Part shown: piece by piece, positions 1 to 38,225 of the stretch | Position numbering within the stretch: the first letter of the stretch is position 1 | How the letters are laid out: every line of letters begins with the position of its first letter | NCBI GenBank assembly: GCA_041650075.1 | Contig: JBAZLX010000001.1 | Span: 1-38,225 of the forward strand | Direction: 5' to 3' | Source: Bdellovibrionales bacterium | Lineage (GTDB): Bacteria; Pseudomonadota; Alphaproteobacteria; UBA9219 | DNA: 38,225 nucleotides | Notes under the pieces: generated by a model | The model's input: the letters and a program-made list of their open reading frames with translations, nothing else | Told to the model about the DNA's origin: nothing | Databases searched by the model: none | Program-made: the position numbers and the translations under genes

Positions 1-127
1 GACATAGCGGTACTGAAACAAAAATATTACCAACACAATTTGACTGTAGGACATTATCATTGCCGCTATAATAAAATCTCATAGATGTTGCAGCTGTTGT
101 TAATATTGTTCCAGCAAAATCTCTAAA
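1..127. repeat. Terminal overlap copy 1, identical to 38099..38225
   Basis: Compared base by base: the first 127 nt (gacatagcggtactgaaac...aaaatctctaaa) recur exactly as the last 127 nt of the window. Confidence 0.95.
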
Positions 128-1552
128 AACTACTGTAAAAGTTGTTGCTGAGTATCCATCATTCTGGGCAACAATAGCACCACTTCTTTCTGTAACAGTT
201 ACGGTTGCTTCGGTTGATAATAATGTTTCGTGAGTAACAGTTAAAACTCCTGCCGTGAATGACATTGTTGGTTTTGTGTAAGCACCAGTTGAAACTTGCC
301 ATGCTGTGCCATCATAATAAATATATCCAGAGAATCTTTCATATTGACCTACTGTAATAGACGATGCAGTTTTTGATATTAATGATGTTTTTCTAGCACC
401 TTTATCAACTATATATGGAATAATACTCGATGAAGCTCCTGCTGGAAAAGTAATTGTTGATGTCCCGTTTCCATTATTTATAACTGTTCCAGTCCCTAAA
501 AAATATGTCGATTCTACAATTGTTGAAGCTGACAAATTTACCTCAGCCTCAAAATTTTTATATAGCTTTATTGTAGAAGACGTATCGCCTACTGATGCTC
601 CTGCATCAACTCCTAAATTTGCATACGTTTCGTCTTGCCCAATAACTAAAGATCCTACATCTGTTGCAGTAAAATTGTACGATAATACTAGATCTCCATT
701 TACATCAACTGCTAAAGCTGGATTGACACCTACTGGCTTATGACCAGTATCATTTATTGCATACCACCCTGAACTTGCAGTATCTTGTCGTATTACACAT
801 GATATTTTTCTTAACTTAATATTACTGTCAGTTGATATTGACCCCATTTTAGAAAATTTTGTATTTAATACTCCAACTGATGAATAAACAGTTCCGTTCC
901 CATAATATGAAGTCATAGTTGTAGACGTGTTTATTGTATCGCCTTCTATGATTATGTCACCTACTGCTTTTGCTAACCCGGTCTCCACTGTGTCGTCAGT
1001 AGCTCCATCACATTTAGCCCCGAACCACTTGACATTTACAGCACCGCTATGCTTCATCTTCCATCGACCAGTCGCAACACCAGTTACGGCGATGATAGTT
1101 CCTCCATTGTCAGCTTCTGTAGATGTAGCGTCCCAGTAGTATTCGCGTACTCCGATGTTGTCTTCGGCGGTATAGTAGCCAGTGACAGATACAAAAGGCT
1201 GTCCAGAATATACGGTAGTGCGGAGGGCGGCAATGGTTCCCACTATTGCGCTTTGGATAGTACTATTATTGCTTAGAGAGGAATAAACAAGTTGAGAGTT
1301 TTTATCTTTTACTATGATGGAATATGCTGATTTTACGAAAATTCTACCGGGCGACCCATTGCGCGAAGGATACCCAGCAATCGTACGAACTGGATTTGCC
1401 GCTGGAGTTGTAAAAGCCTCATCCCAATAAATGCTAATCAGATTTACTTCTGGGTTCAGATTCTCCGTACCTATATAAATATATCCGTTATCGAGCGGTG
1501 CGCCGCTTAAATCTGTAAACTCTTGAAATGGTGGTGTTACTTCAATCGCCAT
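1..1552 (-). CDS. Tailspike, N-terminal 517 codons, running off the left edge of the window
   Basis: Hand translation from ATG at 1552: MAIEVTPPFQEFTDLSGAPLDNGYIYIGTENLNPEVNLISIYWDE...RTIAGYPSRNG. This resembles the P22 tailspike head-binding domain ([23 protein letters not shown]). It is followed by NVKWFGAKCDGATDDT, a pectate-lyase-3 / beta-helix type motif. The frame stays open to position 1. The ORF is absent from the supplied track because it is truncated by the edge. Confidence 0.85.
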   Translation of the reverse strand, partial: MAIEVTPPFQEFTDLSGAPLDNGYIYIGTENLNPEVNLISIYWDEAFTTPAANPVRTIAGYPSRNGSPGRIFVKSAYSIIVKDKNSQLVYSSLSNNSTIQSAIVGTIAALRTTVYSGQPFVSVTGYYTAEDNIGVREYYWDATSTEADNGGTIIAVTGVATGRWKMKHSGAVNVKWFGAKCDGATDDTVETGLAKAVGDIIIEGDTINTSTTMTSYYGNGTVYSSVGVLNTKFSKMGSISTDSNIKLRKISCVIRQDTASSGWYAINDTGHKPVGVNPALAVDVNGDLVLSYNFTATDVGSLVIGQDETYANLGVDAGASVGDTSSTIKLYKNFEAEVNLSASTIVESTYFLGTGTVINNGNGTSTITFPAGASSSIIPYIVDKGARKTSLISKTASSITVGQYERFSGYIYYDGTAWQVSTGAYTKPTMSFTAGVLTVTHETLLSTEATVTVTERSGAIVAQNDGYSATTFTVVFRDFAGTILTTAATSMRFYYSGNDNVLQSNCVGNIFVSVPLC

Positions 1553-1603
1553 TGGTTTTCCTTTGTTTTGTTAATGTTATCTAATTTGGAGATATGTTTC
1601 AAA

Positions 1604-3445
1604 TTAGAACTTACCGCTTTTTTGTTTTATAGCCTCGCTGATCTTTTCCATTGCTACATTTTGCTCTGACCGCGTTTTGGCTTTACTTAACCGCATAAGT
1701 GCATTTCGTACTGGAGCGGATTCATACGCTCTTGCAATTAGGCCTATAGTCCCTAACCCGAATATTCCAGTGATTCCACCTGCCGCACCAGCTGCCCCTG
1801 CCATAGCCGCTGGGTATAGCTGTTGCCCAGTAGGTGTCATTAGGTTGGCTTCGTCAGCTCTTCTTGTTAATGCTAAAGCCTTTTTAAGACCTTCTAATTT
1901 TGCTTTGTCCTCACCCTTGAAAAACACTTTTGCATTTTCATCCAATTTGTCGATATTGGTTAGGAATTTAGCTGTGCTGACTTTGCCTTCCGCATCGAGT
2001 GAATCCTGATATGCTTTTCCAAGAATTGCCGACCTTGCGTTTGATCTTCCTTCTGGGCTGAGATTTTTATACAACATTTGTGAATCGCTTACGTTTTTGC
2101 TGTACAACATGCGGGAGATTACTTCAGGGGTCACATTCCCTTTTTTTAGCGTATATTTAAGAGCATTATTTTCGAGTTCTCCGCTCATGATAGATAACTT
2201 TTTGTTTGCCACTCCCCACTTTGTTACATCTCTACGATCTCCAAACTGAACAATGTGGTTTTCCATGTCTTTTTTAAGTGCGCCATAAATATCGGATACT
2301 GCCTTATCTCCTACCCCCCGCACTGAAACTAAGTCAGGTGATTTAAACTTTTCGCCAAGAAGTTTTCGCAACTCTTCCACGCTTTTAATATCTTGATTTT
2401 GTATGGATTGTTTAAAATCGTCAAGAGATGCAACAACTGGGTCTAATTCTGATGTTTTAAGGCTTTTAAGTTTAGCAATTTGGTTATCAATCGCAATAGT
2501 AGTATTCGGGACTTCCATTGGTGATCCCGATGTTCTATCAAATACATCTCTTTTCATTTGAGCGTATTTTATTACCTCGTCGCCTCTTGTTTTAGCTAAA
2601 TCCGCCATTACAGAGCTTTCCAAATCTGGAAGAGCGGAATCAGCTTTAAACTCTTGCGCTACATCTTTAATAGCTTGCACGCGTTGTAATTGCTGCGCTT
2701 CTCTTCTTCCCCCAGTACCAGCCAGCGGTATTCTCTCTGATGCCATTTGAGCCGATTTGCCTATAAACGTTTGAGGTCTTAGAACATCAGATGTCATAAC
2801 ATCTATTCCTAGCCCTTGCGCCGCCTTAACTGCCTCATCCGCTCCCTCTGCTAATGATGGTGCTATTTTAGGAGATGGTATTGCTTGCGCTACTTTTCCA
2901 GCCGCTTGCCTTGCTGGGGCTGTCATAACTGAAACTTGTGGTCGAGTTGCTTTTGCCAACTGTGCGATAGCATTGGCCTCTGCCATCATAGGGTTCATAT
3001 ATTGAAGCACTGCGGCTTCTTTTCCGATTGCTCCTAAATACTCTTGTCCCGCTTCTGTGCGTGGCATAAATGGTTGTGCGAACTCACCTGCCGTTTGTGT
3101 AGCTTCACGCTGCACTCGTTCGGCTCCTTTTTGTGTTCCTAATTCACCAGATGCGATAGTTTGCCCAACCCCTTTGGCTGTTCCGACAACTTGACCCGCT
3201 GCACCTGCTAACCCTCCGCCTAGCACTCCAAGGGCGGTTTCACCTGCTCCGACAATCTTTTCACCGATTGAACGTTCTTTTTTTTGTGGGAGTGTAGCAG
3301 TTAAGTGCAAAACTCCATTAACATCTGTAAAAGCATTTGAAGCTTTTGCTTCTTTAAGCATTGATGCGATTGAGTCCGCTGTTTCGTCATCCCCCGCTTT
3401 GTATGCAGCTATTGCTTTTGCTTTTAATTGTTCATAGGTTGCCAT
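1604..3445 (-). CDS. Ejection (internal virion) protein, P22 gp16-like by position and size
   Basis: 613-aa ORF, the last of three ejection-type genes before the tailspike, as in P22 (gp16 is about 609 aa). Ala/Gly-rich with a Gly-rich hydrophobic C-terminal segment. Assigned by synteny and composition only. Confidence 0.5.
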   Translation of the reverse strand: MATYEQLKAKAIAAYKAGDDETADSIASMLKEAKASNAFTDVNGVLHLTATLPQKKERSIGEKIVGAGETALGVLGGGLAGAAGQVVGTAKGVGQTIASGELGTQKGAERVQREATQTAGEFAQPFMPRTEAGQEYLGAIGKEAAVLQYMNPMMAEANAIAQLAKATRPQVSVMTAPARQAAGKVAQAIPSPKIAPSLAEGADEAVKAAQGLGIDVMTSDVLRPQTFIGKSAQMASERIPLAGTGGRREAQQLQRVQAIKDVAQEFKADSALPDLESSVMADLAKTRGDEVIKYAQMKRDVFDRTSGSPMEVPNTTIAIDNQIAKLKSLKTSELDPVVASLDDFKQSIQNQDIKSVEELRKLLGEKFKSPDLVSVRGVGDKAVSDIYGALKKDMENHIVQFGDRRDVTKWGVANKKLSIMSGELENNALKYTLKKGNVTPEVISRMLYSKNVSDSQMLYKNLSPEGRSNARSAILGKAYQDSLDAEGKVSTAKFLTNIDKLDENAKVFFKGEDKAKLEGLKKALALTRRADEANLMTPTGQQLYPAAMAGAAGAAGGITGIFGLGTIGLIARAYESAPVRNALMRLSKAKTRSEQNVAMEKISEAIKQKSGKF

Positions 3446-3446
3446 G

Positions 3447-4778
3447 TTAAATTCCTAGCGCTGCGGCTGCATCTGCGCCACTAATATTTCGACGTTCTTT
3501 TGATTTCTCTTGTTTCACATTTATGCCGTATTTCTTTTCTACATTTTTGTATGATTTTTCCATTAAATTTTTTAGGATAATAAGATTTTGCTTTGCTTGT
3601 TTTGGGCCTTGATTAAGCGATAGGTTAACCATTGCTGACTGAAGCTTTTGCCCTTCAACTTCTGTTAAGCCAGACATTGTTCCAACATCTTGTACTGCCT
3701 TTATGAATGATTGTGATCCAATAGTGTCCAACAATCGCTCATAGTTGGATACATCTGGGTCTGTTGTCATTATTTTTGAAGATATCGGGCCATGCGCTCG
3801 TTCAGCGGCATACCCAAGTCCAGGGATATTCCCTTTTTTAAAGTATGATAATGCCTGATCGATTGTTCGCTTTGAATTTTGTAGATTATCGTATGCAGAA
3901 TACACCTTTGAGCTTTTTTCATTGGCTTTATCCATGTAGTCTTGTTGCATCTTAACAAGCTGGATCTGTTTTGTCTGCCGAGCGATGTCGTTTGTTTCTC
4001 TATCAATGGCGTTTTTTTGTCTAGCAATTGCTATTCTTTGTCTTTCAAATTCGGGCTCCTGAAGCATCTTATTTGTTTCTGCTAAAGTTTTTTGATAGTC
4101 CGCTTGCACTTTTTGTGGGGCTATCTTAGCTTCTGCTTGTTTGATAGTAGCTTCATATCCCTCTTTTTTGGTTTTAATTGCTTCTTGTGCCTGTTTCTCT
4201 GGGAATAGCGCTTGTGATTGCCGCAAATCCTCCAGCTTTTTTTGAGCTTCTGCAAACTTCTCTTGCTGTTCTGGGGTCATTGTGTGCATTGTGAGCCACT
4301 GCGTTAATCCTAAAGCGGCTTTTGGATCGGCGGATATGGCGTTCTTAACTTGCTCAAATGCCGCAGTGTCTAGCCCTGAGTTTTTAGCCGCTTCAATATT
4401 TTCATCAAGGATTTTAGTTGCAAGCTCAACATTATTATTTTTTAATGCCGTTGTGATCTGCATCCCTGCCGCTTGTTCTGCTGCGAGCTGCCGCTTGTCC
4501 ATTTGTTCAATCAATGGCTTAAATGCTTTTTCTTGTTCTGGAAATGTGGCTTGCAATGCCAATAGTTTGTCAAACTTTGGGTCAGCCATATAGTCTGAAA
4601 ACATTGTGCGGTATTGCTCCGTTCGTGCTTGCGCAACTTTTTCAGCATCTAATTTTTGCTGAATTTCTTGTTGTCTTAGTCCAGTTTCTCTAAGAGCCGA
4701 CCCAGCTTGAAGCCCACTTAGTAGCCCTTGCATCGGATTTACTTGCGGAAGCATCCCCATATAGTTAATTGGTTCCAT
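3447..4778 (-). CDS. Ejection protein, P22 gp20-like by position and size
   Basis: 443-aa ORF rich in Q/E/K/A coiled-coil sequence. It sits between the gp7-like and gp16-like genes, with a 1-nt gap to the next gene. Confidence 0.5.
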   Translation of the reverse strand: MEPINYMGMLPQVNPMQGLLSGLQAGSALRETGLRQQEIQQKLDAEKVAQARTEQYRTMFSDYMADPKFDKLLALQATFPEQEKAFKPLIEQMDKRQLAAEQAAGMQITTALKNNNVELATKILDENIEAAKNSGLDTAAFEQVKNAISADPKAALGLTQWLTMHTMTPEQQEKFAEAQKKLEDLRQSQALFPEKQAQEAIKTKKEGYEATIKQAEAKIAPQKVQADYQKTLAETNKMLQEPEFERQRIAIARQKNAIDRETNDIARQTKQIQLVKMQQDYMDKANEKSSKVYSAYDNLQNSKRTIDQALSYFKKGNIPGLGYAAERAHGPISSKIMTTDPDVSNYERLLDTIGSQSFIKAVQDVGTMSGLTEVEGQKLQSAMVNLSLNQGPKQAKQNLIILKNLMEKSYKNVEKKYGINVKQEKSKERRNISGADAAAALGI

Positions 4779-4789
4779 ATTTCTTCCCT

Positions 4790-5440
4790 TTAGAATAATT
4801 TAGAAATTCCAGGCATCCCACCAACGCCAGCAAATAGCCCTGCGCCTTGGAGTAGAGTGTTAAATGACGATCCAGCAACTCCGCCTTGTGCCATTTGCCC
4901 TCCTGCAAGCGCCGCTCCTTGTTGCCCGTAGAGATTCGCTATGTTAGCCGCAGATGCTTGCCCTGCATTTGCTTGTAGCCCTGCCGATGATTGCCCTAAT
5001 TGTGATAACCCGCCTAGTTGCGCTAATTGTTGCTGATATGTTTGATTCAACAATTGTGGGGCGAGCATTCCCATAGCGGCTTGTGTGTTCCCGCCTCGTA
5101 GACCGCCAGTGGCAGAGGCATTTTGAAGCATTGCATTTTGCCCTTGCTGTAGCTGCGCTTGGAAGAATGGGCTTTGTTGCAATTGGTTAATAGCAGATTG
5201 TTGATCTGATGCTCCCCTTAGCCCCAGCAATGTCTGCTGTTGCCCCAGAGCCGATTCACCTGCTTGAAGGTATGGGGACATCATTTTTACGATAGCGTCA
5301 AACTGTCTTCGCTGTTCTTCTATGCCTGATTGTGCTGATGCCGCTTGTGTTCCTGCCGCTGCGGATGCCGCATCTGCCGCTTGGCTTGCTCCGGTAATGC
5401 CTCCAACGACATTGCCAAGAAAATCTCCTACAAAGCTCAT
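4790..5440 (-). CDS. Ejection protein, P22 gp7-like, Gln/Ala/Gly-rich
   Basis: Low-complexity Q/A/G protein containing ATGGLRGGN. The start at 5440 (MSFVGDF) was preferred: it forms an ATGA overlap with the upstream stop and has GGAG upstream. The track start at 5452 lacks an SD. Confidence 0.55.
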   Translation of the reverse strand: MSFVGDFLGNVVGGITGASQAADAASAAAGTQAASAQSGIEEQRRQFDAIVKMMSPYLQAGESALGQQQTLLGLRGASDQQSAINQLQQSPFFQAQLQQGQNAMLQNASATGGLRGGNTQAAMGMLAPQLLNQTYQQQLAQLGGLSQLGQSSAGLQANAGQASAANIANLYGQQGAALAGGQMAQGGVAGSSFNTLLQGAGLFAGVGGMPGISKLF

Positions 5441-5886
5441 TTGCTTCTCCATTCGGATTTTAATAATCCATAAATTTGAATATCCATAACCTTGCCGTTT
5501 AGCTCGAATGATTCTCTGATGGTTCCTTCATAAGAGAACCCGAGTTTTTTAACAAGATTTTGGATTGTTTTGAGATGGCTGTATATTTTAGCCGTCACCC
5601 TGTGCGCAGTCAGGAAAGCTTCATTTATTATGAGAACGCATAAATAACGATAATATTTTACCGATATAGGCAATAAAAGCAAATGGATTTCACTATCTAG
5701 CCTTGTATTGTTAATAATCATAAATGCGCCTACAAATTCTCCACTTACAAACGCCGAATAATACTTAACGCATGGGTGATCTATTTTTGAAACTGGAACG
5801 CCATCCCTAGAAAGCTTCTGAATAGATTCATCACTGAAAAGAACCTCTTCGTTTTCTTTGGATAGCCCAGCTTCTATTTTAATCAT
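5437..5886 (-). CDS. GNAT-fold-like protein in the slot occupied by P22 gp14
   Basis: 149 aa. The C-terminal half (HRVTAKIYSHLKTIQNLVKKLGFSYEGTIRESFELNGKVMDIQIYGLLKSEW) matches the RimJ/RimL-type acetyltransferase pattern, but the Q/RxxGxG/A acetyl-CoA loop is not evident. ATGA-type overlaps with both neighbours. Confidence 0.5.
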   Translation of the reverse strand: MIKIEAGLSKENEEVLFSDESIQKLSRDGVPVSKIDHPCVKYYSAFVSGEFVGAFMIINNTRLDSEIHLLLLPISVKYYRYLCVLIINEAFLTAHRVTAKIYSHLKTIQNLVKKLGFSYEGTIRESFELNGKVMDIQIYGLLKSEWRSK

Positions 5887-6221
5887 GACGTAATCTCTCG
5901 CCCTGATGCGCTAATAGTTAAAGCGGATGACGTTCCTGCAATCGTTGAGATAAACCCGCCACTCTCTAGCACTTGCCCCACTAACTCAGGACACGTATAG
6001 ACTTCATTTGGAGCGATTGACCTAGTTTTGATAATCAAGTTGCTATCCCCTGCCGATCCAGCTGAAGCGATCAAATTTACACTGATTGTAGCGTTTGACG
6101 CCGTTGTATTGGTAACTGTAAACTTATCGATTATCGTTTTGCAGTTTGTAGCCGTGTATTGTGCTGTTTGTGTGTTTTCCGCTTGCTTGCGGGGGATAAT
6201 ATTTTTAACTGTGACTGCCAT
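5883..6221 (-). CDS. Hypothetical virion protein, small and Thr/Ser/Ala-rich
   Basis: 112-aa ORF in the tail/ejection operon, translationally coupled to the downstream gene. No recognisable motif. Confidence 0.6.
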   Translation of the reverse strand: MAVTVKNIIPRKQAENTQTAQYTATNCKTIIDKFTVTNTTASNATISVNLIASAGSAGDSNLIIKTRSIAPNEVYTCPELVGQVLESGGFISTIAGTSSALTISASGREITS

Positions 6222-6230
6222 TTTAATTCC

Positions 6231-7520
6231 TTATTGTGCGATTTGAGATACTGCCATTATAACAGATGGGGTAGCTGGGGCAAACGCCGTAGATGGAGCG
6301 GCCTCAATAGTAACGTTTATATCGTCAGTTGCCCACATTGCCTCTATGTAGTCGCCAGCGTTCATACTAAAGAACATCGACCTAGAAACGCTTGCTGTGA
6401 CGCTAGAACCGGATATTGAAGCCTTCATTGCCGTATCTGCGATATCTGTGCCATTTTTGCGAGGCCAAAACCATAATGTTTTTGTAGATGCACTACCAGA
6501 TGTTATTTGTGCGGAGAAACTAAACTCATAAAGACCAGAGTTTGCACATACAATCCTTGACGTAGGTGTTCCGATAGATACCCCAAGAGATGCCGCCGAC
6601 GTATTAAATGTCAAGGCGTAAGCCGTATTGATTGCCGCCGCTGTTTGATCGGTACTATCAGAGAATGAGCCATAATACAGTTGTTGTTCGATAGTTGTGC
6701 GGACATATAGAATTCCAACTGTTGAGCTGTTATTTACTACTACTGCCATGGGAATACATTGGTTAGGTGCCGTTGGCTTTACGTTCGTAAGACCTCCAGC
6801 CGTTGTTGGATGAGCGTAAAGCAAATCGCCGTTATTCCATGTTTCAGTGTACGTTGATCCGCTTGCGTTTACGTCTCTTATGATTCCAGATACAGTTACG
6901 TGTCCGCTTGCCCCGATAGCAAAATCCTCAGACGCTATACCAACCAGTTGATGACTTTGGAGTGTCCCATTAGCGGTAAACTTAGCTAGATTTGGATCAA
7001 TTCCAGTTGCTCCAGTGTAGTAAACAACTTGCCCCTTTGATATGGTGACACCAGAAGTATTTGTGCCATGAATAATAATATCTAATCCCAATTCTTGCAC
7101 TAGACCGCCTATATGGGTGAATTGTAGATGCCCATACTGGTATCCCCAGTTGAGCGTCCCGGGCTGTTTAACTACTGTATGGGTGTTTCGCAATTGAATA
7201 TAATCGAGATCGGCTACTCTGTCGATTGACCTTGGTGGAGTTAGTAGCAGTTCATTGAGCATTGATCGGAGTGTTGCTACTTCTTCGGTAGAGTTTGGCT
7301 CTGTTGCCAAATAGTCTAAAGACTGCTGAATAGCAGAGATTAGTGCCAACGCCTCGCTTGCCGATGCTGATGCTGTTGCAGTATCAATTGCCACGCTTTC
7401 CAGATCTGTTGGGGTTTCTTTAGTAGCCATTTTAAACAGATTTTCAAACGCCTTGATAGTTTCAGGATTAGGGAGAAACTTCGCAAGCTGATTACGTGTG
7501 ATAATGATTTTATCAGACAT
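6231..7520 (-). CDS. Tail needle / fibre-like protein with a C-terminal globular domain
   Basis: It lies immediately after the gp10-like gene, as P22 gp26 does. Ala/Ser-rich helical N-terminal third, then a beta-rich C-terminus. The start at 7520 (MSDKIII) overlaps the gp10-like stop by 8 nt. The track start at 7544 is the alternative. Confidence 0.6.
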   Translation of the reverse strand: MSDKIIITRNQLAKFLPNPETIKAFENLFKMATKETPTDLESVAIDTATASASASEALALISAIQQSLDYLATEPNSTEEVATLRSMLNELLLTPPRSIDRVADLDYIQLRNTHTVVKQPGTLNWGYQYGHLQFTHIGGLVQELGLDIIIHGTNTSGVTISKGQVVYYTGATGIDPNLAKFTANGTLQSHQLVGIASEDFAIGASGHVTVSGIIRDVNASGSTYTETWNNGDLLYAHPTTAGGLTNVKPTAPNQCIPMAVVVNNSSTVGILYVRTTIEQQLYYGSFSDSTDQTAAAINTAYALTFNTSAASLGVSIGTPTSRIVCANSGLYEFSFSAQITSGSASTKTLWFWPRKNGTDIADTAMKASISGSSVTASVSRSMFFSMNAGDYIEAMWATDDINVTIEAAPSTAFAPATPSVIMAVSQIAQ

Positions 7521-8916
7521 ATAACGGCTCCAGTTTTGCTTCAAGTCGTGAGATAGAGATCATAGCGTCGGAAGTGCCCTTAAACTTTTGTATGCGCCAT
7601 TGTCTCATGCTCCCTTGAAGGAACCAAACGAGACGTTTATTATATTCTCCCGTCTTACCAGCTGATATGCTTTTTTCTTGGCTCCATGTTAGCCCGTCTA
7701 ATGAATATTGGGTTGATATCATTGGGGTGACTCCATGTTCAATTCTTCCAGTAGTACCAACTAATTCTAGAGAATGAAATGACGCTCCTGTGCCTTCGTT
7801 GTAAATAATTTGGGTTGAGAACTCCCACCCTATTTTTTCACCGTAGTGGGTAGATACACGATCATCTAAAAAACCGAATGCAGTGCCTGACGGATCAGCA
7901 ACGTTCCATTGATCATAACAATAAACATGATTGCGCGCTTTATAAATAGTTCCTTCAATGATGCCTGAGTCCATTGTGTACCAAATATGTTCACCTACCG
8001 CTTTGGAGGCTGAGAGATCATAAACCATAGTCTGATCGTTCAAATGAATCATAATATGAATATGACCGTTATAGATTTTATACTCGCATACGATTTGAGA
8101 CAGTTCAAGTTCGGTATATTTACCCAAACGCTGATCGATCTCTGATGTCGCGATCTTTTCAATCTGGCCATTAATCCCAATATAGACTGACGATTGCTCA
8201 TTTAAGGCTCCACCGACAAACGCGACTAAATCATTCACGACTACACACGCATGAGTTCCAATCGCCCCCTTATTAATCTGTGCGCCTTCTATGCGCTGAA
8301 ATGGGAAGAAGTCCCCGCCTACGTTATCAAAAAACTCGATAGTGTATCGGTTGACCGCCACTAATTCGTTACGCACTTTTTTTACCGCCATAACTGGGTC
8401 TGGGTTTGCTTCCGATGACCCGTACTTTAGAGGGTTTACGGCAAAAGGGTTATTTAGCTCTGTAACTACCAGCGAGGTTCCGTCGGTTGCAAGAAAATAC
8501 CCATCTATCCACACAAAGTCGATAACATTTCCTAAATCTACGTCCGTTACTTGCGTTAATGTAGTTCCATCGTATAGATAGAATTTGTTTGATGAGCATA
8601 CACCTAAGTAATCGAATGAGTATCCAAATGTGACTTGACCACTTCCCCCAACATCTCCGATAGTAGTAGAAACTCCCTCTTTAGTGATAGAGACGAGCTT
8701 AGTACCCATTACTCGATATAGCGTACCGTTCCAATTAATACCGCCACGATCTATTCCTACTCCGTCAGCGAGCTTAATAATGCCATCGGTATGCCGTAGG
8801 TAACCTTCTGATATGCCGCTCTTTTTAGGAACTGGGATGAGATTGCGGGGGTATGATGTACGCACCTGTGCGGCATCATCTGTATAGATTCCAGAAAGTA
8901 TGGGTATTTGAGCCAT
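7513..8916 (-). CDS. Tail hub protein, P22 gp10-like
   Basis: 467 aa, against about 472 aa for P22 gp10. The N-terminal pattern (IPILSGIYTDD...YPRNLIPVPKKSGISEGYLRHTDGI...YRVMGTKL...IGDVGGSGQVTF) parallels remembered P22 gp10 (LPVNMLATPKEILNSSGYLRSFPGI...YRVCGGKL...VGDVAGSGRVSM). Confidence 0.75.
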   Translation of the reverse strand: MAQIPILSGIYTDDAAQVRTSYPRNLIPVPKKSGISEGYLRHTDGIIKLADGVGIDRGGINWNGTLYRVMGTKLVSITKEGVSTTIGDVGGSGQVTFGYSFDYLGVCSSNKFYLYDGTTLTQVTDVDLGNVIDFVWIDGYFLATDGTSLVVTELNNPFAVNPLKYGSSEANPDPVMAVKKVRNELVAVNRYTIEFFDNVGGDFFPFQRIEGAQINKGAIGTHACVVVNDLVAFVGGALNEQSSVYIGINGQIEKIATSEIDQRLGKYTELELSQIVCEYKIYNGHIHIMIHLNDQTMVYDLSASKAVGEHIWYTMDSGIIEGTIYKARNHVYCYDQWNVADPSGTAFGFLDDRVSTHYGEKIGWEFSTQIIYNEGTGASFHSLELVGTTGRIEHGVTPMISTQYSLDGLTWSQEKSISAGKTGEYNKRLVWFLQGSMRQWRIQKFKGTSDAMISISRLEAKLEPLYV

Positions 8917-8918
8917 TT

Positions 8919-9614
8919 TTAACTATCCCTTTCTTTACAATTATCGAAATGCCATCTCTTCATTGAGTTCCCGCCTATTTTACCACAATGCGGACATTTT
9001 TGCTTTGACTGAACTCTTCCAGACAGAGCTATAGATGATTTTAATTTTTCCTCTTCACTTCTTTTTTGTCCAGTCCTACTTTTATTGCCCATCATCAACA
9101 ATGATCTCTTAGCTCTTTCTTCATCTGACTGCTTACTTCCAAGTCTGTTTTTGTTTCCTTTGTGAAAATCAGATATTTTCTTTAGCATTTCTGGTGTATG
9201 AACAAATCCAAACAATTTAACAGACTTAGATATCTTTAATTTAGTCTCCTCTGAAAGAACTTTTCCAGAATGGGCTTTTCCTATCTTTTTTCTATGATTT
9301 TCACTAAACACAAGACCAGAAATTCCATCTCCTCCGTCAGTCATATTGCATAATTTAAATCCTATTGTTTTTAGTTGAGATATCCGCTCTTTTTCTAACA
9401 GAAACGCCAACTCCTCATCTAAGTGCATAGCTACAAATCTTACATTGAACCCTCCGTCTTTGTTGACTATCCTTTGCCAATGGAGATTTCTATGATACTT
9501 GCTAGAAATGAAAGCTCTCCTCCCTTTTCCTTTTCCTACATAAAAAACTTCACTGGTATTTATTCGAATATGCTCATAAACATAAAACTCGCCATCAACA
9601 CAAGGAATTTGCAT
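8919..9614 (-). CDS. Free-standing GIY-YIG homing endonuclease with NUMOD3-like repeats and a C-terminal zinc finger
   Basis: The N-terminus YVYEH-x10-FYVGKGKGRR is a GIY-YIG motif. Repeated S-E-E/N-x-K/R-x-K-I-S/G segments follow, and the protein ends in CPHCG-x12-H-x3-C. It shares a TAATG junction with the upstream gene. Confidence 0.85.
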   Translation of the reverse strand: MQIPCVDGEFYVYEHIRINTSEVFYVGKGKGRRAFISSKYHRNLHWQRIVNKDGGFNVRFVAMHLDEELAFLLEKERISQLKTIGFKLCNMTDGGDGISGLVFSENHRKKIGKAHSGKVLSEETKLKISKSVKLFGFVHTPEMLKKISDFHKGNKNRLGSKQSDEERAKRSLLMMGNKSRTGQKRSEEEKLKSSIALSGRVQSKQKCPHCGKIGGNSMKRWHFDNCKERDS

Positions 9615-9922
9615 TATTTCCAGCCTTCACCGGTCATAATATGAATAGTTGTAGTTCCTGCCGCTACGCCGAGATAGCTTAGAACGTTTTCGCCCTTAGA
9701 TTTAGTAAGAGCTACTTGTGCTCCTGCTGGGACTGGAAAGTCTGCCGCCGTTGCCGTTACAGAATCTGTACCGATACAAACATAAGCAATATTGCTTCCG
9801 GTATTAGTAACCATCACATTGAAGGAATTATGATTGATTGTTACCGAAGCCGCCCCCGCTGATGTTGCTGTCACGGTTTGACCGCTTTTGTAATGTGGTG
9901 AAAATGGTTGTAATGCTGCCAT
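9614..9922 (-). CDS. Hypothetical structural protein
   Basis: 102-aa Thr/Ala/Gly/Val-rich ORF in the head-tail junction operon. No motif recognised. Confidence 0.6.
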   Translation of the reverse strand: MAALQPFSPHYKSGQTVTATSAGAASVTINHNSFNVMVTNTGSNIAYVCIGTDSVTATAADFPVPAGAQVALTKSKGENVLSYLGVAAGTTTIHIMTGEGWK

Positions 9923-9931
9923 GTGTTTTCC

Positions 9932-10393
9932 TTATCCGATTCGAAACCAAGATAGTGCTGGCTTGTCATATTTTAGCGTAAAGAACGCATTCGCCGCCAA
10001 TGTCGTAGGCGCTCCAGTAACAGCCGTTGCTCCGTTTGCCCCGATGGTTAAAGTCGTTACAGCCTGAGTACAATTTACAAGCACCATTTGCCCATCAAGA
10101 CAGTTGGATGCCGCTGGTAGAGTGATCGTACCCGCCGCGAATCCTGCCGTTGGTGTGAGGATTAAGTGGATAGAGTCTTGGCTATCCGTTACCGACACAG
10201 TAAAGCCAGTTGCCGAAGGTGCAGAGTATTGTGTGATATACCCGCTCATGTTTGCGGAGATATTTGCCGTGATGTAGTCGGTGATCTCCGTTAGTGTGAT
10301 CTTTCGTGTATCCGCTACTCTTGGATCTGATACTGCGAAAACAAGCGCCCCGCTTACTGATGATACAGACGAATAATTGCTTATATATGCCAT
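9932..10393 (-). CDS. Hypothetical structural protein
   Basis: 153-aa Thr/Ala/Ser-rich ORF directly downstream of the gp4-like adaptor gene. Confidence 0.6.
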   Translation of the reverse strand: MAYISNYSSVSSVSGALVFAVSDPRVADTRKITLTEITDYITANISANMSGYITQYSAPSATGFTVSVTDSQDSIHLILTPTAGFAAGTITLPAASNCLDGQMVLVNCTQAVTTLTIGANGATAVTGAPTTLAANAFFTLKYDKPALSWFRIG

Positions 10394-10402
10394 GCGATTC
10401 CT

Positions 10403-10882
10403 TTAGTTAAATTGACCGACAACGCCATCGTTATCGCTTGGTAAATCTTCTGCTCTAAGAAGATAAGGAGAGTAGAATTTACGCCATTTATTCCCTTGCC
10501 CTGCTGGGATCGTTTGACTGCCTTGACGCTCTTGAATCGTCATATTTTTAGCCATTGCTACGTTAAACGCCCTAAATGCCTCTTGTTTCATCTCGGGGGC
10601 AATCTGCTTCCCAAATGCAGGAGCTAAGCGAATCGCAAGATTTAGATATACAGCTTCATTAACTGAATCCGGCACATTAGAGTCCTCATCTAAATCTCCC
10701 TCATTTGGGTTTGACGGGATAGGATAAGCAAGACGCATACCCTTAGCGTTCCATGTTGCCATCATAGCATCGAGACGTTTGCGCCCCATCTCTAACATTT
10801 CAGGGGGTAGATCGAAGTTATAGCTTCCTATTCCTATCTCCTCAAATGCGGAAAGTACGAATTGTCGTTTAGTCCACGACAT
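10403..10882 (-). CDS. Head-to-tail adaptor, P22 gp4-like
   Basis: 159 aa. FVLSAFEEIGIGS...RLDAMMATWNAKG...AVYLNLAIRLAPAF...IPAGQGN parallels remembered P22 gp4 (LVRAALRKLGVAS...DLEAMMAEWYQDG...VFHNLACRIAPDY...MPTGSGN). Confidence 0.75.
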   Translation of the reverse strand: MSWTKRQFVLSAFEEIGIGSYNFDLPPEMLEMGRKRLDAMMATWNAKGMRLAYPIPSNPNEGDLDEDSNVPDSVNEAVYLNLAIRLAPAFGKQIAPEMKQEAFRAFNVAMAKNMTIQERQGSQTIPAGQGNKWRKFYSPYLLRAEDLPSDNDGVVGQFN

Positions 10883-11168
10883 TTAGAGCCTCTTCGATCT
10901 TCGCCATTAAAGATTCATTTGTAGTTTTGTAATTAAACTTGATGCCGAGTTCTTTCGCTTTGACTTCCATCTCTTTGCGTGTAACGTCACCATCTAAATC
11001 CGCATCTCCTTTTGCTTCTGCATCTGCTACGGCTTCTTGAGCTGTGCGGAACCATCCATCGTTTAGCTTCTCTTCGATGTCATCCTCGTCAACGATAGCG
11101 GTATCATATTCGATACCTTCCCATTTAATTTCACTACCGAGCTTATAAAGCATTGTTGCGTTTTTCAT
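10869..11168 (-). CDS. Hypothetical acidic head protein with a C-terminal HeH/SAP-like helix pair
   Basis: 99-aa ORF between the decoration-like and adaptor genes, overlapping the adaptor start by 14 nt. Confidence 0.6.
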   Translation of the reverse strand: MKNATMLYKLGSEIKWEGIEYDTAIVDEDDIEEKLNDGWFRTAQEAVADAEAKGDADLDGDVTRKEMEVKAKELGIKFNYKTTNESLMAKIEEALNVVD

Positions 11169-11233
11169 TTCTTCTTACCTTTCTGATACGGCTTAGGCTT
11201 TGATTGCCCCATTTTCTTTTTATCACACGGCAT
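11165..11233 (-). CDS. Lys-rich 22-aa micro-ORF (MPCDKKKMGQSKPKPYQKGKKK)
   Basis: Hand translated. AAGGGGA lies 4 nt upstream of the ATG at 11233. Its TGA forms an ATGA overlap with the start of the 10869..11168 gene. Too short for the ORF track. Confidence 0.4.
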   Translation of the reverse strand: MPCDKKKMGQSKPKPYQKGKKK

Positions 11234-11281
11234 ATTATCCCCTTATGTTCTAAAGTTGGTACGAATACCGACTTATGAAAC

Positions 11282-11301
11282 ATAAGAGCCGAAGCTCTTA
11301 T
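11282..11301 (-). terminator. Stem-loop / intrinsic terminator candidate after the decoration-like gene
   Basis: On the minus strand: ATAAGAGC-TTCG-GCTCTTAT, a perfect 8-bp stem with a TTCG loop starting right after the stop codon. It is followed by GTTTCAT, so the U-tract is short. Confidence 0.5.
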
Positions 11302-11303
11302 TA

Positions 11304-12074
11304 TTAAGCGATATCGCCAACATTTGTCCAAAGCATAGTAATGGTTCCGGTAAACGTTCCGGTTCCTGATGTATGCGTTACATCATCTGCAACAACAACA
11401 TTTAGATAAACATCTTTGGCTGTTGCTGTACCGTTAAGCAATGTCATAGACGCTGAAGTCGCACCTACCGCAGCAACCTTAGTGGCAGCAGTTCCGTTCG
11501 CTACGGATGCCATAATGTCCGCTTCTGTTCCAGTGAGCGTTGCCCCAGTTGTAGCAGTAGCAGTACCAAGCGCAACGTTACTTGTAAACGCATTAATGAT
11601 TGTACCAGTGGTTCCGAGTGTTAAATTACCAGCCACAACACAGCCGACAACTGAAATCGCTCCTTCTGGAAGATCATAGATTTTTCCAGCTCCGCCGTAT
11701 TGCGCTACGCCTGCATCATCTGTAATGGTGATCGGTGTTGCCGTGAGTGTCAAAACTGTCTTATTAATAACTCCGTCTGAATATTCAGCGGCAGTAACGG
11801 TGCTTCCGCTTTTGATTCCCACATTCGTAAGCGTTCCGTATGTGTAATTTACTTCAGACGCTCCTGCCTCGATACGGATAGGGGTATTAATAGAGAACGC
11901 ATCTGATACATATTGAACGCCAGCCGTTGTAGTTGTCAATAGGTTCCATGAATCAGGGTGGTTTGTATAAGATACTTTTTGGTAAATCTTACAAGCGGTA
12001 TCACTGCGAACCTCTAGGCGACCGCCAGCATCAACAGTAAATTCACCTTTGCCAGTTGGGTAAACTTTTCCCAT
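11304..12074 (-). CDS. Putative capsid decoration / accessory head protein
   Basis: 256-aa Thr/Gly/Ala-rich ORF immediately after the coat gene and followed by a stem-loop. Assigned by position only. Confidence 0.45.
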   Translation of the reverse strand: MGKVYPTGKGEFTVDAGGRLEVRSDTACKIYQKVSYTNHPDSWNLLTTTTAGVQYVSDAFSINTPIRIEAGASEVNYTYGTLTNVGIKSGSTVTAAEYSDGVINKTVLTLTATPITITDDAGVAQYGGAGKIYDLPEGAISVVGCVVAGNLTLGTTGTIINAFTSNVALGTATATTGATLTGTEADIMASVANGTAATKVAAVGATSASMTLLNGTATAKDVYLNVVVADDVTHTSGTGTFTGTITMLWTNVGDIA

Positions 12075-12109
12075 GTTTTTTCCTTTGTTTTAGTTGCTAA
12101 CCGCTAGGG

Positions 12110-13375
12110 TTAGCTTTGAGAGAAGAGCATGATGCCCGACATTTCAGGGTTGAGATTTACAACACCGAATCGAGAGTCAAAACGATACTCATAGTTGAGT
12201 GTTTTGTTGTTAAGGAACTTGATCATTACAAGCTCAATACCCTGAGAAGTTGAACCGCGCATAACCTCAGCGCCTGAACCCGATTGAACTGGGATTGTAC
12301 CAGGTAGCAACTCAATAGAGTTTTTAGTCCAGAATGGGTTCATATAAGCACTAACGGTGTTCAAGAATACGATAGCCGCACCGTTTGCAGGTGTTGAATC
12401 TACGTTTTTGTAAATTTCTTCCGCAAGTGTTGATCCACCATTTGAAATAATAGCAGGGGTAATGGTTACAGTACCAGTTCCGCCAGCTCCAGTTTTAATC
12501 GCAGTGATACGGAATGTTTTCAACTGTGACGTTGCTTGCTTGGTGATGTGGTGAACTGAATATACCCCAGCGATAGTGAAACAATCCCCGACTTTAACTG
12601 TACCACTTGAAACAGTGATAGCAAGGTCTTGGAAGCGGTTATCTACGTTTGAGCGCTCACCAGTTGCAGCAGTACTTGTTGCGGCAGGAACATAATACTG
12701 ATTAGCACCGTTAATGGTTACAGATACACCAGCGGCGGCAGTTAGACGGTTGGTGTAGTTCAATTTGAACGTTTCAAACCCTGCGACATCTCCGACGTAT
12801 GATTTCTCATAAGCAGCCGTCGGCTTCTCGTTGATTGTCTGACGTGCAGCCAAGTTGCTTGCCATACCGTTGTAGTCACGAGCGGAAAGAGCCAAGCGGC
12901 GATCAAATTCATTAATACCAAGTTCATCAAATGTTGCAGACGCTTCCGCTACATCATCATAACCACTTGCGGCAGTCGTACGTTTAACTACAACAGATCC
13001 ATAAGCTGTGGCTGCATCAAGAACAGCACGGTTAACATCTGATCCGATCTTCTGACGTGCAGAATCACCAAGACGCTTTTCTTGCAACATATCACGGAGC
13101 TCAGTTGCAGTCATTTGCCACGGCACTGATTTGTGATATCCGATGGTAGCAGGGACAGACAATTGAGTGTATGATCCGAAATTACCAGTCTGATCAGAGC
13201 CGTCAAACGACTTAGCAACATAAGGTTGTGGACGCCAGATTTGGTCGCCTGAGCGCTCCATAATGGTTGGATCTGTTTTATAGATGTTGACGTTATGAGA
13301 CATTACCATTGCATCTTCAAAGCCTTCTAGGATTTGTTCAAAGGCAACCGTCTCTTGTTTGGAAAAATTAGACAT
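12110..13375 (-). CDS. Major capsid protein, P22 coat-like
   Basis: 421 aa, against about 430 for P22 gp5. The segment NVDNRFQDLAITVSSGTVKVGDCFTIAGV parallels remembered P22 [28 protein letters not shown]. It follows the scaffold gene. Confidence 0.85.
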   Translation of the reverse strand: MSNFSKQETVAFEQILEGFEDAMVMSHNVNIYKTDPTIMERSGDQIWRPQPYVAKSFDGSDQTGNFGSYTQLSVPATIGYHKSVPWQMTATELRDMLQEKRLGDSARQKIGSDVNRAVLDAATAYGSVVVKRTTAASGYDDVAEASATFDELGINEFDRRLALSARDYNGMASNLAARQTINEKPTAAYEKSYVGDVAGFETFKLNYTNRLTAAAGVSVTINGANQYYVPAATSTAATGERSNVDNRFQDLAITVSSGTVKVGDCFTIAGVYSVHHITKQATSQLKTFRITAIKTGAGGTGTVTITPAIISNGGSTLAEEIYKNVDSTPANGAAIVFLNTVSAYMNPFWTKNSIELLPGTIPVQSGSGAEVMRGSTSQGIELVMIKFLNNKTLNYEYRFDSRFGVVNLNPEMSGIMLFSQS

Positions 13376-13387
13376 TTAGTGATCTCC

Positions 13388-14221
13388 TTATTTCTTTTTG
13401 AGTGATCTTTTGTAGGCCATTAGTTTCGACGTATCGCCCGTTTTTGTAGCTTCTTCTCTTAATCGATCAAGAGTGGCATCTACTTTTTCGGAATGTGCCG
13501 AACCTTTGACAACTCGTTCGGGAGCTGGTGCCGTTTTGCGCGACACATTCAGCTTGCCTTGTAACTCAGCCAGAGCAAACGCAAACTTAATAGGGTTTGT
13601 GATCTTGGATAGCTCCTCAATCTTCGCCTTATTCTTTCCAAGTGCATAGACTACTGCCGCAGGGTTAGTGGCTCCTTGCAAGATTACGGCTTGCTGTTCA
13701 ATAGACAGTTTACCCGTAACCACTTCCTCTGCAATTTCGAAGTCTGGTACTTTTAAAGCGTTACGCGACGTAGTATATGCTTCAAGAGTATTTGACCACT
13801 CTTTCTGCTGTGCTTCTTGCACCTTAGCTTGCTCTTTTTGTCGTTCATCATGGACTAGCTTTTCGCTGTGCCATTTCTCGATTGCGGCCTCGTACTCTTC
13901 TGCATCATAATCAAAGTCTTCAAGTTTTGGCTTGATCGGAGCCGATACAGTTGTTTGCTCCGGCTGTTTAACTCGATTTAGCTCTTCTTTAAGCTTTTGA
14001 TTTTCCGCTTGTTGTGCGCGATAGCTTTTACGCAAATCGCGAACCCATGCAGGTGCTTTTTGCGAAACCTCTTCTTCTTGATCGGGAGGCGTTTCCCCAG
14101 CGATACTTACGACATCGATTTCTTCATCTTCCGCTTCTGAGTTTTCATCCTCATCGCTTCCGGTATCGATTTCAATATCCGTACCTTCTTCTACCATTTC
14201 GTCAAGATCGTCTTCTAGCAT
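13388..14221 (-). CDS. Scaffolding protein
   Basis: 277 aa, directly upstream of the coat gene. Very acidic N-terminus, charged helical core, basic C-terminus (KRSLKKK). Assigned by position and composition. Confidence 0.6.
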   Translation of the reverse strand: MLEDDLDEMVEEGTDIEIDTGSDEDENSEAEDEEIDVVSIAGETPPDQEEEVSQKAPAWVRDLRKSYRAQQAENQKLKEELNRVKQPEQTTVSAPIKPKLEDFDYDAEEYEAAIEKWHSEKLVHDERQKEQAKVQEAQQKEWSNTLEAYTTSRNALKVPDFEIAEEVVTGKLSIEQQAVILQGATNPAAVVYALGKNKAKIEELSKITNPIKFAFALAELQGKLNVSRKTAPAPERVVKGSAHSEKVDATLDRLREEATKTGDTSKLMAYKRSLKKK

Positions 14222-14249
14222 TTATTCTCCATTATTTTTGGGTATAAAA

Positions 14250-14278
14250 ATATTAGCGGTTTTTTGAATATGGCGCAA
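14250..14278 (-). promoter_or_regulatory. Candidate sigma70 promoter for the scaffold-coat genes
   Basis: Minus strand TTGCGC, 17-nt spacer, TAATAT, about 25 nt upstream of the scaffold ATG, which has a GGAG SD. Confidence 0.4.
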
Positions 14279-14299
14279 ATAGATTAAATCTTTAATGTT

Positions 14300-14327
14300 T
14301 TGTAAAGCAATAACGTGTTAATATAGT
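14300..14327 (+). promoter_or_regulatory. Sigma70-type promoter of the opposite-strand cassette
   Basis: TTGTAA, 16-nt spacer, TATAGT, followed by GAGGAG and the ATG at 14346. Confidence 0.55.
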
Positions 14328-14345
14328 GTCTTATGAGGAGATAAA

Positions 14346-14534
14346 ATGATGACAAAATATAGAGTGGTCTATAACCGAGGATGGTATTATCCCCAATTTA
14401 AGAAATGGTGGATGCCATTTTATGTGCCTTGCTTTTGGTTTGGGATGAATAATGATGATTATTCTACTTTGGACAGCGCTAAAAAAATAATAGCCTTGCA
14501 TAAAATTTCCGGGAAAACAGTATATGAGGAATAA
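14346..14534 (+). CDS. Hypothetical small aromatic-rich protein (cassette gene 1)
   Basis: 62-aa ORF with a strong SD (GAGGAG 5 nt upstream), on the strand opposite the surrounding structural operon. Confidence 0.6.
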   Translation: MMTKYRVVYNRGWYYPQFKKWWMPFYVPCFWFGMNNDDYSTLDSAKKIIALHKISGKTVYEE

Positions 14535-14544
14535 CCTTAAATGA

Positions 14545-14808
14545 ATGGACACCTTAATGAATAAAAAGACATATAAGAAAAAGCCAAAAGAGTGCGAGAT
14601 GTGCGGAACTGTCAAAGAAATGACGGCACGTGGGAAGTGGTGTTCCAATCGATGCAAGCAGGAAAACAAGAATAGTAAAAGTAAAAATGCCGTTGCGGTT
14701 TTGGATATTGTGAAATTCATGATTGTAGATGATCATAAGATAGAAGCATTTACTTGGGTGAATGACAAGCAGTTCAGTGAGATGTTCCCACCGATGCAAG
14801 GAGATTAA
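14545..14808 (+). CDS. Hypothetical zinc-ribbon protein (cassette gene 2)
   Basis: 87 aa with N-terminal CEMCG-x11-CSNRC. The start is uncertain (14545 or 14557). Confidence 0.55.
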   Translation: MDTLMNKKTYKKKPKECEMCGTVKEMTARGKWCSNRCKQENKNSKSKNAVAVLDIVKFMIVDDHKIEAFTWVNDKQFSEMFPPMQGD

Positions 14809-15162
14809 ATGACACAAAATGAAAATTTTATAAGAAAAGTTAAACAACTCGAGCAAGATTGTAAGCTTGGCAAAATGGAGGTAGAAGCTCTTATAGTTCC
14901 TGACATTATTGATTTGTCGTGCCATTCTGCGATAAGGATTAAATTGATTAATGGGGAATATGTTGATATTAGAATGCGGACTAGAATGTGGGAAGACACG
15001 CAACCACATAATTGCGAATATGGTGGGTACGGGGACGCTGTGACATATTGTACGGAGCTTGCCAATGGTTTTTTAGAGGTAGGTAATGATACAGGAAATG
15101 GAAACTTTGTAAACTTCTGCCCATTCTGCGGGTATGAAGCAAAAGTTAAAATAGAATTGTGA
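14809..15162 (+). CDS. Hypothetical Cys/His-containing protein (cassette gene 3)
   Basis: 117 aa, with AAGGAGA 7 nt upstream and the start abutting the previous stop. Contains PHNC and a C-terminal CPFCG knuckle. Confidence 0.6.
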   Translation: MTQNENFIRKVKQLEQDCKLGKMEVEALIVPDIIDLSCHSAIRIKLINGEYVDIRMRTRMWEDTQPHNCEYGGYGDAVTYCTELANGFLEVGNDTGNGNFVNFCPFCGYEAKVKIEL

Positions 15163-15171
15163 ACAAGGGAC

Positions 15172-17202
15172 TTATTGCCCCTCATTACCCATAGTCATCT
15201 CATTAATCTGTTTAGCTGTATTAATAATATGCTCTCTGCCTTGACGTGTAAGATTTGTTAGCGTCTCTTCTGTCTCTGCTTTTGTCTCTTCCGCCTTAGC
15301 CATTGCAAGTGCTGTGTCTGCTTGCGCCTTCATTGATTTCGCCTGAGCCTCTTGTGCCGCTGCTTGTAGATACTGCGCTTGCGGGTCTGGTTGCTGATTC
15401 TGCATCTCTGCGATAAGGTCTTGCTCTTCTTGTTTAGTAGGCGTTACCACTCCCATACGTAATAGTTGTTTGCGATAGTATTTACGGATATCCCCAAGCC
15501 CTTCTCCTTCCATGTTCATAAGAGCCGCAGCACCTAATACTTTTACATCGCTTGGGTCAGTTGTAATCTGCATCATGCCGGTTAGCGCACGAACTACTGA
15601 GGCCTTACGAGATGATGATGAAGGCCCAACATCTACGGAGATATCCATCTTGGCTTCAGATAGATCATTCTTTCTTTTGATAGTTCCTTCTTCATCGAAA
15701 ACCTGTTCGTTCAATTTTACATAATTAATTTCTTCTTGGGTTCCGATAGATTTCATTTTTCTATCATCTTCCACATAAATATCACTTGCCATCGATAGCC
15801 AAACCTTAGCGGCGTGCTTGATCGTTTTAGCAAAGTTAGACACATAGATGAACGATTGCATATCAAGACGGTTTTGAATCATCTCAACTGCTTTTCCTGA
15901 GATATTACTAACTACTTGCTCTCCTGCTTGCTGATTGCCCAAGATGTCATTCATGTCGGTATCTGATAGCTGGATCAATGCCGCTAATGTTGCCGGAACA
16001 TTCGGTGGGCGAACGTAATCTGTAGCTCCTTGATTTACACTATTTCCATTTGAGTCCATGACTGGGTTAATGAGCAAGTACGGATAATTCTTAACATCAT
16101 CTTCCGACCATCGCTGCTCATGACCTGCTACCTGTTCAGGAGTAAAAATAGGTTTTTCATAAGATGTTTTTGAACTGATCTCTGCAAGCTTTGAAATCTG
16201 CATATTTTTAAGACGTTGAGCATCTTTAACATATCTGATGGCTCCAGCACATCGCTCTACATTATCAATAAACCATCGTTGTCCGTAAAATGGAATAATA
16301 GGAATGTATTTGCCTGCAATGATCCCGCAATCTTCAATTACTCTTGCACCGTCTATAATGTATTTGTGTACTTTTTTACGCTTAATTTTGCGGGTACGTA
16401 CCTCTTTAAAGCCTCTATCATTTAATTCGATTAGTTTTTCTTCAGTAAGATCCGAGTGTTTATATTTTTCACTCTCTCCCATCATGCCTTCAAAGATATG
16501 AATCGTTTCGGTTTTCTCTTCAAACTTATAGTATTCAGCTACATACACAACTTCAGGGCTAAACCAGTCAAAATATCTCTGATGGATTGTCTTATAAAGA
16601 GATGATGGGAATTCCCCAAACTCTTCCTCGTATGCCTCTGGTGTTTTGGCGATCATAACAAAAGCATAGACCCCGTCCGATTTATCGTATCTTTTTGCAT
16701 TTAGGTCAAAGAATACAGACGTATCTGCGTCATAAATTGGCTCAAATAAAATGCGTTGCTTTTCGTTTTCGTCGTCCTCGTCGTCTTCGTAGTCTGAGCG
16801 CAAACGAAACGCACCGAATCCGCCCATACATCCTTCCTCAAAACAGTTGTCGTATGCTTCATCACCCTGACTGTCTTGTTCATCTGCACGGAATAGCCCT
16901 GCACACGTATCAGCTAGATCATCATACTCATCGCCCTCTTTGCTTGTAAACATTGCAGAGATTTTATTATTGCGATATTCTGAAAATATACGCTTGACCG
17001 CTAAATTGGCTTTATTTACTTCAATCTTCGGCTTATTCTCAAATTGTTCCCCGAGTGTGCCTTCCCATTGTGCACCTGGAATAGTGGCGAAGCGTCGGTC
17101 TTGTAAACACTGCATACGCTCGTCGCGCTGTACTTTTTGGATAATATCAAACGCTTTGATAGCTTCAGTATGAATCTGTCGGAGTTTTTCTTCTTTGCTC
17201 AT
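15172..17202 (-). CDS. Portal protein, P22-type
   Basis: 676 aa. GAFRLRSDYEDDEDD...EPIYDADTSVFFDLNAKRYDKSD and KRKKVHKYIIDGARVIEDCGIIAGKYIPIIPFYG...DAQRLKNMQIS closely parallel remembered P22 gp1 (GAWRLVTDYEDQ..., [34 protein letters not shown]...DGQRLRNMIMS). Confidence 0.9.
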   Translation of the reverse strand: MSKEEKLRQIHTEAIKAFDIIQKVQRDERMQCLQDRRFATIPGAQWEGTLGEQFENKPKIEVNKANLAVKRIFSEYRNNKISAMFTSKEGDEYDDLADTCAGLFRADEQDSQGDEAYDNCFEEGCMGGFGAFRLRSDYEDDEDDENEKQRILFEPIYDADTSVFFDLNAKRYDKSDGVYAFVMIAKTPEAYEEEFGEFPSSLYKTIHQRYFDWFSPEVVYVAEYYKFEEKTETIHIFEGMMGESEKYKHSDLTEEKLIELNDRGFKEVRTRKIKRKKVHKYIIDGARVIEDCGIIAGKYIPIIPFYGQRWFIDNVERCAGAIRYVKDAQRLKNMQISKLAEISSKTSYEKPIFTPEQVAGHEQRWSEDDVKNYPYLLINPVMDSNGNSVNQGATDYVRPPNVPATLAALIQLSDTDMNDILGNQQAGEQVVSNISGKAVEMIQNRLDMQSFIYVSNFAKTIKHAAKVWLSMASDIYVEDDRKMKSIGTQEEINYVKLNEQVFDEEGTIKRKNDLSEAKMDISVDVGPSSSSRKASVVRALTGMMQITTDPSDVKVLGAAALMNMEGEGLGDIRKYYRKQLLRMGVVTPTKQEEQDLIAEMQNQQPDPQAQYLQAAAQEAQAKSMKAQADTALAMAKAEETKAETEETLTNLTRQGREHIINTAKQINEMTMGNEGQ

Positions 17203-17239
17203 AATGTCTCCTATTTTTGTTATTTTATCTTATTGTGTT

Positions 17240-18607
17240 TCATCGGGCAAACGGAGAGTAAGTTGGAATGCTTTCAACTTTTATTTCTTTACGATCTATG
17301 ACGATTGGGAACATATATGCTATTGGGTATGTGCCTGCATCTGTGTAGTCGTCAACTGTCCCAGCCCCTGCAAACTTATCAGGCTCGCCATTCTGATTAA
17401 AAGCGTGTTGCTCTAGAGCATTGGTGAATTTTGGACATAATACTGTATTAACCTTTAGCCTCATTTTTTCAAATTGATTGTTAACGATATTGTGACGATC
17501 TTTTACAGATGGGTTACGACCATTTACAAACACTTTAAACCCTGCATTACGCAACATATTAATATCTGTCTGTGACGCAGATGTCTTTTTAGCGTTACCG
17601 CTTGCATCTGGGTATATATTTATGACTCTATCTTTGTATTTATGCTTTATGTTATCAATGATTGTCTTGGTGTCGTAGCTCTCAAACTCATTAACGGCTA
17701 TTAGCTCATCTCCTCGCTTAACATATACGATAGACACACACCCCCCGATATTAAAATCCTGCCCGATGTAGAGCTCTTCTATTGTATTATCAATTTCGAT
17801 AGAGTGATGAGTGGTTCGCTTGAAGTATTTATAGATTGTTCCACTAGTTAAGTTTATAAATTCGCCATTAACATAAGCCTCAAATAGCTCACTCGGGTAT
17901 TGCTCTCTTAGTGTATCAATAAAGTCATCTGGTAAATTATGTAAGTTTGAGTAGGTGGAAGCTCTAATTAGAATGTCTGTATCTGGATTAAATCTTGTCA
18001 CAAAACGATCATGAAACCATTTAAAACCCTCTGGCGTTCCGGCAACGTCAATAGAATTAACCCAACATAGTGCTCCAACTCCATTATGCCAATAAGTTCC
18101 TTCCGGGGTAATTCCTGTAGTAACAAATTGGTAAAGAGTATCTTCATCTTCCACTGGTACTACTAAACGATTCCGCCCCAATATCTTTTTAAACGCCTTA
18201 TCCATAATGTGACGCTTGGGGATGTCTGTCTCATCTATCAGTGTATATCCAACTTGATAACCCACAATGCTCTCAGGCTCACTTAGGTTGCGGAATAGGG
18301 TTGTCCCTATCTTTTCCCCGCTATCATATAGCGAGAACTCTTTATCTGTCTTATTAAGCTTATATTCATACCCAAGAGCGTCAGCCACCGTAGGGAATCC
18401 ATCGAACGCGATATCTCTAATATCTCCATATGTAGGCAAATAATAAGCTGTTTTTGGAATTCGATCATCTATAATTTTTAGAAGAGTTTTAAGAGTTCCG
18501 ATATAGCTTTTCCCGCTACCGAATCCAGCCACAAAGCCACTATGTTTTTTTCTTGAAGTTAAAAAGTCATATTGCGGGGCTGATAGCTCAATCGTTTCTT
18601 CTAACAA
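17240..18607 (-). CDS. terL: Terminase large subunit
   Basis: 455 aa. Walker A GFGSGKS, Walker B-like YTLIDETD, C-terminal nuclease-type acidic residues. It lies between the small terminase and portal genes. Confidence 0.9.
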   Translation of the reverse strand: MLEETIELSAPQYDFLTSRKKHSGFVAGFGSGKSYIGTLKTLLKIIDDRIPKTAYYLPTYGDIRDIAFDGFPTVADALGYEYKLNKTDKEFSLYDSGEKIGTTLFRNLSEPESIVGYQVGYTLIDETDIPKRHIMDKAFKKILGRNRLVVPVEDEDTLYQFVTTGITPEGTYWHNGVGALCWVNSIDVAGTPEGFKWFHDRFVTRFNPDTDILIRASTYSNLHNLPDDFIDTLREQYPSELFEAYVNGEFINLTSGTIYKYFKRTTHHSIEIDNTIEELYIGQDFNIGGCVSIVYVKRGDELIAVNEFESYDTKTIIDNIKHKYKDRVINIYPDASGNAKKTSASQTDINMLRNAGFKVFVNGRNPSVKDRHNIVNNQFEKMRLKVNTVLCPKFTNALEQHAFNQNGEPDKFAGAGTVDDYTDAGTYPIAYMFPIVIDRKEIKVESIPTYSPFAR

Positions 18608-19199
18608 TTGTCACCCGCTTTGTTTCGGTTTTGTTCCGCTGCGCATTGAGATTATTTATCTCGGTTTTTGGGGCATGTCTTTCCGATACTTTGAGGGTTA
18701 TAGATGCTTTATCAACAGCCTCAACATTATTCTTAATATCCATAGGATCTAAATCAATTTCAAATAGTTCTACAGTCTCACCGCATACTCTGCCTTCCCC
18801 GTCGTACTGCTTAACCTTAGTCATTGCCTTCTTAGTTCCTCTTGTAAGGGACTCATTGGCTCTTATAACTGCTAAGGCTTGCGTATTTAGTATTAAGCTA
18901 CTTAATCCAGTTTCTTGGGTTACTTTCTCATCAAGGATGGTGATCTCAAAGTCTGATAATGTTGCTACACGTTGCGAAACTGTAACCTTTTTTGCCTGAA
19001 TTGTAACGTTTTCTTTTTCAAGTGCGATAACGTCGGCTTTTATAGCTTGCTTCTCTGTAACCTTTTCCCAACCATTTTGTTTAGCTTTACGGCTTATTTG
19101 TGTATGAGATATGTCACAATCTTCTTCAATATCACGCAATGGATAGCCTAATTCAAATAAGAATTTTGCCCTATCCCATTGTTCCTTTGAATATGCCAT
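18588..19199 (-). CDS. terS: Terminase small subunit (HTH-containing)
   Basis: 203 aa directly upstream of terL and overlapping it. N-terminal HTH-like segment (LRDIEEDCDISHTQISRKAKQNGW). Confidence 0.6.
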   Translation of the reverse strand: MAYSKEQWDRAKFLFELGYPLRDIEEDCDISHTQISRKAKQNGWEKVTEKQAIKADVIALEKENVTIQAKKVTVSQRVATLSDFEITILDEKVTQETGLSSLILNTQALAVIRANESLTRGTKKAMTKVKQYDGEGRVCGETVELFEIDLDPMDIKNNVEAVDKASITLKVSERHAPKTEINNLNAQRNKTETKRVTIVRRND

Positions 19200-19360
19200 T
19201 ACACTTTCGTCCCGTCACTGGTCTTTATCATAGCCGCATTATAAACCCGCTTCATTTCGCTCTCGCAGATATGACAGTGTTCTACGCGATCTACTTCACC
19301 GACTGGCTTGTTAATCTCTGTCTCTATTTTACATAGGGGGCATTTATAAAAATATGTCAT
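19199..19360 (-). CDS. Small zinc-ribbon protein (CxxC...CxxC)
   Basis: Hand translation gives 53 aa: MTYFYKCPLCKIETEINKPVGEVDRVEHCHICESEMKRVYNAAMIKTSDGTKV. TAATG junction with terS. Below the track length cutoff. Confidence 0.55.
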   Translation of the reverse strand: MTYFYKCPLCKIETEINKPVGEVDRVEHCHICESEMKRVYNAAMIKTSDGTKV

Positions 19361-19369
19361 GCTTATTTC

Positions 19370-19534
19370 CTATTTATGTCGGGTTTTACCGTATGTATAA
19401 ACACCAGCCACAGTAAATGTTTCCTCTGAATACACTGGCATATCCATTAAGATAGATGGATTAATAATCTTAAACTTTGTCAGTTCTCTGCATCTTTTAT
19501 TAGATGTGTTAATTTTTCTGTTTTTTCGCTTCAT
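19370..19534 (-). CDS. Hypothetical basic 54-aa protein
   Basis: Hand translation begins MKRKNRKINTSNKRCRELTKFKIINPS. ATGA overlap with the upstream gene stop. Confidence 0.45.
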   Translation of the reverse strand: MKRKNRKINTSNKRCRELTKFKIINPSILMDMPVYSEETFTVAGVYTYGKTRHK

Positions 19535-19839
19535 ACTTTCCAAGCCTCCATTTCAATCATTTTATCATCGCCTCTGCTCCAGAATGGCGACCTCATAATA
19601 TCTAACTCAAACTGCTTATTCATGCACCATTCTTTTAGCTCTATGTGTTTCATATCTTCTGCGATATGCTCTAAATAATCAATCCATGCAGATACCCTGC
19701 AAGCTAACAAATCCTTATAGATCATCTCTGCGGAGCTATCTACGGTTCTAAAAGTAGAAACCGCCCATGCAGCGATTCTATCATCATCAAGATAACATCC
19801 CATGATAGTAAAGAATCGTGATTGCAGTTTTTTGTCCAT
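19531..19839 (-). CDS. Hypothetical protein
   Basis: The track ORF is 19531..19959. The internal start at 19839 (MDKKLQSRFF) was preferred, because the longer form would overlap the divergent plus-strand gene and its promoter. Confidence 0.55.
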   Translation of the reverse strand: MDKKLQSRFFTIMGCYLDDDRIAAWAVSTFRTVDSSAEMIYKDLLACRVSAWIDYLEHIAEDMKHIELKEWCMNKQFELDIMRSPFWSRGDDKMIEMEAWKV

Positions 19840-19872
19840 AAGAATATTATAGCACCAATTTACAATTTTAGG

Positions 19873-19878
19873 TATAAT
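19873..19878 (+). promoter_or_regulatory. Consensus -10 box (TATAAT) for the plus-strand gene 19907..20254
   Basis: A perfect TATAAT lies 29 nt upstream of the ATG, with AAAGGTG as SD. The -35 is poor. Confidence 0.4.
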
Positions 19879-19906
19879 TGAAGTAAATTTGCACAAAGGT
19901 GTTAAC

Positions 19907-20254
19907 ATGGCTTCAAAAACATTATCGATTCTATTTATGGCTCGTGATATTGCACACAAAGAACATCTAAAAACTGGGAGTTATGCGCAACACATGGCGC
20001 TTGGTTCGTTTTATGAAGATGTAATTGGTTTGGCTGATAGCCTAGCCGAAGCATATCAGGGCAAATATGGCATTGTAAAGGAAATTCCAACTATTGCTTT
20101 AAAGGGGAATAAAAACATATCTGCACAGCTTAAAATTTGTGTTGAAATGATTGAAAAAGATCGCAACGAGTATGATCCGTTTTTACAAAATATCATCGAC
20201 TCTGCGATTGCGCTATTTTATTCTACTATTTACAAGCTAGATCATCTTAAGTGA
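19907..20254 (+). CDS. Hypothetical helical-bundle protein (Dps/ferritin-like pattern), opposite-strand moron
   Basis: 115 aa from MASKTLSILF. The helical pattern HLKTGSYAQHMALGSFYEDVIGLADSLAEAYQGKYG is reminiscent of Dps-type helices. The TTG start at 19889 in the track is unlikely. Confidence 0.6.
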   Translation: MASKTLSILFMARDIAHKEHLKTGSYAQHMALGSFYEDVIGLADSLAEAYQGKYGIVKEIPTIALKGNKNISAQLKICVEMIEKDRNEYDPFLQNIIDSAIALFYSTIYKLDHLK

Positions 20255-20432
20255 CATATCGGCTTTTGGCTGATATGATAAAACCAATATCTTTAAAAGA
20301 ATAGCGTCTTAGTACTGGTGGATTATCTTCCCCTCCTAGATGATATTCTTCTATAAAGCTCTTAAGCTTTTTCAGATCTGGATAAATTCCGTTTAATTGA
20401 ATATTTCTAACTACTGCACGATAACTAATCAC
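20247..20432 (-). CDS. Hypothetical protein (weak call)
   Basis: 61-aa ORF with a GTG start and a weak SD. It overlaps the end of the convergent plus-strand gene by 8 nt. Confidence 0.35.
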   Translation of the reverse strand: MISYRAVVRNIQLNGIYPDLKKLKSFIEEYHLGGEDNPPVLRRYSFKDIGFIISAKSRYVT

Positions 20433-20504
20433 ATCAACCCTTTAATCTCAAATCGACACACTTCCGTAGGTAATGATCCTATCCGTGCGTCTATTTCAAA
20501 TTAT

Positions 20505-20582
20505 AGGCTCTCGCATGGGGACTCAAACCCCAAGTTCTCCTGATTAACGTGTTCAGGTGCTTTATCGTTAAGCTAGGCGAGC
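20505..20582 (-). tRNA. tRNA-Asn(GTT)-like element with non-canonical features (possible pseudo-tRNA)
   Basis: Minus strand folds as GCTCGCC-TA-GCTT-AACGATA-AAGC-A-CCTGA-ACACGTTAA-TCAGG-AGAACT-TGGGG-TTTGAGT-CCCCA-TGCGAGA-G-CCT. D, anticodon and T stems are well formed. However, the anticodon loop is 9 nt, there is no U33, the T-loop has T where C56 is expected, and there are 1:72 and 7:66 mismatches. Confidence 0.35.
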
Positions 20583-20662
20583 ATTTATGTTATCTTTTTA
20601 AATATCCCGTCGGATCCGAGTGAATTACCGATATCTTGTGCTGAACAAGTAATATTGTAGCA

Positions 20663-20836
20663 TTATTTTCTTAAACTTTTACTTATTCCATTATCGAAAT
20701 TATACGCTTTTACGTACACCAACCAAAGACTATTTTTTCCTTCGTTGAACTTTTTATAATTGATTCGCATCGCTTCGTTTGTTAGCCCGAAGTGCTGGGC
20801 TAAGACTTTATAGTTTATGTGTTCGTTCGGGATCAT
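20663..20836 (-). CDS. Small HTH-like protein (57 aa)
   Basis: Hand translation: MIPNEHINYKVLAQHFGLTNEAMRINYKKFNEGKNSLWLVYVKAYNFDNGISKSLRK. ATGA overlap with the upstream gene. Below the track cutoff. Confidence 0.5.
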   Translation of the reverse strand: MIPNEHINYKVLAQHFGLTNEAMRINYKKFNEGKNSLWLVYVKAYNFDNGISKSLRK

Positions 20837-21039
20837 TCCGCAAATCTCCCATCAAGCAAGGTTTCCCATGCGGATACCAAAGTCATGTTTGAAATTTTAG
20901 TTATTCCAGTCGTACGATTTACAATTTTATACGCCTGCTTCCCGTTGATTGTTGCATATTGAGTTTTGAGCGTATATCCTAAATTTTTAGCCAACCCTCT
21001 TGCCTCTTTTAAAACTTCTTTCATTGTTAAGCTTTTCAT
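20833..21039 (-). CDS. Hypothetical 68-aa protein
   Basis: The start at 21039 (MKSLTMKEV) has GGGGA 4-5 nt upstream and lies downstream of the strong promoter. The track start at 21078 lies inside that promoter. Confidence 0.55.
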   Translation of the reverse strand: MKSLTMKEVLKEARGLAKNLGYTLKTQYATINGKQAYKIVNRTTGITKISNMTLVSAWETLLDGRFAE

Positions 21040-21068
21040 CTTATCCCCTTTTGTTGTTATATGTCGTA

Positions 21069-21097
21069 AGTATAGCAAATATATTTTGTGTTGTCAA
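21069..21097 (-). promoter_or_regulatory. Near-consensus sigma70 promoter
   Basis: Minus strand TTGACA, 17-nt spacer (acacaaaatatatttgc), TATACT, in the gap after ninG. Confidence 0.65.
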
Positions 21098-21126
21098 GAG
21101 TTTTTTATCAATTTGTAAAAAATATT

Positions 21127-21741
21127 TTAAATTTGAATGTTTTTTATCCTTTGTTTGTATTTTTTTATTATCTCTGCGTATTCTTCGATAGTGTATTGCT
21201 TTGGATCATTTGTTGCTTCAAGTTCCTCCACTTGATCTAAACCTATGCGGTTGATAAGTTCAAACCTATAATTGACCAAGTTCCCGCTGAGGTGATTGTT
21301 GCATATTGAACATTGTCTATGCACGTTTCTTTCGTCAAATCTGAGAATAGCAACATTACCCGCTGGTCTATAGTGTCCCGCATGGAATTGGCGGCCTTCT
21401 CCAATGTATCCGCATGACACACACGGCTTATCTTTATCCCTTGCCCGTATGTATGCATTAAAAACCTCAATAGCCTTACGCTTCAACACGTTTTTATCCG
21501 AATCATTAAACGCTTTCAGTGTCTTTCGCTTTTCGGTTCCGTCTCGCTTAATCTTTTGCGCTTTGGCATATTCAATAGCGTGTGATACAGAGCAACATGA
21601 CTGCATAGGACGGTCAGGCGTGAACATCTCTTTGCATTGCTTGCACTTCTTTTGCTTCGGTGTTCTATTCTTTTTTAGCTGTTCTGATTTAGTGTACATT
21701 GTTTTGCTTTGACGTGTAAGATTTGTGATGTATGCACTCAT
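21127..21741 (-). CDS. ninG: NinG/Rap-like recombination endonuclease
   Basis: N-terminal CKQCKEMF...CCS zinc motif. VFNAYIRARDKDKPCVSCGY...FHAGHYRPAG...RFDERNVHRQCSICNNHLSGNLVNYRFELINRIG parallels remembered lambda NinG. The start is ambiguous (21741 or 21699). Confidence 0.8.
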   Translation of the reverse strand: MSAYITNLTRQSKTMYTKSEQLKKNRTPKQKKCKQCKEMFTPDRPMQSCCSVSHAIEYAKAQKIKRDGTEKRKTLKAFNDSDKNVLKRKAIEVFNAYIRARDKDKPCVSCGYIGEGRQFHAGHYRPAGNVAILRFDERNVHRQCSICNNHLSGNLVNYRFELINRIGLDQVEELEATNDPKQYTIEEYAEIIKKYKQRIKNIQI

Positions 21742-21943
21742 CTATCCAATCGCAACCTTCACACCGACTAATATTGTCTTGATGAAATTGGCAACATTTT
21801 GGCTTTTCTTCTAACTCTTTAATGCGTGCTTGTAGCTCTGCGTTTTGTTGTTCGAGTGATTTTATATACTCTATGCAAACATCTAGTTTATCATTTGCAT
21901 ATGAGCATTTTTTAATTTCTATTGCATATTCTTCCCGTGTCAT
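21689..21943 (-). CDS. Hypothetical coiled-coil / Cys-rich protein
   Basis: 84-aa ORF, ATGA-coupled to the upstream gene. Confidence 0.55.
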   Translation of the reverse strand: MTREEYAIEIKKCSYANDKLDVCIEYIKSLEQQNAELQARIKELEEKPKCCQFHQDNISRCEGCDWIDECIHHKSYTSKQNNVH

Positions 21944-22494
21944 CTCATCCCCTTTTCTTTTGTTAAATTTCCGATCAAGTTTTTGCTCATAGAGCTTGCC
22001 AACGCTAAAGTTTTCCCGACATTATCACGCTCATATCGTTTCAGTGACTCGATAATTTTGCGCTCCAATGTGTTCGGTTCGGTCGTGTTGATCTTAATGA
22101 TTGCCTCACGCCCTCCGATTTCGTTCATAACATATGCCTGCTTATCGGTTAGCTGAAACGATTTACGCACGTTTAAAGCCATCATAAGGCGATAATAATC
22201 TTCACCCTTAGATTCTGACTCAGATAGTACGATTTTGTTTATATCGTGCATTAATGAAGCGATTACACGTGCTTCCGCTTCGTGGTCTGATTCAGGTGTG
22301 AACCGTTTCGCTACTATTGCCACGCGATCGATGCCTTTTTTGAAGGCGTACTCTTCTCCGCTTAGTGCTTTGAAGAAGTCTTTATACTGCGACGGCTGAA
22401 GCGGTGCAATGTATTCGGCTATTTCTGCATCGATGAACGTACCGTTAGGTATGGATAGCTTTGCTTTTATTTCGGTTATTAGTTGTGATTTCAA
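21940..22494 (-). CDS. Hypothetical protein in the replication module
   Basis: 184-aa ORF between the methyltransferase and ninG. No nucleotide-binding motif seen. Confidence 0.6.
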   Translation of the reverse strand: MKSQLITEIKAKLSIPNGTFIDAEIAEYIAPLQPSQYKDFFKALSGEEYAFKKGIDRVAIVAKRFTPESDHEAEARVIASLMHDINKIVLSESESKGEDYYRLMMALNVRKSFQLTDKQAYVMNEIGGREAIIKINTTEPNTLERKIIESLKRYERDNVGKTLALASSMSKNLIGNLTKEKGMR

Positions 22495-23156
22495 AACAAA
22501 CTCCCTTGCACCGCTTCTAGGCGTTTGTTTGCTATTGCTACGTAATCGGGTTCTAGTTCAGTAATACAAAAATCTAATCCTAAACTCTTGCAAGCAATAG
22601 CAGTAGTTCCGCTTCCACCAAATGGGTCAAATATTTTTGTGTAATTGTTTTTAACAGCGTAATCCCTCAAAATCATTTTAAATAATTCAACTGGTTTTTG
22701 TGTTGGATGGTGTCGTTCTTCTTTATTTGCCATATCTTGTTGTATAAAACCATCCCAAAGAAAAGAATATACATGAGAGTTATTATCAAATGAAGTCCAA
22801 GCGTGTTCACAATTTGCAAAAGTTCTATCTGGCATATTTGCATGTTTATACCAAGTAATCATACATCTAGTATTATACAAATGCTCTATAAAATAATTTC
22901 CGCCAAATATAATTTGATTTTTGCTTATCCTTTTAATTTCTTCAAATACTTCTTTGCTAGGTATATAGGCATCCCAATCTTTGGCACCAAAATCTTTTGC
23001 CTTACCTCTAAAGCTTCCACCCCCAACACTTCCTTTTGCCGCTGCGTTAATTCCATAAGGCGGGTCAGTAAGCACCAAATCAAAATACTTGTCAGGTACT
23101 TGCTTCATAAACTCCAAACAGTCCATATTGTAAATTTTGTTTAGTTCGTATTTCAT
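22491..23156 (-). CDS. Orphan DNA methyltransferase (N6A/N4C, beta-class motif order)
   Basis: DLVLTDPPYGI (motif IV) near the N-terminus and FDPFGGSGTTAIA (motif I) near the C-terminus. The start at 23156 (MKYELNKIYNMDC) forms an ATGA overlap with the upstream stop. No cognate endonuclease is nearby. Confidence 0.85.
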   Translation of the reverse strand: MKYELNKIYNMDCLEFMKQVPDKYFDLVLTDPPYGINAAAKGSVGGGSFRGKAKDFGAKDWDAYIPSKEVFEEIKRISKNQIIFGGNYFIEHLYNTRCMITWYKHANMPDRTFANCEHAWTSFDNNSHVYSFLWDGFIQQDMANKEERHHPTQKPVELFKMILRDYAVKNNYTKIFDPFGGSGTTAIACKSLGLDFCITELEPDYVAIANKRLEAVQGSLF

Positions 23157-23917
23157 CTCATCCCCCCATTTTCTTCTTCCCATTTTCTCTGAGCTTCCGC
23201 TAATTGAATTTCAAGCGTATCCTCCGCACTCATGCCGGTATGCTCTTGAATTGCTTTTGCTTTGTCGTAGTCTGATAATTCTACCTCATCGCTCCAGCGA
23301 CCTTCATTAATCCATGTAGTAGGGTGGCATACAAAACCATCGCGTACCGTCTTGGATAGTTTGTATCGTTGTACAGCTTCAAGTATCTCTTGAATGGATG
23401 GTTTGTTCTTCTTTTTCTTCCAAGCTATTAGTGCTTTATCTTTTCCGACTTTTTTAGGGTAGTGTTTCCAGAAGAGATCGAAGTCATTTTGATCTATATT
23501 CTCTACTATACTAACCTTACCTATACTATCCTCTCCTAGACTAGGCGTACAATTTGTATCCAAGTTGTATCCATCATTCAAAGAGTATGCGTTATTGTCC
23601 TTAATTACGAGCTTTGATCGCTCTTCAAAATGTGAAGAAACTTTAAATCTGTCATTTTGGATATAGTTATGGATACGCCAATGTTTAATTACAATGACAC
23701 CGCTTTCAAACGATAAAATAAACTTCTTTGCAATTAGCATTTGAGCGTCACCATCTGAAGCTCCTATCGTTCTCTGTATGCGCTTTGGAGAGTTTACAAA
23801 GCCCTCATCATCTGCCTCTAGTAAAAGATGGAAATAAAGGTTTTGCGACGTTGCCGGCATATCTAAAAATGCATCTGAGTGGATAATCTTTTTACTCATC
23901 ATTCTACGCTCCGCCAT
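23153..23917 (-). CDS. Replisome organiser / replication initiation protein
   Basis: The N-terminus SDAFLDMPATSQNLYFHLLLEADDEGFVNSPKRIQRTIGA...VIVIKHWRIHNYIQNDR matches the phage replisome-organiser N-terminal pattern. The C-terminus has FWKHYPKKVGKDKALIAW...TWINEGRWSDE. Confidence 0.7.
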   Translation of the reverse strand: MAERRMMSKKIIHSDAFLDMPATSQNLYFHLLLEADDEGFVNSPKRIQRTIGASDGDAQMLIAKKFILSFESGVIVIKHWRIHNYIQNDRFKVSSHFEERSKLVIKDNNAYSLNDGYNLDTNCTPSLGEDSIGKVSIVENIDQNDFDLFWKHYPKKVGKDKALIAWKKKKNKPSIQEILEAVQRYKLSKTVRDGFVCHPTTWINEGRWSDEVELSDYDKAKAIQEHTGMSAEDTLEIQLAEAQRKWEEENGGMR

Positions 23918-24138
23918 TATTCTACCTCACATCGCATATCATAGGCAATAATGGGGAATGTATCTTGGTCTCTAGCACGCATAAATTCCTTACCAATTCG
24001 GCAGTATCTTCCAATGCTGTCAAAGCATAAAATATACTCTTTTGGTGTATTATTAGAGTACATACGAAAATACCGTGCAGCCCAATTTACCCAATGATTA
24101 TAATTTTCAAATCTGAATAATTCTTTTCCATTAATCAT
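23917..24138 (-). CDS. Hypothetical protein
   Basis: 73-aa ORF with a TAATG junction to the replisome organiser gene. Confidence 0.55.
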   Translation of the reverse strand: MINGKELFRFENYNHWVNWAARYFRMYSNNTPKEYILCFDSIGRYCRIGKEFMRARDQDTFPIIAYDMRCEVE

Positions 24139-24147
24139 CCTGTCCCC

Positions 24148-24813
24148 CTAAACCAAATCAATAAGCGTGATATTATCTACCATGCTTTTTGCTTCGTTGA
24201 ATGATAGGCGAGGTATTTCCATGTAGCTTGAAACTGCGAAACGATCTTTTAGTTTTGAGTATACCGCTGAAAATAGCTTTTTATTTGATTCTTGTGGTGC
24301 GTTGAAACTGTAAACTTTTGTTGCTACTGATTTTTGAAGGATGCGTTTTTGTGATGGGGTTAGGACAATGTCACCCTTTAACTCTTCGATCTCTGTTTTG
24401 ATTTCGATTAGTTCTATATTAGTTGCTTTTTGAGCATCGAAAACAAGAGATAGGATTTCCATAGGGTCGGTAGGAAGTTTTAATTGTGGCTCTTTGATTT
24501 GACGTTCCATCTCATTAAACGCATCAATTAGATCAAGTTTCCAATTTTCAGCTTTTTCACCAGTAAAACCCATAGCTAAAAACATAAAACCGTCACGGTT
24601 CATTTCGAACATTGGTTGGAATCTATTTTGATTGTCTTTATAATCGGTAAGCGTAAAATTGCGCCGACCTCTCTCGCTGAAAGATGATATTTTTCTCATT
24701 ACGTCTTTGTGTTCTTTTTCAAAAACACTTGCCACTTCTAAACTATTTGCAAAAATTGACCCATCACGGGAAACTAAATGAACCTCAACGTCGTTGATGA
24801 TTACGTTTGACAT
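24148..24813 (-). CDS. Rha-family phage regulatory protein
   Basis: The N-terminus SLEVASVFEKEHKDVMRKI...FEMNRDGFMFLAMGFTGEKA fits the Rha pattern. A C-terminal ORF6C-like helical domain is present. Confidence 0.8.
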   Translation of the reverse strand: MSNVIINDVEVHLVSRDGSIFANSLEVASVFEKEHKDVMRKISSFSERGRRNFTLTDYKDNQNRFQPMFEMNRDGFMFLAMGFTGEKAENWKLDLIDAFNEMERQIKEPQLKLPTDPMEILSLVFDAQKATNIELIEIKTEIEELKGDIVLTPSQKRILQKSVATKVYSFNAPQESNKKLFSAVYSKLKDRFAVSSYMEIPRLSFNEAKSMVDNITLIDLV

Positions 24814-24853
24814 TTTGTGCTTTCGGTATATGATTATTTAAGAGGAGAGGAGT

Positions 24854-25037
24854 GGCTACCAACCCATTCATCTCAGCTTATCGCTAAACTCTTAACGCCT
24901 ACAATGTAAGCGTGGATTGGTAGCCGTTAAAAGTTCGTATCAGTATTATACACCATAAAAGTCTTAATTACGCTTTAAGCACCCCATCGTTTGCACATTG
25001 TGAAGAGGTGGATGGGGTGTGTTGTGATATTATAGCA
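24854..25037 (-). promoter_or_regulatory. Structured leader with two tandem -10 boxes upstream of the Rha-family gene
   Basis: Minus strand: TGCTATAAT (25029..25037) and TATAAT (24945..24950). Inverted repeats: CACCCCATC/GATGGGGTG (24980..24988 / 25011..25019) and GGCTACCAA/TTGGTAGCC (24854..24862 / 24917..24925). A CUCCUCUCCUCUU tract follows. Confidence 0.45.
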
Positions 25038-25075
25038 CATGTCCGCACTTTAATAGGCTGGATATGTTGGGGCGA

Positions 25076-25267
25076 TTAATTCCCCCTAAAGAATATTATT
25101 TTATCTTGAATTTCTTTTAAATTTTCATACAATTCACTTTGTGAGCAATGTTCAAAAAACTTACCACGACTAATTATTATTTCTGATATTTCATCTATCA
25201 GTTCTTCATATTCTCGTATCATTTCGTCTTTTTTATTTAATTCATCTTTAAATGTATTTTTGCTCAT
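25076..25267 (-). CDS. Hypothetical acidic protein
   Basis: 63-aa ORF, ATGA-type coupling to the upstream gene. Confidence 0.5.
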   Translation of the reverse strand: MSKNTFKDELNKKDEMIREYEELIDEISEIIISRGKFFEHCSQSELYENLKEIQDKIIFFRGN

Positions 25268-25581
25268 TTACATAGCTCCAATAGATGAGGTGATTGAAAG
25301 CGATTACCGACTATTTCGAGTTTTTCACACGCTATATAGAACATTTTTGTATAATCAAACATATCGACTATAAAATGATTACCATTTTTGTTTTTTACAA
25401 TCATATGATTATAGATAGGCTCATCGTTTATTGAGCGTAGTGCGGTGAGTTGCATAAACTCTAAATATTCAAGCTTCATAAAGTCATTTAAATATCCGTC
25501 GTAATTATGTATAAATGGCATATAGTGCATAACATTGTCTAGTTTATCCCACGCCATAAACTCTATCGGTGTTGTATTCAT
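25264..25581 (-). CDS. YopX-like protein
   Basis: The N-terminus IEFMAWDKLDNVMHYMPF resembles the YopX family start (FRAWDK...M). 105 aa. Confidence 0.45.
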   Translation of the reverse strand: MNTTPIEFMAWDKLDNVMHYMPFIHNYDGYLNDFMKLEYLEFMQLTALRSINDEPIYNHMIVKNKNGNHFIVDMFDYTKMFYIACEKLEIVGNRFQSPHLLELCK

Positions 25582-25844
25582 TGGGTGTCCTTTAGTTCGT
25601 GCATTCTACATGATTGCAAATCTGAATAGTCTATTGGAAAATCTAGATTATTGCAATAATCTTTTTTGAACCATTTACAAGTTTTGCACGTAAGCTGTTC
25701 AGTATTAGCTAACTGTGCTTCGAGTGATTTTATGTGTTGTTGTAGGGCTTCCAGTTCGGATATTGCATCATCATACATTTTAGAAAATTCGTGGCTATCT
25801 TCTAATTGCGCTCTTGTCTTTTGTAGGATATCTAATGCTTTCAT
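25578..25844 (-). CDS. Hypothetical coiled-coil protein with a CxxC motif
   Basis: The start at 25844 (MKALDIL) gives an ATGA overlap and an AAGGAA SD. The track start is 25862. Confidence 0.5.
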   Translation of the reverse strand: MKALDILQKTRAQLEDSHEFSKMYDDAISELEALQQHIKSLEAQLANTEQLTCKTCKWFKKDYCNNLDFPIDYSDLQSCRMHELKDTQ

Positions 25845-26041
25845 TGGTATTCCTTTTGCCATTTTAAAATAGCTTCTTCTAGCTCTTTGATAATATCGTT
25901 TCTATTTTTTATTGTCCCATCTGTATTTTTGTTAAATGGATTTAGTGTTTGGTAGAATTTTCTTTGCTGAATCTTTTTTTTACCATCAACAAAAACAGTT
26001 CTTCTTGCTTTTATAGAAACTTCATTAAAATTTACATTCAT
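25841..26041 (-). CDS. Hypothetical basic protein
   Basis: 66-aa ORF in the tightly coupled early operon. Confidence 0.5.
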   Translation of the reverse strand: MNVNFNEVSIKARRTVFVDGKKKIQQRKFYQTLNPFNKNTDGTIKNRNDIIKELEEAILKWQKEYQ

Positions 26042-26220
26042 TGTTTCGCTCCTTCGGTCATTTTCATCACTAACTCGCTTTTTTCTCTTGCCATTAGCTT
26101 TTCATAAATCACATACGTTTTACGGTAGTGGTGATCTTCTGACATCTTCGACCATCGATATACTTTTTGCTCATCTAGTTTGAAATGACGGGCGACTTCG
26201 ATAGGGGGGAATAGGTTCAT
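26038..26220 (-). CDS. Small HTH DNA-binding protein (excisionase/AlpA-like pattern)
   Basis: 60 aa. IEVARHFKLDEQKVYRWSK is a typical small HTH. It is the second gene of the leftward early operon. Confidence 0.5.
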   Translation of the reverse strand: MNLFPPIEVARHFKLDEQKVYRWSKMSEDHHYRKTYVIYEKLMAREKSELVMKMTEGAKQ

Positions 26221-26540
26221 TTTTGCTCCTTGTTTAAAATTTCTTCAATATTTTTTAATGTTTTATAGTCATTAGCATAAAACACTCTTTGGCTTATTTT
26301 GTAACTATTGTTATGCACATATTCCGCATCGTCCAATTCTTGCTCAGAAAAAACAACCCCTTTTGGATTTTTTTTAGGTATTTTTTCTTTATACTCTGTG
26401 ATCCAAGATTTTGAAGTTTCCCCTACGATTTTCGTTTCTCTCCAATGATAACGCCAGATAGGTGATGATCTATTATTATCATCATACTTTCGTCTATTAC
26501 TATCAAAAACCCAACATTTAGGATATTCATTATTTTCCAT
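26217..26540 (-). CDS. Hypothetical early protein
   Basis: The start at 26540 (MENNEYPKCWVF) has AAGAGGA 5 nt upstream. The track start at 26597 lies within the -35 box of the predicted promoter. Confidence 0.55.
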   Translation of the reverse strand: MENNEYPKCWVFDSNRRKYDDNNRSSPIWRYHWRETKIVGETSKSWITEYKEKIPKKNPKGVVFSEQELDDAEYVHNNSYKISQRVFYANDYKTLKNIEEILNKEQK

Positions 26541-26568
26541 ATTGTCCTCTTTTTTATGTATATTCGAA

Positions 26569-26597
26569 ATCATACTATTTATTAAATATAATGTCAA
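26569..26597 (-). promoter_or_regulatory. Leftward early promoter
   Basis: Minus strand TTGACA (26592..26597), 17-nt spacer, TATGAT (26569..26574), about 22 nt ahead of the first ATG. Confidence 0.6.
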
Positions 26598-26650
26598 TAG
26601 CGCAAATATAATTTATTTACATTGCATTTAATCGTATTTAAAGAAATGTA

Positions 26651-26659
26651 TGTTACAAT
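26651..26659 (+). promoter_or_regulatory. Rightward promoter candidate (extended -10 TGTTACAAT)
   Basis: A TGnTACAAT element back-to-back with the leftward promoter. The -35 is weak. Confidence 0.4.
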
Positions 26660-26723
26660 ACCTCATGCAAAAAGAAGTTCGCTTCTCTTTGCTAGTCATT
26701 AATCATAGGATGACTTTAATTAC

Positions 26724-26752
26724 TTATGATGCGTTATTCACAACGATATAAT
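26724..26752 (+). promoter_or_regulatory. Second rightward promoter candidate
   Basis: TTATGA, 17-nt spacer, TATAAT (26747..26752). Confidence 0.4.
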
Positions 26753-26859
26753 AGAGCCGAAAATGTGAAATATTTAGGCTCACAATTAAAAATTATTGTT
26801 TTGATATTGAATTACAAATAGGTCGCAAATCAACCTATAAAGATAATGTGCCGATAAGC

Positions 26860-27140
26860 GGGGTGGCGTTAAAAAGCTTTAGTATGGAGCGCATTAATAT
26901 AAGATAGTCACTGGTGTCTTAGTGCGTTTCACTATAAAGCTTTAGCATGAAGTGCTATCAAGTGGCAGAGCAGGTTTATACGTTCCTGACAATCTAAATT
27001 AAAAAAATGCAAGACGAGTGTGTAATGCGTCAGTAATGGGTAGTACTTCACAATAAAGCTTTAAATGATGCAACCCCCATAGAAAAATTGCAACTAGGAA
27101 TTGCAAGGGTGGTATCACATAGAGCTTTTAATTAGGCATC
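26860..27140. repeat. Four approximately 35-40 bp repeat units with a TAAAGCTTTA palindromic core (operator or iteron candidates)
   Basis: Cores lie at 26872..26881 (AAAAGCTTTA), 26935..26944 (TAAAGCTTTA), 27054..27063 (TAAAGCTTTA) and 27120..27130 (TAGAGCTTTTA). Conserved flanks are GGGTrG...CAC on the left and ATGrAGyGC on the right. Centre spacings are about 63, 119 and 66 bp. Confidence 0.7.
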
Positions 27141-27176
27141 GTTAGCGGTGTCAATAAAATGCTTAAGGGGTTATAT

Positions 27177-27467
27177 ATGCCATCAGAAGATGAAATCGAA
27201 AAAGAAATTCAAGAAAAAGGTTTGACCGCAAAACGTCTTACGCCAGCAGATATTGATGCGGTAATCGCAAAAGAGTATTATCATCGAGTTCCTGAAACTA
27301 CAATGACAATCTGTGTCTTAACAATCCGAAACGGATTTATGGTGACGGGGGAATCAGCGGCGGTATCGCTTGAGAACTTCGATGAAGAGATCGGAAAGAA
27401 GATAGCGTATGAAAACGCCCGCAATAAGATATGGGCACTGGAAGGATATTTGTTAATGAATTCATAA
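27177..27467 (+). CDS. Gp49-like phage protein, first rightward gene
   Basis: TMTICVLTIRNGFMVTGESAAVSLENFDEEIGKKIAYENARNKIWALEGYLL matches the remembered Gp49-type pattern. The start at 27177 has an AAGGGG SD. The track start is 27159. Confidence 0.65.
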   Translation: MPSEDEIEKEIQEKGLTAKRLTPADIDAVIAKEYYHRVPETTMTICVLTIRNGFMVTGESAAVSLENFDEEIGKKIAYENARNKIWALEGYLLMNS

Positions 27468-27601
27468 CATTCCCTCCATTCGGGGGGTATATCTGTAACA
27501 AAAAAGTAAAGAGTTTTAGTTGATGCACTCATATCTTAAGGGTTATTGGAAGTAATTTTTGAATGAGTGTATCACTAGAGTTTACGCATAATAGTTGGAA
27601 T

Positions 27602-27640
27602 GAGACGGGAGTATGCAATCCCGGTCTCTCCCGTTTCTTT
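27602..27640 (+). terminator. Intrinsic terminator candidate
   Basis: GAGACGGGA-gtatgcaa-TCCCGGTCTC, 9 bp with one bulged G, followed by TCCCGTTTCTTTCG. Confidence 0.55.
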
Positions 27641-27667
27641 CGAATTATAAGACTGGGAGGTCGTAAA

Positions 27668-27754
27668 ATGAAAACAAAAATTAAATGGATGTTGCTTCGG
27701 TGGGAAGTGCGTTTTGGAGAGTTATCCATCAAAGTGTTTGGGGTTCCGGCATGA
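27668..27754 (+). CDS. 28-aa upstream ORF (MKTKIKWMLLRWEVRFGELSIKVFGVPA)
   Basis: GGGAGG lies 7 nt upstream of the ATG. Its TGA forms an ATGA overlap with the ATG at 27751. Confidence 0.45.
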   Translation: MKTKIKWMLLRWEVRFGELSIKVFGVPA

Positions 27755-27978
27755 TCTCGAAAATCCGTAAATCACAAATATTGGCAGATCGTTACGCTTT
27801 TGCAGAGAATGAGGAAGTGCTTGTAAATGCGCTAGACCTTTGCGAAGAGATGATAGAAAACGAACAGTTAAAGCGTCTAGTAGACAGCTTGAAGAACGAT
27901 AACGACATTTTACGCACTCGACTTTCTTTGCGAGATGGTGAGCGTGTGGAGCATCGTCGGATTGATATTAAGGGGTGA
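27751..27978 (+). CDS. Hypothetical protein (75 aa)
   Basis: In frame with track ORF 27685..27978. The start at 27751 (MISKIRK) was preferred because it is coupled to the uORF, and the ATG at 27685 has no SD. Confidence 0.5.
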   Translation: MISKIRKSQILADRYAFAENEEVLVNALDLCEEMIENEQLKRLVDSLKNDNDILRTRLSLRDGERVEHRRIDIKG

Positions 27979-27981
27979 AAG

Positions 27982-28206
27982 ATGAAGTTAAATGAATATT
28001 TGAGCCAATGCGATAAAAACGAGGAACGCTTCCAAGCTGAATACGATGCCGACATGGAAAGCCTCGACGAGTACATTAACGATGCGTATGCGATTTTAGA
28101 GCAAGCGCAATCTGTATTGTTTTTTAAACGTGATATTTTCAGCTCTTGCATGGACAAAGCTGATTTTGATAATTTGATTATTGAGAAGATTAAGGAGTTG
28201 TTGTGA
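27982..28206 (+). CDS. Hypothetical acidic protein
   Basis: 74-aa ORF directly upstream of the Erf-like gene, with a GTGA overlap. Confidence 0.55.
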   Translation: MKLNEYLSQCDKNEERFQAEYDADMESLDEYINDAYAILEQAQSVLFFKRDIFSSCMDKADFDNLIIEKIKELL

Positions 28207-28808
28207 AAGAATTATTAAAAGCAAAAGCGGACTTTAGAAAAAAAGGCGTTGTGCTTGTTGCAGACAGACAAAAAGATGGCGCCGGAGGATCTTGGAAGTT
28301 TGCAGGCGAGGACAATATGATAAAAACGATTCAAGCACCATTGACAGACTGCGGCCTTGAAATCATATCCACAATGAAAGATGATAACGTAGTAGTTACT
28401 CTTTGGCACGTTGGAAGTGGAGAGAGTATTGAATCATATATTAAACTTCCACCAATTAATCCTCGTAAAGATAGCAAAGGGAACGATATGTATCTTGATG
28501 CTGAAATCGAGCGTGGCAAGCAATTCGGCTACTGGAGCAGAATCTTAACAATTCGTATTTTAGGTCTTAGTGATATTGACCCAGAAGACATGAATAACCG
28601 CCCAACTGATATAACAGATGATACAGTCGAAATGCGAACTGATCTTGAAACACTCATAAAAGCCACAAGCGATGCGTCAGTTACTACGCAATGGATTTGT
28701 ATAAATTACAAAGTATCAAGGACTTCCGATTTGACACCCAACCAACTAAAACATGTAATTAAGCTTTTGCAACAAAAGGCAAAGCAAAATGAAAATCCTA
28801 AATCTTGA
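28203..28808 (+). CDS. erf: Erf-family single-strand annealing protein
   Basis: SWKFAGEDNMIKTIQAPLTDCGLEIIS...TLWHVGSGESIES...GYWSRILTIRILGL...DPED fits the ERF pattern (YkYas...i...GL...H.SGE...TYaRRY.l..lLGl..dDD). GTG start. Confidence 0.65.
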   Translation: MKELLKAKADFRKKGVVLVADRQKDGAGGSWKFAGEDNMIKTIQAPLTDCGLEIISTMKDDNVVVTLWHVGSGESIESYIKLPPINPRKDSKGNDMYLDAEIERGKQFGYWSRILTIRILGLSDIDPEDMNNRPTDITDDTVEMRTDLETLIKATSDASVTTQWICINYKVSRTSDLTPNQLKHVIKLLQQKAKQNENPKS

Positions 28809-29391
28809 ACAAGGAAGCGATGAGTGGTTTTCGGCTCGTCTAGGCGTTCCAACTGCATCAAGATTTAAAGATATAATTACCCCCGCAAAGGGAGACAAAT
28901 CGGCAAGCTACAAGGGGTATATGTACGAACTTATAGCTGAACGGCTAACTAAAGATAGAGAAAACTTTTTTAAATCTGAGTGGATGGAGCGAGGCAATGA
29001 AATTGAGCCGCTCGCAAGAGCATCATATGAGTTTATGCACGAAGTAGAAGTTCAACAAGTCGGAATGATCTTTAATGATGCAATGACGATCGGAATTAGC
29101 CCTGATGGTTTAGTAGGAGACAATGGAGGCTTAGAGATCAAATGCCCTAAGCCAAGTACCATTGTTAAATATATGCTTGATGGCGGGCTTCCATTGGAAT
29201 ATAAACCGCAAGTTATGGGTAGCCTTATGATTAGCGGTCGTGAATGGTGGGATTTTTTAGCATTTCATCCACTGATGGACTTTTACCAAATCAGAGTTTA
29301 CCGTGATGAAGAGTACATTAAAAAGATGGAAACTCATTTAAACGATTTTGTCGATGAGCTAGAAATTAATTATAGCAAATTGAAAAAATGA
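28789..29391 (+). CDS. YqaJ-like recombination exonuclease
   Basis: LEQGSDEWFSARLGVPTASRF, ERGNEIEP and SPDGLV...GGLEIKCPK are YqaJ/lambda-Exo-type motifs. It is adjacent to the annealing protein gene. Confidence 0.85.
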   Translation: MKILNLEQGSDEWFSARLGVPTASRFKDIITPAKGDKSASYKGYMYELIAERLTKDRENFFKSEWMERGNEIEPLARASYEFMHEVEVQQVGMIFNDAMTIGISPDGLVGDNGGLEIKCPKPSTIVKYMLDGGLPLEYKPQVMGSLMISGREWWDFLAFHPLMDFYQIRVYRDEEYIKKMETHLNDFVDELEINYSKLKK

Positions 29392-29810
29392 AGATCACAC
29401 TGAAAAAAGAGCGTGGGTCATTACTCCCATACTCCGACGAAGATTACGAAGCACTGCAAAAGTTAAGCGATGCGGTTTATACCGTTGATATTAAAAATCT
29501 CGATATGCGAACCGTTAAACAAAATTCTGCAATTCATCTATGGTGCAGTCAGATAGCGGAAGTTTTGAATAAAAACAATCTCTATATGACTGGAATTTTC
29601 AGTAACGATATTATGTGGAGTATGGAGTTGGTAAAGGAGCAGATCATTAAAAACATGATTAAATTGCTTTTTAAAATCGACTCGACTACAAAGTTAAAGC
29701 GCAAGGAGATCGATGTATTGATCGATCATATCACTTATATTTTTGGTGATAAAAAAGGTATTACTATACCTAGATTCCCTAGCCGTGAGTTGTGGGATGA
29801 TAATAAATAA
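29388..29810 (+). CDS. ninB: NinB/Orf-like recombination mediator
   Basis: RTVKQNSAIHLWCSQIAEVL resembles the RSLDQNRKLWACLGDVS core of lambda NinB. 140 aa, following the exo gene. Confidence 0.5.
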   Translation: MKITLKKERGSLLPYSDEDYEALQKLSDAVYTVDIKNLDMRTVKQNSAIHLWCSQIAEVLNKNNLYMTGIFSNDIMWSMELVKEQIIKNMIKLLFKIDSTTKLKRKEIDVLIDHITYIFGDKKGITIPRFPSRELWDDNK

Positions 29811-29822
29811 AAAGGATAGGTT

Positions 29823-30038
29823 ATGGATACAAAAGCGGAAATTGAAAAGATTATTACTGTACACGTTTTTCACGGTACAGCTGAGTCTATTACAATTAAA
29901 GACAACCCAGATGCCCCAGAGATAGGGGCAATGCTTGTTCACGAATGTGATGGTCAAAAAAACGAGATTTATATTTGGAAAGACGATATTGAGCAAATAA
30001 TTAAAGCTTTACAAATGTTTAATAAAAAGGAAAACTAA
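29823..30038 (+). CDS. Hypothetical protein
   Basis: 71-aa ORF with an AAGGA SD. Confidence 0.55.
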   Translation: MDTKAEIEKIITVHVFHGTAESITIKDNPDAPEIGAMLVHECDGQKNEIYIWKDDIEQIIKALQMFNKKEN

Positions 30039-30220
30039 TGGTTAACATCCAAGAAGAAGTAAACGGTCTTTATGAAAAGGCAATCCAACGAATCGAAAGC
30101 GATTTCAAAGAAGGAAAGACACTCAGCTTTCATCACTACGCTGTAAAATATGGGCTTAACCCTCATAGGTTGCAAAGCGAGTGGGTGAGCTACAATCATG
30201 CTAAGAAGGGGAAGCAATGA
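30038..30220 (+). CDS. Hypothetical protein
   Basis: 60-aa ORF with a TAATG junction to the upstream gene. Confidence 0.5.
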   Translation: MVNIQEEVNGLYEKAIQRIESDFKEGKTLSFHHYAVKYGLNPHRLQSEWVSYNHAKKGKQ

Positions 30221-30657
30221 CTAAAGAAGATTTGATTACATGGATTAGAAAATACGATGACCATGAGGATAAGATTACGTTGCTTTCTAAGCTTGATGAT
30301 TTCTTCTTGCAAAACGTAGTAATACCAAAAGGTGAGAACCGCCACCCTGATGCTGATTTATTCCATATTGTAATAGAGAATCCAAATCTGACGTTAGAAA
30401 CGGATAGATGGACCGTGTGCTGGAAAGAAGATGAGTGCTTATTTTACAAAAACGGCGTCATCAATAGTAAAGCTATTATTAGATACCGCATCAAACCATC
30501 TGAGCCAGTATATGAATGGCAGTGGTATAAATTTGTAAATGGTCATATTTATTTAACGCATACATGGGGAATAAAGCAGTATTTTACCGAAGAAGAAATG
30601 CGTGATAGTAATTATAAAAAGTTTGAAGAAACAAAACGGGAGCGCAAAAATGACTAA
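30217..30657 (+). CDS. Hypothetical protein
   Basis: 146-aa ORF, ATGA-coupled. Confidence 0.6.
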   Translation: MTKEDLITWIRKYDDHEDKITLLSKLDDFFLQNVVIPKGENRHPDADLFHIVIENPNLTLETDRWTVCWKEDECLFYKNGVINSKAIIRYRIKPSEPVYEWQWYKFVNGHIYLTHTWGIKQYFTEEEMRDSNYKKFEETKRERKND

Positions 30658-30901
30658 ATCATACGGTCAGCTAGAAAAAGAAAAGAAAATGTTAGAAAGA
30701 TTCATTTATGCTTTCCTAACATTGTTCTTGGTGTCGTTTATATTGTTAGCGATGGTGTCCGAGAAGATCGATGCGGCCTTTGCGGAAGACGAAGATAAAA
30801 TATCGAAACTGGAAGCTAAAAATAAGGTGCTAAGAGATGAACTTAGCGACATTACAATGAGCGGGACGTGTTTAAAGCGTATCCCTGCTTATGAGAGATA
30901 A
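30650..30901 (+). CDS. Single-pass membrane protein with a coiled-coil ectodomain
   Basis: The start at 30650 (MTKSYGQLEKEKK) overlaps the upstream stop by 8 nt. TM segment FIYAFLTLFLVSFILLAMV, then KISKLEAKNKVLRDEL. Confidence 0.55.
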   Translation: MTKSYGQLEKEKKMLERFIYAFLTLFLVSFILLAMVSEKIDAAFAEDEDKISKLEAKNKVLRDELSDITMSGTCLKRIPAYER

Positions 30902-30911
30902 GGAGCAAAAA

Positions 30912-31238
30912 ATGCTAAAAGAATATTCCAAAGGCGTTGCATTTGTTATTGCAACAATAGTTATTATTTCAGCGGTATCATTGGCTATTAAATATTTTGG
31001 TCAGCCTATGAGCCGATCAATCGATCAAAAGACATTTATGGAATCACAGCAGTATATTGATGGTTCAATTCGCGATCTGTCAAAATATCAGGTTCAATAC
31101 GCGGCAGGTGACGATGCTGCGAAAGCAATTATCCGATCAACGGTGCAACATCAGTTTGCTAACTTTCCGAGCGAAAAAGTGCCTTTGCGCTTACAGCCGT
31201 TTTATAGCTCTATGATGAGCGGAGGAGATTTAAAATGA
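30912..31238 (+). CDS. N-terminally anchored membrane protein
   Basis: The start at 30912 (MLKEYSKG) has AAGGAG 6 nt upstream. TM segment VAFVIATIVIISAVSLAI. The track start is 30891. Confidence 0.55.
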   Translation: MLKEYSKGVAFVIATIVIISAVSLAIKYFGQPMSRSIDQKTFMESQQYIDGSIRDLSKYQVQYAAGDDAAKAIIRSTVQHQFANFPSEKVPLRLQPFYSSMMSGGDLK

Positions 31239-31732
31239 AGCGTACCTTTTTATTTTTTATGGCTTTAACTTTATCGATGTTTTTAGCAGGGTGTGATGTT
31301 CAAGAGTCAGGCGAGGAACTACAAGCCAGACAGCAAGCGGAGCAAACAAAAATTGCAGTGCAATCAACTGGTATGCCGTCTATCATAAACTTTACTGAAA
31401 AAAAGAATATGAAGATGATTTTGGAAATGCGGGATAACGCTGGGCTTCGTACTTATACATATATGCGAGATATGCACGGCGTTATGCACAAGCTGTGCGA
31501 TTCTATCGGGTATCCTATTCCGTATTCCACACAATATACAAACCCTCAATATGTATCAGAGCAAGGCAACGGATATGGATATGCTATTATCCCACAAGCT
31601 GACCCAAACGGTCTTTATTCTCCTGAATCAGCGGAAGGGTCTTATGTTATGTGTTTGAACCCAAAAGATAAACAGCTTACCCCGGTATATGTTGAAGAGC
31701 GGCTTATAACAAGCCCATACGAATTACAATAA
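31235..31732 (+). CDS. Lipoprotein
   Basis: Signal peptide MKRTFLFFMALTLSMFLAGC with lipobox LAGC. 165 aa, ATGA-coupled to the upstream membrane protein gene. Confidence 0.75.
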   Translation: MKRTFLFFMALTLSMFLAGCDVQESGEELQARQQAEQTKIAVQSTGMPSIINFTEKKNMKMILEMRDNAGLRTYTYMRDMHGVMHKLCDSIGYPIPYSTQYTNPQYVSEQGNGYGYAIIPQADPNGLYSPESAEGSYVMCLNPKDKQLTPVYVEERLITSPYELQ

Positions 31733-31741
31733 GGAACAAAA

Positions 31742-32083
31742 ATGAGTTTGCCAAAAACATATGGACTATTTAGACTAACACGCAACGCTGATTTAAAATA
31801 TACTCAGGACGGAAAGCCAATCCTAAAAATGGGGCTTGTTGCTAGTGAAAAATATGCTGATCGTGAAACGCAATGCTTCATTGATGCAACGGTATTCGGA
31901 AAGATGGCGGAGACTATCAACACCTATGCAGGTGAAAAAGGCACACAGATTTTTCTAACTGGAAAACTACAAACAGAAACATGGGAGACTGATGGACAAA
32001 GACGCTCTAAAAATTCAATGATTGTCGAAGGTTTTGATTTCGTATCTAAGCCTAAAGGAAACGGAGAAAACAACCACAGCTGA
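31742..32083 (+). CDS. ssb: Single-stranded DNA-binding protein, OB-fold part, ending at an in-frame TGA
   Basis: 113 aa. GLFRLTRNADLKYTQDGKPILKMGLV...FIDATVFGKMAE...GTQIFLTGKLQTETWE is an SSB OB-fold pattern. The linker and acidic tip are missing from this ORF. Confidence 0.85.
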   Translation: MSLPKTYGLFRLTRNADLKYTQDGKPILKMGLVASEKYADRETQCFIDATVFGKMAETINTYAGEKGTQIFLTGKLQTETWETDGQRRSKNSMIVEGFDFVSKPKGNGENNHS

Positions 32084-32206
32084 TATGCAAACAGTAGCGA
32101 TGAAGCTAACCGTGGGGTTAATGCTCCGGTGTCGTATGTGCCACGCCCTATGCCTGAAAGTAATTTCCCAGAGATTGACATTAACGAAGACGAGATACCT
32201 TTTTGA
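32081..32206 (+). other. In-frame TGA plus a 40-codon same-frame extension encoding the SSB linker and DEIPF tip
   Basis: In the same frame as 31742: TGA(32081) then YANSSDEANRGVNAPVSYVPRPMPESNFPEIDINEDEIPF, ending at TGA(32204..32206). The frame was checked codon by codon. Confidence 0.8.
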
Positions 32207-32226
32207 TACAATCTTTATCATAATTA

Positions 32227-32251
32227 AGCGTACTTTTATATTTAGTACGTT
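32227..32251 (+). terminator. Weak stem-loop after ssb
   Basis: AAGCGTACT-tttatattt-AGTACGTT, 8 bp including one G-T pair, with only a weakly T-rich sequence after it. Confidence 0.3.
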
Positions 32252-32283
32252 AAACTTATTCTATCAAAACAAAAGGGGATAGG

Positions 32284-32664
32284 ATGGGATCTGCATTATA
32301 CTACACAAATGGATGCAATACACTGCTAAGTAATATGGATGATGATATAAAATCATTGACCTGTAAAGCAATTAAAGAATATGAAAAACGTGGTGGCAAA
32401 TTACGATTATACATTGTAGATAAAGCGTACTATGGGAATAGGTGTTTACTTAAGGATCATTTTGGACTTCATACAATGGATAGAGGAAATGATCATGGTG
32501 AGTTTTGGCGTGTTTATGAAGAAGTAGTAAAGGGGTTTAACGAGTGGAAATGGAAACTGATCGGAACAAATCTTTCTTTTGAACAATATATGACTGATGA
32601 AGAGGCAAATGGTATTAAGTATCCAATTGAAAAGATACGGATGAGTGGCAGGAAGCGGAAATGA
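32284..32664 (+). CDS. Hypothetical protein
   Basis: 126-aa ORF with a GGGGATAGG SD region. Confidence 0.6.
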   Translation: MGSALYYTNGCNTLLSNMDDDIKSLTCKAIKEYEKRGGKLRLYIVDKAYYGNRCLLKDHFGLHTMDRGNDHGEFWRVYEEVVKGFNEWKWKLIGTNLSFEQYMTDEEANGIKYPIEKIRMSGRKRK

Positions 32665-32825
32665 AAAAACAATACAAACGATCAAACGCAATGAAACGCC
32701 TCGACAAAAACGAGGCAGACATCAAGCAACTATTTGCCGCTAAATCAGGTAAGCAGTTGGTGTGTCGAAAATACAAAGTGAGTATAAATACTCTTGTGAA
32801 ATGGATTAACGAAAACAATAAGTAA
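32661..32825 (+). CDS. Small HTH-like protein (54 aa)
   Basis: Hand translation: MKKQYKRSNAMKRLDKNEADIKQLFAAKSGKQLVCRKYKVSINTLVKWINENNK. ATGA overlap with the upstream stop. Below the track cutoff. Confidence 0.5.
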   Translation: MKKQYKRSNAMKRLDKNEADIKQLFAAKSGKQLVCRKYKVSINTLVKWINENNK

Positions 32826-32835
32826 AGGTAAAGTG

Positions 32836-32994
32836 ATGGACAAAGATCAATTCACAAAAGCAATGATGCTGTACAACACCGGAGCAATCAACCTACCAGA
32901 GTTTACAGAATTTTGCATGACGTATATTAAAGAGCTGGAGCAACAAGTTGAAGTGTTAAGTTTTAAAATTGAAGATAATAAAAAGGTGGCGTGA
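32836..32994 (+). CDS. Hypothetical 52-aa protein
   Basis: Hand translation begins MDKDQFTKAMMLYNTGAINLPEFTEFCMTYIKELEQQVEVL. The stop overlaps the next ATG by 1 nt. Confidence 0.45.
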   Translation: MDKDQFTKAMMLYNTGAINLPEFTEFCMTYIKELEQQVEVLSFKIEDNKKVA

Positions 32995-33281
32995 TGATAT
33001 TATTTGACTACAAAGATGATAAAGTAATCATCAATATAGACAATATGCTAATTGGATGGGCTGATTATGATAGAGCAGGCGATAACATTATGGAGTTTAC
33101 AAAGTCTTTTTGTGATTTTAAAGGAAAAGATGTAAAAGTTTACGATTGTCATTTTGTAGGGATAGTAAGCCCGATGTTTTATTTAAAACTTGCTATAAAA
33201 TCAGCTAGATGGCACTTAATGCAATGGTACAAAATGAAAAAAGCATATGCTCAAGAACTATTTAGGAAGGTTGCTAGATGA
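32994..33281 (+). CDS. Hypothetical protein
   Basis: The track ORF starts at GTG 32991. The ATG at 32994 is equally possible. Confidence 0.55.
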   Translation: MILFDYKDDKVIINIDNMLIGWADYDRAGDNIMEFTKSFCDFKGKDVKVYDCHFVGIVSPMFYLKLAIKSARWHLMQWYKMKKAYAQELFRKVAR

Positions 33282-33766
33282 GTCCATACGAAAGATATTG
33301 CAATGCTATGCGGGAGAGAGGGCTAGAGCCTACCATGAACGAAAAAGAGTTGCACAAAGCATGGGGCATTCAAGATGAAGAGGAATACACGCCTTTTCTA
33401 TCCCGAAAAAGTTCGAGTCATAAACACATCGTGCCGACGCTACAAAATCATATCAAGCCGTCTACGACCCAACAAATCAAAATCAACATTGTGGACAAGC
33501 CAAAAAAGATTAAGCGGGAACCTACCCGCATAAAGCTGTCTAAAGAACAAAGACGGATCAACAAAATAGCAACCCAAAAACGATGGTATCGCAATGTCGT
33601 AAAGCGTGACAGTGGAAGAGAAGTTAAAGATCGTGAGTATATGAGCTTGGATGGGCTAACCGATGAGCAGAAGAAAGCGCGTCGGGCAGAGCAGAAGAGA
33701 GCGTGTAGAAAACGACAAAAAGAAAAGATAAACAATGAAGAAGACCCACGGAGAAGCGTATGTTGA
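33278..33766 (+). CDS. Hypothetical highly basic protein
   Basis: 162-aa ORF, Lys/Arg-rich in its C-terminal half. ATGA-coupled. Confidence 0.6.
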   Translation: MSPYERYCNAMRERGLEPTMNEKELHKAWGIQDEEEYTPFLSRKSSSHKHIVPTLQNHIKPSTTQQIKINIVDKPKKIKREPTRIKLSKEQRRINKIATQKRWYRNVVKRDSGREVKDREYMSLDGLTDEQKKARRAEQKRACRKRQKEKINNEEDPRRSVC

Positions 33767-34001
33767 GCGTAGAGAAAATCTTGACTTTACGAACGACATA
33801 GATAAAATTTTACGTAATTTCGAGAGGCTCCCCAAGCGCATGAAGCGGGAGGATGCTTTAAGATATTACGGAGGCAAGATTAAGAAGATATTCGGTGCCG
33901 AAGATATAGCGATACGTGATTTTAGGCACGTTGAAGAATACTTCGATTATTACGAAGCGTTAAAAATCAAAAAGGAAAATGATGTGCAATTTAAAAGTTA
34001 G
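33735..34001 (+). CDS. Hypothetical protein
   Basis: 88-aa ORF overlapping the upstream gene by 32 nt. Confidence 0.5.
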   Translation: MKKTHGEAYVERRENLDFTNDIDKILRNFERLPKRMKREDALRYYGGKIKKIFGAEDIAIRDFRHVEEYFDYYEALKIKKENDVQFKS

Positions 34002-34266
34002 ACAGTGTGTGTTAAGCGGCAACGTCTTGTCAATCTCTAAAACAAAACGTAATGTATCGGTGGTTCATTTGAAAACAAGAAGCATTGTGGATGGCAAGAT
34101 GATGCAGAACCGAGGAATCCCTATTATTGTAAACGGCGATCTTGACTATCTATGTATCGATGATCCTATCGCGTTTGTAGGGTACATAGTTCCAGATCGT
34201 TTTAACCCTGATGGCGTGTGTATGATGGCTAAAGCGGATCATGCGTTTGAGCCGGAGGGGTGGTGA
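33979..34266 (+). CDS. Hypothetical protein
   Basis: 95-aa ORF overlapping the upstream gene by 23 nt. Confidence 0.5.
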   Translation: MMCNLKVRQCVLSGNVLSISKTKRNVSVVHLKTRSIVDGKMMQNRGIPIIVNGDLDYLCIDDPIAFVGYIVPDRFNPDGVCMMAKADHAFEPEGW

Positions 34267-34267
34267 T

Positions 34268-34597
34268 ATGATTTCAAAAGAGCTGCTAAGAGAAGTATGG
34301 AAATGGAAGTATGCAACAATCAAAGACTGTAGGGTTGCAGGGAAGCATATTGAAGTTACTTTTAATGAGACAAACTCAAAAGATAAAATAAATATCTACG
34401 AGCTGGTTCATAAGTGTAAAGAGTGGGCCATGAATCAGCAGTATTCGCTTAGAAGTGAAATATATCGTAATGGTTGTGGTTATGTACTCTGTGAACCAAG
34501 AACATCTGGCTTAAAAGATAGTAGCTTTACTGGGAGCACAGAACCAGAATCAATCTTCAAAGCCTGCCAATGGATTTTAGATAACAAGGACAAGTGA
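34268..34597 (+). CDS. Hypothetical protein
   Basis: The start at 34268 (MISKELLREVW) has a GAGGGG SD. The track start is 34241. Confidence 0.55.
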   Translation: MISKELLREVWKWKYATIKDCRVAGKHIEVTFNETNSKDKINIYELVHKCKEWAMNQQYSLRSEIYRNGCGYVLCEPRTSGLKDSSFTGSTEPESIFKACQWILDNKDK

Positions 34598-34743
34598 TGC
34601 TACGAGTACGCGGAGTCTATAAAATGAAAAACGGTCGGTACTTGGTGAAGAAATACGGTGTGCACATCGGTTGTTATGATACCATCGATGAAGCAAATAA
34701 ACACGCAAAAGATGCGGAAAAAGAAAGGGAGTTATTGAGATGA
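34597..34743 (+). CDS. Stand-alone AP2-like DNA-binding domain protein (48 aa)
   Basis: Hand translation: MLRVRGVYKMKNGRYLVKKYGVHIGCYDTIDEANKHAKDAEKERELLR. The pattern GVY...GRY......IG.YDT.DEA is AP2-like. It overlaps both neighbours at start and stop. Confidence 0.5.
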   Translation: MLRVRGVYKMKNGRYLVKKYGVHIGCYDTIDEANKHAKDAEKERELLR

Positions 34744-35162
34744 GCCAAAGTCGAAAAGAACAGATTAGAGAGCTAATCATGGAGGAGTATGACGGTACAC
34801 AGTATAAGGTAAGAGAGTTGTCAGAAGATGAGCGCAAAAAACATCGCGAACGATACGGGCTAGACGGTGCTTATGACACTGATGAGCAAATAGTTGAGTC
34901 ACTAGGCATTAAGCCTAACGGGGCTGTATTTAAATCAAAGTACGACCGAGAGATTAAAAAAGATGTATATATCGATGTATATGATGTGTTATGTTGTTTT
35001 AATGTGACTAACCCAGCAATTGCCCATGCGGTAAAGAAGTTATTGATGCCTGGGAACCGTGGGTATAAAGACATGGAGCAGGATTTGCACGAGGCAATCC
35101 AAGCCATATATCGCGGAATTGAGATTGAAGAGGGAAGATTGGGGCTTACGCACGTTATTTGA
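34740..35162 (+). CDS. Hypothetical protein with a DUF3310/SaV-like C-terminal pattern
   Basis: 140 aa. IDVYDVLCCFNVTNPAIAHAVKKLLMPGNRGYKDMEQDLHEAIQAIYR resembles the remembered DUF3310 pattern. It is the last gene of the rightward arm. Confidence 0.4.
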   Translation: MSQSRKEQIRELIMEEYDGTQYKVRELSEDERKKHRERYGLDGAYDTDEQIVESLGIKPNGAVFKSKYDREIKKDVYIDVYDVLCCFNVTNPAIAHAVKKLLMPGNRGYKDMEQDLHEAIQAIYRGIEIEEGRLGLTHVI

Positions 35163-35164
35163 AT

Positions 35165-36340
35165 CTATGAAATAGCTCCTATATCAACCGTATTGCGTGA
35201 TATTTCCCCGTGTTGCTTATGGTAAGTAATAGCGGTCATATTACGCTTACTACGATACCCATGCTCATTATGCCATGCGTCTTTTGCGGCAAGGGTATTA
35301 AATGATTCAGCTATGCACGTTCTCATCTCCCATGAATGTTTACTATGGACATGCCCTAAAATCCAATATCGATGTTTTGTTTCGCTCCAAATATCCTCAC
35401 AATCTGAAGCCATTAATTCACCTAAATCACTTGGCTTAACAGTATCTCCATGCGTAACGGCTATCAATGTCTTTCCAAATTGATGATACCAAAACGGCTT
35501 AGGCTCATTAAATATCTTAACTCTAGGCTCATTCCTATACCATGCCGAAAGGAACTCACTCATGAACATTTCAAGTGTATAGGAGTGATTTCCCATAGCA
35601 TTACGTACCATGACCGTATTATGCTTCAATAGGCATTTATCAATAATCTTAACCATTAATTGCATACCAGTTCTGATAATTTTAGTTAGCCGCCCGTCCA
35701 CGTCTAATACATTCCCGCTCTTAGGCGTTCTATTTGTTCCATCATTACCATGAAACCAATCTCCACAGTTTACTATTAATGCAGATTGTGTTGATCGTGT
35801 TGCATCGGTTAGATGTGATACAGCATTAGTTAGTAACGTTTCAGATATACACATATCATAATCATCGCCAGTCTCTTCGTGCCATGATAGCATTGAATGA
35901 TGCTGATCCCCAATAATATAAGCTGTCAATAAGTCATCATCTACAATATTAATATTTCTAACTGGTTTTGATTTGCCTTCAACTTGACTACAAAGCGATT
36001 CTATTGCCTCTTGCATAGCATTAAATCGATCTTCTTCTTTAGCTACTTTCTGAACCCACTCATTAGTCTCCCCATTCTTATTGGTAAATGTTGAAATCTT
36101 CTTAATGGCAAAACCCATCGGTACCGGATGGTTTAAATTTGCTTGGGGGGCAAACCCTGCACTTGATGCAATGGACTGAATTTTATAAAACATACGACGT
36201 ATAGATGATTCATCTTTTTTAAGATGTTGTGCGGCCTTTGAGAAATTGCCGTGATCTATAATTGCTTTAATTGTTTCGGATTGAAGTGGTGTGCAGTAAT
36301 CGAGCAGTGTGGTTAATTCTTCTTTATTATATTTCATCAT
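35165..36340 (-). CDS. HTH domain fused to a calcineurin-like metallophosphoesterase
   Basis: 391 aa. The N-terminus ETIKAIIDHGNFSKAAQHLKKDESSIRRMFYKI is HTH-like. The ordered phosphoesterase motifs are IIGDQHH, CGDWFHGND, MGNHS, VTHGD and LGHVHS. Confidence 0.75.
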   Translation of the reverse strand: MMKYNKEELTTLLDYCTPLQSETIKAIIDHGNFSKAAQHLKKDESSIRRMFYKIQSIASSAGFAPQANLNHPVPMGFAIKKISTFTNKNGETNEWVQKVAKEEDRFNAMQEAIESLCSQVEGKSKPVRNINIVDDDLLTAYIIGDQHHSMLSWHEETGDDYDMCISETLLTNAVSHLTDATRSTQSALIVNCGDWFHGNDGTNRTPKSGNVLDVDGRLTKIIRTGMQLMVKIIDKCLLKHNTVMVRNAMGNHSYTLEMFMSEFLSAWYRNEPRVKIFNEPKPFWYHQFGKTLIAVTHGDTVKPSDLGELMASDCEDIWSETKHRYWILGHVHSKHSWEMRTCIAESFNTLAAKDAWHNEHGYRSKRNMTAITYHKQHGEISRNTVDIGAIS

Positions 36341-36363
36341 ACGCCCTTGTTTAAGTTGCGCCT

Positions 36364-36372
36364 ATTATAGCA
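36364..36372 (-). promoter_or_regulatory. Extended -10 promoter candidate (TGCTATAAT) for the HTH-phosphoesterase gene
   Basis: Minus strand TGCTATAAT, about 24 nt upstream of the ATG at 36340, with AAGGG as SD. Confidence 0.45.
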
Positions 36373-36387
36373 ACATTGCGTCACACT

Positions 36388-36624
36388 TTATCGACAAGCG
36401 TCGATAGTCTTTCGTAATATCTCATTCTCTTCTTTTACGGCGGTGTAATTCTTTGTACACCGCTTCTCCTCTTCTAACAATGTAGGCTTATCTTTGTGAT
36501 CGATTACCGCACGATCCACTTCTCCGATATTGCACGACGTTGGAACTAAAATGATCTTCGATGAACATCCGCTAATAATTAAAGCTGTGCATAAAAGTAA
36601 GAGCATTTTCACAATCACTGACAT
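36388..36624 (-). CDS. Outer-membrane spanin (Rz1-like lipoprotein)
   Basis: The start at 36624 (MSVIVKMLLLLCTALIISGC) has GGGAGG upstream and an ISGC lipobox. It overlaps the 3' end of the i-spanin gene in another frame. Confidence 0.7.
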   Translation of the reverse strand: MSVIVKMLLLLCTALIISGCSSKIILVPTSCNIGEVDRAVIDHKDKPTLLEEEKRCTKNYTAVKEENEILRKTIDACR

Positions 36625-36898
36625 TTTTGTCACCCTCCCATGTATCGATATTTTCATAAATGACTTCATATCGTGTTTTGATCTTCACGATCTCTTTTGG
36701 AAGCTCTGCAAGTTTTCGCTTATGCTCTTCCGCCTCTTTTAGGATTGTGGCGTTTTGAAACTCTAACCCGCTCTTGTATTGAGCTAGGTCGATCTCTAAA
36801 GCCTTGGCTTGGTTGTCTTTCCATAGGTACACAAAAATAACCAATATGGTTAATATGAGGATAGCGATCTCGCGCCAAAATTTGATTAAGTAAATCAT
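36572..36898 (-). CDS. Inner-membrane spanin (Rz-like)
   Basis: 108 aa. N-terminal TM segment IAILILTILVIFVYLW followed by charged coiled-coil sequence. It overlaps the lipoprotein gene downstream. Confidence 0.7.
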   Translation of the reverse strand: MIYLIKFWREIAILILTILVIFVYLWKDNQAKALEIDLAQYKSGLEFQNATILKEAEEHKRKLAELPKEIVKIKTRYEVIYENIDTWEGDKNVSDCENALTFMHSFNY

Positions 36899-36902
36899 CG
36901 CA

Positions 36903-37118
36903 CTATTTCTCCTCGATAGGTTTTGTTGTCATCTCTCTAAGAATATACATCGCAATACCAAAAATAACTGCATACGCTACTCCCCATGATACTCCGATTT
37001 TTTCAGCAACTATATGCTTAATCTCTGGAGTGTATTGATCTACGACTATTCCCATCCCCATTAGATACGTTGCGACGTGATGTGTTTTTGATTTTAGGCG
37101 TTTGAATATCTTGTTCAT
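36903..37118 (-). CDS. Small two-TM membrane protein (holin/antiholin candidate)
   Basis: 71 aa. Hydrophobic segments VATYLMGMGIVV and VAYAVIFGIAMYIL. ATGA overlap with the upstream holin-like gene. Confidence 0.55.
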   Translation of the reverse strand: MNKIFKRLKSKTHHVATYLMGMGIVVDQYTPEIKHIVAEKIGVSWGVAYAVIFGIAMYILREMTTKPIEEK

Positions 37119-37444
37119 TTTCCGATCCTATCTGCGATTAGCCTTTCAATAAACAATAGTCCGCGTGTACCTTGATGAGATGATATGCCGATACAAGCCG
37201 CTGTTAGCCATTCGTCAAACCCTGAATATCTGCAAAGAGAATATGTAATCACGCCAATGAAGCCAGATATCACAACGTCTCCCACCCATTCGCTCAGAGT
37301 AAATCTAGCAATTGTACCGTCTTTAATTTTCCTAATAGTATGCACAGTCCCCCCCCAGAATGAAATAGCCATAACCCAAATTAATGTGAAAATGGCGTTC
37401 CAGTCGGAAGGTGGAGTATTATTTGGCATACTGTTCTCTTTCAT
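37115..37444 (-). CDS. Holin candidate (multi-TM)
   Basis: 109 aa. Hydrophobic segments IFTLIWVMAISFWGG, VVISGFIGVITYSL and WLTAACIGI, with a basic C-terminus. It lies between the endolysin candidate and the spanins. Confidence 0.6.
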   Translation of the reverse strand: MKENSMPNNTPPSDWNAIFTLIWVMAISFWGGTVHTIRKIKDGTIARFTLSEWVGDVVISGFIGVITYSLCRYSGFDEWLTAACIGISSHQGTRGLLFIERLIADRIGK

Positions 37445-37473
37445 TTTTATTTATTATAGCATAACCGTTTATG

Positions 37474-37899
37474 CTATGCCACTTCCAGATAGACTTTCTC
37501 TCCCATCGATAATGCGTTTTTGACTTTCTTATGCAGTCTTTCGTATGCAATACGTGAAGCCCCCACAAAGTCATCATCATCTCGATTGTTGATAGAGCCG
37601 ACAATAATACATCCTTCGGTATCTTTGGAGCTGTTCCCACTATGTATTAGGATACCTTCAAAGCATGGAACGCCCGTAACAGCGATTAAATGCTTTTTAA
37701 AGTGGTTGCTGAATCTGATGATTAGCTCATATTCTCCACGTGGGATGCACGTTTTATTTTGCACTTTTGCAGAGCACCCATGTATTTCTAGTTGTCGATC
37801 TTTATCTTCAACAGTGAAACACTCAAAGACATCATCCAGATAGATACGACCTTCTGTGTGATTTTCTCCGATGAATTTGCGAATTAATTTTAATTTCAT
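37474..37899 (-). CDS. Endolysin candidate, DUF5675-like with a YkuD-type His...Cys motif
   Basis: 141 aa, first gene of the lysis cassette, with an AGGAG SD. IPRGEYELIIRFSNHF...VTGVPCFEGILIHSGNSSKDTEGCIIVG resembles the remembered DUF5675 pattern and the H-x(n)-GC core of L,D-transpeptidase folds. No other muralytic gene was seen. Confidence 0.5.
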   Translation of the reverse strand: MKLKLIRKFIGENHTEGRIYLDDVFECFTVEDKDRQLEIHGCSAKVQNKTCIPRGEYELIIRFSNHFKKHLIAVTGVPCFEGILIHSGNSSKDTEGCIIVGSINNRDDDDFVGASRIAYERLHKKVKNALSMGEKVYLEVA

Positions 37900-38030
37900 T
37901 TATGCTCCTGTTATTTTCTTTATTTAGATATTAAATATCAAGAGATGTATTAAATCTCTCTTTATCTGTTTTGTATATGTATTTTTTGTTAAATTCTTTT
38001 AGTGTCATTTGCTTTGCTTTTGTATTAAGA

Positions 38031-38225
38031 CTATACATGCATCTCTCCGCTTATCCAAAAATTACCACTAGTTGAGTAAACATTATTAGCATTAAGATGA
38101 CATAGCGGTACTGAAACAAAAATATTACCAACACAATTTGACTGTAGGACATTATCATTGCCGCTATAATAAAATCTCATAGATGTTGCAGCTGTTGTTA
38201 ATATTGTTCCAGCAAAATCTCTAAA
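38031..38225 (-). CDS. Tailspike 3' end, continuing 1..1552 across the circular junction
   Basis: Joining position 1 to 38098 keeps the frame: ...VPLCHLNANNVYSTSGNFWISGEMHV, with TAG at 38031..38033. The circularised gene is 1620 nt (539 aa). Confidence 0.8.
   Translation of the reverse strand, partial: FRDFAGTILTTAATSMRFYYSGNDNVLQSNCVGNIFVSVPLCHLNANNVYSTSGNFWISGEMHV
38099..38225. repeat. Terminal overlap copy 2, identical to 1..127
   Basis: Exact 127-nt identity with the window start. An overlap of this kind is typical of a circular contig reported with a k-mer-length overlap, or of a short direct terminal repeat. Confidence 0.95.

Follow-up and report, generated by a model that had tools for sequence, protein, structure and literature searches.

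The junction between the portal and scaffold genes is best read as a standing variable site in one lineage of P22-like phages. In the phage studied here (a complete circular assembly; "the window" denotes the whole 38,225-nt stretch that was analysed), this site holds a cassette of three small plus-strand genes, o1, o2 and o3, which face the minus-strand late operon head-on. As judged from alignments with two related phages, L302 and L178, the fixed parts of the module are a 124-bp divergent control region and the N-terminal zinc finger of o2, and the exchangeable parts are o1, the C-terminal half of o2, and o3. We tentatively assign the cassette, with confidence slightly short of even, as a self-promoted accessory operon in which exchangeable payload genes are arranged around a conserved small zinc-finger protein, the latter serving as an Aca-like regulator. 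Such a cassette may have a role in exclusion, anti-defence or host modulation.

A variable slot at the portal-scaffold junction

An earlier reading of the sequence alone (the sequence-only reading) had suggested a synteny comparison as a check for an insertion, and the comparison bears this out in part. The portal and scaffold genes are usually adjacent, as that reading had stated: among 125 related loci, the gap was shorter than 150 bp in 105 (84%; median 47 bp) and measured 400 bp or more in 14. The 12 larger inserts in relatives all, or nearly all, run in the late-operon direction. The nearest portals in GenBank phages, IMG/VR, GTDB genomes and JGI metagenomes showed at most about 60% identity (62% on one fragment), and o1, o2 and o3 were encoded by none of 168 loci from these sources. 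A counter-oriented slot was found in two related phages, L302 (~85% DNA identity) and L178 (scaffold protein with 45% aa sequence identity), both of which were reached only by exact-protein look-ups of distant o2 homologues. The scaffold gene shows 93% nucleotide identity to that of L302.

In L302 and L178, homology to the window ends at the o1 start, returns for 146 nt over the o2 finger, ends again and returns in the portal gene. The control region and the o2 finger are common to the three phages, and both flanking slots are exchanged for unrelated genes. At slot 1, o1 gives way to a membrane-anchored Cys-rich protein of 125 aa in L302 and to a hydrophobic peptide of 25 aa in L178. At slot 2, both phages have a 47-aa CxxC protein instead of o3, and the C-terminal half of o2 is exchanged together with this gene. 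Since the counter-oriented slot, the intergenic region and the zinc-finger gene recur in at least two related phages with other flanking genes, the cassette is not a unique insertion. By these alignments the locus is a standing one that varies around a fixed core, the exact module being known in three phages only (a small-number association).

The same cassette was present in at least five independently assembled contigs of the same phage from different samples, which indicates that it is stably inherited. The contig comes from JGI sample 3300035208, and the phage is also present in ENA ERZ27247363 and SRA SRR8542065. The JGI and ENA copies were identical over the aligned 1.2-kb cassette region, so that they offered nothing variable to analyse. 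The flanks carry neither inverted nor direct repeats, and an invertible or transposable segment was ruled out.

Gene content and coding evidence

Three plus-strand genes of 62, 83–87 and 117 aa (Table 1) fill the 950 bp that separate portal and scaffold, both of them minus-strand genes. The P22 coat gene comes next after the scaffold gene. On the other side, o3 and the portal gene are convergent with their stop codons 9 bp apart. The three plus-strand genes proposed in the sequence-only reading are real and on the correct strand, since codon usage, GC and AT skews (both change sign across the cassette), the predictions of the same three genes by independent gene callers and the purifying selection on o2 all agree. 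The codon-usage log-odds were 0.107 for o1, 0.273 for o2 and 0.252 for o3, to be compared with 0.311 ± 0.088 for the long genes of the window and −0.139 ± 0.148 for shadow ORFs. Minus-strand coding in the gap was ruled out: the ORFs of 129, 151 and 126 aa in the late-operon direction gave scores of −0.31, −0.26 and −0.11. The gene sizes given earlier (62, 87 and 117 aa) hold for o1 and o3, and o2 more likely has 83 aa with its start at ATG 14557 (M5), which is the gene caller's choice; homology to L302 begins at 14555. Strong Shine-Dalgarno sequences had been claimed for the cassette; they were found 5 nt upstream of o1 (GAGGAG) and of o3 (AAGGAG), and no good one precedes o2.

Table 1. Coordinates of the cassette, its control elements and its flanking genes in the window.
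Feature	Position	Strand	Evidence or description
Scaffolding protein gene (flank, downstream unit of late operon)	13388..14221	-	phrog_648 head scaffolding protein, E=1.8e-47
Divergent regulatory region, 124 bp	14222..14345	.	conserved; GC 0.258
Candidate outward promoter for scaffold-coat	14278..14250	-	-35 TTGCGC (14278-14273), 17-nt spacer, -10 TAATAT (14255-14250)
Small palindrome ATTAAA-TC-TTTAAT	14283..14296	.	mid intergenic region; AT-rich, hence weak evidence
Candidate cassette promoter TTGTAA-16-TATAGT	14300..14327	+	consensus scan, 9/12 positions
Tandem direct repeat TAACGTGTTA / TATAGTGTCT, candidate operator	14311..14331	+	11-nt period, overlaps -10
o1, variable slot 1	14346..14534	+	61-62 aa
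o2	14557..14808 (83 aa); 14545..14808 (87 aa) if ATG 14545	+	gene call, homology
o2 zinc-finger module, conserved core of cassette	14557..14700	+	YKKKPKEC-x2-CG-x11-WCSNRCKQENKN
o3, variable slot 2	14809..15162	+	117 aa
o3 C-terminal domain (residues 64-117)	14998..15162	+	H-x-C...C-x-E...G-x-L-x-V-x-N...V-N-F-C-P-F-C-G-Y
P22-type portal gene (flank)	15172..17202	-	PF16510, E=5.8e-150

The GC content of the cassette is 0.359 versus 0.41–0.45 for the portal, scaffold and coat genes. A GC content as low or lower occurs in 11.5% of the genome's 950-bp windows, mostly in the early region; the GC range of that early region includes the cassette value, a point counted against the accessory-operon reading. 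No terminator-like site was found in positions 13300–16000. At the convergent o3/portal junction the folding was no better than in shuffled sequences and no stable hairpin was seen; z-scores for structured RNA or a terminator were 0.45 at this junction and −0.75 in the intergenic region, and no known RNA family matched the region. L302 carries a 7-bp hairpin at the equivalent o3/portal place.

The conserved zinc-finger protein o2

In the o2 protein, a basic treble-clef zinc finger at the N-terminus is followed by a C-terminal half that varies. Its Cys motif, CxxC-x12-CxxxC, is one of the two noticed in the sequence-only reading and confirmed here, the other being HxC...C...CPFCG in o3. The finger is under strong purifying selection: at 84% nucleotide identity to L302, 15 synonymous changes and one nonsynonymous change were counted in 41 codons. 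The aa sequence identity to L178 over the finger is 60–66%.

Like YacG, the FCS fingers and DUF2116, o2 is predicted to form a C4 treble clef whose second knuckle, (W/F/Y)CSxxC(K/R), begins a helix, and the CxxC...(F/W/Y)CSxxC pattern (DUF2116/FCS-type) is present. In the AF2 model a hairpin is formed by residues 9–22 and a helix begins at residue 31 (finger pLDDT ~85–88). These three families gave the best sequence and fold matches, although all were sub-threshold and far under the family cut-offs. The NCBIfam YacG model NF002362 matched o2 with E=0.002 and 17.8 bits (curated cut-off 79; finger only covered) and the L302 counterpart with E=0.0038. The Pfam DUF2116 treble clef was matched weakly (E=0.0016–0.11 in o2 family members, all under the 26.8-bit cut-off). 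The best Foldseek matches of the finger, to the FCS finger 2w0t (E=0.46) and to YacG (1lv3/4tma), were not significant. Pfam, NCBIfam and the fold search gave no match of o2 to an HTH or RHH family, and Ogr_Delta (PF04606) gave no Pfam match even at E≤1. RNA can be a ligand of FCS fingers, and the partner of YacG is a protein. We consider o2 an FCS/YacG-like treble-clef finger, and this predicted fold class, with its basic flanks, points to nucleic-acid or protein binding. A likeness of o2 to the window's own NinG zinc finger was ruled out (E=0.14).

The matches to YacG raise the question of whether o2 is a conserved effector that binds a host protein (e.g., DNA gyrase) or host RNA, its neighbours being independent passengers. 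We judge this unlikely. Besides the NF002362 E-values, 1lv3 and 4tma were among the top Foldseek matches with TM(target) of 0.37–0.61; the selection on the finger is consistent with such a role, and the finger-only versions of 48–50 aa (P0013 and P0051) suggest that the finger alone is a functional unit. The profile score, however, lies far below the cut-off, and the Foldseek E-values of 0.5–3.5 are not significant. In E. coli YacG the finger is followed by a tail reading LIDLGEW..., whereas o2 continues after its last Cys with KQENKNSKSKN; it has no hydrophobic/Trp tail and lacks the GyrB-binding tail of YacG. Unlike YacG, FCS fingers and DUF2116, o2 has strongly basic flanks, which rather suggest nucleic-acid binding, and an extra variable C-terminal half in three phages. 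Should o2 prove to be an inhibitor of the YacG kind, the phage would encode a compact factor for host takeover.

Six o2-type proteins were found, so that associations among them are small-number ones. All the o2-type relatives found lie on the opposite strand to flanking structural or packaging genes, and in unrelated phages they are placed between TerL and portal or among head-tail genes. In three phages of unrelated types (L303, L304 and L308) the o2-type gene sits within a small cassette. Two of these cassettes, in L303 and L304, have perfect TTGACA-17-TATAAT promoters and differing small neighbour genes. A wider claim, that o2 is the first zinc-finger "Aca-like" autoregulator and marks self-promoted, counter-oriented counter-defence operons in structural clusters of several unrelated phage types, we regard as rather doubtful. 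If it were true, the FCS/YacG-type finger would become a new guilt-by-association handle for anti-defence genes, and the o1 family, the o3 family and the replacement genes would be new anti-defence or host-takeover proteins.

The exchangeable genes o1 and o3

The sequence-only reading recognised no family for the three proteins. This did not hold: all three have relatives, in uncharacterised families, and an exhaustive HMMER search was required to find them (a word-indexed search with the three proteins concatenated gave no match). The profile and structure searches that had been recommended thus yielded relatives for each protein and no significant characterised family or fold. o1 belongs to a small uncharacterised phage family with the motif KYRIV..GYEVQ.RYWWMPFWVQ... 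(phrog_8363, E=7e-4; ~44 homologues found). o3 is built of an N-terminal helix followed by a C-terminal zinc-ribbon-like domain (model pLDDT 86–95 over residues ~71–117). At E≤1e-3 the family of this domain counts at least 675 members; all are hypothetical proteins, and most stand alone with a length of 60–100 aa.

Among 30 members of the o3 family, 12 showed a weak match to DUF6980 (PF22400; best E=1.3e-3; o3 itself has no match) and 13 a weak match to phrog_4030. The Lar restriction alleviation protein (PF14354) was hit by four of 30 members at E≥0.044, below threshold, and by the L302 slot-1 protein at E=0.068. No match to o3 was found in PDB by sequence or fold, the sequence-profile search returning generic CPxCG knuckles only, and the fold search of the o3 model in BFVD gave one uncharacterised phage protein and otherwise nothing significant. 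A relationship of o3 to the co-oriented 126-aa insert of L076 (both have an MTQ.E start and YGG) was ruled out (BLASTP E=0.24).

Searches of PADLOC, Pfam, NCBIfam, PDB and BFVD gave nothing significant for the three proteins among characterised anti-defence, exclusion and regulator families, and the payload relatives found in PHROGs, Pfam, NCBIfam, PDB and BFVD are all uncharacterised. The payload families are small, widespread and present in phage accessory regions, and in these respects they behave as accessory genes.

The divergent control region

The 124-bp region is part of the cassette module and is missing in relatives without the cassette. It shows 90% identity to L302 and 75% to L178; in the latter comparison the adjacent scaffold coding DNA is 66% identical. 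Two promoters had been proposed here by the sequence-only reading, and they fared differently. The plus-strand TTGTAA-16-TATAGT site is present and its -10 is conserved (TATAGT, TATGGT and TATAGT in the window, L302 and L178, respectively), but its -35 is not (TTATTA in L302), and the region has no more promoter-like matches than expected by chance (four versus 6.1 ± 2.3 in shuffles). The minus-strand TTGCGC-17-TAATAT, a candidate for restarting scaffold-coat transcription, matches 7 of 12 consensus positions and falls under the scan threshold, yet both relatives retain its hexamers and the spacer of 17 nt (TTGCGC/TAATAT in L302, TTGCAT/TAAGAT in L178). The palindrome between the two promoters is retained in L302 and partly in L178.

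Two tandem copies of TAnnGTGTYA with an 11-nt period, which include the -10-like hexamer, are common to the three phages. The counterparts of the window's repeat are TAAAGTGTCA/TATGGTGTCA in L302 and two perfect copies of TATAGTGTCA in L178. Candidate operators differ among the o2-type cassettes (direct repeats in the window versus inverted repeats in the L303 and L304 spacers), with no common o2 site evident. The motif was ruled out as a genome-wide operator, as it has 8 matches in the window versus 8.4 expected. IMG/VR scans for conserved intergenic motifs gave chance-level matches only (at least 120 for GCAAATAGATTAAA and three for CTCCATTATNTTTGGGTA), and none of the matching sequences codes for scaffold or cassette proteins.

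Other explanations of the cassette

Morons, as reportedly defined by Juhala et al. (2000), are additional transcription units that separate genes lying side by side in relatives, as with bor of phage lambda and in HK97/HK022. Like lambdoid morons, the cassette adds small genes at a junction that is tight in most relatives (950 bp versus the median of 47 bp), has a candidate promoter of its own and differs in composition from the adjacent structural genes; like lambda bor, it runs against the late operon. The sequence-only reading had called it typical of a moron, and the opposite strand, the usually tight junction, the lower GC and the small accessory-type genes agree with that, whereas the lack of a terminator and the recurrence of the slot do not. 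A classical moron or lysogenic-conversion cassette would be expressed from the prophage and provide superinfection exclusion or another host benefit. The membrane-anchored or hydrophobic slot-1 peptides of the relatives fit this, as exclusion proteins are often of that kind, and lambdoid features occur in the genome, among them an Ant/Rha-like regulator. Membrane segments are absent from the window's own payloads, o1 and o3. The scan of the larger ORFs (a subset of all ORFs) revealed no integrase, and no tRNA or attachment feature was found, in a complete circular assembly. Prophage expression of the cassette is therefore doubtful, and with no terminator and no integrase among the ORFs scanned it is less likely than expression early in infection. 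Two further features set the cassette apart from lambdoid morons: its slot combines a conserved core with exchangeable genes rather than holding a single self-contained insert, and the module includes a candidate outward promoter from which the late genes downstream could be transcribed. Overall we find the classical moron explanation quite improbable.

An even smaller chance is given to a head-assembly or late-control cassette, with o2 as a zinc-finger activator of the scaffold-coat promoter, akin in principle to Ogr/Delta. In P22 assembly, scaffold and coat are required in far larger amounts than portal, which would favour such a device; the minus-strand promoter before the scaffold gene is conserved and moves with the module, and o2 is the sole cassette gene conserved alongside it. 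Against this, 84% of the relatives assemble without such junction genes, the flanking cassette genes are freely swapped, and o2-type genes occur at other places in unrelated phages (between TerL and portal, among head-tail genes) with other neighbours; the Ogr_Delta search was negative, as described above.

Non-functional filler, whether ORFs arisen by chance or a remnant decaying within a non-coding spacer, is hardly credible: the coding score of o1 is borderline and none of the three proteins has a characterised family, but the scores of o2 and o3 lie in the gene range with negative antisense ORFs, each protein has homologues elsewhere, the o2 substitutions are 15:1 synonymous, and the cassette is identical in at least five independent assemblies.

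Comparison with known systems and proposed mechanism

In Mu-like Pseudomonas phages, acr loci are embedded among head genes, and the cassette is placed in a similar way. In acr-aca operons, variable acr genes are accompanied by a small, conserved repressor, Aca, which acts at a strong early promoter (PMC13551039, PMC9410906). Most Aca proteins are of the HTH type and one is an RHH protein; a role of zinc fingers has been posed as a question (PMC13551039). The cassette resembles these operons in that variable small payload genes stand beside a single small gene that is conserved and whose product is a putative nucleic-acid binder, and in the conserved repeats over the candidate cassette promoter, which are a candidate operator; the o2-type relatives in L303 and L304 follow perfect sigma-70 consensus promoters. 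It differs from them in several ways: the conserved protein is a treble-clef zinc finger rather than HTH or RHH, its gene is mid-operon and not terminal, the cassette is head-on to the structural operon, and no payload was matched to a known Acr in Pfam, PHROGs, NCBIfam, PDB or BFVD. By analogy with acr-aca loci, o2 is probably a nucleic-acid-binding autoregulator.

For the accessory operon that we favour, the following mechanism may be proposed. Host RNA polymerase would start early at the cassette promoter and the small payload proteins would be made, which most likely target host functions or host defences. As the basic zinc finger o2 builds up, it would bind nucleic acid, most likely at the tandem TAnnGTGTYA repeats over the cassette -10. 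This binding would turn the cassette off before head-on late transcription crosses it, following the logic of an Aca repressor. The minus-strand outward promoter, if active, would restart scaffold-coat transcription and offset the polarity expected from a counter-oriented insert. The module would in this way illustrate how a head-on insert in the late operon is tolerated, namely by supplying its own outward promoter for scaffold and coat.

Accessory loci of phages in which a fixed regulatory core is combined with exchangeable payloads are the source of most new counter-defence proteins, and to date they have been recognised via Aca genes of the HTH type (one of the RHH type). If o2 is a regulator, the set of markers becomes wider and several candidate payload families are added, the largest count among them being at least 675 members. 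On the wider claim made above for o2, the question about zinc-finger regulators posed in PMC13551039 would be answered as well.

Another small unit within a late operon is found in P22 itself. The immI region of P22 (mnt-arc-ant with the sar antisense RNA) lies inside the late operon between gene 16 and the tailspike gene, and its proteins are ribbon-helix-helix repressors and an antirepressor. The cassette is likewise a small regulatory or accessory unit with divergent promoters (candidates here) in a P22-like late operon. It differs from immI in its position at the portal-scaffold junction rather than between gene 16 and the tailspike gene, and in its proteins, which are unrelated to the RHH repressors and the antirepressor. 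An Ant/Rha-like gene is present in the window at 24148–24813, away from the cassette.

Phage genome and the three cassette genes

The window carries an exact 127-nt direct repeat common to both ends and is therefore read as a complete, circularly assembled genome of ~38.1 kb. It corresponds to contig Ga0376279_0000728 of JGI 3300035208, and essentially the same phage is present in at least four other assemblies. The phage is a lambdoid, P22-like podophage from metagenomes. In the minus-strand right arm, the coat gene is followed by tail-accessory and ejection genes. No tRNA was found in the window.

The 950 bp from the portal stop to the scaffold start hold three closely packed plus-strand ORFs (o1, o2 and o3). 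With 30 long window ORFs as the training set, a codon-usage log-odds model gives o1, o2 and o3 scores of 0.107, 0.273 and 0.252 (training genes, 0.311 ± 0.088; shadow ORFs, -0.139 ± 0.148). Three minus-strand ORFs in the gap (129, 151 and 126 aa) score -0.31, -0.26 and -0.11 and were ruled out as co-oriented late genes. Both GC skew and AT skew flip sign across the cassette, GC falls to 0.33–0.39, and public gene callers predict the same three proteins. Codons 1–41 of o2 differ from those of the related phage L302 by 15 synonymous changes and one nonsynonymous change, which argues directly for selection on the o2 protein. The three plus-strand genes proposed by the sequence-only reading are thus confirmed. 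By codon usage o1 is the least certain, yet about 44 homologues exist. The strong SDs claimed for the cassette were found 5 nt ahead of the ATG of o1 (GAGGAG) and o3 (AAGGAG), but no comparable site lies upstream of o2, whose translation is probably coupled to o1.

Features of the window discussed in the text
Feature	Position	Strand	Remarks
Terminal direct repeat	1-127 and 38099-38225
P22 coat	12110-13375	-
Scaffold	13388-14221	-	phrog_648
Control region	14222-14345
Candidate promoter TTGCGC-17-TAATAT	14278 to 14250	-
o1	14346-14534	+
o2	14545 or 14557 to 14808	+
Direct repeat inside o2	14641-14661 and 14783-14803		21 nt, 18/21 identical
o3	14809-15162	+
P22-type portal	15172-17202	-	PF16510, E=6e-150
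terL	17240-18607	-
terS	18588-19199	-
Counter-oriented gene	19889-20254	+	121 aa (called as 115 aa); coding score 0.32; PF19174 DUF5856 by precomputed annotation
N6/N4 DNA methyltransferase	22491-23183	-	early region; PF01555 (precomputed annotation)
Ant/Rha-like regulator	24148-24813	-	early region; phrog_373/518

A conserved core with exchangeable slots

Two related phages with the same counter-oriented slot, L302 and L178, were reached via distant homologues of o2. L302, a 7.3-kb SRA contig, is 85% identical in DNA to window positions 9932–14350, which span the upstream structural genes, coat, scaffold and the intergenic region to its end. The homology ends at the o1 start, reappears for 146 nt (84%) over the N-terminal zinc-finger half of o2, is lost again and returns in the portal gene. 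L302 carries a 125-aa membrane-anchored Cys-rich protein in the o1 slot, an o2 whose C-terminal half is unlike that of the window, and a 47-aa CxxC protein in the o3 slot. L178, a 1.2-kb ENA contig, is a much more distant relative (scaffold protein identity 45%). Divergent from its scaffold gene, on the other strand, are a gene for a 25-aa hydrophobic peptide, an o2-type gene with a C-terminal half matching the L302 version, and the beginning of a gene resembling that of the L302 47-aa protein. The 124-bp intergenic region can be aligned across all three phages; identity within the distant pair is 75%, versus 66% for the adjoining scaffold coding DNA. From this comparison, the module consists of a fixed core (control region and o2 finger) and two exchangeable slots. 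It had been asked earlier whether the same three genes are conserved across the clade; only the core is fixed. The comparative base is small, with three phages carrying the module and six o2-type genes.

The control region

The candidate minus-strand promoter is weak (7/12 consensus positions). Its suggested role in restarting scaffold–coat transcription gains from the conservation of hexamers and spacing in both relatives (TTGCAT-17-TAAGAT in L178). Such an outward promoter would offset the polarity imposed on scaffold and coat by a head-on insert. The plus-strand promoter TTGTAA-16-TATAGT was picked up again by our scan, but such matches are no commoner than in shuffled sequence and the -35 is TTATTA in L302. 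The conserved element on the plus-strand side is a direct repeat in tandem, with a period of 11 nt: TAACGTGTTA/TATAGTGTCT in the window, TAAAGTGTCA/TATGGTGTCA in L302 and two perfect copies of TATAGTGTCA in L178. A -10-like hexamer sits inside the second copy, and the repeat looks like a putative operator superimposed on a promoter. Elsewhere in the genome the motif shows no enrichment. Since cassette-less relatives have no room for the control region, it belongs to the module and travels with the cassette.

No terminator is present for the cassette. In L302 a hairpin with a 7-bp stem (AGCCTCA-CCTAC-TGAGGCT, 7100–7135) separates the final cassette gene from the portal stop. Nothing equivalent exists in the window, where only 9 bp lie between the o3 and portal stops and this junction folds no better than shuffles.

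The o2 protein and interpretation of the locus

The o2 protein has a basic N-terminus, the motif C-x2-C-G-x11-WCSNRC and a basic helix. In the AlphaFold model a beta-hairpin is followed by a helix (finger pLDDT about 85–88) and the C-terminal half is unstructured. Sub-threshold matches were to DUF2116 ('probable treble clef') and YacG (E=0.002, 17.8 bits versus a cut-off of 79). The top fold matches, the FCS finger of L3MBTL2 (2w0t) and YacG (1lv3, 4tma), agree with these hints although none is significant. Copy 1 of the 21-nt repeat inside o2 encodes CSNRCKQ of the finger; copy 2, at the 3' end, reads CSHRCKE out of frame. With the variable C-terminal half between them, the two copies may be the trace of a recombination or duplication event.

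A search of 5.8 billion sequences yielded only six o2-type proteins. All six genes are opposite to the flanking structural or packaging genes (in L178 the scaffold-side flank alone is visible). Three are in P22-like phages. In L303, a siphophage-type contig, the gene stands amid head-tail genes. In L304 and L308 it stands against TerL, with an HK97-type portal on its other side wherever the contig extends far enough to show it. Perfect TTGACA-17-TATAAT promoters stand at the cassette start in the unrelated phages L303 (5720–5760) and L304 (2975–3005), and the small genes adjoining the o2-type gene differ between the two. Their promoter spacers, CGCAATTCTAAATGCGT and CGCATTTCAAATTAGTG, are alike; that of L303 holds a short inverted repeat (ACGCA...TGCGT).

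This is the anatomy of an accessory operon in which one small partner stays constant while the payloads are exchanged. Among systems so built the acr-aca operons are the best known; their early promoter, if unrepressed, would harm expression of neighbouring essential genes. In those operons a conserved small Aca repressor acts on the strong early promoter (PMC13551039, PMC9410906). To date the Aca proteins described have been HTH proteins, apart from one of the RHH type; zinc fingers are explicitly left as a possibility in a 2026 survey (PMC13551039). The constant partner here is a predicted zinc finger. We favour, at slightly less than an even chance, a role for o2 as an autoregulator that binds nucleic acid at the tandem repeats, because the need for shut-off would be acute: the cassette is head-on to the late operon, lacks a terminator and runs into portal. 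o2 would bind the repeats and shut the cassette off, and the early targets of the payloads would be host functions or defences. The YacG matches leave a YacG-like effector as a rival to this autoregulator, and a late-gene activator is another. The locus is partly supported as an accessory locus of the moron or anti-defence type, with a putative function, as the sequence-only reading proposed; expression from a prophage is weakened, as the ORFs scanned in the window included no integrase. Non-functional ORFs are contradicted by the evidence. The unusual features are the conserved zinc-finger core, the head-on placement inside a head module and the candidate outward restart promoter.

The portal–scaffold junction in the wider clade

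Among GenBank phages, IMG/VR, GTDB genomes and JGI metagenomes, the nearest portals reach no more than about 60% identity (62% for one fragment). The portal–scaffold gap has a median of 47 bp and is below 150 bp in 105 of the 125 loci containing both genes. The junction is tight, as an insertion would suppose, but a single recent insertion does not fit the core shared with L302 and L178. Across the wider clade the junction has repeatedly taken up inserts: 14 loci (twelve distinct inserts) carry 0.4–6.8 kb there. In 11 of the twelve inserts the genes clearly run in the late-operon direction (the twelfth, in a high-GC locus, is ambiguous); the opposite orientation at this junction is a peculiarity of the window's lineage.

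Several distant relatives share a co-oriented gene at this position (L025 8027–8719, L052 3370–4854, L106 4748–5407, L146 6728–7714). Its products (219–494 aa) have a conserved N-terminus (MADPTIKDLAYRGLAS..GGPVDL..M.RPFGY) and widely varying C-terminal parts, and could be packaged or portal-associated proteins with variable cargo. Multi-gene inserts of 2–7 kb (L057 8217–10914, L123, L060 3706–6528, L128, L103 10112–16923) are all co-oriented, one including a 1180-aa protein.

The o1 and o3 families and other accessory genes

o3 consists of a lineage-specific N-terminus and a 54-residue C-terminal domain (H-x-C...C-x-E...G-x-L-W-V-G-N...V-N-F-C-P-F-C-G-Y). The domain family has at least 675 proteins, mostly stand-alone (60–100 aa) and all annotated hypothetical, with weak matches to DUF6980, phrog_4030 and generic zinc ribbons. 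The confident structure model of the domain found no match in PDB and one uncharacterised phage protein only in BFVD. Members occur in an early-gene array (L171), next to chromosomal VapBC in a bacterium (L175) and, in L173/L174, in a 2.8-kb accessory cluster that follows immediately on another P22-type portal. In this different phage, small co-oriented genes (3630–6455) precede a scaffold-like gene; among their products are the o3-family member (64 aa) and a 143-aa Fic-like protein. o1 is a member of the small phage family phrog_8363; its relatives turn up in early-gene arrays (L177) and, in L309, as a single counter-oriented gene amid lysis and tail genes.

Flanked by the terS region and nin-like genes, a second counter-oriented gene in the minus-strand arm may be another moron-like insert. 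The methyltransferase and the Ant/Rha-like regulator add two more candidates for counter-defence or regulatory functions in this phage.

Follow-up and report, generated by a model that had tools for sequence, protein, structure and literature searches.

The stretch of DNA analysed here (the window; 38,225 nt) carries an ssb gene in which the acidic tip of the protein is separated from its OB fold: the product of the open reading frame (ORF) ends with ...GENNHS, and ...EIDINEDEIPF is encoded behind an in-frame TGA. The question raised by this locus is why the stop codon is there, and the initial annotation had left a choice between a very recent nonsense mutation, an assembly error, programmed UGA readthrough and suppression by a host or phage factor. 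The explanation put forward here as the probable one is a young, lineage-private GGA>TGA nonsense mutation, which is real in the population and leaves a tail-less SSB. The perfect in-frame continuation after the stop has the look of a young nonsense mutation and is no evidence for recoding. Annotation pipelines already call the allele a 113-aa SSB, and taken alone a truncated allele matters little; an environmental phage, though, seems to maintain itself, its complete genome being present in more than one library, with an SSB devoid of the motif thought to mediate all partner contacts.

By reading of the sequence, ssb starts with the ATG at position 31742 of the + strand, and 113 sense codons precede the in-frame TGA at 32081-32083, which stands in the context CAC AGC TGA TAT GCA. 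The coordinates of all features are compiled in Table 1. The Shine-Dalgarno-like AAGGA (31731-31735) overlaps the TAA stop of the preceding gene (31235..31732). Following the TGA, 40 sense codons (32084-32203) in the same frame as ssb translate to YANSSDEANRGVNAPVSYVPRPMPESNFPEIDINEDEIPF, without further stops or frameshifts, and run into a second TGA. The sequence thus reads exactly as the initial annotation had it, i.e. an OB-fold ORF (31742..32083) ending at a TGA, 40 codons leading to DEIPF, and then another TGA. Most intact SSB relatives also stop right after IPF, and some subfamilies possess a conserved short extension.

Table 1 Features of the ssb locus and of the upstream exonuclease gene in the window
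Feature	Position	Strand	Remarks
YqaJ/RecE-like recombination exonuclease	28789..29391	+	phrog_149 exonuclease, E = 3.7e-41; early operon shared with ssb
Shine-Dalgarno-like AAGGA	31731..31735	+	6 nt 5' of the ssb ATG; read from sequence
Truncated ssb ORF	31742..32083	+	113 aa; whole OB-fold core, without linker end and without acidic tip
Premature TGA	32081..32083	+	aligns with GGA (Gly) of relatives; codon alignment versus L001, L010, L012, L013 and L016
Orphaned 40 codons	32084..32203	+	remaining disordered linker and conserved tip PEIDINEDEIPF; in frame, undecayed
Original ssb stop	32204..32206	+	second TGA, immediately after ...IPF

The Pfam SSB family (PF00436) matches residues 11-100 of the ssb product (E = 3.5e-15, 56.4 bits; cut-off 26), and solved SSB structures match up to query residue 113-115. 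Since the matched chains are OB cores of 112-119 residues, the truncated product comprises a complete OB fold. The 40 post-stop codons share 78 % identity with the C-terminal end of P0004, an intact relative (E = 7e-20), and the last 12 residues of the remnant equal the tip that is found most often in the family. Beyond their TGA, the other examined TGA-terminated ORFs of the window stay open for only 0-21 codons. From the identity to P0004 and the unusually long open run, the segment downstream of the TGA is certainly the rest of the ssb gene; its assignment to ssb in the initial annotation is borne out by this identity and by the codon alignment with relatives. A separately translated tail peptide (starting from GTG 32129, 25 aa, or from ATG 32150) was considered and dropped, as no convincing ribosome-binding site was seen on reading the sequence. 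The ATG within TGATATG (32085) was also rejected as a start of the tail, since it opens another frame (mechanical ORF 32022..32282).

The stop is not conserved in relatives. Those whose DNA keeps the linker segment all have GGA (Gly) at the stop position (5 of 5; L001, L010, L012, L013 and L016), the codon alignment placing AGC GGA GGA TAT of these five opposite CAC AGC TGA TAT of the window. Five IMG/VR relatives with 58-81 % identity also lack any interruption. The eight closest intact proteins from a database of 5.8 billion clusters (76-80 % identity, 154-157 aa) have Gly at the stop position, none of them being interrupted, and read ...GENNSGGYANGSDEANRG... (NNSGGYANGS) where ssb of the window has its stop. 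The other distinct SSB loci from IMG/VR and metagenomes that were read to their stop are likewise all uninterrupted, with the exception of L020 (see below). No intact close allele (>80 % identity) of the window lineage was found among ~15 billion proteins, the truncated allele being the only form of this lineage. Megablast of positions 31400-32600 against GenBank phages produced no match, tblastn retrieved distant SSBs alone (<35 % identity), and the SSB search of genome contigs yielded no relative and hence no assignment of a host. Inspection of this codon in relatives, as proposed in the initial annotation, therefore revealed a sense codon (GGA in 5 of 5 DNA sequences, Gly in 8 of 8 closest proteins), which counts against readthrough and favours the option of a very recent nonsense mutation. 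Most simply, the TGA would be one G>T transversion away from the GGA of the relatives.

The surroundings of the stop show a small patch of divergence. The nine nucleotides CAC AGC TGA differ at five positions from AGC GGA GGA of the relatives, and the flanks are nearly identical (window 32072-32083). This patch sits inside the fast-evolving linker of ssb and holds the palindrome CAGCTG; it would be best explained by three events, namely a 3-nt insertion, the deletion of a GGA repeat unit and a single substitution.

The exact 113-aa SSB was found on at least five contigs, including JGI 3300035208, Logan SRR8542065 and Logan SRR18595299, and NCBI (MFA5040049.1) and ENA records carry the identical protein, too. 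Over the 5.0-6.3 kb that could be compared, the three fetched copies of the allele show no difference. Because separate assemblers and separate runs arrived at the same consensus, an assembler error is very unlikely to have generated the TGA allele; the assembly error considered in the initial annotation is at odds with the same product and identical flanking DNA across pipelines and runs. The JGI copy (IMG 3300035208, scaffold Ga0376279_0000728) belongs to an IMG taxon from leachate well LW1 of a landfill in Southern Ontario (bioRxiv 10.1101/2024.05.30.596742). All copies of the allele are clonal and appear to originate from one landfill site; their independence is limited, and they are treated as a single lineage.

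An exact 127-nt terminal direct repeat (window 1-127 and 38099-38225) represents the overlap of a circular assembly, and the true phage genome is circular, complete and ~38,098 bp in size. The Logan contigs SRR8542065 and SRR18595299 (38,128 nt each) are compatible with this circle, their overlap being shorter (~30 nt). The window contains genes for a large terminase and for coat and portal proteins of the P22 type (PF11651, E = 2e-95, and PF16510, E = 6e-150, respectively). MFA5040049.1 is filed in NCBI under a metagenome-assembled genome labelled Bdellovibrionales; as the contig represents a P22-like phage genome, circular and complete, this label probably stems from an artefact of binning and does not identify the host.

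Decoding of the TGA as sense was evaluated from TGA usage in the window. Together, sequencing or assembly artefact, use of TGA as a sense codon (Trp in code 4, Gly in code 25) and selenocysteine are exceedingly improbable, even though the Gly of the relatives coincides with the meaning of TGA in code 25 and all copies may derive from one site. Besides the consensus shared by JGI and Logan assemblies of different runs, TGA ends 29 of the 70 window ORFs (greedy ORF set), 17 TGA stops overlap the following start codon as ATGA, and ssb itself terminates with TGA after IPF. ARAGORN detected no tRNA or tmRNA gene, and no suppressor tRNA, in the window. The initial annotation had judged genome-wide reassignment of TGA unlikely, which agrees with these counts; an alternative code is ruled out by TGA usage, no other gene needing TGA as sense. 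Selenocysteine was rejected on TGA usage, too, and on homologues having Gly and not Cys; the Rfam scan of 31500-32500 gave no match at E <= 1, and the fold of 32060-32160 (101 nt around and after the stop) was no better than that of shuffles (z = -0.30), with no SECIS-like fold. A terminator scan of 31600-32400 found none. Highly improbable, too, is a functional UGA readthrough, in which minority decoding as Trp would mix tailed and tail-less subunits and thereby provide tetramers with fewer tails. It would be compatible with the 40 intact downstream codons and their commonest family tip, and with the tetrameric state of SSB, by which a small tailed fraction could matter. UGA is moreover the leakiest stop in E. 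coli, with a leak of at most a few per cent where hotspots occur, and TAA the tightest (PMC11126739). In E. coli reporters, TGA was read mainly as Trp, a detectable leak occurred in only 14 of 40 premature-TGA reporters, and a T after the stop improved termination (PMC11126739). The base following the premature TGA is U, and by E. coli rules, which may not be those of the host, this UGA-U context favours termination. Programmed readthrough would be marked by a conserved stop and by a context that is leaky (by E. coli rules) or an RNA structure that stimulates it from downstream. Neither mark is present: the stop is conserved in no relative, the scans described above found neither downstream structure nor known RNA element nor suppressor tRNA, and both analogous lineages (see below) use TAA. 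In addition, the compared copies are identical over 5.0-6.3 kb, so there is no sign of selection on the tail since the stop arose. These results speak against the programmed readthrough suggested in the initial annotation and lend no support to suppression by a phage factor, considering that the stop is not conserved and no tRNA gene was detected by ARAGORN. At most, the premature TGA may leak in frame, incidentally and at a low level.

The age of the lesion was approached via substitution rates. Compared to relatives, dN/dS of ssb is 0.07-0.12 before the stop and 0.10-0.18 after the stop where estimable, with saturated synonymous sites (dS >1) and nearly all of this divergence predating the stop. 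On these values, purifying selection acted on the tail throughout essentially the whole divergence from relatives. As the remnant is undecayed and its dN/dS is 0.10-0.18, the stop should be young relative to the divergence from relatives. The pattern of an intact remnant would equally arise from a tail that is still being translated.

For the preferred explanation, a nonsense mutation, the following course is proposed. One G>T transversion would have converted GGA (Gly) to TGA in the disordered linker of a phage ssb, and the mutated gene would yield a 113-residue SSB consisting of the OB fold only. Judging from truncated SSBs of E. coli and HK620, this tail-less protein should still tetramerise and coat ssDNA, and it would lose partner docking via the ...DEIPF tip. 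The 40 downstream codons would constitute an untranslated or barely translated remnant, too recent for decay. Full-length SSB would be formed solely by background UGA leak, mainly with Trp at position 114, and would not represent an evolved feature. Tail-less E. coli SSB keeps tetramer formation and ssDNA binding and loses partner docking. The SSB of P22-like phage HK620 lacking its last six residues retains its size-exclusion behaviour (tetramer) and ssDNA binding (PMC5928155), but neither recruits its cognate annealase Sak4 nor stimulates annealing, which it blocks instead (PMC5928155). Tetramer formation and ssDNA binding of the 113-aa SSB would be expected from its complete OB core and from this HK620 tail-deletion protein. 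The mutation itself was presumably neutral or mildly deleterious. Several points can be held against a young accidental mutation. The truncated allele is the sole form of its lineage and resides in a genome that is circular and complete and occurs in more than one library; it is thus not obviously crippling and no obvious dead end. The tail-less HK620 SSB is not neutral, and by analogy a fixed loss might come at a cost. An intact tip is also predicted by continued translation through leak. Finally, the independent stops just before the tip in two further lineages hint at tip loss being tolerated or favoured.

Tip lesions elsewhere in the SSB family were traced in a wider search comprising 133 SSB protein clusters. 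Among 55 aligned intact SSBs, the final Pro-Phe of the tip is invariant and the upstream tip positions are >90 % conserved. In L009/L020 (JGI 3300033074; L009 3001-3408), the sequence ...APEVVYEKK-TAA-QSNLHEIDIISDVIPF-TGA contains an in-frame TAA with 16 codons left before the IPF end. In L109/L110 (JGI 3300035181 and 3300035180; L109 1501-1986, L110 679-1164), ...APVVHERKLP-TAA-NNIPEIDIDEDTIPF-TAA has 15 codons left. A fourth case, P0016/L115 (391-852), carries a 1-nt deletion (GAG-TTGAT versus the expected GAG ATT GAT) 11 codons from the end, which puts the tip VDIDTETIPF and its stop out of frame; it is known from a single 927-nt contig, for which a sequencing error is possible. Overall, three independent in-frame stops are located between OB fold and tip (TGA of the window, TAA of L009/L020, TAA of L109/L110), and tip-disconnecting lesions occur in 4 of the 133 clusters (3 %), the window included and OB-fold truncations being invisible to the searches. 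That two of the three nonsense cases involve TAA, the tightest stop, argues against readthrough as a common mechanism. Recurrence of these lesions could reflect either the mutation-selection balance of a weakly selected accessory function or occasional positive selection, and no enrichment is claimed. Identity between L009 and its intact cluster mate L114 amounts to 93 % in the OB fold and 66 % in linker and tail; this drop may reflect decay after the stop but could equally be due to a recombination breakpoint.

These lesions bear on the alternative that the same nonsense mutation has risen through an advantage conferred by the lack of the SSB tail. The phage could thereby escape host defence systems sensing phage SSB or SSB-coated ssDNA, or avoid competition with host SSB for host partner proteins. 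Such a selected tip loss is unlikely. It finds support in the three independent in-frame stops and the one frameshift (L115) within one family with an otherwise nearly invariant tip, and in the window allele being the consensus of assemblies that are circular and complete and derive from more than one library. Moreover, Retron-Eco8, Hachiman and DARNA are documented to be triggered by phage SSBs, and escape mutations have been located in SSB. The reported escape mutations are, however, mostly OB-fold missense mutations, and T7 gp2.5 without its C-terminal Phe still activates DARNA. The frequency of 4 in 133 clusters (3 %) may be mere mutation-selection balance, and clustering of the lesions in the linker is partly ascertainment, since OB-fold truncations escape the searches. 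Quite unlikely is also the broader proposal that removal of the PEIDINEDEIPF tip has been selected recurrently in P22-like phage SSBs, by TGA in the window, TAA in two lineages and a 1-nt deletion in a fourth. Drivers may possibly be escape from the sensing of SSB on ssDNA or a retuning of recombination, with the leaky UGA perhaps keeping a trickle of tailed subunits. If recurrent tip loss were selected, it would link the loss of the SSB tip to phage-host conflict and provide natural tail-less alleles for testing.

In addition to lesions, the family search revealed SSB subfamilies with a conserved C-terminal extension beyond IPF, in which the Phe is not C-terminal. Two types were observed: IPF-[S/N][R/Q]G(Y) and IPF-AP[I/M]GLQYP[M/L]S[L/V]FV[M/I]. 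The extended subfamilies comprise P0015, P0039, P0049, P0080, P0081, P0092, P0103, P0119 and P0126, and furthermore P0069, P0108 and P0128 (L111-L113). Recognition of SSB by partner proteins is attributed to the free carboxylate of its terminal Phe, which renders a non-terminal Phe unusual. Interpretation of the extensions (IPFSRG, IPFAPIGLQYP...) as stop-loss lesions was rejected, as they proved to be conserved subfamily variants with more sequences.

Several known systems resemble the locus in part. Naturally tail-less paralogous SSBs such as Bacillus subtilis SsbB, an OB-only SSB of similar length (~113 aa), are not known to have any tip-coding sequence and are conserved as such. In contrast, the tip-coding sequence is intact downstream in the window, which points to a recent lesion. 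In phage Qbeta, coat protein and A1 are likewise connected by an in-frame UGA followed by an open and meaningful extension, with decoding as Trp. Stop and extension are conserved and essential in Qbeta, whereas the stop of the window is private to one clonal lineage, the relatives encode Gly, and the context favours termination. Engineered or proteolytic tail-less SSBs (OB-core crystals 1eyg and 1sru, HK620 SSB minus its last six residues) end right after the OB core, as does the window form; the latter differs in being natural and in constituting the consensus within a phage population from the environment, and its behaviour is predicted. With the HK620 SSB and other PF00436 SSBs of temperate and P22-like phages, the locus shares the OB core, the disordered linker and the acidic tip ending in hydrophobic-Pro-Phe. 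As in HK620, the gene is situated in an early recombination region beside an exonuclease gene. The tip of the HK620 SSB is needed for loading the cognate annealase (PMC5928155). Unlike in HK620, the tip in the window is cut off by the TGA, and the predicted main product resembles the engineered tail deletion rather than the wild type.

The gene for the YqaJ/RecE-like exonuclease is located 2.4 kb upstream of ssb, and PF09588 (YqaJ) is recorded on loci identical to the window. This early-operon context suggests a role of the SSB in phage recombination. For the neighbours of ssb, PHROG and Pfam searches were mostly empty and did not find the putative annealase partner. A 201-aa ORF (28203-28808), without match in Pfam or PHROG, lies directly upstream of the exonuclease gene and overlaps it, and thus occupies the position expected for an annealase. 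Further downstream, a 391-aa ORF on the minus strand (35165-36340) gave no Pfam match. Between the portal gene and the scaffold/coat region, the minus strand (14331-15185) contains three ORFs of 129, 151 and 126 aa that overlap one another in different frames; this could be an overlapping-gene arrangement or merely mechanical ORFs.
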